Made by a program: the position numbers and the translations under genes. The notes under the pieces were generated by a model. That model searched no databases. It saw nothing but the letters and a program-made list of their open reading frames with translations, and was not told the origin of the DNA. Positions 1-59,314 of a DNA stretch of 59,314 nt are shown here, one piece after another; the stretch's first letter is position 1; every line of letters begins with the position of its first letter. Source of the DNA: a virus (lineage: Duplodnaviria; Caudoviricetes); the IMG/VR virus record IMGVR_UViG_3300036768_000707, positions 1 to 59,314 of that record; one strand, 5' to 3'.

Positions 1-1575
1 GAGTAGCTCAAGCAGTATGCCCCAGGCCGCACCAGCAAGTACTGCTGTATAGACGACGGCACCTGCTTTGCCAACGAAATCCTCCCAAGATTCAGTGAAC
101 TTCCTGAACCGTTCGACGAAGCCTTCGAATCCCTCTACCTTTGTTTCGATGAAGTCGAAGAACTTATGAAGCAGTTCAGAAACTGCGTCGAAGATCGGAC
201 TGAGCCGTTCGAGCTGAGAAGCAAGCTTCTCGAAGACTTCCGTTAGCTTCTCGACAACAGCACTGTCCCTGATCGTGGTGAAGAGGCCCTGAGCATGATC
301 GCGGAGGCTACGGAACAGGGAGAGCATATGCTCAACAGGGACCGTCTCCGAGATCTTGTTCCAGAGGCGCGAGAATATGTCGCGAAGCTTCTCTAGGAAG
401 TCAGAGACATTGTCTACGACAACTTCTCTGAAACTGCGCGCCAGATCCAGAAACTTAGCAACGAGACGCCCCACCCATTCAACGACAGAGCTGATAGGTC
501 TCGGAAGATGCTGAAGCCAGTCATTCAGCCAATCTCCATCGCTGAAGACGAACCTGAAGTACTGGTGAAGTGCTTTGAAACCACTAACCAGACCCAGGAA
601 CTTGTCGCGCACAATCTGCAGAAGAGAGGGAAGTTTGCCGAACAGGTCGGTGAGCTCTGTGATCGCTTTGACAGCTATCTCCTTTACGAAGGAGAAGAGG
701 CTTCCAACAGCGGAAAAGATGCCGGAAACTGTCCTTGAGAAGGAAGCTGCTATCCGTTCGAACTTCTCATTTCCGGCGATATCGGCAATGAGTACAGTAA
801 AGCTCTCCAGCAGCTTGAACATCGGCAAGAATGCTTTCGCCGCAAGCTCTTCTACAGCACGCTTGAACCTCACCCGAGCGCCTTCGAAGGTATGCGTCGA
901 CTTTTCTAGCGCTCCATCGAACCGGTTGAGGCTCGCGGAGAAAGTCTCCCATATTTCCGAAGAAGAAGCTCCAGCCTTCTGCATCGCTTTCAACTTTTCC
1001 ACGACATCGGGCGTAACGACACCCATACGCTGGAGCCGTTTCAGGTACAGACTGATCGGTTGCCCCTCTTGTAGAGAAGCGTACATTCTGCCGATGAATG
1101 TTGAGATCGTAGTAAACGACTCGCCTGTTGCAACAGAGGCGTTACCAAGCTTCTCGAGATTCTCCTCGGTAAGAAGCGCTCCTGCACCAAACTTGAGCAA
1201 CTGTCTTCCGGCAGTGATCACCGACTCCGTTGGGAACGGGGTCTGTTTGGCGAACGTGATCAGTTCTTCAAGCTTCTCCTTCGCCGCATCTTCTGAACCA
1301 AGAAACGTCGAGAACTGTAGTTCTGCTTTCTCGAGATGCGAGTTGAAGCCAATGATAGCTTCCGAAACACCCTCGAACGCTTCATGGATCGCAGAGAGTC
1401 CAACTTCGGCGATTCCGAGGCCCGCCCCGATCTTGAACGCGTCAGTCAAGAACTCAGAGATTGACCCTGAACTCTTTTCCGCTTCGTGTTCCGCCTGCTG
1501 AAGACCCTGATCGAACTCGCTTGTATCAGTCGTCAGGCGAAACGTTGCGGAGCCAATCTCGCCTTCACTGGGCAT
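1..1575 (-). CDS. Tape measure protein, N-terminal part (runs off left edge)
   Basis: Manual translation from ATG 1575: MPSEGEIGSATFRLTTDTSEFDQGL...LEKAELQFSTFLGSEDAAKEKLEELITFAKQTPFPTESVITAGRQL, a typical tape-measure N-terminal domain; lies after tail chaperone genes. Confidence 0.9.
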   Translation of the reverse strand, partial: MPSEGEIGSATFRLTTDTSEFDQGLQQAEHEAEKSSGSISEFLTDAFKIGAGLGIAEVGLSAIHEAFEGVSEAIIGFNSHLEKAELQFSTFLGSEDAAKEKLEELITFAKQTPFPTESVITAGRQLLKFGAGALLTEENLEKLGNASVATGESFTTISTFIGRMYASLQEGQPISLYLKRLQRMGVVTPDVVEKLKAMQKAGASSSEIWETFSASLNRFDGALEKSTHTFEGARVRFKRAVEELAAKAFLPMFKLLESFTVLIADIAGNEKFERIAASFSRTVSGIFSAVGSLFSFVKEIAVKAITELTDLFGKLPSLLQIVRDKFLGLVSGFKALHQYFRFVFSDGDWLNDWLQHLPRPISSVVEWVGRLVAKFLDLARSFREVVVDNVSDFLEKLRDIFSRLWNKISETVPVEHMLSLFRSLRDHAQGLFTTIRDSAVVEKLTEVFEKLASQLERLSPIFDAVSELLHKFFDFIETKVEGFEGFVERFRKFTESWEDFVGKAGAVVYTAVLAGAAWGILLELL

Positions 1576-1915
1576 CGATCAGTTCTCCATCCGGTCCTTC
1601 GATCTTGACGCCGAATCCGAGAGCTGTTGCAGATGCAATCACTTCTTCCGACGTCCGAGCTGCAGGTGAGGAGAAGCTCGGACGCGCGTACGCCGTGAGC
1701 CTGCGCATGAAGGCACGCGCATCTGAAGGCTTCATGTAGGGGAGAGCTGCTGCCTGCGCATGCAGAAGCATGTACTCAGCCTTCAACCGCTCCAGCTCTT
1801 CGAGGTACACACGCTTTGCCCAGGCGGGCATGCGCGTGAGTTCGAAGAACGACAGTCCATACCAGAAGGAGAGGTCAGCATACGGCCTGTATCGCGCGTC
1901 ACTGCGCTCCGTCAA
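1565..1915 (-). CDS. Tail assembly chaperone (gpT-like, downstream part)
   Basis: Position immediately before the tape measure gene; WYGLSFFELTRMP resembles gpT-type motifs. Confidence 0.6.
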   Translation of the reverse strand: MTERSDARYRPYADLSFWYGLSFFELTRMPAWAKRVYLEELERLKAEYMLLHAQAAALPYMKPSDARAFMRRLTAYARPSFSSPAARTSEEVIASATALGFGVKIEGPDGELIDAQ

Positions 1916-2309
1916 GCCCTTCTGCCTTCCGCTGCTCTTCTGAGATCTTGGTCATGTGCGCGAGAATGCGCGCCTGCTGACCAGGCTTGAGTGCCGCGGC
2001 AACTTCATACGGCATGTCGGTCACGATCGTCAGCATCTCTGTGCGCAAGTCACGCATGCGCGCCGCAAGTCTCGTCGCGATCGCATCTGACCGCTCCCTG
2101 TCGAACTGCTCCTGAAGAAGCTTCTCTTTCTTGATGAGCAGCCGAAGGGCGGCCTCATCTTCGTCCGAGAGATAGTCCGTAGTCTTCATGGTGTAGATGC
2201 GATCGTCCACCATGAAGGTCGGTGCGGGCGCAACCTCTGTCGTGATCGCGAAGAGAGGCTCGGAGCGAGCCCCCTGCGCGTGCGACTCCGTGCTGTTATC
2301 GGTTGTCAT
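1899..2309 (-). CDS. Tail assembly chaperone (gpG-like)
   Basis: Helical ORF between major tail protein and tape measure; start MTTDNS overlaps the upstream stop (ATGA). Confidence 0.6.
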   Translation of the reverse strand: MTTDNSTESHAQGARSEPLFAITTEVAPAPTFMVDDRIYTMKTTDYLSDEDEAALRLLIKKEKLLQEQFDRERSDAIATRLAARMRDLRTEMLTIVTDMPYEVAAALKPGQQARILAHMTKISEEQRKAEGLDGAQ

Positions 2310-2539
2310 GGCTGTGACTCCTTTCCGTCTGTGCCTTCGACAATCACTTGGAATCCGAGCTCTCGGCACGCAGCGAGTAGGCGCGCGTACTCCCGCTGGA
2401 GCCGCTTCGCCTCTCGCCGATGTGCCGTCGCTGCGCGCTTGTGGTCGCGTGCGTCAGCATAGATCTGACGCGCACGATCTGTGAGAATCGTCTGCACCAT
2501 GTCGGAGGGCTGGGCCTGAAGCTGGGCCTCAACTGACAT
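2306..2539 (-). CDS. Hypothetical protein in tail operon
   Basis: GGAGG Shine-Dalgarno; coupled to the next gene. Confidence 0.6.
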   Translation of the reverse strand: MSVEAQLQAQPSDMVQTILTDRARQIYADARDHKRAATAHRREAKRLQREYARLLAACRELGFQVIVEGTDGKESQP

Positions 2540-2559
2540 GCTGCCTCCAGTACTAACTA

Positions 2560-3180
2560 CTACGCCGGCGTCACGGTTCCGAGCCTGAGCACCGTGTTCG
2601 AGTCGAACGCCAGCACGTGGAACTCAACTGCAAGAACAGCCTTGTCCCCTTTCACGAACTGCACCTGAGGCGTTCCCGCCTGGTACACAGTCGAGAGCTG
2701 GTACTGCGCGACCGCGTTCGGCGTACCACCTGTCGCGAGCGGCGATGGGAACCGCACGAGCATCTGGACGGTGTTGACAGCCACGCCAAGGTCAAGCGGC
2801 ATGTTCTTGTCGTTCGCGCCTGTCGAGATCGTGGCCTCATTCAGCGCATGCGCGAAGTTCTCAGCCGTGAGCTCTGCGATCGAGAACGACACCACAACGC
2901 CGAGCGCGTTCCTGATCGCCTTGACAGGATACGCCGTCTGGTCAACCGTGATCTCGTTGACCGTCTGCGTGTGCTGGATCTGCACACCGCCTTCTGTGTA
3001 GCCAAGGTAGTACCACGCCGTTAGCCCAGACGTCGTGACCTGTCCCGCCACCGTTGAAGAGCCATTGTTCGGCACGGTGCGCGGGTTCAGCAGTTGTGCG
3101 CATGTCGGGAACGTCGTACCCGTTGGCGCGATGTAGACATCTGCCGGCGATGCGACAACATCGAATGGAGCGACAGCCAT
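2560..3180 (-). CDS. Major tail (tube) protein
   Basis: ADVYIAPTG...WYYLGYTEGGVQI...VDQ...VSFSIAELT motifs of siphovirus tail tube proteins; synteny. Confidence 0.85.
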   Translation of the reverse strand: MAVAPFDVVASPADVYIAPTGTTFPTCAQLLNPRTVPNNGSSTVAGQVTTSGLTAWYYLGYTEGGVQIQHTQTVNEITVDQTAYPVKAIRNALGVVVSFSIAELTAENFAHALNEATISTGANDKNMPLDLGVAVNTVQMLVRFPSPLATGGTPNAVAQYQLSTVYQAGTPQVQFVKGDKAVLAVEFHVLAFDSNTVLRLGTVTPA

Positions 3181-3293
3181 CTTTCCTCCTCTCTTACTCC
3201 GTTACGTGTTCCGCACGTGTGTCGCTTGCACTTCCTCACTGCCCCAGAACGTGACGCAAGCTCTCACGTCTGGTGGTAACTGCCCTCTCGTCG

Positions 3294-3629
3294 TCATTCC
3301 TCCTCGTCGAGATCTTCGAGTTCCTCGGAGAGTGCTTCCTCTGAGGCCGCAGCCTCCTCCTCCATCTCCGCGAGCGCGCGCGCCCGCGCCTCCTGTTCGA
3401 GGCGTCTGCGCTCTTCTTCGCGTGCTAGCTCTTCGGCCCTCCGCTCTTCCTCCGCACGCGCGATCTCAGCGAGCCTCGCCTCTTCGGCCTCACGAGCTGC
3501 CCGAGCTTCCTCTTCGAGAGCCGCCTTCCGCGCCTCGACGAGTGCACGCCACTTCGCATTCGCACTCGCCTTCATCGCGCGGTAGTGTTCGGTCTCTTCG
3601 ATCGGGATATCGGATGCATCACTCGTCAC
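3294..3629 (-). CDS. Acidic coiled-coil hypothetical protein
   Basis: E/A/R-rich helical ORF with SD in the structural operon. Confidence 0.6.
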   Translation of the reverse strand: MTSDASDIPIEETEHYRAMKASANAKWRALVEARKAALEEEARAAREAEEARLAEIARAEEERRAEELAREEERRRLEQEARARALAEMEEEAAASEEALSEELEDLDEEE

Positions 3630-3650
3630 GTGCTACCCTCCTTTCCCCTG

Positions 3651-4034
3651 CTACGGCAACCGAAACGCCCAGAAGTCCGCCCCTCCTGCCCCTGTCGTGA
3701 GCTCTATCGAGCAGAAGCCAGACGAGTCGTTGTACAGGGCAGGATCGAATGGCCCCATGACTGAGACGCCGTCGTTCGTCCCAGAGGCCGGAAGAGTCGT
3801 CGGTCCGATATCGTTCACGGCAAGCCCCTGCACTGTTGCTCCCGTGATAAATGTTATCGAGCCTGCAGCTCCTTTGTTGACAACAACGACGAAGACTTTT
3901 CCGTCATTGAGGAACTTGACGCCGTTGCCGGAACCTGCAGTGACATTCTGCGGAGCCGTGTTCGTGACAGCAGCAGTGCCTGACGACGTGGGCACTTTCG
4001 TCAGTGTTGTCGGAGTGATCGTCGTGAATGCCAT
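3651..4034 (-). CDS. Virion structural protein (paralog of 4053-4430)
   Basis: Shares MAFTTI, NKGAAG, TLPASGTNDG, ELTTGAGGADFWA(F/Y)RLP with its neighbour. Confidence 0.7.
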   Translation of the reverse strand: MAFTTITPTTLTKVPTSSGTAAVTNTAPQNVTAGSGNGVKFLNDGKVFVVVVNKGAAGSITFITGATVQGLAVNDIGPTTLPASGTNDGVSVMGPFDPALYNDSSGFCSIELTTGAGGADFWAFRLP

Positions 4035-4052
4035 CTGTCTACTCCTTTACCC

Positions 4053-4430
4053 CTACGGAAGGCGATATGCCCAGAAATCAGCACCGCCTGCACCTGTTGT
4101 AAGCTCGACTCTGATCTTGCTCGTCACAGGGTCATTACACGTCAAAGTGTCGAATGGCCCAAAGATTGACATACCATCGTTCGTTCCAGAGGCTGGAAGC
4201 GTGATGGAGCCAATATCCGCGATCGCGAGTCCTCGCCACGTGCCCATGGTAATGAGCGAGAGCGTCCCCGCGGCGCCTTTGTTCATGATGAGCAGAAACG
4301 TCTGGCCGTCATTCACGACCTCGATTCCATTTCCAGCGCCCGCGGTTACAGCTTGGCCAGGAGAGTTGAAGATCTGCGTCCCAGAAACTGGATCCGCCAG
4401 TTGGATCTGCGAAATCGTCGTAAAGGCCAT
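4053..4430 (-). CDS. Virion structural protein (paralog of 3651-4034)
   Basis: Tandem paralog; SD GGAG. Confidence 0.7.
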   Translation of the reverse strand: MAFTTISQIQLADPVSGTQIFNSPGQAVTAGAGNGIEVVNDGQTFLLIMNKGAAGTLSLITMGTWRGLAIADIGSITLPASGTNDGMSIFGPFDTLTCNDPVTSKIRVELTTGAGGADFWAYRLP

Positions 4431-4445
4431 ACAGCTTGCTCCTTC

Positions 4446-4871
4446 CTATGCCACCGCTATCGCTGAGACATAGAGCTCAGCAAAGAGGTCTGTTTCCCAC
4501 AGCTCTTCTGTCTGCCGCAGTGTCGGGCCTCCAGCGACAAACATCGATGAGATCCGGTAGTAATGGCCATCACTCAGGAGCGGCGTAAGTACGTTCACAG
4601 CTCCATGGATTGCGGCCTGAACCGTCCGTTGGATCAGCTCAGCCTGTGTGAGTGTTGGATGGACACAGGCGATGCGAAGGCGTGAACGCAGCATCGGAAC
4701 ATGTCGCTCAACCGTGTTGATGCCTCCGGAGAAGATCGAGATCGCTCCCTGTTTCTCCGCCTCGTACGTCGCACCTCCGACGAAGATGCCGCCTGGAGCG
4801 ACAGCAACAACTTCCGGAATGCTCTTCAGGTAAAGGAGCAGCATCTCAAGCGTCGAGGGAGTGGGAGTCAT
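4446..4871 (-). CDS. Tail terminator/completion protein
   Basis: Size and position after the HK97 gp10-like gene. Confidence 0.6.
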   Translation of the reverse strand: MTPTPSTLEMLLLYLKSIPEVVAVAPGGIFVGGATYEAEKQGAISIFSGGINTVERHVPMLRSRLRIACVHPTLTQAELIQRTVQAAIHGAVNVLTPLLSDGHYYRISSMFVAGGPTLRQTEELWETDLFAELYVSAIAVA

Positions 4872-5299
4872 GAGATAACAGCTCCTTCCTCTTCGAACGC
4901 TTGACGGAAGATGTCAGCGACGGCATCGAGAGAAGCCTCGTAGGCGGGCTGCAGATACTCATGTCCAGGCCGCACTTCTTCGTAGATCGCGTACGGAATC
5001 CAGGAGCCAACGAGAACCGTCGCAATGCTCTCACTCTCCCAGGTCGGAAGCTCCATCGTCGCATCTCCCTGCATATCGAAGAGGTCTATGTCGTGTCGAG
5101 CGAAGTCGAAATCGTTCTCCCCTGTGTACTCTGCGGGAGCAGCATGGATTGAACGTCTGAGCGTGCCTGTCACGACGTGCGCATTCTCCTTCGCCGACGC
5201 GACGATGGTCTCAGCCCACGCAACCATCGCGCGACCGACTGCGATCCGCGCGCGATCGCCCAGCTCCTGTCCGTGCCACTGCAGCTCAAAGTCAGCCAC
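4868..5299 (-). CDS. HK97 gp10-like neck protein
   Basis: AHVVTGTLRRSI, VGSWIPYAIYEE, YLQPAYE motifs. Confidence 0.85.
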   Translation of the reverse strand: MADFELQWHGQELGDRARIAVGRAMVAWAETIVASAKENAHVVTGTLRRSIHAAPAEYTGENDFDFARHDIDLFDMQGDATMELPTWESESIATVLVGSWIPYAIYEEVRPGHEYLQPAYEASLDAVADIFRQAFEEEGAVIS

Positions 5300-5666
5300 C
5301 TGTGTATCCCCTGTAGAGCGTACACGGCACTTCGATGTGATGAGACCTTCCGTCTGCTGTCGAGATCGGCTTGCGAAGCTGCGGGATGAGGTTACGCGCG
5401 ATCACAGTGCCATCTGGCCGCGTGACCATCGTAATGCGGTCCTGTTCGTCGAGCTGCACAGTTGCAGGAAAGTAGACGATGTGGTCGATGCGGACAATGC
5501 CTTGTGTCGTCTCGAGCGCCGTGATCCCCCCAGTTGGGTTCGACAGTCGGCAAGGCACATTCTCAGCCTTCTTCGTGTACTCGAGCACAGACTGGCCGAA
5601 TCTGTCCACCTGTGACGACGGGGCTTCGATCGTCGCGCGGTGAGGCATGAGTGTGCTGATGCTCAT
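5292..5666 (-). CDS. Head closure / head-tail joining protein
   Basis: VDRFG...NVPCRL...DRI...HHIEV pattern; synteny. Confidence 0.75.
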   Translation of the reverse strand: MSISTLMPHRATIEAPSSQVDRFGQSVLEYTKKAENVPCRLSNPTGGITALETTQGIVRIDHIVYFPATVQLDEQDRITMVTRPDGTVIARNLIPQLRKPISTADGRSHHIEVPCTLYRGYTGG

Positions 5667-6304
5667 ACCGTCCTCACCTTCGGCGCCTTGAATGGGCGAA
5701 GCCAGGCGATGGCGCGATCTGGCACGCCCTGTGCGTCTGCTTGCCCTGACGCGCGCGAGTATGAGTAGTCGCCGAGACGCTCCGACACGACATCAGATAC
5801 CGATGACTCCTGCTGCGTGTACCAGGACGCAGCGATCAGTGCCGTCGCTTCTCTGACAGGTTTCGGCACATGCGCTGATGCGGTGTACGTGACCTCCACC
5901 CTGTCGTACGTGCCCACGATCCTGGATTGCGCCCAGATCGGAGTGTCGAACTGAGCTGGAGAGCCAGGGCCGATGAGTCCGAGTCCACGGTACAGCAGCT
6001 GGACTTTGCCTTCTTTGAGCACCTGAAACGACTGGTTCGGTGTCAGCTGTTCTCCCACAGACGCTGCAGATCTGAACACGGCAACAGCTACATTAGTCGG
6101 GGTGCGGTCGCGCAGTATGAGGATCGCGTCCCAGCGCACGTTGTTGAACTTCTCAGTGACTGTCCCCTGGACATCGAGGTCGCGACCGAGATACTCGCGC
6201 ACCCACTCTTCTGCAGCTTCAAGCAAAGGCGTAACTTCGCTCGAGATGTCTTGATCCATCGCTCGAAGCCACCGCTGCACATCTGAAACTGTCGCGATCG
6301 TCAT
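5663..6304 (-). CDS. Head-tail connector (gp6/gp15-like)
   Basis: LLEAAEEWVREYLGR, VEVTYTA...VPKPVREA, SERLGDYSYS motifs. Confidence 0.85.
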   Translation of the reverse strand: MTIATVSDVQRWLRAMDQDISSEVTPLLEAAEEWVREYLGRDLDVQGTVTEKFNNVRWDAILILRDRTPTNVAVAVFRSAASVGEQLTPNQSFQVLKEGKVQLLYRGLGLIGPGSPAQFDTPIWAQSRIVGTYDRVEVTYTASAHVPKPVREATALIAASWYTQQESSVSDVVSERLGDYSYSRASGQADAQGVPDRAIAWLRPFKAPKVRTV

Positions 6305-6307
6305 CGC

Positions 6308-6706
6308 TCAGACCTCGATCACGAGAGTCACGGTTACGCAGTCAACGATCGCATTTGATGCGGAGACAGCGACCGTGATGTTGCCATTGGCGAACAGGGG
6401 AGATGCGCGCGTTGGGCTCTCGGTTGACGGAACATCGGTCGCGAGAGCTCCCGCCTGCTTGAGAGGTTCAACGACCTGCCTGATGGGGATGTCGGTATTG
6501 CCTGCGGAAACCGTCACGACATCGCGTGTGCCTCCAACACCGACATCCTGCAACTTGACGACAGTCGTTGCGGGAGCCGTTGGGGCGTAATCTACTCCGA
6601 CGCCAACGAGGCGACAGGGCGGCACACCGATGCGCGCAGTCCCCGTTGCTGCTCCTGCAGATCCTGTCGTTGTGACCCGTACGGTGAGTGTGCGGAGCGC
6701 CATCAC
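6308..6706 (-). CDS. Putative structural protein
   Basis: Beta-rich T/V/A ORF in the head-neck block. Confidence 0.55.
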   Translation of the reverse strand: MMALRTLTVRVTTTGSAGAATGTARIGVPPCRLVGVGVDYAPTAPATTVVKLQDVGVGGTRDVVTVSAGNTDIPIRQVVEPLKQAGALATDVPSTESPTRASPLFANGNITVAVSASNAIVDCVTVTLVIEV

Positions 6707-7155
6707 TCCTCCCCTTCGTCGATCACAACCTCTTCTACCACATCGTCGTCATCGTCAGCCTCAGCCTCAGCCTCTGGCTCTGCGTCAGATGATGCCTCCG
6801 AAGCGGCCTGCTCCTCGTAGTCTGGATGCGCACGTGTCAGATGCACGCGGACACCGATCTTCGATCGCATCTCGGCGTTGCACACGGGGCAGAGGAAGCG
6901 TTCGGCGTTGCCTTCGCGCACGTCACGTCGCGTGAGAGGCTGCGTCCCAGGCGGGTCTGATGCCTGTTCGTAGAAGACGGGAGCCGGTTCAGGAGCTTCA
7001 GGATCCGCAGGAGCGGCCACTTCGCGCACGATAAGCCCTTCATGCACGCGCGCAGCTTCTGCCGTGCTGTCGTCCACGACATAGACGCCTGGCCGATAGA
7101 GCTTGCCCGCATACCCCCAGATTCCGACATGTCCGGTCACTTCGAGCTCGTACAC
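6703..7155 (-). CDS. C2H2 zinc-finger-containing protein with acidic tail
   Basis: FLCPVC...VHLTRAH. Confidence 0.6.
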   Translation of the reverse strand: MYELEVTGHVGIWGYAGKLYRPGVYVVDDSTAEAARVHEGLIVREVAAPADPEAPEPAPVFYEQASDPPGTQPLTRRDVREGNAERFLCPVCNAEMRSKIGVRVHLTRAHPDYEEQAASEASSDAEPEAEAEADDDDDVVEEVVIDEGEE

Positions 7156-7159
7156 GAGG

Positions 7160-8068
7160 CTACTCCCACATGATGAGGTGGATGCTGTCGCCTGCAGCCC
7201 AGTCCGTTGCGCCCGAGTTGTCCACGATCGCGTATCCGGGGATGGAGCCCGATGGAGCCACGAACGTCACTGCACCATCCCACGCTTTGCGCACGCCCGC
7301 CGACGTGTGCACCTCGACGTGCCACACCGACGGATTGCCAGAGAAGCCATGCGGGACGTAGACTTTGCCCTCCGTCACTTCTGCCGCCGTCGCCGTCCGC
7401 GCGACAGCAACATACCGCTGGACAGAAGGGTTGAAGCCACCCGATGTCGAGGTCGCGTCGAATGCGCCGTTCGCCATCGTCTCGGTGGTCGTGAGCGAAA
7501 GAGCGCCGCTCGACTCGCCGAACAGGAGCACAGCCGTCGTACCGATCGCGACAGCCTTGAGCTTGTTGATCCCTTTGTCCGTGCCGCCGTCGTTATTGAC
7601 GATGTGGACGAACGAGGAGATGAAGTTCGCGGCGCTGGTCGACAGCACGCCGAGCGGGATGCGCCCGGCGGTAACAGACGACTTGGTCACCGCCGCGTTC
7701 GTGTGCGTTGCAGGAGTCGTCCCCGCCCAACCACGCACCACTTTGACCGTGTTCGCGTCTTTGACGGCGAGGACCTTCATGATCTCCGTGTCCGCCTTGA
7801 TCACGTCGTTGGCGTTGAGACCATGGTTGGTGAGGGTCAAGAGCGTTGATGTCGTGTCAGCAACGGTGAGCGTGGGAGTGACAGGCGTCGTGAGCGTGTC
7901 GATCTCGAGCACATCTGCGCCAACCGTCACCGTCTCCGTGTCTGACGTCACGCCCGACACGCGCAAGATTCCGTACTCGCGATCCTGCGACGTGTTCAGC
8001 AAGCGCCTGAGGTCTTTGACGCGGGCGAAACCGCGTCCAATGTCGAAGCTGAGCGTTGTTCGTGCCAC
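7160..8068 (-). CDS. Putative capsid decoration / head fibre protein
   Basis: Follows the capsid gene; EIMKVLAV...VKVVRGWAGTTPATH motif also seen in the 58136+ protein (LMIVQAV...LLRGALGSTKQTH). Confidence 0.55.
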   Translation of the reverse strand: MARTTLSFDIGRGFARVKDLRRLLNTSQDREYGILRVSGVTSDTETVTVGADVLEIDTLTTPVTPTLTVADTTSTLLTLTNHGLNANDVIKADTEIMKVLAVKDANTVKVVRGWAGTTPATHTNAAVTKSSVTAGRIPLGVLSTSAANFISSFVHIVNNDGGTDKGINKLKAVAIGTTAVLLFGESSGALSLTTTETMANGAFDATSTSGGFNPSVQRYVAVARTATAAEVTEGKVYVPHGFSGNPSVWHVEVHTSAGVRKAWDGAVTFVAPSGSIPGYAIVDNSGATDWAAGDSIHLIMWE

Positions 8069-8127
8069 TGGTTCCTATTCCTCCTTGCTGGGCCTTTCGG
8101 TTTGTTGACCCTGTCTGTTTCAGGTAT

Positions 8128-8151
8128 GAGGGGCGGAAATTACCGCCCCTC
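8128..8151 (-). terminator. Stem-loop after major capsid gene
   Basis: GAGGGGCGG-AAATTA-CCGCCCCTC perfect 9-bp stem; no strong U-tract. Confidence 0.45.
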
Positions 8152-8187
8152 ACCCTAGCCCTGACGCAAGCTTTACCTCCAGAACCT

Positions 8188-9165
8188 TTACGGTTCGACG
8201 TCCACGTTCTTCGCGACCACGGTCGCGGGCACGTGAGCGACTTTGGCGTCAACACGCGTCGAGACAACGAACGATGTCGCTCCCTCGCGCGGGTCACGCC
8301 ACTTCTCCATCCGCACCTGACGCCTAAACCCTGCGTACAGGTTCATGCGGTGCGTCAAGAGGATCGTCGACCGGTCCGGTGTGCCAGGAGTCACCGCCTG
8401 GAGCGGCACGCCCTTGATTGGGATCTCCTGGTACATGAGCTGCGTCCCACCCTGGAGCATCATGTCTCCGAGCGGCGTACCACGCGCAGCGAGTGTGTCG
8501 CGATACTTCTCTTCGAGCCTCTGCGGGACGTAGAACCGCATGTTGGCCTTGTCCCTCTTGTACTTGTCAGGCAAGGCCGAGAGCATCTTGGAGAAGATCG
8601 CTTGATAGTCCTGACCGTCCGCCGAGGCGTCATACGTGTTGTTGCCCGCCCCGGTCGTCGCCTGCTTGATCCACCCGTCGAGAAGGGCGAGGTAGGGGTC
8701 GCCAGACGTCGTGTCGCCGTTGAGCATGAGCTCTTCGATGTCGCGACCAACGGCTTCTGCGATCATCGCCATGAGCGTGTCCGCGAAGCCCTCCTGCTCG
8801 ACCTGATCTTCCAGCACCTCGTCCGACACAGGCACTTCGCCGCGCAACAGGACCGTGCTGATCTCAACGACACCCGTTGTCGGGACAGCGCGATCCGCAT
8901 CCGCAAGACGCGTCGCCTCGACGCCGGGCTTCAAGACGCGTGACGCGAAGTCGATCTTCGACTCCTGCCACTTGTTAGCGTTAGCCATGACGGTCCGCAC
9001 GTCAGGCAAGATCACTTGCGGCGTGATCGCCAGGCGAAGGAACGTCCTGACCTGTTCGATTGTGAGCGGAGCCTGACCTGGCCCACCGAAATCAGCCGCG
9101 TCTGGTGAAGACGAGATATTCAGTGTGGCCTTCTGCAGAAGCTCCGCGTTACTGAGACGTGCCAT
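8188..9165 (-). CDS. Major capsid protein (HK97 fold, XkdG-like)
   Basis: VSDEVLEDQVE...IAEAVGRDIEELMLNGDT, DGWIKQA; about 325 aa after the scaffold gene. Confidence 0.9.
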   Translation of the reverse strand: MARLSNAELLQKATLNISSSPDAADFGGPGQAPLTIEQVRTFLRLAITPQVILPDVRTVMANANKWQESKIDFASRVLKPGVEATRLADADRAVPTTGVVEISTVLLRGEVPVSDEVLEDQVEQEGFADTLMAMIAEAVGRDIEELMLNGDTTSGDPYLALLDGWIKQATTGAGNNTYDASADGQDYQAIFSKMLSALPDKYKRDKANMRFYVPQRLEEKYRDTLAARGTPLGDMMLQGGTQLMYQEIPIKGVPLQAVTPGTPDRSTILLTHRMNLYAGFRRQVRMEKWRDPREGATSFVVSTRVDAKVAHVPATVVAKNVDVEP

Positions 9166-9188
9166 AGTCTCCTCCTCCTCGTCTCTCA

Positions 9189-9656
9189 CTAACCCAAGAT
9201 GATGGGCGTGCCCATCGGCCGCTTGTTCAACGCCGCGAAGACGCTGTCGAAGCTTTCGCGCTTCGCCTTGCCCTTCGTGACAGGCTCGGACTTGTCGGTC
9301 TCTTCGAAGTCGTCAGCCGCGATCGCCTTCGTCACCGCGGTGCTCGCCTCGACACGCTCGAGCCTTTCGAGCATCTTCGCGAGCACATCGGCGTGCGCCT
9401 CCGAGTCTTCAACTGACTTCTTGACCGCGGTCGCGATCTCGCCATCCGGAGAGAGCGCCTTCGCGATCTTTTCCACCTGTTCGGCGAGTTCCGCGACTTT
9501 GGCCTCGAGTGACTTCTTCGTCTGTTCCTCCTGACTCGGTGTCGGCGCTGAAGCCTCTTCCGAACTCGACGCCTCCAACTCAGAGAGCGCCTTCGTGAGC
9601 GACTCGTTGAGCCCCTTGAAGAACTCCTCGAGCAACTTCGTCGTTTCTGTTGCCAT
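9189..9656 (-). CDS. Scaffolding protein
   Basis: Acidic coiled coil immediately upstream of the capsid gene. Confidence 0.7.
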   Translation of the reverse strand: MATETTKLLEEFFKGLNESLTKALSELEASSSEEASAPTPSQEEQTKKSLEAKVAELAEQVEKIAKALSPDGEIATAVKKSVEDSEAHADVLAKMLERLERVEASTAVTKAIAADDFEETDKSEPVTKGKAKRESFDSVFAALNKRPMGTPIILG

Positions 9657-9678
9657 GAACTTTCCTTCCTCCTCTACT

Positions 9679-10452
9679 TCATGCGGCACTCAGATCTGTG
9701 CCGCACTGCTTGCAGCTACCGGCTTCCGCATCATTCAGCGCGCCACAGTGAGGGCAGATGATTCCTTCGACACTACCGGCGTCTGCGGAATCTGCCTTCT
9801 CTGCCGCAGTCGCAGTGAGCGCCTCGAAGATCGATGCTGAGAGCTTCGACACAGCCTCTTCGAGTGCGTCACGCGAAGCAGTCCCTGACTTCTTCATCGT
9901 GACGACGGACGCGATGAAGGGGGGCCAGTTCTTTGCGAACGCGCGCATGAGTTCTTGGACTTCTTCCTGTTCTGAAGTTCCGGGCGCTGTCTTTGCTGCC
10001 TTCTCTTCGCGTTGCGCACGACCAATGAGCGACCGGAGTGCTCGGTACATGCGTTCGCGCGCGGACAGCTTGAGCGGAGACGTAGCTTCGACCGATTGCG
10101 AGGCCTCGGACTTGGCGATGTAGCCAAGCTGATCGAACCAGGCGAGAAGGGTGTCAGCAGCCTTCTGCACGTGATCCGGCGCCTGCGCGAGCGTCTCCCC
10201 ATCGCGCAGTTTCTGAAGCAGGCCGCCGAGCACCTCATGAGCCTTGATGAGCTCCATTTCTTCCTCGACGGCCTTCGCAAGTTCTGTCGTTACACTCACC
10301 TCCTCCGCAGTTTTCATAACCATCCAACCCTCCTCCTCGTTCGCTGGATGATCGACCCCGGACGTCTCCTGCCACTTGATGTCAACGAGCGCACGGGGGG
10401 CGCCGTGGATAAACGGTGCCAGCGTCGCTCCCCGGTTCTGCGCGTCCGTCAT
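9679..10452 (-). CDS. Prohead maturation/scaffold-related protein with C-terminal zinc ribbon
   Basis: LVDIKWQETSGVDHPAN motif recalls XkdF-associated segments; CPHC...CKQC. Confidence 0.55.
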   Translation of the reverse strand: MTDAQNRGATLAPFIHGAPRALVDIKWQETSGVDHPANEEEGWMVMKTAEEVSVTTELAKAVEEEMELIKAHEVLGGLLQKLRDGETLAQAPDHVQKAADTLLAWFDQLGYIAKSEASQSVEATSPLKLSARERMYRALRSLIGRAQREEKAAKTAPGTSEQEEVQELMRAFAKNWPPFIASVVTMKKSGTASRDALEEAVSKLSASIFEALTATAAEKADSADAGSVEGIICPHCGALNDAEAGSCKQCGTDLSAA

Positions 10453-10567
10453 CCTGTTCCCCCACATAAAAGGCGCTCGTCCCTCACGACGGCGCCTTCA
10501 ATGCTGTGCCTCCGTTACTTTGGCAGTTATTGAGCTCGAGGGCCAGCCCTCGGTAGCTTTCACTTAC

Positions 10568-10598
10568 AATAATGAACAGCCCAACTTTGTCATGTCAA
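10568..10598 (-). promoter_or_regulatory. Putative sigma70 promoter for capsid genes
   Basis: Minus strand TTGACA-N18-CATTAT in an AT-rich intergenic gap; no palindromic operator. Confidence 0.45.
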
Positions 10599-10610
10599 GA
10601 GTCTTGAGTT

Positions 10611-10826
10611 TCAAGAACTAGGCTCGTCTAGCTGCAAAGAAACTCGGACGGAACTGTTCTTCCCAAGCTTCAGCACGATTCGAAGGGAAAGTCCATACGT
10701 GACAGCTAGTGCGACAGCGTCTTCCACTTTCGCCCCAGCGAGCGCTCGGATGAGCGTCTCGCGCGCGCGTTTGACCGATGGATGCGTACTCGGGAGCATG
10801 ACGGGACGAGGCCCGGACGTCGTCAT
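10611..10826 (-). CDS. Hypothetical protein
   Basis: ATGA-coupled to the upstream gene. Confidence 0.5.
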   Translation of the reverse strand: MTTSGPRPVMLPSTHPSVKRARETLIRALAGAKVEDAVALAVTYGLSLRIVLKLGKNSSVRVSLQLDEPSS

Positions 10827-11035
10827 GGAGAAGGTTCTTCTTCTACTCGGAACTCGTACGTCATAGCCGTCTTGACCGTGTCAGGGTGAGACTCCAAGAA
10901 GTAGGCGAGGGCGAGAGCTGGTTCATGCGCCAGACATGACAGCTGAAGCCACGCTTCGGCTCCGGCCCTTCTGTACAAGATCTTGAACTGCCGACGCGCA
11001 TGTTCTACTGATTTTTCCGCGTCAAGAGGTAGCAT
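10823..11035 (-). CDS. Hypothetical protein
   Basis: GAGGAG SD. Confidence 0.5.
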   Translation of the reverse strand: MLPLDAEKSVEHARRQFKILYRRAGAEAWLQLSCLAHEPALALAYFLESHPDTVKTAMTYEFRVEEEPSP

Positions 11036-11053
11036 TTACACACTCCTCTTAGA

Positions 11054-11926
11054 CTAAGAGACGACGAGGCGCTTCGCTTTCCCTCCGAACGAGAACCCCC
11101 TGATGGCGCCCGCTTTCACAAGGTCCCACGCATCTGGCTCCCAGATGACGCCCATGTACACCGAGTCTTTCGGAATGGTGCGCGTCTCAACCGTTCCATC
11201 AGGCAGCATGAACTGCGCCTCGACATCGTACGGCCACTGCACGATATCGACCCACTCGCCAATCTTCTTCATGCCGACACCGGGGAGCATACCATGCTGC
11301 CGGTAGATGTTCCTGTCTCCGCCCTGCACGTAAGAGACGCGCGCGTCAAACAGCTCGTCAGGAGTAGCGAACTCGTTATGCGCGTCGAGGACGGGGTCAT
11401 CGAATGCACGCGGGGAAGACTTGTAGACGACCGAGAACGTGTACCGCTTCGCGTCATCCGCCTTCATGAGCGTCTCAGCGTAGAACTTCGTCTCCGTCTC
11501 TTCGTCTTTCACGACGTGTTCGGGTTGCACAGCTTGGGTGTCAGGCTCAACTGCGGGCGTAGAAGTCTCTTGTGCAGCAGCCTGGACCTGGTGCGGGTGC
11601 GAGTGCGGACGTACATGTACGGCGTACTTGCGGTCATGGCGAGGAAGTAGCCAGTGGCCTTCTTCTTGCCTCGGAGCATCTTCTTTGCCTGTCAACCATC
11701 GCATGCCCGCTGAGATCAACGGTGTCCAACGGCCGTGCTGATCTCGGGGCTGACCTTCGTGGTACTTTTGGACGCCGAGCAGTTGTTCAGCGAGTGCGAC
11801 GAGTTCTGCGTACGCCATCTTGTGTTCGACGCGCCGCATAATCTCCGCGCAGTAAGCTTTGGGATCTTCCTTGTCCGCATTCTGCTCGACGCAGTCATCG
11901 AAGTTCAGATAGTTCGCGAACGGCAT
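11054..11926 (-). CDS. XkdF-like prohead serine protease
   Basis: DAHNEFATPDEL...RQH...WDLVKAGAIRGFSFGGKA. Confidence 0.75.
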   Translation of the reverse strand: MPFANYLNFDDCVEQNADKEDPKAYCAEIMRRVEHKMAYAELVALAEQLLGVQKYHEGQPRDQHGRWTPLISAGMRWLTGKEDAPRQEEGHWLLPRHDRKYAVHVRPHSHPHQVQAAAQETSTPAVEPDTQAVQPEHVVKDEETETKFYAETLMKADDAKRYTFSVVYKSSPRAFDDPVLDAHNEFATPDELFDARVSYVQGGDRNIYRQHGMLPGVGMKKIGEWVDIVQWPYDVEAQFMLPDGTVETRTIPKDSVYMGVIWEPDAWDLVKAGAIRGFSFGGKAKRLVVS

Positions 11927-12004
11927 AGTCTACTTCTCCGAAAGCTCCTCCACATGTTCCCGAAGAGCTGTCATTACCGCCCTCCTGCTGGTCACACACA
12001 CCTT

Positions 12005-13000
12005 TTATGATACGAGCTCTTCGTTCAAGAGCTCATCTTCGTCCCCCAAGAAGAGCTCGCGCGGAGGAAGCCAGCCACGTGTATCCGCAGCAAGTGCACA
12101 CCGGCACCAGGGGTGTGCGGGTGGGTGCATGATCTCATCACCAGACACAGAGAAGAAGGGCTCATCGATCTCGACGTAGCCCTGTGCCGCATTTTCCAGA
12201 CACGTAGGACATACAGGGGTGAGTTCGGCTGAAGGTGAGTCCTCCGCTGTAAGCCATCTGCGCGCGCGGATGCCGTTGCGTTCGAACGTCTCAAACGTCA
12301 CCGCCTCCCATGCACGCGCAGTCTCAGTACGCGCGATCACTTCTGCCCGTCTGCGCGCCAGATCTTCGACGCGCGCGCGCAAGTCAGAAATGAGGTCATC
12401 GATGGGCTTCGGATTCTGCGGGTCAGTAGCTTCAACGATCAGACGCGCGATATCCTGTGCATCTTTTCCGAAAGAGTCTTTGAGATAGTCGCGCGCCGTA
12501 TCAGCAAGTTCTGGAAAGAGCGTGCGGAACGTCTCCTCCGGCGTTGTCCAATCGAAGCCATCCTCAAACCCGAGTTCGGTTGTCGCTAATCTTCCTGCGG
12601 ACTCCGCGACATCTGCGATCGTGTCCAGCACCGTATCCGCCTCATACTCGAGGTCTTCGTCAGAAAGCTCCATCAGCCGCGCGATCGCGTCAATGAGTTG
12701 TTCCTCGTCTGCGTCTGCTTTCTGCACGATCTCGACAGGGAGAGGGGAACGGGCGGGAGCGCGATGTGCACGCGCGATCGCGACCAGGGTCTCGTACGGC
12801 GGATACTTACTCCGCATTCTCTCAAACGACTGGGTCACAGCCCGCAGCACCTTCTTTTCCACGCGCTGCTTGATTCTGCTCGTGCTACCATACAACTGCG
12901 GTGCGGAAGCTGCGCGAAGAAGATGCTCGTAGACCTTGCGGATACGGGCGAGACGTCGAAGTCGGGGTGAGTATCTAGCCTTAGTGATGATTGGTTCCAC
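12005..13000 (-). CDS. Minor head protein, MuF/SPP1 gp7 family
   Basis: RAEVIARTETARA, WLTAED, CPTC, HPPAHPWCRC. Confidence 0.9.
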   Translation of the reverse strand: MEPIITKARYSPRLRRLARIRKVYEHLLRAASAPQLYGSTSRIKQRVEKKVLRAVTQSFERMRSKYPPYETLVAIARAHRAPARSPLPVEIVQKADADEEQLIDAIARLMELSDEDLEYEADTVLDTIADVAESAGRLATTELGFEDGFDWTTPEETFRTLFPELADTARDYLKDSFGKDAQDIARLIVEATDPQNPKPIDDLISDLRARVEDLARRRAEVIARTETARAWEAVTFETFERNGIRARRWLTAEDSPSAELTPVCPTCLENAAQGYVEIDEPFFSVSGDEIMHPPAHPWCRCALAADTRGWLPPRELFLGDEDELLNEELVS

Positions 13001-14603
13001 GCATCGAAAACCCTTCTTCCATCAGTAACATCTCCGTCACGTCGTCAAGGCGCGAGAGCGATTGTTCGATGCGATCGCGAAGAGCTTTCGTCATCGCTCC
13101 AGGAACAGGAAGCGGACCCGGAGGTGCTGTGCCATCATCTGGCACAACGCTTTGGCGTGTCGCGCTTGATGGGAGGGCAAGGTCATTCGCCTTCAGCCAC
13201 TCAGAGAGTGTCAGATCTGCGAAGCGATCGTCGTAGGACATATGCAGCCGTGCTCTGCCTTCGTTGATCGTCATGAGGTCGAGCATGACGAGCTGGTGCA
13301 CAATGGACGCATCGACAGACTCATCTGAGATGTCGAGTGCTTCGAAGTCCATCTTGTACGCGAGTTGTGAAGGTGTCGGAGGGGGCTCGCCGACGATGCC
13401 GCCTCCCGCTTTATAGCGCGCGAACTCGACCTCGACAAAGCGGTTCAGTCTGTCCTCGATGATGTCTTGACCACGTGCTACGACGCCATCTTTGTAGATG
13501 CGGTTGGTGACATTCGCGATCGAGCCGCCAAGAAATCCCTGACGTGCGATGCCCAGCCGGTCAGGCGGGACGCGGTGTGCTGTGAGCACCGCCTCATCCA
13601 TCATCGACAGCATGCGGGCGAAGTGGAGATCATTCTGCTGTACTGTGATGCGCTCGATCTGCACACGCGCATCGCCTTCGATCGGCAAGAGCAGGTTGCG
13701 GTGTGGGTCTTTGTGCTGCTCTCGAAGCTGCTCCTCCAACTCGTCGATCGTGCGGTCGACATCTTTCGCGAGACCAGAGACGATGATCACGAGACGAGGT
13801 TCGCGCGCATTCGAGAACCAGAGCACATTGTAGTCACGAGCCGCGATCGCGAGGCTGATATGACCGACCGCAGAGATGTATGTCGGGATGCCATACCATG
13901 TTGAGCGCCGAGATGGCTTCCGGAAGATCAGCAACTCGTTCGCCAGCTCCTGTGCTGGAGTACCATCTGGAGCAGGCCGGCCGTTCTTCGCGTAGAAATT
14001 GCCTGACTCATTCCAGAGCTTGAACCAGACCTGCCGCCCCTGTCTGATCTGAGCGAACAGTCGACCAGAGCGGTGCGCGCGCACAGTGTGCGCGGGGACG
14101 GGATAGATCTGACGTACGACACCGCGCGTGTCACGCGCGACTTCGATCATGCCCCAGGCGAGCGTCTCGTAATCTGTCTGCATCGCCTGCAGCACTTCGA
14201 GTGACGTCATGTCAGAGGTGAGACTCTCCCACCACTCCTCGAGCTCTTGCTTCTGCGCGGGGTCAGCGTCCTCATGCGCGCGCTTCGGCACGAAGATTGG
14301 GCCACCAGCGATGATGTCTGACACCTTCTGCTCGATGCATGCTGCATGGATGGGATGAGCTTCGGCGAGTGTGACGAGCTGCTCAAACGAGTAGGGCGGA
14401 ATGCGCAAGGCATTGCCATACCCAGAGACGTTGAGGAAAGGGTCTTCTGTGAGTTGTCGAGATGGGAACTCGCGCATGACGAGTCCATCGCTATCGCGCG
14501 CGGTTGAAGAGGCGGCCTTGCTGATGCCTCCGAACGAGACGACACGCGCGATGCGAGCACCTGAACTCTGCGGCTCGTCCTCTGGGACGAAAGGTTCTGC
14601 CAT
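12981..14603 (-). CDS. Portal protein (PBSX/HK97-like)
   Basis: HAACIEQK, IEVARD, WYGIP, WFSNAREP, AHRVPP..LG, MTINEGR motifs; 540 aa. Confidence 0.92.
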   Translation of the reverse strand: MAEPFVPEDEPQSSGARIARVVSFGGISKAASSTARDSDGLVMREFPSRQLTEDPFLNVSGYGNALRIPPYSFEQLVTLAEAHPIHAACIEQKVSDIIAGGPIFVPKRAHEDADPAQKQELEEWWESLTSDMTSLEVLQAMQTDYETLAWGMIEVARDTRGVVRQIYPVPAHTVRAHRSGRLFAQIRQGRQVWFKLWNESGNFYAKNGRPAPDGTPAQELANELLIFRKPSRRSTWYGIPTYISAVGHISLAIAARDYNVLWFSNAREPRLVIIVSGLAKDVDRTIDELEEQLREQHKDPHRNLLLPIEGDARVQIERITVQQNDLHFARMLSMMDEAVLTAHRVPPDRLGIARQGFLGGSIANVTNRIYKDGVVARGQDIIEDRLNRFVEVEFARYKAGGGIVGEPPPTPSQLAYKMDFEALDISDESVDASIVHQLVMLDLMTINEGRARLHMSYDDRFADLTLSEWLKANDLALPSSATRQSVVPDDGTAPPGPLPVPGAMTKALRDRIEQSLSRLDDVTEMLLMEEGFSMRGTNHH

Positions 14604-14689
14604 GATCCCTCCATCTCCGGACGTGTCACGTCATGACGTCCGATGACGTAGTAATCATCATATTGCAGAACCAGAGGCTTGGTAAAAGC

Positions 14690-14720
14690 GGGGGGAGCCG
14701 GAGATTTTTCCGGCTCCCCC
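14690..14720 (-). terminator. Rho-independent terminator
   Basis: GGGGGAGCCGGA stem with complement TCCGGCTCCCCC, followed by CTTTT on the minus strand. Confidence 0.75.
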
Positions 14721-14740
14721 TGTCAGTAAGGTTGGGGGGC

Positions 14741-14953
14741 TTAGATGAGCCCCAACCTCACTAACCAGCTGTTGTGCCCATGCGGGCACTTGCCGTCCGG
14801 CTCGACCCGGCAACCATCGGTTGCGCGGGCGACGCCGTCCTCAAGCCATCGCTCGAGCTTCGCGAACGACGGCCGCTTGGTCGTGACCTTGTGGCGCTGC
14901 CCCGCGGGCCGGCCGCATGTCGGGCAGGTCTGCGTCTGCGTGTCCATCATCAT
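14741..14953 (-). CDS. Small Cys/His-rich protein (moron-like unit)
   Basis: CPTC...ATDGCRVEPDGKCPHGH; has its own promoter, AGGAGGT SD and terminator. Confidence 0.75.
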   Translation of the reverse strand: MMMDTQTQTCPTCGRPAGQRHKVTTKRPSFAKLERWLEDGVARATDGCRVEPDGKCPHGHNSWLVRLGLI

Positions 14954-14969
14954 CTCACCTCCTGCTAGG

Positions 14970-14999
14970 AGTATACGTCAGATGACGTCAGGCTGTCAA
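14970..14999 (-). promoter_or_regulatory. Promoter with palindromic operator (copy 1)
   Basis: TTGACA-gcctgACGTCAtcTGACG-TATACT. Confidence 0.85.
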
Positions 15000-15003
15000 G
15001 GCC

Positions 15004-16506
15004 TTAGAAGCGGCGGAGGCGCAGAATCCGCGCGGGGCGTACGTCGCGGTGCTTGCCCAGGTGTGCACGCCACGCCATCGCACACGCAACGAGTGAGTCA
15101 GGAGGATGGCCTTTGCCGCTGTGCCGGTACAGGTCGTCGACCGTCGCGTAGAGGTGGTCAGCTGTCAGGCTTGCGATGTCGGGAGAGATCACGTCCCCGC
15201 GCTCGATAGCGAGGATCCAGTCCGAGAACAGCTGAGTACGCGTCATGCCATGCATCTTGATGGCGGATGCTTCCTCTTCGAGATAGTCTTCGACCACCGC
15301 CCCAATCCCTGTCCCATCGTGAGCAGCCTCTCCCCCATAGGCCGCGATCCTAGCATTGAGTCTCTCGATCATGAGCGGATACGGCTTCTTCTGATGCCGC
15401 TCAAACGACACAATGCGCGCGGGTGTTACATCTGTCCTGATCGTCACGATCGCTGTATAGTCTCTGTCGCGCGCCCAGTCTGCTCCATGCACATACGTCG
15501 CGCCCGGGACAGGCCTTTCGAACGTGTACTGCCGTCCAACAACATCATCTACTTTGCCGTACTTAGGATTGAAGCAGCGCTTGACTGCGAACGAGTCGAT
15601 CGCGCGTCCTTCCGAGGACGGCTCTTGCAGCTCATACTCAACCTCCCACATCGATTCCGACACTTCATGACGCTTTCGCTCCACCTCTTCAACTGCAAGC
15701 CAGCCCCCGTTCTCTTCGAGATTCTCTTTGTAGCACCATTCACGCACAGGCCAGCCGTGCGCAGCCGCGCGCTTCTTGATCTCAGTCACTGTCCCATCCG
15801 GATAGTGATGGGTCGATGATAGCACCGTCTGCGCGCGGAACGAGAGGCCGGATGCTTTCGTCGATGAAAGTGTCTGGCCCATTGCTGCGTCGAGCACAGC
15901 GAGGTCCATCTCGTCACACTCGTCTAGGCGCAGCCTGTGTGGGTGCGGACCACGCGCCGATCGCGTCGAGGCGGTGAGCGCGCGAAGCCAGTTGCCATGA
16001 ACTGTCTTCGTGAGCCACGTCAGGGGCTCGCGCGGCAAGAAGCGCCGAAACGGCCCTGTCATGCGCGCGATCGGTACGCCGTGCGCATCGCGCACGATGT
16101 AGGTGTAGTCCCAGACCTGCTTCGTCACCTCGTGCACGCGCTGTGACTGCTGCGCAGACCCGCCAAGCACTGCGACATTCATGCCGTCGAGAAGCTCGAG
16201 CAATGACAGGCCGCCGAGCATCGTCGACTTGCCCGCGAGGCCACGTGAGCCAAGCCAGACGATGATCGAATGCTGCGCAGTGTACGCCTCCCAGAACGCA
16301 TCGAGAGGCGCTGTATGTCCGGGACAGACTGCTTTATCGGCGAGAATGATGCCGAAGAAGTCTCTGCAGAACTTCTTCAGCTCTTCTTTGGTCGATGGCG
16401 ACAAGTAAGAGAAGAGCTTGCCGTCCGACTTCCTCCGGAAGGAGAGCTGGCCGACCTCTGGCAGCGCAGCGATCAGTTCGGGGTCATCGATCTGCAGCGT
16501 CGTCAC
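15004..16506 (-). CDS. terL: Terminase large subunit
   Basis: Walker A GSRGLAGKS, Walker B LRLDECD, nuclease motifs GADWARDRDYT and PPDSLVACAMA. Confidence 0.9.
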   Translation of the reverse strand: MTTLQIDDPELIAALPEVGQLSFRRKSDGKLFSYLSPSTKEELKKFCRDFFGIILADKAVCPGHTAPLDAFWEAYTAQHSIIVWLGSRGLAGKSTMLGGLSLLELLDGMNVAVLGGSAQQSQRVHEVTKQVWDYTYIVRDAHGVPIARMTGPFRRFLPREPLTWLTKTVHGNWLRALTASTRSARGPHPHRLRLDECDEMDLAVLDAAMGQTLSSTKASGLSFRAQTVLSSTHHYPDGTVTEIKKRAAAHGWPVREWCYKENLEENGGWLAVEEVERKRHEVSESMWEVEYELQEPSSEGRAIDSFAVKRCFNPKYGKVDDVVGRQYTFERPVPGATYVHGADWARDRDYTAIVTIRTDVTPARIVSFERHQKKPYPLMIERLNARIAAYGGEAAHDGTGIGAVVEDYLEEEASAIKMHGMTRTQLFSDWILAIERGDVISPDIASLTADHLYATVDDLYRHSGKGHPPDSLVACAMAWRAHLGKHRDVRPARILRLRRF

Positions 16507-16863
16507 GGCGTCCGGCCTCGTACATGCACGTGTCAGTGTAGTACATGCGTGCGCGTGAGTGCAGCAACGGCCCGCCGGCTAGAAACAAACGGGCCGTTAC
16601 TGCCGTGTCACGCGATCAGCACATCGTATGCAGCGCTCGCCTCCCTGCACACGCTCGCGAGTGCGTCACGCGGAGTGACGCGATAGCTGGTGATGGCTGC
16701 TCGACAGACGGGCGTTGAGCTAGTGGAGTGGAGGTGGACGATGCATCGCAGAGGGAAGGTACAGCATGTACCGTCACCCAACGCCCGCCTGCAGAACAGC
16801 CATCTTGTTGTGTAGACAAAGTATTGCATACCTCCAGCTGCTATCCAAGACCTGCACACCCTG

Positions 16864-17991
16864 TCACGCATCCCCCTCACCGTGCGCGTGAGTCTCAGTT
16901 GAGTCTCGGATGAGGGCGTCAGCACCGAGCCCCACACGCTCAGCCGCAACACGCGCGACGAGTTCGCTATGCTCGATGCCGACGAACGTCCGGCCCTCGC
17001 AGAACGCCGCGACGAGTGTCGAGCCGGAGCCGCAGAACGGGTCGAGCACAGTGCCTTGCTGCGGCACGACGAGGCGGATGAGCCACCGCATGAGCTCGAC
17101 AGGCTTGACGGTCGGATGCTCGTTGCTGACGCGCCCGCGTGCCATACGCTCCCGTACCGAAGCTTTGGCTGTGTAAAAGAACCGTGCAGCGCCCGGAGAC
17201 GCATCGTCGAGTACAGCGATGGGGCAGTCAGGCACACAGCGGAAGGTCTCGCGCTCTCCAAACAGGCCTGGCTCGCGGACTGTCCCGCACCCGGGCGCGT
17301 GTGTAAGCAGCACGTTCGCAGGCCAGCGGCCCTCAGCAGGCGCCGCCCGGCGCGAGTCGTGTTCTCCGGCGTCGCGGATGCGTGCCGCATCGATGTGCAA
17401 AGCTCCCGTCCCATACGTCCGCACAGTCTCCGCCACCGTCCCTTGGGGCTGCTTGCGCACGAGCACAATCGGCTCCCAGGCGGGCTTGAGCCCTGTCCCC
17501 CACCCCGCCCACTCCTCAGCCTCTGCTGTGAAGCCTTGCGCGCGCAGTGTCTGCGCGATGTTGAGGCTCTTGGGAAAGCCCGAACCGTACAACCACATCA
17601 GACAGTCGCGCACGACGAAGCCCGCGTCTTCGAGCCCGCAGGCGAGGCGGTGATACGTCCGAGGCCCGCCAAACGCGACCAGATGGCCCCCCGGGACGAG
17701 TACGCGCAGCGCCTCTTTCCCCCACGCCGTGCAGAACTGCTGGAACTTCTCACCGCCAACATACTGCGATGGCCCGCGGTCGAGGAGATTGGCGTACGCG
17801 CGCTTCAGCTTCGTCTTGCTGCGCGTCCTCCGGTCGAAGCCCTCTGGCTTGAACTCGACCCACGACTCGAACCCGAGCCCATAGGGCGGGTCGGTCACGA
17901 TCGCGTGTACCGATGCTGCAGGCAGACGCTGCATGACACGCACGCAGTCGCCGACAAAGATCTTCCCCCGCTGATCGCTGTCAGTTCTCAT
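16864..17991 (-). CDS. DNA N6-adenine/N4-cytosine methyltransferase (beta class)
   Basis: IVTDPPY, HPTVKPVELMRWL, VLDPFCGSGST. Confidence 0.93.
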   Translation of the reverse strand: MRTDSDQRGKIFVGDCVRVMQRLPAASVHAIVTDPPYGLGFESWVEFKPEGFDRRTRSKTKLKRAYANLLDRGPSQYVGGEKFQQFCTAWGKEALRVLVPGGHLVAFGGPRTYHRLACGLEDAGFVVRDCLMWLYGSGFPKSLNIAQTLRAQGFTAEAEEWAGWGTGLKPAWEPIVLVRKQPQGTVAETVRTYGTGALHIDAARIRDAGEHDSRRAAPAEGRWPANVLLTHAPGCGTVREPGLFGERETFRCVPDCPIAVLDDASPGAARFFYTAKASVRERMARGRVSNEHPTVKPVELMRWLIRLVVPQQGTVLDPFCGSGSTLVAAFCEGRTFVGIEHSELVARVAAERVGLGADALIRDSTETHAHGEGDA

Positions 17992-18359
17992 GGTGACCGC
18001 CGCGGATACCGTAGGGGCTGGGCGAGAGCGACGGTACCACGACAGGAACTGAAGGCACCGCTGCGGATACTCGACGCACCAAGGCGGAGTCCGAAAGTAC
18101 CGGCGCGGTGACTGCGCGTACCGACGCGGATACTCAAGATACCAGCGCGGAGTCTGAAGTACCAGCGTGGGACTTGAAGGTACTGCCGCGGGAACTGAAG
18201 GGACCGGCGTAGGTACTGACGTGACTCAGCTGGGAACTGAAAGAACTGGGGCGGGCACGACAGGTACACACGCGTGCCTTGCGCGCCTGTTCGAGCACGG
18301 CCGCGCGTGGGGCGCGGTGCCAGGCAGTACCGACCTTCCTTCAATGGCGCCGTCATCAT
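17988..18359 (-). CDS. Repeat-containing hypothetical protein
   Basis: ATGA overlaps at both ends; contains degenerate 21-nt repeats. Confidence 0.4.
   Translation of the reverse strand: MMTAPLKEGRYCLAPRPTRGRARTGAQGTRVYLSCPPQFFQFPAESRQYLRRSLQFPRQYLQVPRWYFRLRAGILSIRVGTRSHRAGTFGLRLGASSIRSGAFSSCRGTVALAQPLRYPRRSP
17994..18263. repeat. Degenerate 21-nt tandem repeat (about 12-13 units)
   Basis: Consensus approx. GTACCRNNGCGGRNACTGAAG at 18034, 18055, 18076, 18097, 18118, 18139 (20 nt), 18159, 18180, 18201, 18222, 18243. Confidence 0.75.
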
Positions 18360-19033
18360 CCTCCAAGGTCAGGGCCGGGGAGGAAGAACCCGTGTGACGA
18401 CATGCCGGAGTGCACAAACGCCGCTGTGCGCTCGCTGAGGCGGCGTACAGCTGCCTCAACAGCATCCGTCGAGAAGTGCGCAGCATTGCATTCTGGGATC
18501 TTGAGCCGCGCGGCTGTCTCGGCGAAGTCCGCGGCCGCGCTGAGGAAGACGAACGTCCACCGGTTCGCGCGCGTGCGCGCCCCGATCATCGCCGCAACTT
18601 TCCTGCCCGAGTATCTGCGAGAGCTGTTCTCCCCTCCGTCCGTCATGATGACACAGAGCATGCGGTCGTGCGCCGTCACCTGGCGCGCGTGCGCGTGCTC
18701 CTCGAACTCATCCAGCGTTGTGCCGATCGCGTCATACAGTGCTGTTCTGCCCGAGGGCCTGTACGCATCGAGTGCGTCGTGCACGTGCGCGAGCGACTGC
18801 ATCACTGGCCCCTGTCTGATCGCGTCCGAGAACAGTGTCAGTGTGTACGTGACACGCCCCGCTGTGTCGTGCACGGAGCTGAGGTACGCGCGGACTGCGT
18901 CCACTGTCCTCCGCGCGTACGGCTCCATTGACGCAGACTCATCGAGCACAAGCAGCACATGAAGCTGCGCGGGCGCGTGTGCGTCAAGCTCCTGACGCGC
19001 CTCGACCATCCCGCGACTACGTACTGTCATCAT
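18356..19033 (-). CDS. von Willebrand factor A domain protein
   Basis: MIDAS motif LVLDESASM, TALYDAIG, IMTDGGENSS. Confidence 0.88.
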   Translation of the reverse strand: MMTVRSRGMVEARQELDAHAPAQLHVLLVLDESASMEPYARRTVDAVRAYLSSVHDTAGRVTYTLTLFSDAIRQGPVMQSLAHVHDALDAYRPSGRTALYDAIGTTLDEFEEHAHARQVTAHDRMLCVIMTDGGENSSRRYSGRKVAAMIGARTRANRWTFVFLSAAADFAETAARLKIPECNAAHFSTDAVEAAVRRLSERTAAFVHSGMSSHGFFLPGPDLGG

Positions 19034-19034
19034 C

Positions 19035-19475
19035 TCACTCCTCGCGGGACTGCGCCCGTTGTGCGCAGATAGCGTCGTACGCGGCCTGCACGCGGACGAA
19101 CGCTTGCGCATCTCCGCCTACGTCAGGGTGGAGGATCTTGGCGAGGGCTCGGTACGCAGCGTGCACGACAGCATCTGGCGCGTCAGGCGTGACGTAGAGC
19201 GCTGCGTAATCTGGTTCCTCGCCGAGGCCCGAGTCGTCGCGGATGATGTAGTCGTAGTCCGCGAACGTGCCTAGCACGTCGTAGAGGTAGAAGCGGTGAA
19301 TGCGCCAGACTTTGCGGTCACGGTCCCATTGCCGGAACGAGGGCGGGCACGTCCGGCGCAGATCGTCGAGGCACTCGCGGTCGTATGGGGAGCGGACCTC
19401 GTACCAGTCAGGGTCCGAGGTCCGCTTGACGTGCACCACGTCTGGCGCTCCGTATGATGTGCGTCTGCGCGTCAT
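19035..19475 (-). CDS. J-domain protein with HARP-like N-terminus
   Basis: YAALYV...AAYRALAKILHPDVGG...VQAAYDAI (HPD motif). Confidence 0.85.
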   Translation of the reverse strand: MTRRRTSYGAPDVVHVKRTSDPDWYEVRSPYDRECLDDLRRTCPPSFRQWDRDRKVWRIHRFYLYDVLGTFADYDYIIRDDSGLGEEPDYAALYVTPDAPDAVVHAAYRALAKILHPDVGGDAQAFVRVQAAYDAICAQRAQSREE

Positions 19476-20053
19476 GCGATGCTCCGTGAGTTGTCGATCA
19501 TCAGGACCCAGCGCGGGTTCTGTACCGCGCGTGACACCTGGTAGTCGACCGCCGCGAGCGCGTCCGCATCAACCCAGTTCTCGGGGTCGATGCAAACGAC
19601 CTCGGACTCCGCGTAGAAGGCGCGCGCCCCATCGTCAAACACGACGCCGACGCGCTCCTCTCGCTCGCGCGTGAACCGGTTGTACACACACCCGGTCCAG
19701 AAGACTTGGCCCTCGCCTGTGCGAGGGCGGTTGCGCGCGCGGGGGGCGCTCACTGTCACGCGCTTGCCGAGCTCCGGCTTGCGTGCGTCTCGCGCGATCG
19801 CGTCAAGCAGGTCCTCGCGGATGCGTCGCGCGTACTCCGCGAGCGCCTGTTCGCGCTCCTCCGGCGTCGCCGGGACGAGCTCGTATAACTCGCCCGCCCA
19901 ACTCGTGGACGCGTACACGACACGCCGGAACTTCTCGCCGTCCCAGACGATAGCGTAGAAGTCGCTATCGTCATAGCGGTTCAGTTCGCGCGTCTCGAGG
20001 ACGCCGTAGAGCTTCTCCTTCGCCGTTGCCGTTGCCGTCGTTGTCGCTGTCAT
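19472..20053 (-). CDS. Hypothetical protein
   Basis: GGAGGTG SD after promoter copy 2; YDDSDFYAIVWD motif. Confidence 0.75.
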   Translation of the reverse strand: MTATTTATATAKEKLYGVLETRELNRYDDSDFYAIVWDGEKFRRVVYASTSWAGELYELVPATPEEREQALAEYARRIREDLLDAIARDARKPELGKRVTVSAPRARNRPRTGEGQVFWTGCVYNRFTREREERVGVVFDDGARAFYAESEVVCIDPENWVDADALAAVDYQVSRAVQNPRWVLMIDNSRSIA

Positions 20054-20070
20054 CGTTCACCTCCACCTAC

Positions 20071-20100
20071 AGTATACGTCACGTGACGTGATGCTGTCAA
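20071..20100 (-). promoter_or_regulatory. Promoter with palindromic operator (copy 2)
   Basis: TTGACA-gcatcACGTCAcgTGACG-TATACT. Confidence 0.85.
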
Positions 20101-20115
20101 GGCCTGAGGTGCGCG

Positions 20116-20355
20116 TCATGACGCCAGTGCAGCAGCCCCTGTCACGCGGCGCGCCCTGCGCTTGCGATGCAGCCTGAGCGCGCCCTCGAGCAATAGTGCG
20201 CACTCGTGGCACAGGAGGTGGGCTGAGGCAGCACGTGCTTTGAACATCACCCAGATCCGCGCCTTGCGCGTGCATAGGGCGCAGGGGGCTTTGAGCAAGT
20301 GCGCGTCTGAAACAACTACCCCTCCGATGCTGATCTCGTTCGTCGTCTTGGCCAT
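20116..20355 (-). CDS. Small zinc-binding protein
   Basis: CALC...CHEC; SD GAGGAG. Confidence 0.55.
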   Translation of the reverse strand: MAKTTNEISIGGVVVSDAHLLKAPCALCTRKARIWVMFKARAASAHLLCHECALLLEGALRLHRKRRARRVTGAAALAS

Positions 20356-20398
20356 CTCTTTTCTCCTCTCTGCTGTTCTCTGCTGTTCTCTCTGCTGT

Positions 20399-20614
20399 TC
20401 AGTTCGCGGAGAAGATGTCGAAGTAGTTCAGTCCGGTACGCACGTCGCGGGCTACGCGCACGAGCTCGCCCGCGATGCTAAGCATCACGATACATCGCTC
20501 GCAGCCCTTGTCCTCCGGTGGAGGCGGTGCGTGTTCCGCATGGATCCTCTCGAGCTCCCGGATGATCGCCTCCAAGAAGGCGATCGCGTCCGAGAGGTGG
20601 TCGGCTGTGTCCAT
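20399..20614 (-). CDS. Hypothetical protein
   Basis: SD GGAGG; H...CERC. Confidence 0.6.
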   Translation of the reverse strand: MDTADHLSDAIAFLEAIIRELERIHAEHAPPPPEDKGCERCIVMLSIAGELVRVARDVRTGLNYFDIFSAN

Positions 20615-20830
20615 CTAGTCCTCCAGCCCTTCCCACTCAACATCTCGGTCGAAGCCCTCGCGCTCCAACCGCGCGCAGGCACTACAGAGGATGTAAAACT
20701 CCTCGTAGTACCCGCACTCCTCCGGGTCCAGCCCGGAGCAGTACGACAGTTCATTGTCCGGGTCGATCATCCGGATCGGGATGTATCCCGGCATGTACTC
20801 CGTCTGCTGCTGCTTCTGCGTCTGCATCAT
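20615..20830 (-). CDS. Small acidic Cys-containing protein
   Basis: AGGAGGTG SD after promoter copy 3. Confidence 0.6.
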   Translation of the reverse strand: MMQTQKQQQTEYMPGYIPIRMIDPDNELSYCSGLDPEECGYYEEFYILCSACARLEREGFDRDVEWEGLED

Positions 20831-20848
20831 GTCACCTCCTACATACCT

Positions 20849-20878
20849 AGTATACGTCATGTGACGTGATGCTGTCAA
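20849..20878 (-). promoter_or_regulatory. Promoter with palindromic operator (copy 3)
   Basis: TTGACA-gcatcACGTCAcaTGACG-TATACT. Confidence 0.85.
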
Positions 20879-20890
20879 GGCCTTATATTG

Positions 20891-21046
20891 ACGCGCTCTG
20901 CGTATCCGGCGCTCTCGACATCTGCGGCTCACGCTCAACCCTGACGGCGCTCTCATGTGGGACGGCTCGCTCGTCCGTCGCGGCACTCTCATTGTCTGAC
21001 GGCTCGCTCCTCTGTCTCCGGCGCTCTCGCTATCCCCGGCACGCTC
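20891..21046 (-). ncRNA. TIGR-like dual-repeat guide-RNA array, segment 2 (4 units)
   Basis: Alternating GAGCGAGCCG-like and GAGAG(C/T)GCCG repeats separated by unique 8-9-nt spacers. Confidence 0.8.
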
Positions 21047-21477
21047 TACGCCTCGGCGAACAGGAGCTCGCACTCGTCATCGTCGCACACCCAGTCATCA
21101 TCCTCGTAGGCGACCATCAGCTCCTCGATCTGGTCGATCGCGCGCTGCGCATCGGCGTCGTACCGCGCGACGTGATTTTGACCGTCCCACTCGCTCTCGT
21201 AACCCGCGATGATGCGTTCGGCGAGCGGCTGGATGGTGGCTAGCAGCTCGTCGAGGGCCTCGGCGGTGATGTAGGGCGAGATGTGCCAGCACAGCACGTG
21301 GCCGTGGTACACGTCCATCGGGACTGCATCACCGACCTCCGGATCGTAGTCGGCCAGGATCGCGCCGTCGCGCGCATCGATGGCGACGACCGCTCGTTGC
21401 GGGCGCGTCTGCCGCGGATACTTCCAGTACAGCGGATGCTGCGCATATACGCCGGTGTTGTTGATGATCGTCTTCAC
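21046..21477 (-). CDS. Hypothetical protein embedded in the array (paralog of 23793-24212)
   Basis: AAGGGAGG SD plus GTG at 21477; HPLY, D(A/V)RDG, VP..VY.G, PLAER shared with the paralog. Confidence 0.75.
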   Translation of the reverse strand: MKTIINNTGVYAQHPLYWKYPRQTRPQRAVVAIDARDGAILADYDPEVGDAVPMDVYHGHVLCWHISPYITAEALDELLATIQPLAERIIAGYESEWDGQNHVARYDADAQRAIDQIEELMVAYEDDDWVCDDDECELLFAEA

Positions 21478-21502
21478 TGAGACCTCCCTTCTACACAGTT
21501 GC

Positions 21503-21800
21503 TGGCGCTCAACGGCATCGGTACGCTCATCTCGCAACGGCTCGCTCCCTGTCACCTCGGCACTCTCACTACCCACGGCTCGCTCAGCGGCATCGGCACT
21601 CTCTCTTCTCCTCGGCTCGCTCCGCTGACGCGGCGCGCTCAATCTGCAACGGCTCGCTCTGATCGAAACGGTACGCTCCCGATCTTCGGCTCGCTCGCTA
21701 CCAGCGGCACCTCTCGCATGCGACGGCTCGCTCACGGACTCCGGCGCTCTCAATTGTTACGGCTCGCTCGGCACATGCGGCACTCTCGCCGACCCCGGCT
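21503..21800 (-). ncRNA. TIGR-like dual-repeat guide-RNA array, segment 1 (8 units)
   Basis: Invariant CGGCTCGCTC (+ strand) at 21538, 21576, 21613, 21650, 21687, 21724, 21760 alternating with CGGYRC(G/T)CTC variants at 21519, 21558, 21594, 21631, 21669, 21705, 21742, 21778; unique 8-10-nt spacers; period 36-38 nt. Confidence 0.88.
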
Positions 21801-22623
21801 ACGGCCAGTTGGGCGGCGCGATCATGTGCGCGTGCCCGCCATGCTCGATGACGTACGGCCGGGGCGGCGGCGTGCCGTACCGCAGCACGTACATCACGTG
21901 GTGCAGGTGCGCGAGCAAGAGCTTGACAGCGTACCGCCGTGCCCGTAGCTCGATCCGACCGAGCGGCAGCCGGCCCGCCTCGTACGCCGCGCGTGTCGCA
22001 GCATCGATGATGTTGCGCTCGGCGAGCGTCTGGCGCGCGAGGTCGGCGTACTCGCCGCGCTCGTTGCGCGCAAGCTCCAGCGCCTTGCGCTCCTCGTAGA
22101 TGCGACCGTAGAAGTCTTTCGGCGAGTTCCGGTGTTTCACGAAGCTGTCGCCCAGATTCCAGCAGATCGTCTTGAGCCGAGCGTTCCACGGCCGCTTCTG
22201 CCCTTTGCGCCACGTCACGGTGGGGTCGAGGCCCGCGAACCGCCAGATGTGACCGACGGTCGGCGCGCGCTCGATATCGATATGCGCGAGCAGACCGGCG
22301 GCGATGACAGGGCCGATGCCGTGGACGCTCTTCAGCCAGCGGCCCTCCGGCAGGGCATCAGTCCACTTGTCGAGGGCGCGCTGAATCTGCTGTTCCAGCG
22401 TCGCCATCTGCTCGAGCATCCAGCGCAGCACCTCGTTGCTCTCGCCGGACTCGGATGTGGCGCGCACCTGCGACTGTGCGCTGATGCGATACTCCTGTAC
22501 CTGGTAGTACGCGTCTACCAGATACCGCGCCTCTGCGCGTCCGAGACCGCGCGCATGACGCGCGAGGTCCCGCGTGAGCCGAGTGATCGGCTCGAGATCT
22601 AAGTCGATGGTAGTAGCAGTCAT
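21799..22623 (-). CDS. Nop/IS110-C-terminal-domain RNA-binding protein without nuclease domain (TasA-like)
   Basis: 274 aa: coiled coil then LKSVHGIGPVIAAGLLAHIDIERAPTVGHIWRFAGLDP...YGRIYEERK...ARRYAVKLLLAHL...PYVIEHGGH; no N-terminal RuvC DEDD domain and no IS110 catalytic SG motif; abuts the array. Confidence 0.82.
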   Translation of the reverse strand: MTATTIDLDLEPITRLTRDLARHARGLGRAEARYLVDAYYQVQEYRISAQSQVRATSESGESNEVLRWMLEQMATLEQQIQRALDKWTDALPEGRWLKSVHGIGPVIAAGLLAHIDIERAPTVGHIWRFAGLDPTVTWRKGQKRPWNARLKTICWNLGDSFVKHRNSPKDFYGRIYEERKALELARNERGEYADLARQTLAERNIIDAATRAAYEAGRLPLGRIELRARRYAVKLLLAHLHHVMYVLRYGTPPPRPYVIEHGGHAHMIAPPNWP

Positions 22624-22753
22624 GTCCCTCCCCAGATCTGGTGCTGATGCGTGACACGCGCGACGCACACGCGCGCGCGCATGCACGCGCAGCTAAGCGG
22701 GCTAGTGAGTGAGATGCTTCGGTTAGATCATGCGCGTACCTCCCTCTCCCCTG

Positions 22754-22822
22754 TATGTACGTCATCTGACGCAAACTTGTCAAGGGGGGGCCTTGACACC
22801 AGCACGTCAGATGACGTATGAT
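22754..22822. promoter_or_regulatory. Divergent promoter pair with operators (copies 4 and 5)
   Basis: Minus: TTGACA-agtttGCGTCAgaTGACG-TACATA (towards the tas-like gene); plus: TTGACA(22793)-ccagcACGTCAgaTGACG-TATGAT(22817). Confidence 0.82.
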
Positions 22823-22847
22823 ACGGATGAAGGGAGGTACAGCAGCA

Positions 22848-23270
22848 ATGGACATCATCAGGACGGAACACGGCACGGTAACGGTCGACGAGAAGGTGGC
22901 CACGCTCACGACAACGAGTGGCGTCACGGTCACGTGTCGCCGCGGCGCCAGTGGGAAGTGGCAGCGGCGGCAGATCGACGCCGCCTTCCGGGAGGGGGAG
23001 GTCTCCCTCCGGGAGGTGAAGGCGCTCGAGCAGATGTTCGGGGTGCTCGTGAAGAGCACCCCGGAGCGCGTTGGTGGGCGCGTGCGCGACGAGGAGTTCT
23101 TCCTGCTCGTCGCGGCGTGTAAGACGATGCACCGCGAGATCGCGACGCTGCTCGCGGCAGCGCGCGACCGCGGGGACGTCGCGATGGAAGCCCAGATCGT
23201 CGGGATCCGGGACGCGTTCTTCAACCTCAGCGATCAGGTTATCGCCGCCAAGAAGGCAGCGGCAAAGTAG
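22848..23270 (+). CDS. Hypothetical protein
   Basis: GGGAGGT SD after promoter copy 5. Confidence 0.7.
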   Translation: MDIIRTEHGTVTVDEKVATLTTTSGVTVTCRRGASGKWQRRQIDAAFREGEVSLREVKALEQMFGVLVKSTPERVGGRVRDEEFFLLVAACKTMHREIATLLAAARDRGDVAMEAQIVGIRDAFFNLSDQVIAAKKAAAK

Positions 23271-23281
23271 GAGGGAACACA

Positions 23282-23485
23282 GTGAACAAGCGACAGGCGG
23301 AAGCTCTCTCAACCCGGATCGAGCGCGAGTCGCCATCGACTCGCGTGACGGGGTTTAGACGGTGGCGGTTCGGACAGACGGTGTGCTACGTCATCGATGC
23401 CGAAGACGTGCGGACCGGCTACCCGTTCATCGTCTACGACGAAGAGGACTGGAACGAGCGGATGGCGCGCGTGGAGCCGGCCTAA
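23282..23485 (+). CDS. Hypothetical protein
   Basis: GGAGGG SD plus GTG. Confidence 0.6.
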   Translation: MNKRQAEALSTRIERESPSTRVTGFRRWRFGQTVCYVIDAEDVRTGYPFIVYDEEDWNERMARVEPA

Positions 23486-23524
23486 AGCCGGACCCAACGT
23501 CGCGCGCAGTTGAGGAGGTCAGAG

Positions 23525-23719
23525 ATGAAGAAGCAGACGACACACGCGACAGGGCCAGAGGGGCACGCGCTCCGCATCGCGCGGCAGCAGATGCGCGAGG
23601 CGTGCGTCATGGTGCGCGTCCTCGGCGGGAGCCACGTAGAGGCTGCCGCCACAATCGAGCGCCTGACAGGGCGGCGGCCGCCGCTGCCCCAGGGCTGCGG
23701 TTGTGCGCGCCCGAAGTGA
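23525..23719 (+). CDS. Hypothetical protein
   Basis: GAGGAGGT SD. Confidence 0.55.
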   Translation: MKKQTTHATGPEGHALRIARQQMREACVMVRVLGGSHVEAAATIERLTGRRPPLPQGCGCARPK

Positions 23720-23738
23720 AAAAAGATGGAAAAGGCCC

Positions 23739-23768
23739 TTGACACCCATACGTCAGATGACGTATGAT
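23739..23768 (+). promoter_or_regulatory. Promoter with palindromic operator (copy 6)
   Basis: TTGACA-cccatACGTCAgaTGACG-TATGAT. Confidence 0.85.
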
Positions 23769-23792
23769 ACAGGGGAAGGGAGGTACAGCAAG

Positions 23793-24212
23793 ATGGACGA
23801 CATCAAGATCATCATCAGCGGAGCGGGCAAGCACCCGCTCTACCAGTTGGGTCCCGACCGGGAACCGAACCCGGCGGTGATCGAACTCGACGTCCGCGAT
23901 GGCACGCTTCGTGCGTACGCGGACGACGCGCAGTCGGACACCGTCCCTTGGGCGGTGTATCAGGGGGCAGTTCGCTGGTTCGAGATCAATCCGAAGATCT
24001 CGCGCCAGGCCCTCGAACAGCTGCTCGAAGACATGCGGCCGCTCGCGGAGCGGGTGGTCAGCGGGCACTACATCCCAACACCGCGCGGGCGCGTGCGGCT
24101 CAGCTGGGATGCGAAGCGAGCGCTCGAGCAGATCGAGTGGCTAGCGGAAGAACACGAGCTCGACGCCGAACCGTGCGGCGAGCTCGGATGCGACATCTGC
24201 GGGGCACAGTAG
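23793..24212 (+). CDS. Hypothetical protein (paralog of 21046-21477)
   Basis: GGGAGGT SD; aligns by eye with the array-embedded gene. Confidence 0.75.
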   Translation: MDDIKIIISGAGKHPLYQLGPDREPNPAVIELDVRDGTLRAYADDAQSDTVPWAVYQGAVRWFEINPKISRQALEQLLEDMRPLAERVVSGHYIPTPRGRVRLSWDAKRALEQIEWLAEEHELDAEPCGELGCDICGAQ

Positions 24213-24228
24213 AGAGGGAGGGATCAAG

Positions 24229-24408
24229 ATGACGAACACGACGACCACGACCACGGCGGAGCAACGCAGCACCCGCTGTGCCGGGTGCTTCGCCCAGATC
24301 GACGCCCCGGCCATCATCACCATCGAGATCGGCAAGGGCGCAAAGGCGGGGTGCTGCTCGGAGAAGTGCGCTGCGCGCGTGTCGCGCAGCATGAACGAGG
24401 AGAGGTAG
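24229..24408 (+). CDS. Small zinc-finger protein (59 aa)
   Basis: Manual translation MTNTTTTTTAEQRSTRCAGC...CCSEKC; SD GGAGGG. Confidence 0.55.
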   Translation: MTNTTTTTTAEQRSTRCAGCFAQIDAPAIITIEIGKGAKAGCCSEKCAARVSRSMNEER

Positions 24409-24412
24409 AGAG

Positions 24413-24724
24413 ATGAAGGCGAGCGAGCGGCTAAAGCAGGCGGTCGACACGCTTCAACTAAACGCAATGCTGTGGGTGGACGGCGCCAAGGCCTGGCGTC
24501 GCCTGCTTGCAGCAGCGGACGACGCAACGAGCTCTCGCGAGGAGCTCGAGGCGGCGGTGCGCGAGTTCGCGCGCATCCAGGCCCAGCTCACAGCCTGGGG
24601 GCACGTCCTGGCGACGTACCGACAGGGAGACGACTGGATGCCGGCCGCGCGCGAAGACCAGGCGCGGCTCGAAGAAGCGTACTTCGAGCAGCTCGCGGCC
24701 CTCGTAGTAGGTGTGCAGTCATGA
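24413..24724 (+). CDS. Hypothetical helical protein
   Basis: ORF in a tightly packed plus-strand block. Confidence 0.6.
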   Translation: MKASERLKQAVDTLQLNAMLWVDGAKAWRRLLAAADDATSSREELEAAVREFARIQAQLTAWGHVLATYRQGDDWMPAAREDQARLEEAYFEQLAALVVGVQS

Positions 24725-24912
24725 ACGAGATGGACGAAGAAGTGAAGGCGTGCATCGAGTGTGGGACGCCGGTGCCGGAGCTGGAACGGTTCCCGGGCCC
24801 GCGCTGCCTCGCGTGTCACGCACGCAAGGTGGAGAGCGAGGAGCCGATCCCGCAGATGCCAAACTTCTTTCAAGCCATCACCATCACCAGCAAGAAGAGG
24901 AGGAACAAGTGA
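24721..24912 (+). CDS. Small zinc-binding protein
   Basis: CIEC...CLAC; ATGA overlap. Confidence 0.55.
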   Translation: MNEMDEEVKACIECGTPVPELERFPGPRCLACHARKVESEEPIPQMPNFFQAITITSKKRRNK

Positions 24913-25211
24913 TGACCACGCACGACACGCACGACACGCACGACACGCAGTCGGAAGAGACTCGGCGCTTCGGAGTGCTGCACGCCTACGCTCCAGTGAA
25001 CGGGGGCGTGTCCACGATGCCGCAGCATTGCGGCGTCGTGGACATGGACGCGACGGCGGCCGAGTTCGACGCCGATCCGCTGACAGTTCCGTGGGCGGAA
25101 CTGTCATGGATCCAGTACCCGGATCGGCAGTGTCTGGAGCTGGACGAGCACGGGTCCCAGTTCCAGATCCTGCCGCTCGACGCGTGCTCCGTGTGCGCGG
25201 GAGAGGAGTGA
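24912..25211 (+). CDS. Hypothetical protein
   Basis: GAGGAGG SD; THD repeats at the N-terminus. Confidence 0.55.
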   Translation: MTTHDTHDTHDTQSEETRRFGVLHAYAPVNGGVSTMPQHCGVVDMDATAAEFDADPLTVPWAELSWIQYPDRQCLELDEHGSQFQILPLDACSVCAGEE

Positions 25212-25257
25212 GCGAGCTCCCCTCCCCGCACACGCGCACGGGCGCGCCCCGCCCGAT

Positions 25258-25296
25258 GGGACTCCCCAAGCACACCACCTCCCCTTGGGGAGTCCC
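25258..25296. terminator. 13-bp perfect hairpin at the convergence of transcription units
   Basis: GGGACTCCCCAAG-cacaccacctccc-CTTGGGGAGTCCC. Confidence 0.6.
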
Positions 25297-25381
25297 TGGT
25301 TTCTCACCGCCTACGCCTACGCACAGAGGAGGGCCTGACATGCACGACACGTCAAGGCGTGCGTGCGTCACGCCAAGGCGT

Positions 25382-25433
25382 AGGACGCGATCGTGGCCCG
25401 CGATCGTGGGACGCGATCGTGGGACGCGATCGT
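25382..25433. repeat. 13-nt tandem repeat x4
   Basis: AGGACGCGATCGT, GGCCCGCGATCGT, GGGACGCGATCGT x2. Confidence 0.85.
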
Positions 25434-25523
25434 CCGGACGTGCATGCAAGAACGCGATCGCGTCGCCCTCGTGCGCGCCCGCATGCGTGACATGATCGCG
25501 TCATACACGCGATCGACGGCTAC

Positions 25524-25769
25524 TCACTCCTGCACTGACACACGCAGCTCAGCCTGTTCACGCGCCACCATCGTCATCGCACGCACGATCGCGTCTGGTT
25601 CAGTGCGCGCGAGCAGCTCCGCACATCCCGGAAAGACGAGGCGCGTACACCGTTCAGGTTGTTGCTCATCCCCAACGAGCAGAGTCGTCTCATGGAAGTA
25701 CAAGAGCTGGTTCACGTTCACGCGCACCTGACCTCCATCTAGCCCCTCAACTCCAATGAAGAATAGCAT
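25524..25769 (-). CDS. Hypothetical protein
   Basis: GGAGGT SD. Confidence 0.55.
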   Translation of the reverse strand: MLFFIGVEGLDGGQVRVNVNQLLYFHETTLLVGDEQQPERCTRLVFPGCAELLARTEPDAIVRAMTMVAREQAELRVSVQE

Positions 25770-25823
25770 TGCGTGCGACCTCCAAGCGCCAGGAAATCAT
25801 TGCATCATCAACTGTCGCGCGCG

Positions 25824-26444
25824 TCACCATGTCGACCATGCATACGTGAGCGGCGTGTTCCGCGCGAGTGATGTGAGAAGCAGCCGTGCTGCTGCTATCC
25901 CATGCAGATAGGGATCGTAGACAGCTGGTATGTAGGGAGCGGAGATCGGTGGGCCAAACTCTGACGACAGCATCACCTCGTCCCATGTCGCGTGCGAGAA
26001 CTGCGTGAGCCCGCGATACCCCGTCTGTGAGTCTGCGTCCGGGTCCCACGCCGACTCACGAGCGACAACAACAAGCAGATGAGCGAAGAACTCGCGGGGC
26101 GCTCCCCCATCACGTAAGCCGCGTAAGAACTCGTGGCACACGTGTGCCGGAGCTGAGGTTGGGCAGAGCGCGATCGCATCATCCTGCACCACCGCACCGT
26201 CCTGCTGCACCTCCGCGACGTGCATGCGGACGAAGACGAACAGGACGGCGGGAAGGTCTGCGGGCGGCTCTGCGTCAGGTGTCAGCACAAGTCCAGGTGA
26301 TGCGTCCACATCCAAGGCTGGGCCGTGCGCGCGCGCCGAGCATGCGGACGCGACGAGCAGCACACACATCAGCACGCAGGGCACGACAGCACGGCGCAGG
26401 CGCGCACAGAACGCGGCGACAGCCGGTACTTGGTGGCGCCTCAC
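25824..26444 (-). CDS. Putative lipoprotein with SLT/lytic transglycosylase-like domain
   Basis: Hydrophobic N-terminus LLVASAC; VARESAWDPDA...YRGLTQF...TW. Confidence 0.65.
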   Translation of the reverse strand: MRRHQVPAVAAFCARLRRAVVPCVLMCVLLVASACSARAHGPALDVDASPGLVLTPDAEPPADLPAVLFVFVRMHVAEVQQDGAVVQDDAIALCPTSAPAHVCHEFLRGLRDGGAPREFFAHLLVVVARESAWDPDADSQTGYRGLTQFSHATWDEVMLSSEFGPPISAPYIPAVYDPYLHGIAAARLLLTSLARNTPLTYAWSTW

Positions 26445-26834
26445 TCACCAGCCCCGCATGACAGGAGCACACTCGCTGCGCCCGTCGCGCACGCCCTGCA
26501 CGTAGCCCGCGTCATATCCCGCGCGGTACGCTGCCTCGTACACAGGATCTGTGCTGTCAGTGCTGTCTGTGCTGTCAGTGCTTTGCTCGGGCGGCACTGC
26601 TGAGCTGGGCACCACAGCATCAACACTGAGGCCAACGAGCGAGGGGAGCGGGCGGTACGTCATCTTACCTCCCGCGCGACACGTCAACTCAAGAGCTGAG
26701 CGCACAATGCCTTTGCGGCGCGTGAAGACGAGCAACACAACCGTCCCTGTCCTGTCATCTGAGAGAATGCGGTACACGCAGACGGCCCCCCAACAGAAGC
26801 CAGACTGTGTCTCGATGAGGTTGGGCTCAGTCAT
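26445..26834 (-). CDS. Hypothetical protein
   Basis: GAGGTGG SD; C-terminal AYRAGYDAGY motif. Confidence 0.5.
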   Translation of the reverse strand: MTEPNLIETQSGFCWGAVCVYRILSDDRTGTVVLLVFTRRKGIVRSALELTCRAGGKMTYRPLPSLVGLSVDAVVPSSAVPPEQSTDSTDSTDSTDPVYEAAYRAGYDAGYVQGVRDGRSECAPVMRGW

Positions 26835-27027
26835 GGTCACCACCTCTCGTAGCACTGGCGATGGCGGCGTCGCCTTCGCCTTCGCCGTCGTCGATGAGCG
26901 CGCGAGCAGTCTCAAAGCCCGCGACAAAGCCAGCACTGTACCGGCGCCTCGCCCCAATGCTGTAGCCAAGCGCATAGGCCGCTGTCGTGACAGCGCCAGT
27001 GATGATGATCGAGAAGGCAAGTGTCAT
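26827..27027 (-). CDS. Small membrane protein
   Basis: N-terminal transmembrane segment; GAGGTG SD. Confidence 0.5.
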   Translation of the reverse strand: MTLAFSIIITGAVTTAAYALGYSIGARRRYSAGFVAGFETARALIDDGEGEGDAAIASATRGGDHD

Positions 27028-27033
27028 CAGTCG

Positions 27034-27381
27034 TCACCTCTTTCTGCGCCTCGACCGCTCATGCAGATACTGCATTGCCGCTGTGCACGAGGTCCAGTTG
27101 TCAGTCTTGTAGGTCTCGACCGTGAGCGCCTGCGCGTGCCGCGCATGATGCGCCACCCACGCTTCGGTGTATGCGCGCGCGTCTTGGCCCTGCGGCTGCG
27201 TCAGTTCGGGCGCGTTGACGGCCTTGAGGCGCACGCGAGCGCGTGCGCGTGTTGCGCAGGCCCTGGTCGATGTCGATGTCCAACGTATCGCCATCGACCA
27301 CGCGTGACACGACACCCCTGTACACACGTACTGCACCACCGGCATCACAGTCGGAATGTCGTGCTTCTGTGCCTGTGTCAT
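27034..27381 (-). pseudogene. Thermonuclease (SNase-like) gene disrupted by compensating frameshifts
   Basis: YRGVVSRVVDGDTLDIDID is in one frame (27101-27325 ORF) and RVRLKAVNAPEL is in the frame of the full ORF. Confidence 0.65.
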
Positions 27382-27537
27382 GCCTTTGATCTCCTCAACT
27401 CCTCGACCCCCCGCCGACCAACATTCTACCTGCCGGCGTTGGGCGACACACAGTGCGTGCGTGCGCGCCCTGTGTCATCCGCCACTCCGTGCGTGCACGT
27501 GCCCCAGCATAGTACGGTACCCATCCTCGCGGTCAGT

Positions 27538-27804
27538 TCAGTCCCAGCCCCGGCACCCGCAGTAGTACGAGTCCGTGGCCGCATCCGGGCGGTGCTCGAA
27601 GTACGGCGCGCGCGGGTCGCTTGTCCGCTCCTTCTTGCAGTACGGGCACCGCATGAGCCGCCCCTCGAGGTCAGGGCCTGGGACGACGATGTAGGCGTCG
27701 GGCGTGAGGCCAGCGTGAATCGCGCACGCCGGGCTGCCGTCCTCGCGGACGGCGTTGGCGACGTGGCCGCACGCCATCATCGTGTTCGTGTTCGTGTTCG
27801 TCAT
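27538..27804 (-). CDS. Small Cys-rich protein
   Basis: CGH...CAIH...CPYC...YYCGCRGWD. Confidence 0.65.
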   Translation of the reverse strand: MTNTNTNTMMACGHVANAVREDGSPACAIHAGLTPDAYIVVPGPDLEGRLMRCPYCKKERTSDPRAPYFEHRPDAATDSYYCGCRGWD

Positions 27805-28010
27805 GTGACTGCCTCCTTCTGGTCTTCGCCCCGTGACTGGTCGTACATGTCGATGAGAATCCGCGTCAGAGCGATGATCGTGCCCGTCAGCTCATACCGG
27901 TCGCGCGGCACGTCGTCAAGAAGCTCGTCGCGCAAGGCGAGCAGTTGATCCCGGACGGGCAGCATCCGCAGCTCGTCCGGGACGTAGCCTTGATACCAAC
28001 CGAGGCCCAT
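27801..28010 (-). CDS. Hypothetical protein
   Basis: GGAGGAG SD; coupled to the next gene. Confidence 0.55.
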   Translation of the reverse strand: MGLGWYQGYVPDELRMLPVRDQLLALRDELLDDVPRDRYELTGTIIALTRILIDMYDQSRGEDQKEAVT

Positions 28011-28091
28011 TACACGCTCCTCCCTTCTTAGCTCTACACGACAGGAACTCAGATGACGATACCGGCTGCGGTGAGCATGTTGCTCTCTCCC

Positions 28092-28427
28092 TCACCACTC
28101 AAGCACCACGTCAGCTGACCACTCCCACGCATCCAGCCACCGCTGGATGTAGTGGCGAAGCTTCACAGCGCCCGGATCGGCTTCCGCGACCGTCACCCAG
28201 AACCTGCCATCGTTCAGACGTCTGACATCGACGCAGCCGAGATCGCCCCAGTTGACCGCCTCGTCGCCGAACTCGGCAGCCGCCCAATCGCTGACAACCC
28301 AGCCGCGCTCGGCGGGTTGGTACAGGTGCTCGATGAGGCGGTTGACGACGAGCCGTAACTGCTCCGGCTCGTCTGGCGCTAGCTCCGGGATGTAGTTCTT
28401 CATGCGTAGGTAGCTTTGGTATCGCAC
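28092..28427 (-). CDS. Hypothetical protein
   Basis: AVNWGDLGCVDV...VAEADP...VVLEW; start codon uncertain. Confidence 0.6.
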   Translation of the reverse strand: MRYQSYLRMKNYIPELAPDEPEQLRLVVNRLIEHLYQPAERGWVVSDWAAAEFGDEAVNWGDLGCVDVRRLNDGRFWVTVAEADPGAVKLRHYIQRWLDAWEWSADVVLEW

Positions 28428-28435
28428 AGCAGCGA

Positions 28436-28726
28436 TCAGCCGTTCGTGTCACGAACGGCTGCCTCGGTTGCGGCCAGAGCGGCCTCCCAGGCGGGAGACC
28501 AGTCCATCGCCCAGGCAGCTGCCCAAGCGCTGGCTCGAGCTCGAGCCAGCTCCTCGGCAGTCACGTCCCCTTCCGCGTACCCGCGGGCGGCTGCACAAGC
28601 CGCCCAGAGCCGCGCGTCTGCCTCTCGCCCCGTGCGCTTTTCCCAAGCCTCCAGGGCACGCTCCGCCTGATCCACGACGTACAGCCGCAGATCACGCTCA
28701 CTCTTCACGGGTGACACCTTGTCCAT
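28436..28726 (-). CDS. Imm5-like Ala/Trp-rich protein
   Basis: AERALEAWEKRTGREADARLWAACAAARGYAEG; paralog of the C-terminus of 29926-30687. Confidence 0.6.
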   Translation of the reverse strand: MDKVSPVKSERDLRLYVVDQAERALEAWEKRTGREADARLWAACAAARGYAEGDVTAEELARARASAWAAAWAMDWSPAWEAALAATEAAVRDTNG

Positions 28727-28747
28727 TCGTCCACCTCCTTCGCCTGT

Positions 28748-28777
28748 ATCATACGTCAGATGACGTACGCTTGTCAA
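28748..28777 (-). promoter_or_regulatory. Promoter with palindromic operator (copy 7)
   Basis: TTGACA-agcgtACGTCAtcTGACG-TATGAT. Confidence 0.85.
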
Positions 28778-28810
28778 CCCTTTTCTGGTGAGCATGTCGT
28801 GTTCGATGCA

Positions 28811-29623
28811 TCACTCCCAGCTCTTCGAGACCTGGAGGGTGAACGACCACTGAGCGCCCGCGCACCCACAGCGGACGTAGCAGTCAGTATCCGGTATCGT
28901 CACCTCTTGCTGGCAGTCATCGCAGACGACGGTGACGGCGCGCCCCGCCGCGCGAGTGCGCTGCCTATCATCTTCCCCCCAATCGTTCACTGCGATCTCG
29001 TCGATCTTCATGTCGTCCCCTTTCTGCAATAGCTCCTTCACCCACACGTTACGGTCAGCGAACAACCCGAAGACATCGCCGCCGCCTGTGCACTGCTCTG
29101 CCACTACCTGGTCCGGCCGCCAGCCACCGAAGGGGAGGAAGGGAAAGCCCACGTCCACGTCCGACACGCCGTCCCAGAAGCCGTTCCACAACAGGCAGTC
29201 GACAAACGTCTGCGGATTGCCCTGGTAAGACATCCAGGCGTTGTAAGAGGTGTAGATGATCTTCAGCCCATACCGCATCTCGATGGCATCGACGGCCTCG
29301 CGGATTGCGGAGTTACGAATGCCGGGAAGCTTGACGTCAATGGCGACCGTGTGCAGACGGTCGGCCACGTCGGGAGGCAAGTGGCCGAGTCCTTGCTCAA
29401 CGTGCCACGCCCCCAGATGCCCTCCGGCGAGCGAGATGTAGCCCAGCACGTAGGGGAACCCGGCGTTGAAGGCTGTGCGCAGATTGCCGACGGCGGTGGT
29501 CGGCTGCTCGGCCTCCGTCCACAGGCACTGGATGAATACGTCGTAGCCCGCCTGCCGCAGCGCCCGCGCCTTCTTCGGCGTCAGGATGTCGAAGCTGGCA
29601 TCGATCCCGTTCAGGTAGGTCAT
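28811..29623 (-). CDS. GH25-like muramidase domain fused to a small Cys-rich tail
   Basis: GIDAS, AIDVK, IIYTS...W, LWNGFW, PFGGW, DRNVW motifs. Confidence 0.65.
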   Translation of the reverse strand: MTYLNGIDASFDILTPKKARALRQAGYDVFIQCLWTEAEQPTTAVGNLRTAFNAGFPYVLGYISLAGGHLGAWHVEQGLGHLPPDVADRLHTVAIDVKLPGIRNSAIREAVDAIEMRYGLKIIYTSYNAWMSYQGNPQTFVDCLLWNGFWDGVSDVDVGFPFLPFGGWRPDQVVAEQCTGGGDVFGLFADRNVWVKELLQKGDDMKIDEIAVNDWGEDDRQRTRAAGRAVTVVCDDCQQEVTIPDTDCYVRCGCAGAQWSFTLQVSKSWE

Positions 29624-29644
29624 GCTTCCTCCTGTCGCGCGTCC

Positions 29645-29929
29645 TCAAGCCTGCTCATCATCTTCCCCCCAATCGTGCAGTGCGATCTGAACTGGCTCGA
29701 TCGCCTCTTCGAGCTTCGTCCTGATCGTCTGAAGGGCGTCGAGCACTCTCTTGAGCAGTAGCTGCCTGTCACGATATTCTTGGCAAGCGCCGCAGAACTC
29801 GCCCTGCACAAGTGCGTACCCGGCGCACCGATCGGCGCCAGGATCTTGCACAAAGCACCACGGGCATTCGAGGTGACACGCGCAGCGCGTAAACTCGCTC
29901 GTCCTCACTGTCGCGCCCATGTGCGTCAC
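29645..29929 (-). CDS. Small Cys-rich protein
   Basis: Multiple CxxC motifs; GTGA overlap. Confidence 0.5.
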   Translation of the reverse strand: MTHMGATVRTSEFTRCACHLECPWCFVQDPGADRCAGYALVQGEFCGACQEYRDRQLLLKRVLDALQTIRTKLEEAIEPVQIALHDWGEDDEQA

Positions 29930-30687
29930 CCCTTCGCCGCCTGTCGCGCGTCCTCTGCATCTCCCTCATCACGCGTCACCGTCCCGTCGGCGTCGCGCCA
30001 TCCTGTCGCCTTGTGCATGGCGGCGGCGAATCGCTCAGCGCCCGCGTTACGAGCGGCGTTCAGAGCCGCGGCTCCAGCAGCTGCCTTAGGAGTGTCGCGG
30101 ACAGCGTATCCCGCGGCGGCCCATGCGCTGGCCCAAGCAGCATCCAGAGCGGCGTCCCAAGCGGAGCTCGCAGCGGCGTGCCCCGCCAGAGCCCAAGCCT
30201 CGCCCCAAGCGACAGCCCAAGCGGCGTCGTAAGCGGCGTCGCGAGCAGCGGCCAGTTGCGAATCCGTGACCGTCCCTGTCGCGTGTCCGCGTGCCGCCTC
30301 CACCGCTGTCCACGCGCGCTCGTCCGCCCTGCGCCCCGTGCGCTTCTCCCACGCCTGCAGGGCGCGCGCGGCTTCATCTGCGGCGTACAGCCGCATCGTC
30401 TGCTCGACATCGAAGCACTCGACGAGCGTGCGCACAGACGACACGCCTTTGTGCTCATCCTTCGGGCCGCTATCGTCTACCTCGACGATGCAGGCCTTCG
30501 GCCCGAACAGGAGGCCACCAAGCAGCGCCGCCTTCCACGTCGGCGCGTAGTGGTAGCCGCGCTTACACAGTCGCAGCGCGTGCGCGTTCTTGATCCTGCG
30601 CGTCTCACCGACCTTCCACGGCTCCTCATCGCCGAGCCGAGACCGCATGTCTGGGTCGAGGAAGTGGACTGCGTAGATGGTCGCCAT
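29926..30687 (-). CDS. Hypothetical protein with Imm5-like Ala-rich C-terminus
   Basis: LCKRGYHYA N-terminal domain plus AARALQAWEKRTGRRADERAWTAVEAARG. Confidence 0.65.
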   Translation of the reverse strand: MATIYAVHFLDPDMRSRLGDEEPWKVGETRRIKNAHALRLCKRGYHYAPTWKAALLGGLLFGPKACIVEVDDSGPKDEHKGVSSVRTLVECFDVEQTMRLYAADEAARALQAWEKRTGRRADERAWTAVEAARGHATGTVTDSQLAAARDAAYDAAWAVAWGEAWALAGHAAASSAWDAALDAAWASAWAAAGYAVRDTPKAAAGAAALNAARNAGAERFAAAMHKATGWRDADGTVTRDEGDAEDARQAAKG

Positions 30688-30688
30688 C

Positions 30689-30865
30689 CTACTCGTCTTT
30701 CTCGTGCTCGGTGGAATACGGCTGCCTGTCCCTGCGCGGCGACCAGTCCCGCGAGAGCGGGGCGCCGAAGGGATCATGCCCCTTCAGCGCCCGCCACGCC
30801 TGCGGCAGCAAGATCGCTGCCGAGATGACGATGGCGATGGCGATGCCGATGTACTCAGCAATCAC
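30689..30865 (-). CDS. Small membrane protein
   Basis: GTGA overlap; transmembrane YIGIAIAIVISAAILL. Confidence 0.45.
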   Translation of the reverse strand: MIAEYIGIAIAIVISAAILLPQAWRALKGHDPFGAPLSRDWSPRRDRQPYSTEHEKDE

Positions 30866-31407
30866 GCCGTCGCCCCGCAGTCCGCGCACACCCAGAGCGG
30901 GACCGACAAGGTCCCATCTTCGCGGAGCAGTCTGCGCCGCGTCCACCCGACCCGCTCCAGCCACCGGCGGAACGTCGTCACGCTCGAAGAAGCGTGGTCG
31001 AAACCGAGCGCGTACGGCCCGTCCGTCATCCGCTTCGAGCAGCACGCACACTTGACCGCGTACGTGCTCGTGAGCATTCCGCCCACGTGAATCTTCCACA
31101 TCGTGTTCGCGGTCGCGTGCGCCCGCTCGCACTCAACTTCGAAGGCCGCTTGCTTCAGCTCCGCAACCGCCGCGTGCAGCGCCTCCTGCGCCTTTTCAAG
31201 TCTGTTCATGGCCTCGCCCTCGCGCATCTGGGCGATGGCGGCCTCGGCCGTGCGCGCCGCCTCCTCGCACTGCTCGTACAGTGCAACGTTGGCAGCGTCC
31301 GACTCGTCGTCATGCGGCAGGGCACGCACTGCCGCTTCGAGCGCCTGCTGCATCTTCTCGAGTGCGTCGAGCATGTCAGGCGCCGTGCGTGTCGTCTCGG
31401 TGTTCAT
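30862..31407 (-). CDS. Hypothetical coiled-coil / zinc-binding protein
   Basis: APDMLDALE...; CACC...CADC. Confidence 0.6.
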   Translation of the reverse strand: MNTETTRTAPDMLDALEKMQQALEAAVRALPHDDESDAANVALYEQCEEAARTAEAAIAQMREGEAMNRLEKAQEALHAAVAELKQAAFEVECERAHATANTMWKIHVGGMLTSTYAVKCACCSKRMTDGPYALGFDHASSSVTTFRRWLERVGWTRRRLLREDGTLSVPLWVCADCGATA

Positions 31408-31491
31408 GGTCCCTTCCCCCTTTGTCGATGATGTCGATGTCCGATGATGCATGACACCCGGCGCTGTCCCTGCGCCGGGTGTCGTGCGGGC

Positions 31492-31791
31492 CTACGGCTC
31501 CTCGACGAACGTCGCGAACATCTCGGCCCAGCCAGCCTTCTTGGCTGTCACTTCGAGGATAAACCCGGGGGAGCAGGCGCATCGAGAGCATCCTGCAAAC
31601 TTGGACCACCGGGCCGTCCTCGCCAGGCGACCCCACCCAAGAGCCTTCAGGATCTGCTCGAGCATCTCCTGAAGCTCCTGCCGAGTCGCCTCGGCGCCCG
31701 GGCCTTCCCCGAACAGGAAGACCCGGACCTTCTTCTCACGCTCCCGCGCCGTCTCCGGTCGCGCGAACGTGAACTCCACGATCTTCTTCAT
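31492..31791 (-). CDS. Hypothetical protein
   Basis: WSKFAGCSRCACSPGFIL; GGGAGGTG SD after promoter copy 8. Confidence 0.7.
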   Translation of the reverse strand: MKKIVEFTFARPETAREREKKVRVFLFGEGPGAEATRQELQEMLEQILKALGWGRLARTARWSKFAGCSRCACSPGFILEVTAKKAGWAEMFATFVEEP

Positions 31792-31815
31792 CTCGTTCAC
31801 CTCCCTTCCGCCTGT

Positions 31816-31845
31816 ATCATACGTCATCTGACGTATGCTTGTCAA
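31816..31845 (-). promoter_or_regulatory. Promoter with palindromic operator (copy 8)
   Basis: TTGACA-agcatACGTCAgaTGACG-TATGAT. Confidence 0.85.
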
Positions 31846-32108
31846 CCCTTTCTGGCGGAATCTTGGGAGAAATTTTCCAGCACCTCGGCGATGCGCGCAC
31901 GCGCGAGCGGCGATGGCCGCACCTCCCCCAGCTCCCAGCGCTGCACTGTGCGGAACGCGACAGCCAACAGGTCGGCAAGCTGCTGCTGCGTCAGCTTATG
32001 CTGTCGCCTGAGCGCCCGCAGCTCGCGCCCAACCCGCGTCTGCTCCCGCTTCCGCCGTGAGCCCGGACCCTTCCCTCTCTGCGTCACGTCCTGTTTCGTC
32101 TTGAGCAT
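31842..32108 (-). CDS. XRE/Cro-C1 family HTH transcriptional regulator
   Basis: LRALRRQHKLTQQQLADLLAVAFRTVQRWELGEVRP. Confidence 0.9.
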   Translation of the reverse strand: MLKTKQDVTQRGKGPGSRRKREQTRVGRELRALRRQHKLTQQQLADLLAVAFRTVQRWELGEVRPSPLARARIAEVLENFSQDSARKG

Positions 32109-32151
32109 GTGTCTGTCTCCTAAGATAGCTAGCTGCTGTCCCCTTCGAGGG

Positions 32152-32236
32152 ATAATACGTCATGTGACGCGGATGTATCAAGCTCGCACGCAGCCACAAT
32201 GGTGGGTTGACAGAGGTACGTCACATGACGTATACT
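32152..32236. promoter_or_regulatory. Divergent promoter pair with operators (copies 9 and 10)
   Basis: Minus: TTGATA-catccGCGTCAcaTGACG-TATTAT (towards the XRE gene); plus: TTGACA(32207)-gaggtACGTCAcaTGACG-TATACT(32231). Confidence 0.82.
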
Positions 32237-32256
32237 ACCAGTGGAGGTGATGCAGC

Positions 32257-32727
32257 ATGAAGCTTGCAGACGGTCTCACGTACGCAGCTGTCGCCGCACT
32301 CGCGACACGCACGCCCAGCGGGCGCATACGCACCTACGCTGTCAGAATAGGAGACAGCGTATGGCCCGTGAAAGAGGCGGTCAGAGCAGCTGTCGGACAG
32401 AGACTCGACGGCTTCAGCACAGGAGACGCGACAGCGGCTCTTCGAAGCCTCGGGTTCGAGATCGTGCGTGTCGAGGCGAAGAGGTCAGGAGAGGCGAAGA
32501 CGAAGGAAGAGGCGGTCGGAGAGAAAGAGCCAAGAGAGGTGCAGAAGCCAGAGAAGCTCCGCGGCCACCTCTTCGAGGAACACGACATCTGCGGGTTCGG
32601 TGACCACCCCCTCCGCGCCGGAGACGGGCACTACCATTCGACACGCACAACAGTCATATGCTGTGCATGCACGCAAGCGCGCGGTTACACGTGCGAGGAC
32701 GGCATCGCACGGCGAGAGGTGAGGTGA
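32257..32727 (+). CDS. Hypothetical protein
   Basis: GGAGGTG SD; YAVRIGDSVWPVK...FSTGDA...LRSLGFEI recalls McrA/ScoMcrA N-terminal-type DNA-binding segments (tentative). Confidence 0.6.
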   Translation: MKLADGLTYAAVAALATRTPSGRIRTYAVRIGDSVWPVKEAVRAAVGQRLDGFSTGDATAALRSLGFEIVRVEAKRSGEAKTKEEAVGEKEPREVQKPEKLRGHLFEEHDICGFGDHPLRAGDGHYHSTRTTVICCACTQARGYTCEDGIARREVR

Positions 32728-33140
32728 CAGTGAGCAGCAGCAGTAATGCAGGCGCAGCGCACGACATCGCGGGCGGAACGCTCGCAGTCGGGGACTGCAT
32801 CATCGATCGCGCAGGACACGCATACAGAATCTGCGAGATCGAGCCGCATCACGTGCGCGCAGCAGGCATCATCCGCGCCCGTCCGGTAAGAATCCGGCGC
32901 GCGCAGATCATCGAACAACCGCATGAAGTCTTCGTGCGCATGTATGACGCGATCAAGGTCAGCCCCGCCGATATCCACCGCGACCGGCGTGACAACTACA
33001 TGCTGTTCCGCGCGCGTACTGCTGAGTACGAGGTAGAGCTACGCAACGGAATACAGCAGCGTAAGCGCCTCGTCGACTACAACCTCAGACTCTTCGGTGT
33101 GCGTGACACGCCCCGCCTCGAAGACGAGCCCTCGTCATGA
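32724..33140 (+). CDS. Hypothetical protein
   Basis: GAGGTGAGG SD; GTGA overlap. Confidence 0.5.
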   Translation: MTVSSSSNAGAAHDIAGGTLAVGDCIIDRAGHAYRICEIEPHHVRAAGIIRARPVRIRRAQIIEQPHEVFVRMYDAIKVSPADIHRDRRDNYMLFRARTAEYEVELRNGIQQRKRLVDYNLRLFGVRDTPRLEDEPSS

Positions 33141-33344
33141 CGCACACGGGCTCATCTTCGGAACAATGTCCGCTTCTCTTTGCCACTCTCTCCGATCTGC
33201 TTGAGTAGCTCATCGCGATCTACCTGGTTGAGCGACCGCGAGCATTGGATGCATACCACCTCGACCGAGAAACCACGAGGATCAATGCTGAGCCAGAGGT
33301 CGCCACGACAGCCCGAGCGGGGACAGCCATGTGAGACGACGTAC

Positions 33345-33953
33345 CTACTCCGCCTCCTCGTCGTCGAGATCTTCGTCATCATTCCGCGAAGACTCCGCCT
33401 CTTCAGACTCTGGTTCAGGAAGCAGAATCTGTGTCCCCTCCCCGAGCGCCTCGACGATGACTTTGACCTTGCTCGCGAGTTGCGTACGTGCCATCGCTTC
33501 ATTGGCGAACATGCGGTTCGGGAACTTCTGGCGAGAAAAGCCGAGGAGCGTCTCAATCACTTCGTCTTGTGAGGAGATGAAGCTCAATATCTCTTTCTGC
33601 GCGCGCGCTTTCTCAGGAGCTGTGTCGAGTTGCTCGAGTTCCTGTAGAATAGTTTCCGCTTTCCTGATGAGCCGGCGGCGCTCAGCAATCCGCTCAGCGA
33701 GCAGCTGGTCGATGTCTACGTAAAACTCCTGGCGCGTCGCTTCTCGTGCACGCTGGATATCGCGGAAGACCGTGACTGACGAGATGCCGTACTTCTCCGA
33801 GATCTCAGGGATCGTCAGGCACTTCAGGTAGTCGCTGAAGACGGAGAAGACGCGCTTTCGAAGCTCAGCCTTATCCATCCAGTTCGGCTTATTTCCATGA
33901 CGGCGTACGCGCCGCGGCACGTGTGCGACCCGGTAAGAGTTGTATTCGCCCAT
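33345..33953 (-). CDS. HTH protein, candidate terminase small subunit
   Basis: LTIPEISEKYGISSVTVFRDI HTH followed by helical region and acidic tail. Confidence 0.55.
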   Translation of the reverse strand: MGEYNSYRVAHVPRRVRRHGNKPNWMDKAELRKRVFSVFSDYLKCLTIPEISEKYGISSVTVFRDIQRAREATRQEFYVDIDQLLAERIAERRRLIRKAETILQELEQLDTAPEKARAQKEILSFISSQDEVIETLLGFSRQKFPNRMFANEAMARTQLASKVKVIVEALGEGTQILLPEPESEEAESSRNDDEDLDDEEAE

Positions 33954-33977
33954 CTACTTACCTACTTACCTACCCTG

Positions 33978-34235
33978 TCACCCTGTCCTCTCCTTCAACC
34001 ACGCCCTCCCCTTCGGAGTCAGTATATGTCTTGTGACGTAGCCCTCATACCGGTGGACGAAGCCGATACCGACGAGGAGCCCAAGAAAGATTGGGCCAAC
34101 AGTGGTCACGACTCCTCGCTCCGCGGGCGGTGTCGTTGCAGAATGAGTAGCATCGATCTGCCTGAGAGCGTATACGACGTCTTGCTCTCGCAGTACCGGA
34201 TTCCAGTCTTGACCTGAAGAACCATAGACAGCCAT
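33978..34235 (-). CDS. Hypothetical protein (possible winged helix)
   Basis: C-terminal ILTPKGRAWL; SD GGGAG. Confidence 0.45.
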   Translation of the reverse strand: MAVYGSSGQDWNPVLREQDVVYALRQIDATHSATTPPAERGVVTTVGPIFLGLLVGIGFVHRYEGYVTRHILTPKGRAWLKERTG

Positions 34236-34252
34236 GGGCGATGGTTCTCCCT

Positions 34253-35239
34253 TCAGCTCCCAATGACCTTAGCACGCATTGTCAGCGCCATAAACTCTGC
34301 GCGCAACGACTGGTTAGATCTGAACTCACCAGACATGGACGACGTCACCGTCTCCGAACCGAACGCGCGCGGGCCTCGGATGATCATGCACGTGTGCACA
34401 GCGGACATGACGACAGCGACATCTGGACACTCGGAGGTTTCGCCGACTGCCTGAGCGACGCGCCTGTTGATGCGCGCGCAGAGGTCTTCTTGCATCGAGA
34501 GAGATGACGCCTCCTGCACGACAATGCGTGGGATCTTCGACAGACCCAGCACCTCCCCTTTGGCGAGATAGCCGACATGCACTGTGCCGATGTAGGGCAG
34601 CAGGTGATGTGCACACATCGAGAACACAGGGATGTCACGGACGACGATGAGGTCCGAGGTGTCACACGCAAACCGCGTCTCGCGGATCGGCGCTTCTCGG
34701 CATGTGCGCCACTCGTCGTAGAACGCGAGCACACGCCTCGGCGTCTCGATAAGATCCGGATGTGCTGGATCTCCCCCAGCATACTCGATGAGTCTGCGGA
34801 CAGCATCTTCGGGGGAAGAGTCGAAAGGCTGCTCCCACGGAAACTCGATCCATACATCCGACGCCGAACGCGGCGAGAACGCATACATGAGGTCGAACGA
34901 TGATAACACTTCTGAGCGATGACACAGGGCGAGGACGCCGGTTGGTGTCAGGCCGTATGACGCGATCCTGTCGAGCGCCCTCCGCACCGTCTCCCCTGAC
35001 ACTACGATGTCGTCAACGACCCAGATCGGGCCTCGCGTCTTCTCCGTCACCTCATCGAGAGGCACGACGTCGACCGAGAGTCTCGACGGGCGCACAGAAG
35101 CGAGCGCGAGGGCGGCAGCAACGCCCCCTCTCGGAATGCCGACGAGTGTGCGCGGCAGGTCTTTCACCTCGCATGTCGCGCGCAGCGTATCCCAGATCTC
35201 ACGGCAAAGATCCTGGATGTCGCTCATCGTCAGCTTCAT
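34253..35239 (-). CDS. folE: Phosphoribosyltransferase - GTP cyclohydrolase I fusion
   Basis: N-term LVGIPRGG, VVDDIVVSGET, WIEFPWE (type I PRTase); C-term ETPRRV, SMCAHHLLPY.G, GLSKIPR, QEDL, HTCMIIRG (FolE). Confidence 0.9.
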   Translation of the reverse strand: MKLTMSDIQDLCREIWDTLRATCEVKDLPRTLVGIPRGGVAAALALASVRPSRLSVDVVPLDEVTEKTRGPIWVVDDIVVSGETVRRALDRIASYGLTPTGVLALCHRSEVLSSFDLMYAFSPRSASDVWIEFPWEQPFDSSPEDAVRRLIEYAGGDPAHPDLIETPRRVLAFYDEWRTCREAPIRETRFACDTSDLIVVRDIPVFSMCAHHLLPYIGTVHVGYLAKGEVLGLSKIPRIVVQEASSLSMQEDLCARINRRVAQAVGETSECPDVAVVMSAVHTCMIIRGPRAFGSETVTSSMSGEFRSNQSLRAEFMALTMRAKVIGS

Positions 35240-35430
35240 CGCGCCAGCTCCTCGCTCGCGGGCGCTTGCGCTGCAGATCCGGAGTGCGAGTGGCGAAGGA
35301 AGCACTCGGGGCAGTACGTGACGTCGCTCATCTCGCTGCACCAGCACGTATGCGCATCCTCCAGAAGCAGCAGCTCTTCACACACCGAACACTTCGCCCG
35401 CCAGCCTTCGCTCGTTGCATAGACCTTCAT
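35236..35430 (-). CDS. Small zinc-binding protein
   Basis: CSVC...CWC...CPEC; GGAGGTG SD; ATGA overlap. Confidence 0.55.
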   Translation of the reverse strand: MKVYATSEGWRAKCSVCEELLLLEDAHTCWCSEMSDVTYCPECFLRHSHSGSAAQAPASEELAR

Positions 35431-35612
35431 GTCACCTCCAGCTGCTCTAGAAACTACCTGTCCTACCGCCCGCAAGCGCCCTTCCCGAGCGGAAAAGTGT
35501 CGAGGGCGGGGAAAGACATAGGGGAGAGGGAAAAGCTGGCGAAAAGCCCGCTTGTGCGGCGTCTGCCGCCATCTTACGTATGCGCCCGCGTGCCAGAATG
35601 CATGAGTCCATG

Positions 35613-36350
35613 TCAGACGCCCATCCGATGGCCATACGCGAGCGTGTGAAGCTGAGGGAGTACGGCGACGTCGAGCTGTCTTGCGCGCACGAACTCGACG
35701 AGCCGGACGTAGCGGTCGAGCAGTGTCTCGCGCGTGTCATCCAGCCGTGTCAGGCAGGAGAAGCAGATGTCGAGTTCGAGGTCCGGCTGGTTGCCGTACA
35801 CGACGTACAAGCCCTCCGCGAAGTCTCTGTCCGCGCGCGAGTCGGGGTCAACAACGATCTTCAGCCCGACCGGCACGGACGTACGCGTGCACGCCTCGAA
35901 GTACCGCTCGAGCGTCTGCCGGCGCCTCGGCGTCCAAGGGGAGCCCGCCGACGGGGGCTTCGGCGAGAGCGTGATGTAGTCGCAGAGCAGGACCCAGGAG
36001 CGGTATACGGTCGCTTGCGTCTCGACCGTGACCGCGTGCCCGCGTGACCGTAGCTCTAAGACGAGCTCCGAGAGGTCGTGCAGCAGCGGATTGCCGCCGC
36101 TCAGCGTAACCCAGCGCACGTATGCGAGTTGCGCATGCTCTCGCAGAATCTCCTCCGTCGTCAGGTTCCGCCACTCGCTCCTGTAGCGAGGGTCAACGGA
36201 GGTCAGCGTGTCACACCACCTGCACCAGCCGCCTTCCCCTGCGCCGTCGCAGAAGCCGAACCGGATGAACGTCGTCTGCTGGCCGATGAGCTTGCCCTCT
36301 CCAGCGACGACTGGGCCATACAACTCCGAGATGGGGAAGCGTCCGTTCAT
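35613..36350 (-). CDS. queE: 7-carboxy-7-deazaguanine synthase (radical SAM)
   Basis: ISELYGPVVAGEG..IG...FIRFGFC...CRWCDT, VTLSGGNPL, VETQ, TLSPKPPS, LPQLH. Confidence 0.92.
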   Translation of the reverse strand: MNGRFPISELYGPVVAGEGKLIGQQTTFIRFGFCDGAGEGGWCRWCDTLTSVDPRYRSEWRNLTTEEILREHAQLAYVRWVTLSGGNPLLHDLSELVLELRSRGHAVTVETQATVYRSWVLLCDYITLSPKPPSAGSPWTPRRRQTLERYFEACTRTSVPVGLKIVVDPDSRADRDFAEGLYVVYGNQPDLELDICFSCLTRLDDTRETLLDRYVRLVEFVRARQLDVAVLPQLHTLAYGHRMGV

Positions 36351-36757
36351 CGTGCGAACTCGGCCCAGCACTTCGCCGTCTCGTACACGCGCACACGCGA
36401 CACAGGCAGGCGCGCGTGCTCGCACGCCTGGAACAGGAAGCGAGCGAGGCGCTCAGCTGTCGGCACACGCGCGTCGCTCACGTCGTCCTCCGTGCCAGAC
36501 GTCCGTACGAGCTGCTCCAGCGTCTCGTTGAGGTCGAAGTGGTCGAGGTACTGCTCGAGCAGGGGCTTGACCACGCGGTCGATATGCGCGAAGTCGAGCA
36601 CCATGCCCGTCTGCGGCCCCGACGCCTGGAGCTCGTCCTGCATGAGCTCGATGTCCGCTCGGTAAGAGTGGCCATGCGGCCTTCGGCACTTACCGTCATG
36701 CTCTGGCAGGTGGTGCGCTGCCTCGAACGTGTACTGCTTGCAGATCCGGTACGGCAT
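36347..36757 (-). CDS. queD: 6-carboxy-5,6,7,8-tetrahydropterin synthase
   Basis: FEAAHHL...GKCRRPHGHSY, GMVLDF, LDHFDLN, PTAE, VYET. Confidence 0.95.
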   Translation of the reverse strand: MPYRICKQYTFEAAHHLPEHDGKCRRPHGHSYRADIELMQDELQASGPQTGMVLDFAHIDRVVKPLLEQYLDHFDLNETLEQLVRTSGTEDDVSDARVPTAERLARFLFQACEHARLPVSRVRVYETAKCWAEFAR

Positions 36758-36919
36758 ACGCTGTCTCCTCTTCGCTTCACTCGCCAGGCTGCTGGCCGGG
36801 CTGCTGCTGGCCGGGCCAGCTCCGTATTCTTTCTTTCTCCTTCTCCTGACGACCTCCTTCCTCAAGCAAGGCGCTTTGCTGGTTCAGCGCGCGCGCGAAG
36901 CGCGCGCTGAGCTTGTGTG

Positions 36920-37200
36920 GAGTTGTGATGGTCTTTTAGGAGGACAAACCCCTTATCAAGACCTTGATCGCTGATCATCCCCCTAGGGCTCATACCCCCT
37001 ATATATACTTCAAGTACCTTATTCCAATGTTCCAAAGTTCCACATTACATTCATATTAGTAGTAATTAGTGTGACCTTTTGGTAATAGTAGTAGCAGTTG
37101 TGACAGTAGTAGTAAATAGAAGTAATGGCGGCTGTGGACTTTTGGACCTTTCTGGGCACTATCTCTCGAGAAAGCCCTCTTTCGAGACCCGGCCAGGGGA
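36920..37200. other. AT-rich non-coding region, candidate replication origin
   Basis: Sharp AT enrichment; TTCCA(A/C) at 37022, 37030, 37038; TAGTAGTA repeats; directly downstream of the primase-helicase gene. Confidence 0.5.
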
Positions 37201-37258
37201 CGGTCGCTTGGGGTCTGAGCGCCGCTGGCGCGGCCAGATGTAGGCGAGTGCGGAGGGC

Positions 37259-40120
37259 TCATGCTACCACTCCGGCCTGTCCAGCCTGTCCCTGTCCGTC
37301 CTGCTGACCATGCTCGTCCGGCGCATACACGAGCGTCAACGGCACCCAGACGCCGTTGACCTGAGGGACAGCGCCCGAAGAGGTTAGCGGGCGGGCTTTG
37401 ACGCGCACCTTCGCTTCCCTCTCGCCTCCGTACTTCATCGCCTCGCCGACGAAGCTCCTCCAGGAGAAGCCGACCTCCTCGCCGTTCGCGCGCAGATGGC
37501 GTTTGAACCACTCGTACGTCGTCTCGCGTGTCAGGAACACGCACTGCTGCTCCTCCTGCATTGGGCCGAACGGCCTCAGCCCCCAGTACGCAACCACCTC
37601 CGTCTTCGGCCCCGTTGGCCCCTGAGGTATGTTCTGCCTGTCAGGCGCCGGGCCGTCGATCGGGATGATCGCCGCCGCCCCGCGCGTGATCCCCTGTGCG
37701 ATCGCGTTCATCAGCTGGTGGAAGCTATCGGACTCCACGACCTCGCGCGCTAGCTCCTCAGCAACCGTCTTGAGCGACGAGAACGCTTCGAGCTGCCACC
37801 TCCGGATCTGCAGCGCAGCTGTGTCGCCGAACACTTCGGACACGAACTCATGCACGATGTCAGCAGTCGTCATGAGGTTGGCGATCGTCGCTGGAAACCG
37901 CATGTGCATCGCCGCCATGTCGGACGCACGCAACTTCTCCGTCCAGCTCGTGCGGAGGTGCTCAACCTTGGTCTTGTCGTGGATCTCGTCCTTCCCCGCA
38001 AGCCAGCTCAGATAGGCACCACCGAACAGCTGGAGCTTGCCCTCGTTCACCATCTGCTGCACGCGCGAGAGTGCGTCAGGGGAGATCTCCCCTCGGTCGA
38101 CATGCAGCACGAGCGTTCGCGCGGTCGCCGATGACTCTTTCTCCCAGACGTCTTCTCCCGTCGAGATGATCATGCCGCGCGGCATTGCAGGATCTCGCAC
38201 CTCTTGCTCCGTGTTCATCCGGAGCCGCGTCGTGCCATCGGCGTACGACTGGACGAAGCGGATGATCGAGCTTTTCTTGTCGGCGAATGACGTCTTGTAG
38301 TCGTCGATGAGCACAGGCAGGTCTTTGAGCACGTGCATAATCTTGCCGAGAGCGTTAGTCGTCGAGGTCCACGAAGCGGGAGCGGACGCTTTCTCCCCGA
38401 ACGTGCCGAACAGGGAGATCGCGCAGAGCGCGAACGACGTCTTCAACGCACCTGTCTGACCATGGATATGCACGAGCGGTGGGTTGATATGCATGCCGCA
38501 TGACGCGAGCGGAGCGGACAGCACCTGCAGCACCACGGGCACAGTGATGCGCAGTGCGCCGCACTCGATGAGAGCGCAGAATGCGTCCCATGCCGCCTGA
38601 TGCTCAGCATCCGTCACGGGCGGACGCACACCCTGGCCATACGGCTGAAGGTTCTCGCGCAAGATCGTCTGTGTCTCATCTAGCTGATCACGATCGATCC
38701 GGATCGACACATCGATGCCATGCGCCGAGATGCCGCCCGCCGCCCCGGGCATCAAGAACACGCGTTCGAGCCCATGATCCATCCACCCCGTCTGTGCAGG
38801 AACTCGGCGGATCGCCGTTGACGTGGAAAATTGCTGCATCGCTGCGAGCAGATGCTTGCTCTTGTTCGCCATGACGACGTACTCGGAAGAGCAGTTCCGG
38901 TGGATCGCTGTCTCAATGCGATGCTGAGCGAGGTCGCGTTCGCGGAGCAGGAACTCGGTCGACCGACCATTGCCGAGCGTGCACCGGACGAGCCATGACC
39001 GCTTCAGCTCTGTGCCATCATCGATCTGGTTATCAGCGATGATCTCCGGCTTGAAGTTGCAGATGATGTCGTAGGGCGAAAGCTCCCTGTTCTTCGACGG
39101 CCGGATGTACGTCACGCCGAGCTGCTCGTCCCAGATGTAGAGCTGCGGAACCGTTGGCTGCGGGCTTGCATGTGCGTGAACGTGTTGCGCGCCTTCGTCC
39201 GGCAACAGCTTCGATGCGATCCGCCAGTACTCGACATCGTGCCCGCGGTAGCGGTGACCAAACGCCGTGATATCCGCCTGCTTGACGATCCCCGCGACCT
39301 GCGCGCGCGTCAGCGGATACTGCGTCTCAGCGGCTGCTGCAACAAGGTCTGACCCGATCTTGTACAGCTTGCCAGACTTGTCATGCTCCTCCCTCAGGTC
39401 GAGCTGCCCCGACAGGACCTGTCGGACGTACGCTAACCGGCGGGAGAAGCGCAGTTCCTCAGGGACGCGCAAAGGGACGACTTCCTCCTCTTCCTGCGGC
39501 TGAGGGCTCGCTGACGAGCGCACAGAAGCAACTGTGACGTTGATGTAGCTCAGCAGTGTAGCGACATACTGCTCAGGGTCAGCTGTCGTCTCCATCTGCA
39601 GGTCATACGACGTCCTCTTGAGCCACGTGTACTGGCGCACGAGATGCCGCGAGGGAGGGACTACGACATACTGGCCATCTCCCCGGACGCCACCGAGCTT
39701 CTTGCCGTCAACCGTCACGACATCGAACGGCGGGTGAGGGACTGTCGACCGGAACCAGATATGACAGCCCCGCCCCGACCGCGTGATCGCCGTCTCATCA
39801 GCGAGATTGAGCGTCGCATCGCACAACGCGGCTGCTGTGTCTGCGTCATCAACATCGAAGGCGTAGACTCTACCTGAGATCTCACCGAGAGCGATGCCGA
39901 TATTGAGATTCTCCTCCGCCGCCCAGCTCAAGATTGTTGCTGGATCCGTTGTCGCAGAAAGTACTCCATGCGGAGCGTGTTTCGGATGTGGGTGCTTCCC
40001 CGGAGATTTGCACTGTGGTCGTCCACACTCACATCCTGCATCTGTCACGCCGTAACAGGGGAGTACAGCAAATCCTTGGGCGGCGTATGCGAGCGCTGCG
40101 TCGATGACGTTATGGTCCAT
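37259..40120 (-). CDS. Bifunctional primase-polymerase with C-terminal DUF927-like helicase
   Basis: AALAYA..GFAVLPC, GKHP, ATTDP, NIGI, FDVDD, SGRGCHIWF, RGDGQYVVVPPS; Walker-like GQTGALKT and VLIDDY. Confidence 0.88.
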   Translation of the reverse strand: MDHNVIDAALAYAAQGFAVLPCYGVTDAGCECGRPQCKSPGKHPHPKHAPHGVLSATTDPATILSWAAEENLNIGIALGEISGRVYAFDVDDADTAAALCDATLNLADETAITRSGRGCHIWFRSTVPHPPFDVVTVDGKKLGGVRGDGQYVVVPPSRHLVRQYTWLKRTSYDLQMETTADPEQYVATLLSYINVTVASVRSSASPQPQEEEEVVPLRVPEELRFSRRLAYVRQVLSGQLDLREEHDKSGKLYKIGSDLVAAAAETQYPLTRAQVAGIVKQADITAFGHRYRGHDVEYWRIASKLLPDEGAQHVHAHASPQPTVPQLYIWDEQLGVTYIRPSKNRELSPYDIICNFKPEIIADNQIDDGTELKRSWLVRCTLGNGRSTEFLLRERDLAQHRIETAIHRNCSSEYVVMANKSKHLLAAMQQFSTSTAIRRVPAQTGWMDHGLERVFLMPGAAGGISAHGIDVSIRIDRDQLDETQTILRENLQPYGQGVRPPVTDAEHQAAWDAFCALIECGALRITVPVVLQVLSAPLASCGMHINPPLVHIHGQTGALKTSFALCAISLFGTFGEKASAPASWTSTTNALGKIMHVLKDLPVLIDDYKTSFADKKSSIIRFVQSYADGTTRLRMNTEQEVRDPAMPRGMIISTGEDVWEKESSATARTLVLHVDRGEISPDALSRVQQMVNEGKLQLFGGAYLSWLAGKDEIHDKTKVEHLRTSWTEKLRASDMAAMHMRFPATIANLMTTADIVHEFVSEVFGDTAALQIRRWQLEAFSSLKTVAEELAREVVESDSFHQLMNAIAQGITRGAAAIIPIDGPAPDRQNIPQGPTGPKTEVVAYWGLRPFGPMQEEQQCVFLTRETTYEWFKRHLRANGEEVGFSWRSFVGEAMKYGGEREAKVRVKARPLTSSGAVPQVNGVWVPLTLVYAPDEHGQQDGQGQAGQAGVVA

Positions 40121-40415
40121 GTAACGTCTCCTTCAACGCTGTCACAGCTGCTGCAAGAGCAATAGTCTGCAGTTCGGTCAGATCATGCAGCTCCCATTTT
40201 CCATCTCTGACTGTGACGTACGGTTCACACCCGAGTTGGATGATGACATGCTCAAACCAGTCTTGACCGATCGCTTTTCCATTTCTGATGAGTAGTTCGT
40301 AGGCTTTCTCTAGTCTTTCAGGTCTGACGTCTGACCAGGACGGGTCGCGCGTCTCAGGACTCGTTGGTTCATGCAGTAGTGTCATTCCACTTCCCTTCGG
40401 AATCGACAAAGCCAT
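40110..40415 (-). CDS. Hypothetical protein
   Basis: ORF bridging the VRR-NUC and primase genes. Confidence 0.45.
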   Translation of the reverse strand: MALSIPKGSGMTLLHEPTSPETRDPSWSDVRPERLEKAYELLIRNGKAIGQDWFEHVIIQLGCEPYVTVRDGKWELHDLTELQTIALAAAVTALKETLHGP

Positions 40416-40749
40416 GCCCTACGGAACAGGCAGTTCCAGTCAGTGGTGCGAAGCACGCGCGACATACATCTGGAAACGCAGCGAGCATCTCTTCGACTTG
40501 ATCTACAGAATCCATGACACCCGCATACGCGCCTGCCGCGCGCAGTTCTCGCTGGACGCGCGCCTGAATTGCTGTGCTACGTTTTCCACGTGCTTTCACC
40601 TCAATCCAGACTGCGCGTCCAGCGATCACGCACGCGACGTCCGGAAGACCCCTGCGCTGCATCGGACCTCCATGCAGTTTTTCGGCGAAGTGGCCATGCG
40701 CGCGCAGCCGCGCAATGATAGCGCGTTCGATGCGTTTCTCCGGACCCAC
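40369..40749 (-). CDS. VRR-NUC / Holliday junction resolvase-like nuclease
   Basis: EKRIE, GLPDV, WIEVKA...TAIQ. Confidence 0.85.
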   Translation of the reverse strand: MGPEKRIERAIIARLRAHGHFAEKLHGGPMQRRGLPDVACVIAGRAVWIEVKARGKRSTAIQARVQRELRAAGAYAGVMDSVDQVEEMLAAFPDVCRACFAPLTGTACSVGHGFVDSEGKWNDTTA

Positions 40750-40758
40750 GTTCTTTCT

Positions 40759-41349
40759 CTAGTCTTCGAAGAGCTCCTCCAGCCCTGCCGCGATCTCCGC
40801 CTCGGTCTGTTCGACGGAGGCAGCAGGCGCGGACTCGACCTTCGGCGCTTCCTGTTTGACCGTCTGCGCGTCCGTCTTGGTCACGTTCTCGATCTCCGGA
40901 AGTGCAGCCTGCTTCTGCGGGCGCAAGAAGGCGACGACCGTCGAGACGGTGCGTTCCTTGAACCGACCGTCTTCCGATGCGGGGCGCACATCGTCCGCGA
41001 CCTCGAGCAACAACTTCTTCCCGATGAGCTGGTCGAAGTCGATCGACACGCGCCCGGTGAGCGGTTTGAACCCGAGAGCAACGAGCATCGCGTGCAGGCG
41101 CTGCTTCGGGAACAGCGAGTCGTTCGGGTCGCGCGGCATCGTGAACCGCTCGACGAGCCTCTTGCCTGCGTACTCGCCTGCCACGATCGAGAAGGTGAAG
41201 GTGAACATCTGCTTGCCGGAGCGCGCGTTGCCGTCTTCGTATCTCTCGACCTTCGCGAGATACGTGCCCGGCGGCACGTAGTCCGCGCGCCCCGCCCCGG
41301 CTTCGACCGGGGGAGCGCCGGTGAAGTCGATGGTGACTGGATGAGCCAT
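40759..41349 (-). CDS. DUF669-like ssDNA-binding protein
   Basis: VPPGTYLAKV...SGKQM...FSIVAGEYAGKRL; acidic C-terminus. Confidence 0.75.
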   Translation of the reverse strand: MAHPVTIDFTGAPPVEAGAGRADYVPPGTYLAKVERYEDGNARSGKQMFTFTFSIVAGEYAGKRLVERFTMPRDPNDSLFPKQRLHAMLVALGFKPLTGRVSIDFDQLIGKKLLLEVADDVRPASEDGRFKERTVSTVVAFLRPQKQAALPEIENVTKTDAQTVKQEAPKVESAPAASVEQTEAEIAAGLEELFED

Positions 41350-41380
41350 TCTGTGATTACCTCCTGTGTGATGGTTGTTA

Positions 41381-42220
41381 CTACTCTTCCGCTAGCACAG
41401 TGAATGCGGTTTCGTCGTACGCCTTCGGCGGCGTCGATGACGCCCCGAGGAGGTACGCGAAGATCTGCCCCAGGTCTGGATCGTCGATGATAGGCGGCAC
41501 AGGACGCGAGGGCAGGGCGCGCGCCTTCGTCACGTATTCCGGATGCGTCCCGACGCGCAGAAGACGCTTCGGCTGATCTTGACCAATCACCTCCTCTGTG
41601 TACAACCTGCCTACTAAGTACATCGGTGGAATCAGCGACGAGAGCGCCGCAGGGGAAACATCTGGTTGTGTGATGCGATCGCCGCCTTCTACATCTCCGC
41701 GCCTCCGTTCTTGTGCCGTGAAGATCACGTGCATCCGCAGCAGCCGGAACTGGAACACGATCTCTTCCATCAAGTTCCCAACTTTGCCCCAGTCCTGTTG
41801 CGTCAGGACCGCGGGGTCATGATCGAGAGGCCGCTCTTTGACCGTCTTCCGTTTGGCGAGATTCTGCGCGCCAGTGAGCGAATCGAGAGCGACCCACTTG
41901 TACTCGCGCTTATTCGGCCTTAGAATGGTCGCGAACAGCTCTTCGAACTGCTCCCAGCGAGTAATTTGGATGATGTCGATCTTGTCCTCCCATTCCGAGA
42001 GGACGTGTGTGCCTCCCTCGATCTGAGGAATATCGACGACTAACCCCTTTCCAGGCATCGTGTGCAGCAGCGTTGTCTTCCCGACACCTCCACGGCCGTA
42101 GATGCAGGCCGCGATCCTCGTCAAGTTTCCAGACGGCTTTCTGATGCGTGATTCAAGCGATCCAGATTCTTCAGGTGAAGAGGGCGGCGAAGTCTTCTTC
42201 GTCATCTGTCCTGCGTTCAT
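41381..42220 (-). CDS. AAA_24 / Sak4-like recombination ATPase
   Basis: IYGRGGVGKTT, VALDSLT, QQDWG, VIFTAQE. Confidence 0.85.
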   Translation of the reverse strand: MNAGQMTKKTSPPSSPEESGSLESRIRKPSGNLTRIAACIYGRGGVGKTTLLHTMPGKGLVVDIPQIEGGTHVLSEWEDKIDIIQITRWEQFEELFATILRPNKREYKWVALDSLTGAQNLAKRKTVKERPLDHDPAVLTQQDWGKVGNLMEEIVFQFRLLRMHVIFTAQERRRGDVEGGDRITQPDVSPAALSSLIPPMYLVGRLYTEEVIGQDQPKRLLRVGTHPEYVTKARALPSRPVPPIIDDPDLGQIFAYLLGASSTPPKAYDETAFTVLAEE

Positions 42221-43256
42221 ACCTGTTCGACTCCTTCCTGGTAAAGAGCTGACGCTCGAGAGGCGCAACTTCTCCGCCTGTGATCACAGCCTCACACAGG
42301 CGCGCGTACGGGCAGTAGTCGCAGTGCGTGCCGATCGACCGCACAGGGTCGGAATGCGCGAGTTCGGGGAGAGCGGTCACGATCTCTCTTGCTGACGTGA
42401 TGAAGTCGCGCAGTAAGATCCCCTCATCGGAGACGATGGGCACAGCCATGCGCGGATAGAACATGCGCTCTTCGCGTCCTTCGAGCAGCACGCGCATATC
42501 TTCGTAGTCTTCAGGATCGAGCCCGAGCTTCAGAATCTCTTCGTAGTAGACGGCCCAAGTCGTGTCGAGGTTCTTGCGGCGACTGAGCTCTCCGGTCTTC
42601 AACTGCTCTGGGACGCTCGGGGGCTTCGTCCTCAGGTAGTTCCAGATGACCAGATCGACGCGCGGGACCGTTTCCGAAAAGACCTGCTCCGCGACCGCTT
42701 TGTAGAGTGTCGTCTGCAGGTCGCGGAGTCTGCGCATCGTGCGCGGGATAGACCTGACGGTCTTATGCTCCCACAAAGCAATATTGCCGTCGCGATCGCG
42801 TGTCACGAGATCAATCGTGCCAACCGTGTTCACGCCGGGAATGAGTGGATAGCTGAACGGCTCTTCGACCAGCAGCACGGCGAATGAGCTTGCGTCCGCG
42901 TGCCCGCGCACGACGAAGTACCGAGATGCGATCCTCACGATCTCGTCCCACATCGCGCCATACGTATCTCCGAGTTCGACATCGGACAAGGCGTATGCTG
43001 CATCGCGCGCGAGCTCTAGCTCCGACCGCCACTTCGCCTCAATGTCCGCGAGAGACGCAGCGTGCGCCGCTCTTGGGTGCATCGCACCCTGAAGCCGCTT
43101 GTAGTAGAGCTCGAGATACTCGTGCAGAATCTCCCCCAGAGAAAGCTGAGGCCCTTTGAACTTCGGGCGCAGCTTCTCGACGTATGCGTACGCATACTTC
43201 TTTCTGCATTCTCTCCAGGTGGAGATCGCAGAATAGGAAAGCGTGAGTTGTGTCAC
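42171..43256 (-). CDS. PD-(D/E)XK (RecB/Cas4-like) exonuclease
   Basis: LSYSAI..WREC, GEILHEYLE, GTIDLV, WEHKT, HCDYCPYARLC. Confidence 0.88.
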   Translation of the reverse strand: MTQLTLSYSAISTWRECRKKYAYAYVEKLRPKFKGPQLSLGEILHEYLELYYKRLQGAMHPRAAHAASLADIEAKWRSELELARDAAYALSDVELGDTYGAMWDEIVRIASRYFVVRGHADASSFAVLLVEEPFSYPLIPGVNTVGTIDLVTRDRDGNIALWEHKTVRSIPRTMRRLRDLQTTLYKAVAEQVFSETVPRVDLVIWNYLRTKPPSVPEQLKTGELSRRKNLDTTWAVYYEEILKLGLDPEDYEDMRVLLEGREERMFYPRMAVPIVSDEGILLRDFITSAREIVTALPELAHSDPVRSIGTHCDYCPYARLCEAVITGGEVAPLERQLFTRKESNRYERRTDDEEDFAALFT

Positions 43257-43365
43257 GACGTATTCAGTTCATCACCTCGTGTCCGCCTCGTCGTATCTAT
43301 ACGATGCTAGCGGTGAGGCGATGCCTTCGGTACATGCGCGCGTCCCGCGCAAACTGTCTGCGAGC

Positions 43366-43395
43366 AGGATAACACAGAACGAGCCATCGTGTCAA
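43366..43395 (-). promoter_or_regulatory. Putative promoter (no operator)
   Basis: TTGACA-N18-TATCCT with extended -10 TG. Confidence 0.45.
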
Positions 43396-43398
43396 CCC

Positions 43399-45918
43399 TC
43401 ACGCCCAGCGTCGAGCCCTCTTGACCTCCGCCTCAAGCGGCACAGGGATGATCACGTGAAGCCTCTCCGTGTTCGGATGCGTCATCTCGTACGAGACGAG
43501 CTCCTCGACTTCTTCGGCGACTTCATCGGCAACTTCGATGAGGATCGAGTCATGCACCATCCCGAACGGCCTGACGACACCTCGCTCATAGTAGCCGCGG
43601 CGCGAACACTCAGCGTCGATCTGCGCGAGTGCAAGTTGCGTCAGGTCAGACGCTGTCGCCTGGACAGGCGTGTTGATCGCTTTTCGTAGCTTTCCATGAG
43701 CGTCTTCATTCTCGAAATCGATGCGCCGTCTTCGTCCGAAGACGGTCTCCGTCCAACCGCGCTCAACAATGTTCCAGTGAGCTTCGTGCCAGGCAATGAA
43801 GTCTGGATACAGCTCAGCCCACCCTGCACGCATCATGCTGGCCTCGTCAAACGTCAGATCAATTCCATAATCTGCGCGTGCGACATTGATCAGCACATGT
43901 TCTGTGCCCCCATACAAGAGCGCGAAGTTGGCAGGTTTGGCCCTGTACCGTTCGTCAGGTGTCACGGAGAGCCATTCTCCGAGAGAGGTCTGACCTTTGT
44001 GTGGAATCCAAGCTTCTAGCCTTGTTCTGTACTGCGCGATCGTCTCCCCGGTCCTCCCCGCCTTGATCCAACCCGCAGTTGCTGTGTGCGGATCGATCCC
44101 AGCATTCAGGAAGTGGATCAGCGTCCTCTCGTTCGCAAGCCAGGCAGCAATCCGTAGTTCGATCTGCGAGTAGTCCGCTGCGAGAATCTGGAATCCAGGT
44201 TCTGCGCAGACCATCGCGCGCGCATACGCCTCATGCGGATACTGCTGTAATGTCCCTCCCGATTCAGATTCTGCCGACGTCCTGCCCGTCGTTGCCCCTG
44301 TCGGTTTGAAGATCGTATGCAACCGCGCATCCCCCTGTTCTTCGAGCATGTGCAGCCAGGGGCGGAGATACGCATTCTCCAGCTTCTCGATACGCCGAAG
44401 CAGAATGAGTGGCGGCATGACAGCATGTTCTTTCTCTCGCGGGATGAGGTCGTCAAGCCGCACTGATGGCCTGTGCGTCTTTGGTGTGCGCGGTAGTGTG
44501 ATGCCGTGTTGTTCGAGTAGAGGTCCGAGTACATTATCGTTGAACACGACCTCGAACCGTTCTTCGACCCCAAGCATCTGACCGATCTTCTTCGCGAGCT
44601 TCATCATAGAGACGCGCGCCTTGTATTCCGCTCGCCTGAGCATCTGCATGTCGATCGGCGCTCCGAAGAGGGATGCGCGCGCGAGTGCATAGGTCGAAGG
44701 GAGCAGCACAGCGTTGTAGAACTCGAACGCGCGCTCTCGCCCCTCTTCTCTGATCTTCCGCAGCTCTGCCTCTTCGAGCAGTACTGTCGAGATGCAGTCT
44801 TTAGCGTTGTACTCGAGAAGCGTCTGCCAGCCTTCGCGCGTGTCAGGGCGACGGCCAACGACAGACAAGACTGCGCTCTCCTTCTTCCACCCAGGCGCGA
44901 CATCAGTTAGCAGTGACGTGAGCGACTCGAGAGAGTGAGAAGATTCGATGTTCAGAAGAGAGGCGAGCACCATCGTGTCCCCCGCGAGTTGTGGTGCATA
45001 TCCGTACGCGAGGAGCCAGATCAGGTCGTAGGTAGCATTGTGGTAGATCGACGGGACGGATGCGATGAGCTCTTTGAGTGTCTTGACCCGGAGAGAAGAC
45101 TCATCGGGCGTGCGCGGGATTGCAACCGAGACACCGAGTACTGTCCCAGTGTTGAGGCGGCCAGCAATGCCTACCGATGTCAGGTCAGGGAGCACACCCC
45201 CACGCCTCGACCACGGCCACTTTCTACCCCCCTCGACGTTTGTTTCGACATCGACAGCCACGCGTGCGCACTCACTCCTGAGCGTCGCGAGTGCGTCACG
45301 CACCTCCGCAGTGAAGTCGTATCCTGTGACGACCTGACCTGCCGTCCCGCCTCCGAGAAAGCGCTGCGCAAACCGAAGGTCTTCGACGATCTGACCGAGC
45401 ACCATCGCACGCCTGTGCGGCGCATGCAATGCAGCCGCAGGATGGTACGTCACGATCACAGGCACCGCGGACCTGTATTCTGGCTTGAGCTGTAGCACTT
45501 TCCCACGTTCAGCTGAGATCTTCGTCCGGCCTGTAAGTGCTGCAAGAGCTGCACCACCGACGGCGACGATGACTTCTGGTTGTACAGCAGCGATCGCGCG
45601 GATCGTGTATGCGAGACAGGCAGCTTGCTCCGCGGGTGTCGGAGTGCGGTTCAAGGGCGGACGGCAGCGAACCGTGTTATCGATGAACACGTCATCGGAG
45701 GAGATGTTCGCTTGCGCGAGACAGCTTTCGAGCAACATGCCTGCCTGCCCGACGAAAGGCAGCCCCTGCTCTTCTTCGTTCGCCCCAGGCGCTTCTCCGA
45801 AGAGCATGATCCGGGCAGGGACCGCACCTCTCCCCGGGACACAGACGCGCTTGCCTTCGAGCTTCGGCGCGCGCGAGAGTGCGCATCTCGTACAGTCGGC
45901 GTCGTAGAAGTTCAGCAT
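43399..45918 (-). CDS. Family A DNA polymerase with N-terminal family-4 uracil-DNA glycosylase domain
   Basis: CTRC, GEAPG..E...G.PFVG.AG, RCRPP, TYHPAA (UDG); AVDVET, HNATYD (3'-5' exonuclease); TGRTS, ADYSQIELR, R..AK..NF..LYG, NTPVQATA, VHDS (PolA). Confidence 0.93.
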   Translation of the reverse strand: MLNFYDADCTRCALSRAPKLEGKRVCVPGRGAVPARIMLFGEAPGANEEEQGLPFVGQAGMLLESCLAQANISSDDVFIDNTVRCRPPLNRTPTPAEQAACLAYTIRAIAAVQPEVIVAVGGAALAALTGRTKISAERGKVLQLKPEYRSAVPVIVTYHPAAALHAPHRRAMVLGQIVEDLRFAQRFLGGGTAGQVVTGYDFTAEVRDALATLRSECARVAVDVETNVEGGRKWPWSRRGGVLPDLTSVGIAGRLNTGTVLGVSVAIPRTPDESSLRVKTLKELIASVPSIYHNATYDLIWLLAYGYAPQLAGDTMVLASLLNIESSHSLESLTSLLTDVAPGWKKESAVLSVVGRRPDTREGWQTLLEYNAKDCISTVLLEEAELRKIREEGRERAFEFYNAVLLPSTYALARASLFGAPIDMQMLRRAEYKARVSMMKLAKKIGQMLGVEERFEVVFNDNVLGPLLEQHGITLPRTPKTHRPSVRLDDLIPREKEHAVMPPLILLRRIEKLENAYLRPWLHMLEEQGDARLHTIFKPTGATTGRTSAESESGGTLQQYPHEAYARAMVCAEPGFQILAADYSQIELRIAAWLANERTLIHFLNAGIDPHTATAGWIKAGRTGETIAQYRTRLEAWIPHKGQTSLGEWLSVTPDERYRAKPANFALLYGGTEHVLINVARADYGIDLTFDEASMMRAGWAELYPDFIAWHEAHWNIVERGWTETVFGRRRRIDFENEDAHGKLRKAINTPVQATASDLTQLALAQIDAECSRRGYYERGVVRPFGMVHDSILIEVADEVAEEVEELVSYEMTHPNTERLHVIIPVPLEAEVKRARRWA

Positions 45919-45958
45919 CTAGAACACATGCTCTGTGCCGTACATCTTCTGTCTCCGC

Positions 45959-46660
45959 TCATCCATGCTTCTGTCTCCCGTGCAGTCTCCGGTATGCGCT
46001 GAGGACATCGAGTTGAGCGCGTAAGAATGGTTCCCATTCCGACAGGGGGAGCGAAAAGAACTGCGTCCAGGGCGCACGATGCGTCTTGATCCACTCCCAC
46101 GGTTTCTCACCATCGTATGTCTCAATGATGCCGTTATTCTCTAATGCGACCCAGCGACGGAAACATGACATGCATCGTCCGCACCGGATGAGAGAAGAAT
46201 CGTAGCAGGAGAGTGTCGCACGCAGAGCGTCCGGATCGCCACCGCACTCGAGATAGGCCCGTACGGCTTCCGTCTTGGTCATCTTGTGCAGCGGCGAATA
46301 GACGCGGACGGGCTTCTGCGCAGTATATGAGAGCAGAGAAGACATGCTCTTGAAGAAGCGCTTGTGCTTGTCGCGCGAGTACTCGCCTGCGACTGCGCAG
46401 AGCAGCACCTCATCCGCATCCGTCATCGCTTGCGCCTGAGTAACAAGCAACACATTCCGTTGTGGTACGAACCCATCTTCACGTTCGATGGTTGTGAGTT
46501 GCGGCCCAGCGACGACACGCACATCTGGCCCGAGATGCGCGATCTCTTTGTCCGCATACCGCGTACGGAGGTCGATATGCAGCAGGATCGCGTCTGGGAT
46601 CAACTTCGAAGCGATGAACGAATCAAGACCTCCCGAGTACAGAATGACGCGGTTCATCAC
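45959..46660 (-). CDS. queC: 7-cyano-7-deazaguanine synthase
   Basis: LYSGGLDS, FVPQRN, TKTE, TLSCY...CGRCMSCFRR. Confidence 0.9.
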   Translation of the reverse strand: MMNRVILYSGGLDSFIASKLIPDAILLHIDLRTRYADKEIAHLGPDVRVVAGPQLTTIEREDGFVPQRNVLLVTQAQAMTDADEVLLCAVAGEYSRDKHKRFFKSMSSLLSYTAQKPVRVYSPLHKMTKTEAVRAYLECGGDPDALRATLSCYDSSLIRCGRCMSCFRRWVALENNGIIETYDGEKPWEWIKTHRAPWTQFFSLPLSEWEPFLRAQLDVLSAYRRLHGRQKHG

Positions 46661-46980
46661 TGATCCTCCTTCTCAATCCTGCGCACGAAAGGCCATAGCA
46701 CGGCGTACGGTTCGTGCGTGATCGCATCACAGATCCAGTGCACAAGGTATGGCCATGCACGCCCGCGCGTGAGCATAAAGAGAGAAAAAGCGACGAGTGG
46801 AGAATGGAGCATGCGCCCGAGACGGACGCGGGGGTCGTCTTCATGTACTCGAGTCCTCTCGAGTATGAACAGGGGATTCGCAGCATCTGGCGCAAGCGTC
46901 CAGAGCAGGTCTGAGATATGGACACCACGCCGTCGCGCGAGTGCAAAGGTGACGCCGAGATGAGTGAGTGGGGCCATCAA
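46657..46980 (-). CDS. YdjM-like membrane-associated metal-dependent hydrolase
   Basis: TH...APD...LHS...HWICDAITH...LWPF. Confidence 0.6.
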   Translation of the reverse strand: MMAPLTHLGVTFALARRRGVHISDLLWTLAPDAANPLFILERTRVHEDDPRVRLGRMLHSPLVAFSLFMLTRGRAWPYLVHWICDAITHEPYAVLWPFVRRIEKEDQ

Positions 46981-46983
46981 TCA

Positions 46984-48414
46984 TCACTCCTTCGTACACA
47001 CAGGGGGCTGGACGTTCATTCTTCTGCGTGCAGCATCAAGTAGAGACTTTGCTACATCTAGTTTGTCCCTGAGAGTCTCATACAGGTCTTGATCCACCGA
47101 GTTCTCGATCACGAGGTGGTAGATCGGTCGCGTATGCGTATCTCCGTACTGGTACAGACGGCTCTTCGCTTGCTCGTAGTGCACGAGTGACGCATCGAGG
47201 CTGTAGAAGATCGCTGCCTCCGCACATGAGAGGTCGATCGCCTCCGAGGTCGTAGCGATCTGACCAACGAGAATGATCGGCGCGTGCGCCTGTTGAAATC
47301 GGCTCAGGCGTGCATCACGATCCTTGCGGCTGCGACCATCCAGGACGATCGTCTCAGCAAACTTCGCCGAAAGCTCCGCGACGCGATCAACATCAGGCGT
47401 GAAGCGACAGAAGATCACGATCTTCCGCGCCTCTCCTCCTCCTGCGTACAGGTCTTCAAGCATCTCCTGTAGTGCGTCGAGTTTCTCACGTGACGTGTAC
47501 ACGATCGACCCATCGACATCTCGGACGAAGCCTGACGTGAGCTGCTGAAGCCTCAGCATCTTCGTGAGCACGATGCGAGAAAGTACTGTCGCTGACCGCT
47601 GTGCGCCAGATGCATCGATTCCGTCGATATCGAGGACAGCTTGTCTGTTGAACTCGTTGTAGCTCTTTCTGTCTTTCAGGTCCAGAAGGATCACGTTCGG
47701 CGGCTCTTCAGGCGGCAGCTGATCGTCTACTTCCCTGCGCGTACAGCGGAATGTCGCCTCGTGAAGACGCTGTTCGATGATGTCGGTATTACGGAAGCCC
47801 TTGATCTCATATCCGCCGTAGCCGCCTTTGATGATGAAAGCTGACTCAAAATCAGACCATCGCGTACCAAAGACGGTGCGGTCGATGAAAAGAAACTCTG
47901 AGTAAATTCCCGGAATGCCCCCAGGTAAAGGCGTGCCCGAAAGCATGAGCCGGTAAGGCGCACGTGCCCCCAGCACGTGCGCGAACCGAGATTGCTGAGA
48001 TCTGCGGTTTGCGAGGCGATGCCCTTCATCGGCAATGACGAGTTCTGGTTGCCATTCGAGGATCGCGTTTCTGAGTGCCGACCTCCAGTAGCTTTCGTAA
48101 CCAACCGCGATGAGCGTGACACCCGGATCTGAGAAGTGCGCGCGTAACCGTTCTGCACGCTGCGCGACACTGCCCTTCGTGCAGTCGACGAACTGAGCAG
48201 ATGGCCATAGTTCCGCAAGCTCATCTCTCCATACCTTTGCTGCATAGAGCGGGAGTATGACGAGAATCTTGCGCACGGAAAAGTACTTCGCAAGGTAGAG
48301 CGAGATGTACGTCTTACCGAGACGCATATCGAGAAATAAGCCGCCCTTGAGCCCGCGTCTGATCATGCGTGCGACAGCCTGCCTCTGGTACGGGCGGAGT
48401 CTCTTCGTCGTCAT
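46984..48414 (-). CDS. SNF2-family helicase
   Basis: LRPYQ, DMRLGKT, IADEGH, LSGTP, LRLQQLTSG, EAIDL, QAKSR. Confidence 0.92.
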   Translation of the reverse strand: MTTKRLRPYQRQAVARMIRRGLKGGLFLDMRLGKTYISLYLAKYFSVRKILVILPLYAAKVWRDELAELWPSAQFVDCTKGSVAQRAERLRAHFSDPGVTLIAVGYESYWRSALRNAILEWQPELVIADEGHRLANRRSQQSRFAHVLGARAPYRLMLSGTPLPGGIPGIYSEFLFIDRTVFGTRWSDFESAFIIKGGYGGYEIKGFRNTDIIEQRLHEATFRCTRREVDDQLPPEEPPNVILLDLKDRKSYNEFNRQAVLDIDGIDASGAQRSATVLSRIVLTKMLRLQQLTSGFVRDVDGSIVYTSREKLDALQEMLEDLYAGGGEARKIVIFCRFTPDVDRVAELSAKFAETIVLDGRSRKDRDARLSRFQQAHAPIILVGQIATTSEAIDLSCAEAAIFYSLDASLVHYEQAKSRLYQYGDTHTRPIYHLVIENSVDQDLYETLRDKLDVAKSLLDAARRRMNVQPPVCTKE

Positions 48415-49475
48415 ACCGCGCGGTACGTCAACGGCATCCAGTACTTGTAGGGAGTGTCTGGTGCGTCGATGAGCACGATCGACCGCGGGTCAGTGTAGTG
48501 GATCGTGAGCTCACTAGCGAGCTGTTTCGCCACGCCCAGGAACTCAGCATCAAAGTTCAGTTCGATATCAGGGACAGCCTGTGTGTCCATCGTCGTCACG
48601 AACGTACCCACCTCTTTGTCCGCGACGATGAATCCCGAAGTACCTTCGCGCACGCGGAACCGCACGACGCGGTTGGCGTCGAGAATGGCAGCTGCTCGCT
48701 CCGCTGCGGCAATGGCCGAAGCCGGGACTTTGACCGTGTACTTGAACGTGCGCGGCAACGTTCCGAGTCCCGGATACTGCCCAGACAACGCTGAAAGCAC
48801 GACGCGCGTGCGCGTGTCATGAAGCACGATGTGCGACGAATTGAACTGGATGCTAAACTCCGGATCCATCAGCGAGATCGCAGTGAGCAGATCAGCGACG
48901 GGAGCAGTGACGTGAGGCTTGTCTTCGTTCTTGGAAATTGTGGTCGGCACATACGGGACGATCGCGGCACGGCCGATACCATCTGTCGCCTGAAGCACGA
49001 GCTTCCCTTTGACGACCGAGATGTTGACGCCTGTCAGTACAGGACTGTGCATACGCTTCGCTGCGACCTGATCGAGAAACGCGATCAGCGGCCGGATGCC
49101 ATCTCGGGTGCAGCCAGCAGAACACGTTGGAGTGATGCTCTTCGCTTGATATCTCCGCGATTTCTGGATGTTGAACGCCATTGTAGACTTCGCCACCGCG
49201 AGAACAAGTTGCCCACGCGACAGCGTTAGCTTCGCCTCTTCTTCCTGATCGAAGATAGCGAGAGCTGACGTGAGCTTATCGCCTGCAACTGCGACTGGTT
49301 CTGTCAACCCAATCTTCGTTCCCGGGGCTACGGATTCTGCTGCGCAGTGCAGACCTTCGAATGAAACCGTGAGCTCTTTTCCGTCATCTTCTGAGAAGGT
49401 GAGTGTCTTCGACCCTGTATCGAGGGAAGCGAGACTCCAGAGAGAAACGAGTTGGGCGAGTTCTCGTACGTTCAC
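48411..49475 (-). CDS. DNA polymerase III beta-clamp-like protein
   Basis: PVLTGVNI...LQATDG.GR, LSGQYP, NFDAEFL; 354 aa. Confidence 0.8.
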   Translation of the reverse strand: MNVRELAQLVSLWSLASLDTGSKTLTFSEDDGKELTVSFEGLHCAAESVAPGTKIGLTEPVAVAGDKLTSALAIFDQEEEAKLTLSRGQLVLAVAKSTMAFNIQKSRRYQAKSITPTCSAGCTRDGIRPLIAFLDQVAAKRMHSPVLTGVNISVVKGKLVLQATDGIGRAAIVPYVPTTISKNEDKPHVTAPVADLLTAISLMDPEFSIQFNSSHIVLHDTRTRVVLSALSGQYPGLGTLPRTFKYTVKVPASAIAAAERAAAILDANRVVRFRVREGTSGFIVADKEVGTFVTTMDTQAVPDIELNFDAEFLGVAKQLASELTIHYTDPRSIVLIDAPDTPYKYWMPLTYRAV

Positions 49476-50488
49476 GATGTGCTCCAGTTCAGAGGAAGGG
49501 GAGAATGCGCTAGAATGGGTCGGTTCTGGTTTGCGAGCTCCTGCCTTTCAAGAAATACCTTGATCGCTACTTCGAACTTCGCTTGTTGTGAGCCTCCAGG
49601 TTCGAGAAGCACCTTTGGGTCATAGCCCCAACTTCTCACCTTTTCTTCGAAGAACCGAGACTTCGAGACCTCACGCGTAGACATTGGGACATCGCGCCTG
49701 TACATGAACTGGCCATACGCCCCAAACCGAACACAGTTGAGCCAAGTAGTCGAATCGAAGCTATCGAACGTCGTCTGTTCGAGGACGCTAGGAAGCGACG
49801 TACCAAGATAGTGAGAGTAGACGTGTGCCTGTCGCGCCTGATCAGCAAGATATCGTGATCTGCGCCGAAGCTTGATTGCATCCTGTCCCGGAATAGCGAC
49901 GTACTTGTAGTCGCGCAGCATCGCATTCCAGCGCGGATATGGCGGAGGATCAACTTCTGGATGCCATACGACGATGAGCCGATCTCCGACGATGCGCTTG
50001 ATCTGGTCGCGCGACCAGTCAGCTACCGCAACGCCTGGAATCCATTTGCCGTCGTCACGCACGATCCGGAACTTGTCGAGGTCCATCTCAACGACGAAGT
50101 CCCACGTGTCGAGATGTTCTTCTAGATAGCGAAGATAGCGTGCAATGTAGTCTTTCACAAGCTGGTACGGCAATGTTGGGTCCGCTTTGCGTTCAACAGC
50201 TTTCGCAGATGCAGCCTTCGGCTGTGACTTTGCTGACCGGTCGACAGCGCCATACTTCCGCATGAGAGTGTAAACACCCGAGTCGAGATAACGGTACTGT
50301 GGCCACTCATCTAAGATCGGCCTGATGCGCTTATCCCAACGAGATGAACGCGATATCTCCCAGAACGAACAGAGAAGAGCATCTGCCTGACAGGCGAGGA
50401 GAGCTCGTGCAGTAAGTTCGGACTGCGCGCCCGCGAAGACGATGAGCCTCTTCTCAGGAAACATCGTCTTCGGTCGTATCCTTGTCAT
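49472..50488 (-). CDS. DpdA-like DNA 7-deazaguanine transglycosylase (TGT fold)
   Basis: LLCSFW...YLDSGVYT, EMDL, IVVWH, YVAI, HYLG, SFDSTTW motifs; same genome encodes folE/queD/queE/queC. Confidence 0.72.
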   Translation of the reverse strand: MTRIRPKTMFPEKRLIVFAGAQSELTARALLACQADALLCSFWEISRSSRWDKRIRPILDEWPQYRYLDSGVYTLMRKYGAVDRSAKSQPKAASAKAVERKADPTLPYQLVKDYIARYLRYLEEHLDTWDFVVEMDLDKFRIVRDDGKWIPGVAVADWSRDQIKRIVGDRLIVVWHPEVDPPPYPRWNAMLRDYKYVAIPGQDAIKLRRRSRYLADQARQAHVYSHYLGTSLPSVLEQTTFDSFDSTTWLNCVRFGAYGQFMYRRDVPMSTREVSKSRFFEEKVRSWGYDPKVLLEPGGSQQAKFEVAIKVFLERQELANQNRPILAHSPLPLNWSTS

Positions 50489-50685
50489 GCCAGAAACTTC
50501 TCAATCGATTCGCGCGAGATGTAGTAGCGTGGCTTCTCCGACCCCTTATTGACCACCTTGAGGCGGAGCTGATTCTGAGCAACGAGCTGCATGACCCGCC
50601 GAGTCGAGATCGGCTTCTGTCCGAGCGCTTCACCGATCATCGCGCACGCAACCGACCTTGGAACCCAGACACTGTGGCGACACAC
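50485..50685 (-). CDS. Small excisionase-like HTH protein
   Basis: ISTRRVMQLV...RYYISRESIEKFL. Confidence 0.55.
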   Translation of the reverse strand: MCRHSVWVPRSVACAMIGEALGQKPISTRRVMQLVAQNQLRLKVVNKGSEKPRYYISRESIEKFLA

Positions 50686-50799
50686 AGCAACCTCTTCGAA
50701 GGGCCGGACGCTACCCCGCCTCTGGATGTAGGGGGAGCCATTACCAGCAGCTGGAGTAGCGTCCGGTTGGTTCTATTCTGTCGTATTCTGATGCATTCG

Positions 50800-52278
50800 T
50801 CAAGGGGTGGGCTGCATCACCACCTCGAAGTCGTACACGCCCGTATTGTTCGTGTGGTTGTACACACACGAGACGTTCGCGGGCGAGACTGGCAGTGCCG
50901 ATGTGGGAATGCGCGCGACGTACGTCGCCCAATCCGGCGCGCCGCCATCGGGTGGGTTCACGCGCTGCGCCGTGTATCCCTTGAGCGTACAGGAGTCAGT
51001 GCGGAACACATTGAACACGACGTCCGCATACCCAACCGGCGTGAGGCCGTTCTTCGGCAGCACAGGCCCATCGAACGCGAAGCTGTCCCAGTGGAAGATT
51101 TGAAGATTCGCCGCGCATTCGCCGTCTTTGCACGGGTTGTACGATGCTTGTTCGAGGTACACGTACCCACGGTCGAAGCCCGGATCGCCGATCGTCGTGT
51201 CGCTTACCGTCGTCCCATTGACGACGATCTTCAGGTGCGTACGGCTCACGTAGACGTCCACGAGGTCGCGCACGTTGTCCTGTCCCGGATAGGCGACTCC
51301 GGGATCATACTCCGTCAGCGTCCGCCCGTCACGTACGCTGCGGGTCAAGAAGCCTGCGCCGTTCGGCCCACCCCGGAACCAGATCTCGATGCTGTTCTTC
51401 GGCACATTCTTGCAGCCGCTGTCGCCGCATGAGCGGTCGTCCGTCATCGTCTTCGTGAGATCCGGCGAGATCGACAAACGCACGTACCGCCGCGCCGACG
51501 TCTTCAGATCCACCTCGAAGTGGATGTGGCCCGTGCGCCCCGCGAAGTCGAACGGCTGGTGGTGGCGCATGATCGCTTCACCAAAGTTGCCGTCATCCAC
51601 CACCGTGTGGAAATGTTCTTGCTGGTTGAAGAACGAGCCATACACCGGCGATACGCCCGAGCTCACCGGATAGTAGTCGATGCCCGATGACGACAGCACG
51701 TTGAAGCTCACAGAGCGGCTGGAGTCCGGGAACCGGCAGCGCGGGTCCGTCTGGTCGTACGGCGGCGGCACAGGACAGTAGAGGTCACGGTAGTCGTCGC
51801 ATAAGGCCCAGCCGCCCGTGTCGCAGAAGAAGCGCGGCGTGCCGCAGTTTGTACAGCTCAGGGCCGGCGTTGGCGTGGGAGTCGGTGTAGGGGTCGGGGT
51901 CGGCGTATTTGTCGGCGCCTGGGTGGCTGTCGGGGTCAGGGTTGGCGTGGGCGTGGGCGTCGCCGTAGGCGTCGCCGTGTCTGTAGGTGTGGACGTGTCA
52001 CCCGGGGTCGCGGTCGGGGTCGGGGTGGACGTATCGGTCGGTGTCGGTGTGAACGTGTCGGTCAGGGTCGGAGTCAGAGTCGGGGTCGGAGTTGGTGTAC
52101 GCGTACGTAGCCTTTTCTTGAGCAGCTTCTGGCTGCATGACAGCTCGTGGTTGATGGTGACGCAAGAGTTGTTGCTGTTGTCTACTCGTGCTGCAGGTGA
52201 TGGCTCCGTGGAGCTGATCACTGCCCCGAGCACAATACCAAGAAGCACGAGGACAATGCCGATGAAGCGGACAACCAT
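50800..52278 (-). CDS. Secreted/membrane-anchored protein with Pro-Thr linker and beta-sandwich domain
   Basis: N-terminal hydrophobic segment; long (PT)n tract; Cys-containing C-terminal domain. Confidence 0.75.
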
Positions 52279-52284
52279 AGCAAT

Positions 52285-53574
52285 CTATCCTCCAAGTTTT
52301 TTCTTCGCTTCCGCGATCGCGATCTCCGCGGAAGTAAGTGCTTGTTTGGCTCCCTCAACATCAAGGGGGGATGTGCTGGCCGTCGTCGCTGTCGCTGTCA
52401 CTGACCCTGTTGCTTCTGTCGTCGCTGTCGCGGACGTGATTGCGGCAGACGTGAAGACCTGTGGTGGAGCAGAGATCGGACAGCCAAGCGCCTGCGCCTT
52501 CCCAAGATCTGCAGAACTGATGATGCCATCTGCGTTCAGGTCGTAGTCAGGTCTGTACCGCGGATCTGAACGCCTGACGTTCAGGAGCGCGCTGATATCG
52601 CTCAGTGTGATCTGCCTGAGAAACCGCTGGTTGTTCGTGACGAACATCTCACGCTGGAACGGTTGCCAGGGGTTATCGAGTGTGAGTATGTGCGCCCACC
52701 AGATGGCTGTGCCGACTTTGATCTGTATCTTCCCCAGAGCCTGCTGATTAGCAAGATTGTTGAGGTCAATCTCTGGGTCGAGGAGAGGAAGCACGAGACT
52801 CTTGAGTGTCTCGCCGCCTCTCGTCACGTACGGGGGTGCGCCGTTCTTCCTCACAAGGGTGAGGCCAGCTGGGACGTACAGATCGAGATTGTTCTCGAGC
52901 ACATGCACGAAGGGCACAGGGGAGCCCTCTGTTTGATCGATGAGCGGTTGCATGTCACGCAGCAGACAGTCAGTAGCGGCTACCACCTGCCATCGGTGGC
53001 ATTCCATGCCCCATGCGTGATGCGTCTCGTGCCCGTCATTACCAGATAGCCCTCGTGCCTCCATATCTGGATACGTGTTGATGTTCGTGTAGCCAGGAGG
53101 ATAGGAGCCAGTGACGATCTTGATGTAGTCGACGTTGCCATATGCTGAATGGCCGCGGTCTTCGCCGCGTGTCGCGCCCGGAGGCGCGGGCGTCTGCATC
53201 GTCGCACCACCAGCCCATGCCCCGCCCCACGAGTAGACGAAGTTCCATCTGTAGCAGTTGTAGGGCTGTGTCGGATCGCCCTCATTCATCGCGAGACCAA
53301 GCTCGTCTGTCGCGACGTTGATCAGTTGTCCGATACCCCAGAGTCCATACCTCGTGCCGAAGTCGCCAGGATTTGGGCCGAGGAAGTAGCTGTGAGGTCG
53401 CATGCTGCGGACACTATGAAACTGCATCCCCTCCCACGCCGTCCAGCCTGTTTGCCGAGCAGCGTGAGCGATGAACTGTTTGTGCGTGTTCTTCACAGCC
53501 TCCCACGCCTGGTCCTCAGGCCAGGTAGGTTGATCAGCAGGACGGATGTAGATCTTGCGGTTGGGCGCGATCAT
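52285..53574 (-). CDS. Putative HExxH metallopeptidase with dockerin/EF-hand-like motif
   Basis: GHETHHAWG; [14 protein letters not shown]; Thr/Ala linker; coupled to the endolysin stop. Confidence 0.55.
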
Positions 53575-54404
53575 GGTTTGACGAACTTGCTCAGGTCGTT
53601 GAGCTGCTGTTCCAGTCTCTGGATACGTGCGAGCTGCTCTGCGTCTTGCTGTTGGTTCGTGTAGAAATCACGCGCGAGGGGGAAGAACGCACGCCCGAAC
53701 TCGTTGATCTGTAGCGCGTGATTCCAGACGATTCCCGCGAGCTCGTTGAACTTCTCTTGTGATACACCCATGAGATCCTCCAAGATTCTTGCTCGTGGCC
53801 ATGCAGGACCCGGACAGTGCGCACGGTTGATGGGATCGATCTGGAAGTGGCCAACGAGCATCTCGTCGCCTTCTTCCATTGGCATGCCAGCGGAAGCCAG
53901 CTCCTGCAGACACCACTCTTTCACTCTGACGCTTGACTCGATCTGCGCGTCTGTCCACGGTTGACTCTGATTGTTCTCATCCTCGTGCTCGATCGTGATA
54001 CAGTGGCTGTTGATCACGTTGATCGAGCCAGAGATGAGAGCGTAGGCGCGCGTCCCTGCGTACGTGACAGGGAGCCATTGTCCGTACGCTTCGAGTGTGC
54101 GAAGTCGCGTATTCGACCTGTCGAACAGCCTGTAATCTCCGGACACGCCATTACCCCACGATGCGTCGAAGATGTTCGTGTACTGGTCGATCGAACCATC
54201 TCGTCCAATACCGAAGTGCACACCGACCCAGTTCTCGTGCCTCCACGTGTCGTCATCCAGTGTGCGCTTGTAGCCCCCCATCGTGTGGTCGACGAAGAAC
54301 CACGGAAGATTACCACCCCGCGATCCCGCTGGATAGCCGAATGGCCCCTCGTGAAGATAGCCTCTGTGTTGAGTTGCGAATGGGCACCAACCGCGCTCTG
54401 TCAC
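53571..54404 (-). CDS. Endolysin, N-acetylmuramoyl-L-alanine amidase
   Basis: VDHTMGG, HFGIGRDG.I.QY, N...ITIEHE, GHFQI...CPG; GTG start overlaps the holin stop. Confidence 0.88.
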   Translation of the reverse strand: MTERGWCPFATQHRGYLHEGPFGYPAGSRGGNLPWFFVDHTMGGYKRTLDDDTWRHENWVGVHFGIGRDGSIDQYTNIFDASWGNGVSGDYRLFDRSNTRLRTLEAYGQWLPVTYAGTRAYALISGSINVINSHCITIEHEDENNQSQPWTDAQIESSVRVKEWCLQELASAGMPMEEGDEMLVGHFQIDPINRAHCPGPAWPRARILEDLMGVSQEKFNELAGIVWNHALQINEFGRAFFPLARDFYTNQQQDAEQLARIQRLEQQLNDLSKFVKP

Positions 54405-54622
54405 TGTGGCCTCTTGCCGAACAGGATCGCGATCACGGGACGTACGGCTGCTGCTGCAAGGGCGAGCGCATACGTCTCCCAATCGCGTTCATCAACCGGC
54501 ATGGTCGTCACGCTGATGATGTATGCTGCTGCTCCATTGAGTGCCGCCCAGACGAGTTCTGCGGGGCGCAGCTCGTACTCGAAGACTCCGACTTCTGTGA
54601 TGAGCTTCTTCAGCCAGTCCAT
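54401..54622 (-). CDS. Putative holin
   Basis: 73 aa with two hydrophobic segments, directly upstream of the endolysin. Confidence 0.65.
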   Translation of the reverse strand: MDWLKKLITEVGVFEYELRPAELVWAALNGAAAYIISVTTMPVDERDWETYALALAAAAVRPVIAILFGKRPQ

Positions 54623-54644
54623 GGTTTTTTCCTCCTTTTATCGA

Positions 54645-54923
54645 CTACCTGCCTTGAAAGGCTTGGATCGCGACATTGATGCCGAGAAGTACAGCTGAGA
54701 ATGCGAACGTGATCGCTCCAGTGATGAACCAGTTCCTGATCCGCGCGAGCTCTGTCCGCATCTCATTCCGCAGCCTATCGATGGAAGCTTCCAGTTCGTA
54801 GATGGAAACTTCGAACGTGTCCGCATCGTCTTCAAGAAGCTGGACACGGATTGGATCAGAGAACGTATGGCGCCGCTGTGTCCTGCTCTCCTTCGAAGAC
54901 ACTGGATGATTCCCCTCGTACAA
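54645..54923 (-). CDS. Coiled-coil plus C-terminal transmembrane protein (lysis-associated)
   Basis: Coiled coil then WFITGAITFAFSAVLLGINV. Confidence 0.55.
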   Translation of the reverse strand: MYEGNHPVSSKESRTQRRHTFSDPIRVQLLEDDADTFEVSIYELEASIDRLRNEMRTELARIRNWFITGAITFAFSAVLLGINVAIQAFQGR

Positions 54924-54988
54924 CCTCTTTTCTCTCCCCCCTCATACATCATGCATGATCGCGAGGAGTCAGTTCTCGACTGAGCTCC

Positions 54989-55384
54989 CTATCTCTTGGC
55001 CGAAAGCCGAAGCACAGCTGGGCCATATGCGATCAGGCTCTCATCCCCGGGGTCTTCTGTATACAGAGCATAGCTATAGTCCCCGGGGGGGATGAGCACC
55101 GCGCCTGTCGTTGCATTGACCGTATCCGTCGCGAGCACCCTGACCTCGATACCATCGTTCGTCACGGTATCTGCTGGGTCGAAGTCGTAAAGCGTGATCT
55201 GCCCCGCCGAAGACTTCTTCTGGAGGAGCAGTGTGCCATCTGCATCGTCGCGGACGTCGAACTGCAGCGAGTGGCCAGACATGTCCTTTGGCTTGTCGTC
55301 CGCGTCGAGTGCTCGCCACTGAAACGCGATATCGACTCCCGCGAACCACTTCTTCGCTGCATCGATCGGAGCATACTTTGCCAT
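54989..55384 (-). CDS. BppU-like tail-associated protein
   Basis: KPKDMSG..LQFDVR...G.I.V....DT...GDYSY pattern. Confidence 0.55.
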   Translation of the reverse strand: MAKYAPIDAAKKWFAGVDIAFQWRALDADDKPKDMSGHSLQFDVRDDADGTLLLQKKSSAGQITLYDFDPADTVTNDGIEVRVLATDTVNATTGAVLIPPGDYSYALYTEDPGDESLIAYGPAVLRLSAKR

Positions 55385-55398
55385 CTCTAACTCCCTTC

Positions 55399-57669
55399 TT
55401 AGCCTACTAGCACAGGAGGTGTGTACGAGCCCTCGCCAACGAACATCTCGGGCGTGTATGAGCCTACACCGACAACTAGCTTAGGCACGTAAGACCCTGT
55501 CCCCACGAAGACCTGCGTCGAGAGCGTGCGCATGACTTCAGCTGTGAGCGAAGATGTGCCGGAGAGTGATGCGCTCGTGCGCAGCGTGAGCACTCCGGCC
55601 GCAACGACCGTCGTCGTGCCCGAAAGCGTCGCAGCCCCAGACACAGTGTGTGCGACAGTGCCCGAAGCAGTGAGCTGTGACGTTGCTGTGACGGTGACGA
55701 CTGCACCTCTGACGATGACAGGGGCGGCCGTCAGTTGGGAGGTTGCGACGAGCGCCGCCGAAGTACTGCGCGTGACAGCGCCTTGGGCAGTTACTGTTGA
55801 CGTTGCGGACGCTGCTGCTGAAGCGGTATGCGCGATACTGGCCTGCGCCGTAACCGTCCCGGCCGCCGCGGCCGTCGCTGAAGCAGCGTGCGCGCACGTG
55901 CCGAAGGCAACGAGTGTTGATGATGCCGCGAGTGCTGCGGCTCCTGCACGCGTGACAGCCCCCTCCGCCCCGACCGTCCCGGCTGCCGTGACCGTCGCCG
56001 ATGCTGCGTGCGCGACAACTCCCTGCGCTGTGATAGTTGACGTTGCAGCGAGTGCCGCAGACCCAGCAACGCCTCCGCCCCCGGGCGTCGTGACGGTGCC
56101 GTCTGCGACGACTGTCCCCACCCCTGAGAGCTGCGCCTGTGCGGCATGCGTAGCCTGTGCTGTAGCTACGACAGCACCGAGCCCCGCGAGTGAGGCTTGG
56201 GCGTGATGCGTGACGGCTGCTGATGCTGAACACGTCGTGGCACCCGAAAGCGACGTCTCCGCGGAGTGCGTGACAACGGCTATCGCTGATACTGATGACG
56301 CACCCGCGATCTGCGTCTGTGCTGCATGCACGACCTGCGGTGTAGGCGCGATCGTGCCTTGCGCTGAAACAGTTGCCGCACCTGACCGCACCAGCCCTGG
56401 TGCTGCGACGACTGCTCCCGCCGCCGCAAGAGCTCCCTGTGCGGTATGCGCGACAGTGGGAGTGAGCGTCAGTGTTGCAGTTGCAGAGATTGCCGCGGCT
56501 GCACGTCGTACAGCTTCTGCCTGAGCAACAAGCGCTCCCTGCGCTGTGAGTGCGGCAGCTGCGCCGCGTGCGCATACAGCGCTAGCACTGGCACTTCCTA
56601 CGCCCTGGAGCCCAGCTTGAGCCCCACGCGTGACAGTCGCTGTTGCGACGAGTGCTGACGCGCCCGACAGGGCTGCATCAGCTACATGCGTGACAGAAGC
56701 TGTTGCCTGAAGAGTTGCCGACGAAGAAGGATGGCTCTCCGCAGTGTGAGCGACTGTCGCGTTCGTCGAGATCGTCGAGCTTGCAGATAGTACCGCATCG
56801 CCTGACTGTGTACCGCCTGCGGTCTCATCGAAGTCCAAGCCTCCGAACGTGTTGCCGCCGAAGACGAACGAGCCAAACGTGTTCGCAGAGCGAGGCGGAG
56901 GTGGTGGAGGGGCTCCTGCCCCCTCCACCAGCGACGCATCTGTGTCGATCCGCGCGCGGCCAATCGTACGTACGTTCTGGGGGACAACTGCGCTAACATC
57001 TCCACGGATAAGCGTTGGTGCAGATGCGTCAACGAGCGTCCCGCGGGAACCAGAGATCAGATCTCGGTAGCCTGACGCAGACGCTACATCTACATGGAAG
57101 ACAAGCCCCTTCGGCCTGTAGTCAGGATCAAACCGTTTCGCTGCGATCGCAGTGATTTCTGCCTGCGTGAGCGCCCTGTTCCAGATACGGGCGAAGATGA
57201 TATCACCGTCGCCCTTTCCTCCTGTCCAGTTGTCTCCGCCAAGGCGGACGCCGAGCCCTGACTGGTTTGCAGGTGTCGGGACATTGCTGTTCGTGCCTCC
57301 AGCAGTGAGCTTCCAGCCCTGATCTGAACGAGCATAGAAACTGGTCGCTGTCCCGCCCGGTGTGTACGCACACACGTACCAGACCCAGATGTTCGTCAGG
57401 ACAGGGATTGAGCCGTATGGGCCAGTATCTTGAACCCAGAGTCCGTAGTTCGACCCGCCATCAGAGCCGAGATACCAGTTGTTCGCTTGTCCGTAACCGA
57501 AGATCTCCCCGAAGTTGGCCGTTGTCCGGAGGCAGAACATGATCTCGACCGTAAATGGGGTCGAGCCTCCGTTCGGAACGTTCGGAACTGCACCAAAATC
57601 GAGCCGGCTTCCAGACGATACGAACGAGAGCGCCGACACCGCACGAACAGGAGTCGGACGCTTAGGCAT
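55399..57669 (-). CDS. LamG/concanavalin-A-like domain fibre protein with Ala/Thr/Ser-rich repeats
   Basis: FTVEI...WVWYVCAY...GDIIFARIWNRALTQAEI; about 20-aa A/T/S/V repeats. Confidence 0.7.
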   Translation of the reverse strand: MPKRPTPVRAVSALSFVSSGSRLDFGAVPNVPNGGSTPFTVEIMFCLRTTANFGEIFGYGQANNWYLGSDGGSNYGLWVQDTGPYGSIPVLTNIWVWYVCAYTPGGTATSFYARSDQGWKLTAGGTNSNVPTPANQSGLGVRLGGDNWTGGKGDGDIIFARIWNRALTQAEITAIAAKRFDPDYRPKGLVFHVDVASASGYRDLISGSRGTLVDASAPTLIRGDVSAVVPQNVRTIGRARIDTDASLVEGAGAPPPPPPRSANTFGSFVFGGNTFGGLDFDETAGGTQSGDAVLSASSTISTNATVAHTAESHPSSSATLQATASVTHVADAALSGASALVATATVTRGAQAGLQGVGSASASAVCARGAAAALTAQGALVAQAEAVRRAAAAISATATLTLTPTVAHTAQGALAAAGAVVAAPGLVRSGAATVSAQGTIAPTPQVVHAAQTQIAGASSVSAIAVVTHSAETSLSGATTCSASAAVTHHAQASLAGLGAVVATAQATHAAQAQLSGVGTVVADGTVTTPGGGGVAGSAALAATSTITAQGVVAHAASATVTAAGTVGAEGAVTRAGAAALAASSTLVAFGTCAHAASATAAAAGTVTAQASIAHTASAAASATSTVTAQGAVTRSTSAALVATSQLTAAPVIVRGAVVTVTATSQLTASGTVAHTVSGAATLSGTTTVVAAGVLTLRTSASLSGTSSLTAEVMRTLSTQVFVGTGSYVPKLVVGVGSYTPEMFVGEGSYTPPVLVG

Positions 57670-57672
57670 GTG

Positions 57673-58113
57673 CTACACCGTCTGCAAGCTGTGCGGTCGC
57701 ATCTTCAGTGTGTTGCCCGATGCTGCCATCGCCTGTCCTGCGGAGTTCACGATGAGTGCTTTCCACAGACCTGGGGGCAAGACAATATCCGGCAACACGA
57801 TACGCTGTGCCGACGTGACCGCCCGTATCTCGAACGCGCCAACAAACGCTGAGTTCGGAGGCGCAACGCTCGACGAGCCGTCAGAGAAGTTCGTACCGTC
57901 CGCTGCACGAAGCAGATAGAGATCGACAGTAGCTCCTGTTGAAGGGCTCACACCGAATGTCACAACAAGTTCAAAGTCGCCATACAGATCAGCAGCTGTC
58001 GTATCTCCACCAAACGAGGAAGAAAGTGCGCGTGCACCGCTCGCAAGGCTATTTAGCTCAGTCGTCATGACCGAGACAAGTGTGCCGTACGTGTTCTGTT
58101 TGATAATGGCCAT
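57673..58113 (-). CDS. Virion structural / fibre-associated protein
   Basis: Beta-rich ORF with GGGAGAG SD in the fibre block. Confidence 0.55.
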   Translation of the reverse strand: MAIIKQNTYGTLVSVMTTELNSLASGARALSSSFGGDTTAADLYGDFELVVTFGVSPSTGATVDLYLLRAADGTNFSDGSSSVAPPNSAFVGAFEIRAVTSAQRIVLPDIVLPPGLWKALIVNSAGQAMAASGNTLKMRPHSLQTV

Positions 58114-58135
58114 CTCTTCTCCCTCCCCGCTCTAA

Positions 58136-59314
58136 CTACGAGAACATCGGTGCGCGCAACTTCACAATGAAGCGTGGGAGCACCTTCGGAGCAGCGCCGA
58201 AGATCGGCTGCACAGCTCCCGCATCTGCAAGCGTCCCGCTAATCGATGTGGAAACCGACTGGAATCCATTCACTGTAGATGCCGAGACAGTGGGCAGTGC
58301 GTTGCCGACAGGAAGAGGAGGCCACGTCATGCCCGCGCCAGCAATCACGCGGTACGTTGCTGCCGCGCCCTGCGACACGCCCGAAAGCCAGTACCATCCC
58401 GGTCGAAGTAACTGATAGCAGTTAGTCGCTACCTTATAGCCTGTCGTTGATGTATCCACTTGCCCGAAGTCCGCGATGAGCCTTCCGGGCTTCGTGTGCG
58501 AAGAGTCAGGATAGTAGATTCCAAGACGACACTTTCCACTCGCTATCGCTGTCGTCACTTCGACGCCAATGCCAGTGAGAATGCAGAGCCTCTGGACATA
58601 GAAGGGAGCGAAGAACTGCTGGTTGAGTGTAGTAGCTCCTGTACCTAATGTTCCAGTAGGGACGAATATCCACTCGTCGTCCGCGATTCCCGTAATCCAG
58701 TCACGCGAGTACTGAGTCCACGCGCCCTGCACAGCAGCCATCTGGTAATCGACGGGCTTCGGCATGCGCGAAAAGGCACGGTAGATGTGATCAGCATATG
58801 CAGCATGGCCAAGATTGCTAAGATGCAGGCCGTCGGTGTGCATCCAGTCAGCGGCGCCGAGCCAGTCATCCGTCGCATGCGTCTGCTTCGTTGACCCCAA
58901 CGCACCACGCAGTAATGTCAGTGTGTAGTTCGGGTGAGAGCCAGAGACAGCCTGCACGATCATCAGTTCGGGCGCAGTCGAAGTGTAGCCTGCGGCAACG
59001 AGTGCGCCAACAGTCGGCGCCCAGGCGCTACTGTTCGCGATGAACGGGACATTTGCCGTTGTCGTATCCGTCGCGTTCATCGTAAATCCAGAGCCGCCGA
59101 TCTTACCTGCCCGCTCATGCGATGGCGTCCAGACATCCGCGACCTGTACCCAGTTGCTGCCGTCTGATTCCGCAAACTCAGCAACAACGGAGGTCGTTGC
59201 GTAATTGAACCAAGTTGGGTTATTTGGATCTCCAGACCAGGCAGCAATCGAGAAGCCCGCACCGTTGTTCTTGTACTCATACTCATGGACATTCGTCACA
59301 ACAGTCGGGGGAGG
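58136..59314 (-). CDS. Tail spike/fibre with SGNH-hydrolase-like motif (5' end outside window)
   Basis: DGLHLSNLGHAAYA (SGNH block V DxxH); ORF appears open to the window edge. Confidence 0.6.
   Translation of the reverse strand, partial: PPPTVVTNVHEYEYKNNGAGFSIAAWSGDPNNPTWFNYATTSVVAEFAESDGSNWVQVADVWTPSHERAGKIGGSGFTMNATDTTTANVPFIANSSAWAPTVGALVAAGYTSTAPELMIVQAVSGSHPNYTLTLLRGALGSTKQTHATDDWLGAADWMHTDGLHLSNLGHAAYADHIYRAFSRMPKPVDYQMAAVQGAWTQYSRDWITGIADDEWIFVPTGTLGTGATTLNQQFFAPFYVQRLCILTGIGVEVTTAIASGKCRLGIYYPDSSHTKPGRLIADFGQVDTSTTGYKVATNCYQLLRPGWYWLSGVSQGAAATYRVIAGAGMTWPPLPVGNALPTVSASTVNGFQSVSTSISGTLADAGAVQPIFGAAPKVLPRFIVKLRAPMFS

Follow-up and report, generated by a model that had tools for sequence, protein, structure and literature searches.

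Organization of the locus and its guide array

The window analyzed here is the whole stretch of tailed-phage DNA, 59,314 bases long. The phage record, at 59 kb, is about 79% complete. The tasA gene, two blocks of TIGR array and an ORF between the blocks all lie on the minus strand, and a promoter-like site precedes tasA (Table 1).

Table 1. Features of the TIGR-TasA locus, with positions in the window
Feature	Position	Strand	Description
Promoter-like site upstream of tasA	22754..22783	-	Match to phage promoter pattern; putative function
tasA	21799..22623	-	274-aa nuclease-free Tas protein: coiled-coil hairpin, Nop-type RNA-binding domain, C-terminal Y257/H264 loop
TIGR array block 1	21506..21800	-	8 tigRNA units by repeat parsing
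Block 1 units, first four	21800-21765, 21764-21729, 21728-21692, 21691-21655	-	
Block 1 units, last four	21654-21618, 21617-21581, 21580-21543, 21542-21506	-	
143-aa ORF between array blocks	21046..21477	-	GTG start after GGGAGG
TIGR array block 2	20894..21046	-	4 tigRNA units by repeat parsing
Block 2 units	21041-21005, 21004-20968, 20967-20932, 20929-20894	-	

The initial annotation of this DNA placed the start of the array at the tasA stop codon and counted 12 units. Both points were borne out, as the first edge of block 1, 5'-truncated to AGCCG, overlaps the stop codon and repeat parsing gave the same total. The array is not continuous, however; parsing showed 8 units, then the 143-aa ORF, then 4 units. 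The first edge of block 2, GAGCGTGCCG, starts at the G of that ORF's TAG stop codon. Both blocks end in a 3'-truncated edge, GAGCG, and that of block 2 sits 15 nt before the -35 box of the next promoter. Each unit consists of AGCCG, spacer A, a loop repeat resembling GAGAGYGCCG, spacer B and GAGCG. The repeats are 10 nt long, with the exception of one loop of 11 nt and one edge of 12 nt, and the spacers measure 8-10 nt. TRF detected arrays with a period of 36-37 in the array region.

The exact edge repeat GAGCGAGCCG was present in 9 copies in the window, all on the minus strand between 20963 and 21769, compared to a chance expectation of 0.69, and 9 copies were reached in none of 100 shuffles. 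The degenerate pattern GAGMGNRCCG had 23 matches in the window (expectation 6.9; 0 of 100 shuffles reached 23), with 21 of them on the minus strand within 20907..21787. The edge repeat had been described as invariant, but two variants also occur, namely GAGCGTGCCG, which opens block 2, and the 12-nt GAGCGTGAGCCG. Likewise, the unit length of about 36 nt holds for 4 units, whereas 7 units are 37 nt and 1 is 38 nt long; these 8 of the 12 are longer because of 9- to 10-nt spacers or the 11-nt loop.

Both types of repeat begin with GAG (box D) and end with CCG (box C), and these ends are kept in every repeat. Two alternating repeats with 8- to 10-nt spacers on the strand of the tas gene constitute the TIGR array layout, as had been proposed. 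Dual-repeat TIGR arrays in general alternate two distinct repeats of 8-12 nt with spacers of about 8-9 nt and usually comprise 5-15 units. The repeats had also been regarded as unlike the CCA/UG boxes of known systems. This is true of box C, which is CCG and not CCA, but otherwise the repeats are a close variant of those of SpTIGR, and a CCG box C is common within the clade. SpTIGR-TasH (Salicola phage CGphi29, NC_020844; PDB 9w03, 9w04, 21kl) is phage-borne like the locus described here, and its 10-nt repeats and 8-nt spacers likewise make a 36-nt unit. According to Table S1 of Faure et al., its repeats are AAGCGAGCCA and AAGACAACCA, with cores nearly identical to those of GAGCGAGCCG and GAGAGYGCCG; its box C is CCA. 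Each edge repeat contains a predicted processing site, GAGCG^AGCCG; the synthetic tigRNA1 of TaTasR, with the sequence AGCCA...UGCG (Faure Table S3), served as the model for this prediction.

A CRISPR array was ruled out, as the two alternating 10-nt repeats and 8- to 10-nt spacers differ from a single repeat of about 25-36 nt that alternates with spacers of roughly equal length. A scan of 68 ORFs against PHROGs revealed no Cas family; the one PHROG row labelled "CRISPR/Cas system associated" was a weak secondary match (7e-7) of an exonuclease ORF at 42171-43256. An Rfam search at gathering thresholds returned 0 matches, and a tRNA search returned 0 genes.

Alternatively, the system could be decaying or partly inactive, with an intact protein, guides out of the 36-nt register, an array broken by an inserted gene and most units non-binding. 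In addition to the finding that only 4 of 12 units are 36 nt long, the variant edges GAGCGTGCCG and GAGCGTGAGCCG, three loops of the GAGCGTACCG or GAGCGCGCCG type and the unrelated ORF separating the blocks would fit such decay, as would the result of a scan of 20300..23400, in which 0 terminator-like sites were found and hence none after either block. A Rho-independent terminator after the array is typical, not obligatory, according to Faure et al. However, TasA is full length and has all 39 family-invariant residues (alignment of 50 sequences, with TasA itself as the first row), and the box D and box C ends are intact in every repeat. Split arrays and 9-nt spacers occur in relatives too, and 9-nt spacers are used by other TIGR clades (PMC12045711, section 4). 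We therefore consider decay improbable.

The Tas protein

The motifs quoted for the 274-aa ORF in the initial annotation were located in its translation: GIGP at residues 102-105, AGLDP at 130-134, ARRYAVK at 228-234 and PY..GH at 256-257/263-264. When TasA was searched against the PDB with phmmer, the matches were TasR (9mty_A, 9e-20), TasH (21kl_A, 7.2e-13) and, at 0.02, the IS621 recombinase. An AF2 model of TasA had a pLDDT of 89.4 and a pTM of 0.85. Foldseek with this model also supported a Tas protein, with ranks 1-10 all TasH or TasR (E 7e-8 to 1e-6) and IS621/ISCro4 below them at about 3e-3 to 1e-2. The best structural match by VIA-align was SpTasH (Z 19.6, 222 residues aligned, rmsd 3.5), compared to TasR (Z 18.9, 194 residues aligned, rmsd 2.3) and ISCro4 (Z 13.0). 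Nop5/Prp31 chains were absent among the Foldseek and VIA-align rows listed, in which coiled-coil look-alikes fill the rows below Tas and IS110, and the Pfam Nop family had no match to TasA at E up to 1; the link of TasA to the Nop domain rests on the published TasR structure. TaTasR (PDB 9mty) has the same coiled-coil and Nop scaffold as the phage TasA, and a C-terminal ...EHGGH..PP.W loop and the edge core GCGAGCC are common to both systems. TaTasR differs from the phage TasA in being archaeal and in carrying a RuvC nuclease over residues 1 to about 110; its system has repeats and spacers of 9 nt and UG as box D.

The VIA-align match spans TasA residues 27/28-274 and begins at residue 66 of TasH and residue 111 of TasR, past their nuclease domains. 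In the AF2 model, the coiled-coil fold is preceded by a poorly ordered stretch of only about 26 residues, which leaves no room for a nuclease domain. The protein had been described from the outset as lacking a nuclease; in agreement, no DEDD, RuvC or HNH family was matched by Pfam at E up to 1, and the model has no N-terminal domain. In contrast, SpTasH, which is about 22-25% identical to the phage TasA, cuts DNA and carries an HNH nuclease at its N terminus, up to about residue 65.

Y257 and H264 of TasA align with Y289 and H296 of SpTasH, with the same +7 spacing. The 50-sequence alignment showed H264 to be invariant, and conservation of Y257 was at least 90%. PMC13421893 gives Y289/H296 as the catalytic pre-tigRNA processing pair of SpTasH, and the roles of the Tyr/His processing-loop residues in dual-repeat Tas proteins are also treated in a preprint (10.64898/2026.09.09.750476, section 10). 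Y257/H264 is the predicted Tyr/His processing pair, retained in the phage protein.

Another reading is that the ORF is the remnant of a truncated IS110-family transposase, next to which a short tandem repeat of no related function happens to lie. The only significant Pfam match of TasA was Transposase_20 (PF02371; 1.1e-6, 41 residues), phrog_4285 matched TasA over its full length (1.4e-49), and "transposase" appears in the name of the PHROG family and in several database names. The IS110/IS621 bridge-RNA recombinases (PDB 8wt6, 9t56) also have the RNA-binding coiled coil, the Nop-like fold and Transposase_20 in common with the phage TasA. However, their similarity to it by phmmer is far weaker than that of the Tas proteins, and they possess a DEDD domain and the SG motif and use a single bridge RNA, whereas the phage TasA lacks both, the DEDD domain being absent by Pfam and from the model, and is accompanied by many short guides. 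The SG motif is conserved after the GL.P motif of the C-terminal domain in IS110-family transposases, and its serine is presumably catalytic. The absence of this motif from TasA, noted earlier, was confirmed by eye against Faure Table S1: TasA reads AGLDPTVTWRKGQKRPWN (...WRKG...; family consensus W.KG.KRPWN) where TroIS110 has GLTPRKFTSGE (...TSGE...). TasA has more than 5,147 homologues, and the 120 matches listed are 264-345 aa long, which points to a full-length form that is conserved as such rather than to a fragment. The initial annotation had considered that TasA might cluster with truncated IS110 transposases whose homologues have no arrays; instead, co-oriented arrays of the same repeat type were found in 71 of 80 related viral loci (regex, at least 3 units on the tas strand). 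Based on the phmmer scores, the homologue lengths, the co-oriented arrays and the VIA-align fold match, a transposase remnant was ruled out, and we give that reading practically no weight.

Relatives, promoter and neighboring genes

There were 220 TasA relatives in viral contigs. None of the 80 related loci had regex-parsed units on the strand opposite tas. The last base of box C could be called in both edge and loop for 29 of the 80 loci and was G/G in 16, A/A in 13 and mixed in 0; this covariation fits a symmetric dimer that reads both repeats. Spacers in relatives were 8+8 nt in 875 of 939 matches to a regex that permitted only 8-9 nt. There was no DNA match to the locus in cultured phages, and at the protein level they had only distant matches to TasA, in 25 records with 24.5-31% identity, all of which covered less than 80% of the query.

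The promoter-like site upstream of tasA has TTGACA at 22783..22778, an 18-nt spacer with the palindromic CGTCAGATGACG and a weak -10-like TACATA at 22759..22754. The pattern TTGACA-N6-CGTCAnATGACGTA had 10 matches in the window, compared to 0.01 expected, and the tasA site is one of them. This site was missed by a generic sigma-70 scan because its -10 ends in A.

The 143-aa ORF inside the locus is probably not a TIGR component. No Pfam or PHROG match was found for it, although it carries the precomputed family label PF26929, and in Atlas it had no usable feature match and only structure rows below TM 0.45. A paralogue of this ORF, with 38% identity, lies at 23751..24212 on the plus strand (E 4e-24). 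The ORF was absent from all 80 related tasA loci, and its 3 viral relatives had no TasA or array within 2.5 kb. Faure et al. described TIGR-TasA operons with tasParB in which arrays lie downstream of and between the operon genes, as here; in contrast, the gene between the phage arrays is not ParB-like and is not conserved with tasA.

The neighboring genes bear on whether TasA could be a targeting module that recruits an effector in trans (a nuclease, a methyltransferase, or a partition or integration factor) and not a simple steric repressor. Faure et al. raised effector-like partners, with tasParB operons and help for integrases as examples (PMC12045711, sections 10 and 44), and a DNA methyltransferase, a vWA protein and a J-domain protein are encoded on the same strand 1.4-4 kb downstream. 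However, none of the six ORFs neighboring tasA had a tblastn match in the 80 related loci, a check of 14 neighbors revealed no ParB family, and the downstream genes have their own promoter motifs. Recruitment of such an effector appears slightly less probable still than decay of the array.

Taken together, the Tas homology in sequence and fold, the missing nuclease domain and the array layout support the initial annotation's reading of a phage TIGR-TasA-like system. The locus is very probably a genuine dual-repeat TIGR-TasA system on tailed-phage DNA that would target DNA without cutting it, and it is a real but ordinary further member of the TIGR-Tas family. TIGR-Tas systems were described in 2025; the phage locus is therefore a further example of a system already known. 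The family and its TasA branch (PMC12045711), as well as RNA-guided repression of transcription by TasA (preprint 10.64898/2026.09.09.750476, section 12), are already in print, and the Faure 2025 Table S1 catalogue (PMC12045711) already includes the clade of the phage TasA, with at least 190 and at least 273 occurrences of the clade motifs. TasA is the commonest Tas form (PMC12045711). FpTIGR of Flavonifractor plautii, the dual-repeat TasA prototype (PMC12045711), likewise has a Nop-only Tas protein followed by a dual-repeat array; its repeat sequences differ and its spacers are 9 nt, and the likeness is one of architecture, not of protein alignment. Knowledge of TIGR-Tas systems is unchanged by the phage locus, which contributes a well-resolved phage example to the family.

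Proposed mechanism and targets of the guides

The nuclease-free TasA and its 12 two-part guide RNAs most likely bind matching DNA without cutting it. One of the ten stereotyped phage promoters would transcribe tasA, block 1, the unrelated ORF and block 2 as a single unit. By homology, TasA would dimerize through its coiled-coil hairpin and bind the repeat ends, box D (GAG) and box C (CCG). The Tyr257/His264 loop could then cut the precursor inside the edge repeats at the predicted site, as SpTasH biochemistry and the conserved residues suggest. The guide would take the dimer to a site composed of spacer A followed by the reverse complement of spacer B, with one spacer per strand, a geometry taken from published TaTasR guide and target oligos (Faure Table S3). 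By analogy with other TasA proteins, the complex would bind and bend the DNA, blocking transcription or replication of the target; since TasA has no nuclease domain, binding rather than cutting of the target is expected.

A 2026 preprint reports this mode of action, in which DNA is bound and bent but not cut, for TasA proteins of other systems. MbTasA and PlTasA (preprints 10.64898/2026.09.09.750476 and 10.64898/2026.08.11.744272) are nuclease-free like the phage TasA, and both spacers take part in their binding to target DNA. In E. coli, repression of transcription by MbTasA depends on the guide and is reversible (preprint 10.64898/2026.09.09.750476), and it is the functional model adopted here; however, MbTasA and PlTasA are of the stem-loop type, from which this RNA-guided repression is known, whereas the phage TasA belongs to the dual-repeat clade, with a loop repeat. 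TasA binds 36-nt tigRNAs (PMC12045711, section 5), as has been shown for the FpTIGR TasA (PMC12045711). Some of the phage guides may be impaired, as 8 of the 12 units are 37-38 nt long and most spacer pairs matched in relatives are 8+8 nt.

No target beyond chance was found in the phage's own 59 kb, and the guides are most likely directed at the host or at mobile elements that compete with the phage. Self-targets in the window were not enriched: for the 12 predicted targets in two geometries at up to 3 mismatches, there were 5 and 3 matches, compared to shuffled means of 4.3 and 4.8. No guide was aimed at the arrays of the window itself at up to 3 mismatches, and the guides of relatives miss these arrays too. 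Among 769 unique spacer pairs of relatives, from a regex that also yields some out-of-register pairs, there were 0 exact, 0 one-mismatch and 25 two-mismatch matches to the phage, compared to 26-46 for mispaired controls. In the reverse search, the guides of the phage had 0 exact, 0 one-mismatch and 2 two-mismatch matches in 113 related loci (about 0.65 Mb).

Unit 4 is the only guide common to the closest relative, in which tasA is 84% identical in DNA and all other guides have been replaced. Its spacer A is AAGATCGG and its spacer B is TTCGATCA, with one extra T in the phage described here. Compared to the relative, 16 of 16 spacer bases are conserved, whereas the loop repeat is changed at 3 of 10 positions. 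Since its spacers are conserved amid a changed loop, tasA and set of guides, unit 4 may be under selection. The 16-mer target predicted for this unit was found in 17 stretches of viral contigs, compared to 69 for a wrong-geometry control, showing no enrichment; duplicate contigs aside, the 17 stretches were scattered.

Selection of the unit 4 guide against a conserved site in a host or rival element, together with a TasA that tolerates 8- to 10-nt spacers (37- to 38-nt tigRNAs), would be a long shot. We know of no description of such tolerance for dual-repeat systems. If this is true, unit 4 would give the first natural target for a dual-repeat TasA. The locus could help such target hunting, as it combines a long contig, a recognizable promoter class, an intact processing loop and one guide that is common to a relative.

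The nuclease-free Tas protein and its processing residues

The 274-aa tasA product had been read in the initial annotation as a Tas-like protein lacking a nuclease, and Tas chains came first in the sequence search and in both structural searches. The single Pfam match, to Transposase_20, covered 41 residues (1.1e-6); neither a nuclease nor a DEDD family was matched. PHROG 4285 ("transposase") matched the protein over its full length (1.4e-49). Among solved structures searched by sequence, 9mty_A (TIGR-TasR) was best (9e-20) over two stretches, residues 71-188 and 225-273; 21kl_A (TasH) scored 7.2e-13, and the IS621 recombinase only 0.02. An AlphaFold2 model made from a 50-sequence alignment was confident (pLDDT 89.4, pTM 0.85) and all-helical, with long helices at 29-59 and 64-89 forming a hairpin. 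Foldseek placed TasH or TasR chains at ranks 1-10 (E 7e-8 to 1e-6), with IS621 and ISCro4 next (about 3e-3 to 1e-2). VIA-align against 48,161 chains gave Z 19.6 for TasH (222 residues aligned, rmsd 3.5; model 27-274 on chain 66-309), Z 18.9 for TasR (194 aligned, rmsd 2.3; model 28-274 on chain 111-322) and Z 13.0 for ISCro4; all lower rows were coiled-coil look-alikes over residues about 26-100 only. Nop5 and Prp31, proposed for comparison together with IS110 and Tas, were absent from the rows listed by either structural search, where coiled-coil look-alikes stood below Tas and IS110; the Tas-Nop link is based on the published TasR structure (PMC12045711).

The model matches TasH and TasR C-terminal of their nuclease domains, with no more than about 26 poorly ordered residues ahead of the matching part. 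The protein is therefore TasA, a Tas homologue without a nuclease; TasA is described as the Nop-only and commonest Tas form (PMC12045711).

SpTasH of Salicola phage CGphi29 matures its guides with its own C-terminal loop, through Y289 and H296 (PMC13421893), and this Tyr/His pair is reported to be kept by dual-repeat Tas proteins and missing from stem-loop ones (10.64898/2026.09.09.750476). In an alignment with SpTasH (from NC_020844), Y257 and H264 fell opposite Y289 and H296, with +7 spacing in both; across 50 homologues H264 was invariant and Y257 at least 90% conserved. TasA retains the processing pair. The synthetic TaTasR tigRNA1 in Table S3 of Faure et al. (PMC12045711) reads AGCCA, 9 nt, UGAAACCCA, 9 nt, UGCG, so that the edge cut would be UGCG^AGCCA, corresponding to GAGCG^AGCCG in this phage. 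Together with the optimised target in that table, it implies that one target strand is spacer A followed by the reverse complement of spacer B.

Repeat array in the phage and its relatives

TIGR arrays are defined by two alternating repeats of 8-12 nt and spacers of about 9 nt, most often in 5-15 units (PMC12045711). A 5'-truncated edge repeat comes first and a 3'-truncated one last, and a terminator is typical (PMC12045711). The array at this locus has the dual-repeat architecture, and the repetition seen in the initial annotation was more than chance: exact GAGCGAGCCG occurred 9 times in the window, all on the minus strand from 20963 to 21769, against 0.69 expected (0/100 shuffles reached 9), and TRF reported arrays of period 36-37. 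A degenerate pattern covering both repeats gave 23 matches in the window, 21 of them within the locus (6.9 expected).

That annotation had described 12 units of about 36 nt with an invariant repeat, running from the tasA stop codon. The number of units and the overlap with the stop codon held, but the units form two blocks (8 + 4) split by a gene. Four units are 36 nt long, seven are 37 nt and one is 38 nt; thus 8/12 exceed 36 nt, whereas 8+8-nt spacers made up 875/939 matches in relatives, under a regex permitting 8-9 nt only. Besides the exact copies there are two variant edge repeats, GAGCGTGCCG and the 12-nt GAGCGTGAGCCG, and one loop repeat has 11 nt. The tasA stop TAG (21801-21799) overlaps AGCCG, the 3' half of the 10-nt edge repeat, as it also does in L002, the viral locus of the closest relative. 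The stop of the 143-aa ORF upstream of block 2 (TAG, 21046-21048) supplies, with its G, the start of the edge repeat that follows, so at both blocks gene and guides adjoin with no spacer in between. The final block 2 unit closes with a truncated GAGCG, which stops 15 nt short of the next promoter's -35 box. A scan of 20300..23400 predicted no terminator, the sole typical published TIGR feature missing here.

In Table S1 of Faure et al. (PMC12045711), the SpTIGR array has repeats AAGCGAGCCA and AAGACAACCA with 8-nt spacers. The phage repeats are a close variant, with GAG instead of AAG on the box D side and CCG instead of CCA in box C. Motifs of this protein's clade occur at least 190 and at least 273 times in that table, so the clade had been catalogued before. 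The locus is genuine and well formed, but it is an ordinary example of TIGR-TasA, a family published in 2025 whose functional description was extended in 2026.

A word-index search (8,000 candidates scored) found at least 5,147 homologues, of 264-345 aa among the matches listed (n = 120), and 220 IMG/VR stretches encoded relatives. The best 80 of these (49-86% identity) were scanned with TRF, which found an array of period 35-38 in 64, and with a regex (edge, 8-9 nt, loop, 8-9 nt, half-edge). At least three regex matches were present in 71/80 loci, always on the tas strand, while three on the opposite strand were seen at none; some of the 939 matches were out of register, since certain loop repeats also satisfy the edge pattern. 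The protein thus does not belong with truncated IS110 homologues devoid of arrays, the outcome that would have counted against the TasA reading. Contigs from one genome per species contained 33 loci encoding relatives, including Effusibacillus consociatus, Acidobacteriaceae bacterium KBS 96 and Halomonas sp. NO4, and 13 had at least three matches, on the tas strand only. Cultured phages had distant relatives only (25 records, 24.5-31% identity). The relatives' edges read GAGCGAGCCR and their loops GAGAGnnCCR, and the final base covaried between the two: 16 loci were G/G, 13 A/A and none mixed among 29 callable (51/80 were uncallable on one or both repeats). Faure et al. (PMC12045711) describe the same behaviour of boxes C and D and ascribe it to a symmetric dimer. 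Both the association of tas with arrays and the covariation of the boxes are thus general among relatives.

Guide turnover and target searches

TasA is 86% identical between the phage and L002, and the tasA genes are 84% identical in DNA. Only unit 4 is common to both (window 21691-21655; L002:4110-4160). Its spacers are conserved at 16/16 positions apart from one extra T in the phage; its loop repeat differs at 3/10 positions, and the upstream edge repeat also differs. No other guide of one phage is related to a guide of the other, implying that guides turn over fast.

Targets were searched in the published geometry, spacer A plus the reverse complement of spacer B. The 12 guides gave 3 matches to the phage itself at 3 mismatches, not beyond chance (4.8 in shuffles), and the relatives' 769 spacer pairs gave no exact or one-mismatch match to it. 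The 12 guides gave no signal in 113 related loci, and no self-referential guides aimed at the phage's own arrays were found at up to 3 mismatches, nor did guides of relatives match these arrays. The 16-mer target predicted for unit 4 occurred in 17 viral-contig stretches, without common context, compared to 69 for a wrong-geometry control; this count is no more than noise, of which the literature warns with spacers so short.

The window also carries 7-deazaguanine DNA-modification genes interleaved with replication genes: a GTP cyclohydrolase, a QueE-like radical SAM protein, a QueC-like protein and a queuine tRNA-ribosyltransferase-like (DpdA-type) protein. As a speculation, G modification in the phage's DNA could affect how its guides pair with self DNA.

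Transcription units and neighbouring genes

The window covers a whole viral contig, linear and 59,314 bases long (60.5% GC; estimated completeness 79%). PHROGs identified major head protein, portal, terminase, head-tail adaptor, tail proteins, DNA polymerase, primase and helicase, and the virus is therefore a tailed phage.

Locations of features in and around the tasA locus
Feature	Coordinates	Strand	Remark
tasA	21799-22623	-	274 aa
Block 1	21506-21800	-	8 units
Block 2	20894-21041	-	4 units, downstream of 143-aa ORF
Inter-array ORF	21046-21477	-	143 aa, GTG start
Paralogue of inter-array ORF	23751-24212	+	
N6/N4 DNA methyltransferase	16864-17991	-	downstream of tasA locus, same strand
vWA-domain protein	18356-19111	-	downstream of tasA locus, same strand
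J-domain protein	19035-19475	-	downstream of tasA locus, same strand
Motif copies	14974-14999, 20075-20100, 20853-20878, 22758-22783, 28752-28777, 31820-31845, 32156-32181	-	TTGACA-N6-CGTCAnnTGACGTA
Motif copies	22793-22818, 23739-23764, 32207-32232	+	TTGACA-N6-CGTCAnnTGACGTA
7-deazaguanine DNA-modification genes	34253-35347, 35613-36425, 45959-46660, 49472-50488	-	

The ORF between the blocks had no Pfam or PHROG match. Its paralogue (38% identity, E 4e-24) shares the motifs AVP.DVYHG and PLAER..G and an acidic Cys-containing tail, and each lies behind a promoter-motif copy. Their relatives numbered two in the database and three in viral contigs only. None of the 80 related tasA loci carries the ORF, and no TasA or array lay near its three viral relatives, which argues that it is not a TIGR accessory gene. 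We also rejected it as the ParB-like gene of tasParB operons, given its lack of a Pfam or PHROG match; among 14 ORFs in the neighbourhood, none matched a ParB family in Pfam.

The stereotyped promoter-operator motif, TTGACA-N6-CGTCAnATGACGTA, has ten copies in the window (0.01 expected), with a palindromic core, ACGTCAnnTGACGT, between the -35 and -10 boxes. These are probably the phage's regulated early promoters. One copy (22783..22758) lies 135 nt upstream of the tasA start codon and faces a divergent copy, and another directly follows block 2; the second of two divergent pairs flanks an HTH repressor-like gene (31842-32108). With ten stereotyped copies, one of them upstream of tasA, the tasA operon appears to be one of a series of phage transcription units built to a stereotyped pattern.

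According to the literature, Tas proteins bind box C/D ends as dimers, those of the dual-repeat type cut the edge repeat, and each spacer pairs with one DNA strand. FpTasA binds 36-nt tigRNAs (PMC12045711), and MbTasA, a nuclease-free protein of the stem-loop type, represses transcription reversibly and guide-dependently (10.64898/2026.09.09.750476). In this phage, the promoter at 22783 would co-transcribe the locus, guides of 36-38 nt would be made from the units, and the TasA-guide complex would probably bind DNA of the host or a rival element without cutting it.

The tasA leader (22624-22753, minus strand; about 130 nt) contains a strong GGGAGG followed by a three-codon mini-ORF, ATG ATC TAA (22731-22723), and a GC-rich alternating purine-pyrimidine stretch, GCGCGTGCATGCGCGCGCGCGTGTGCG...
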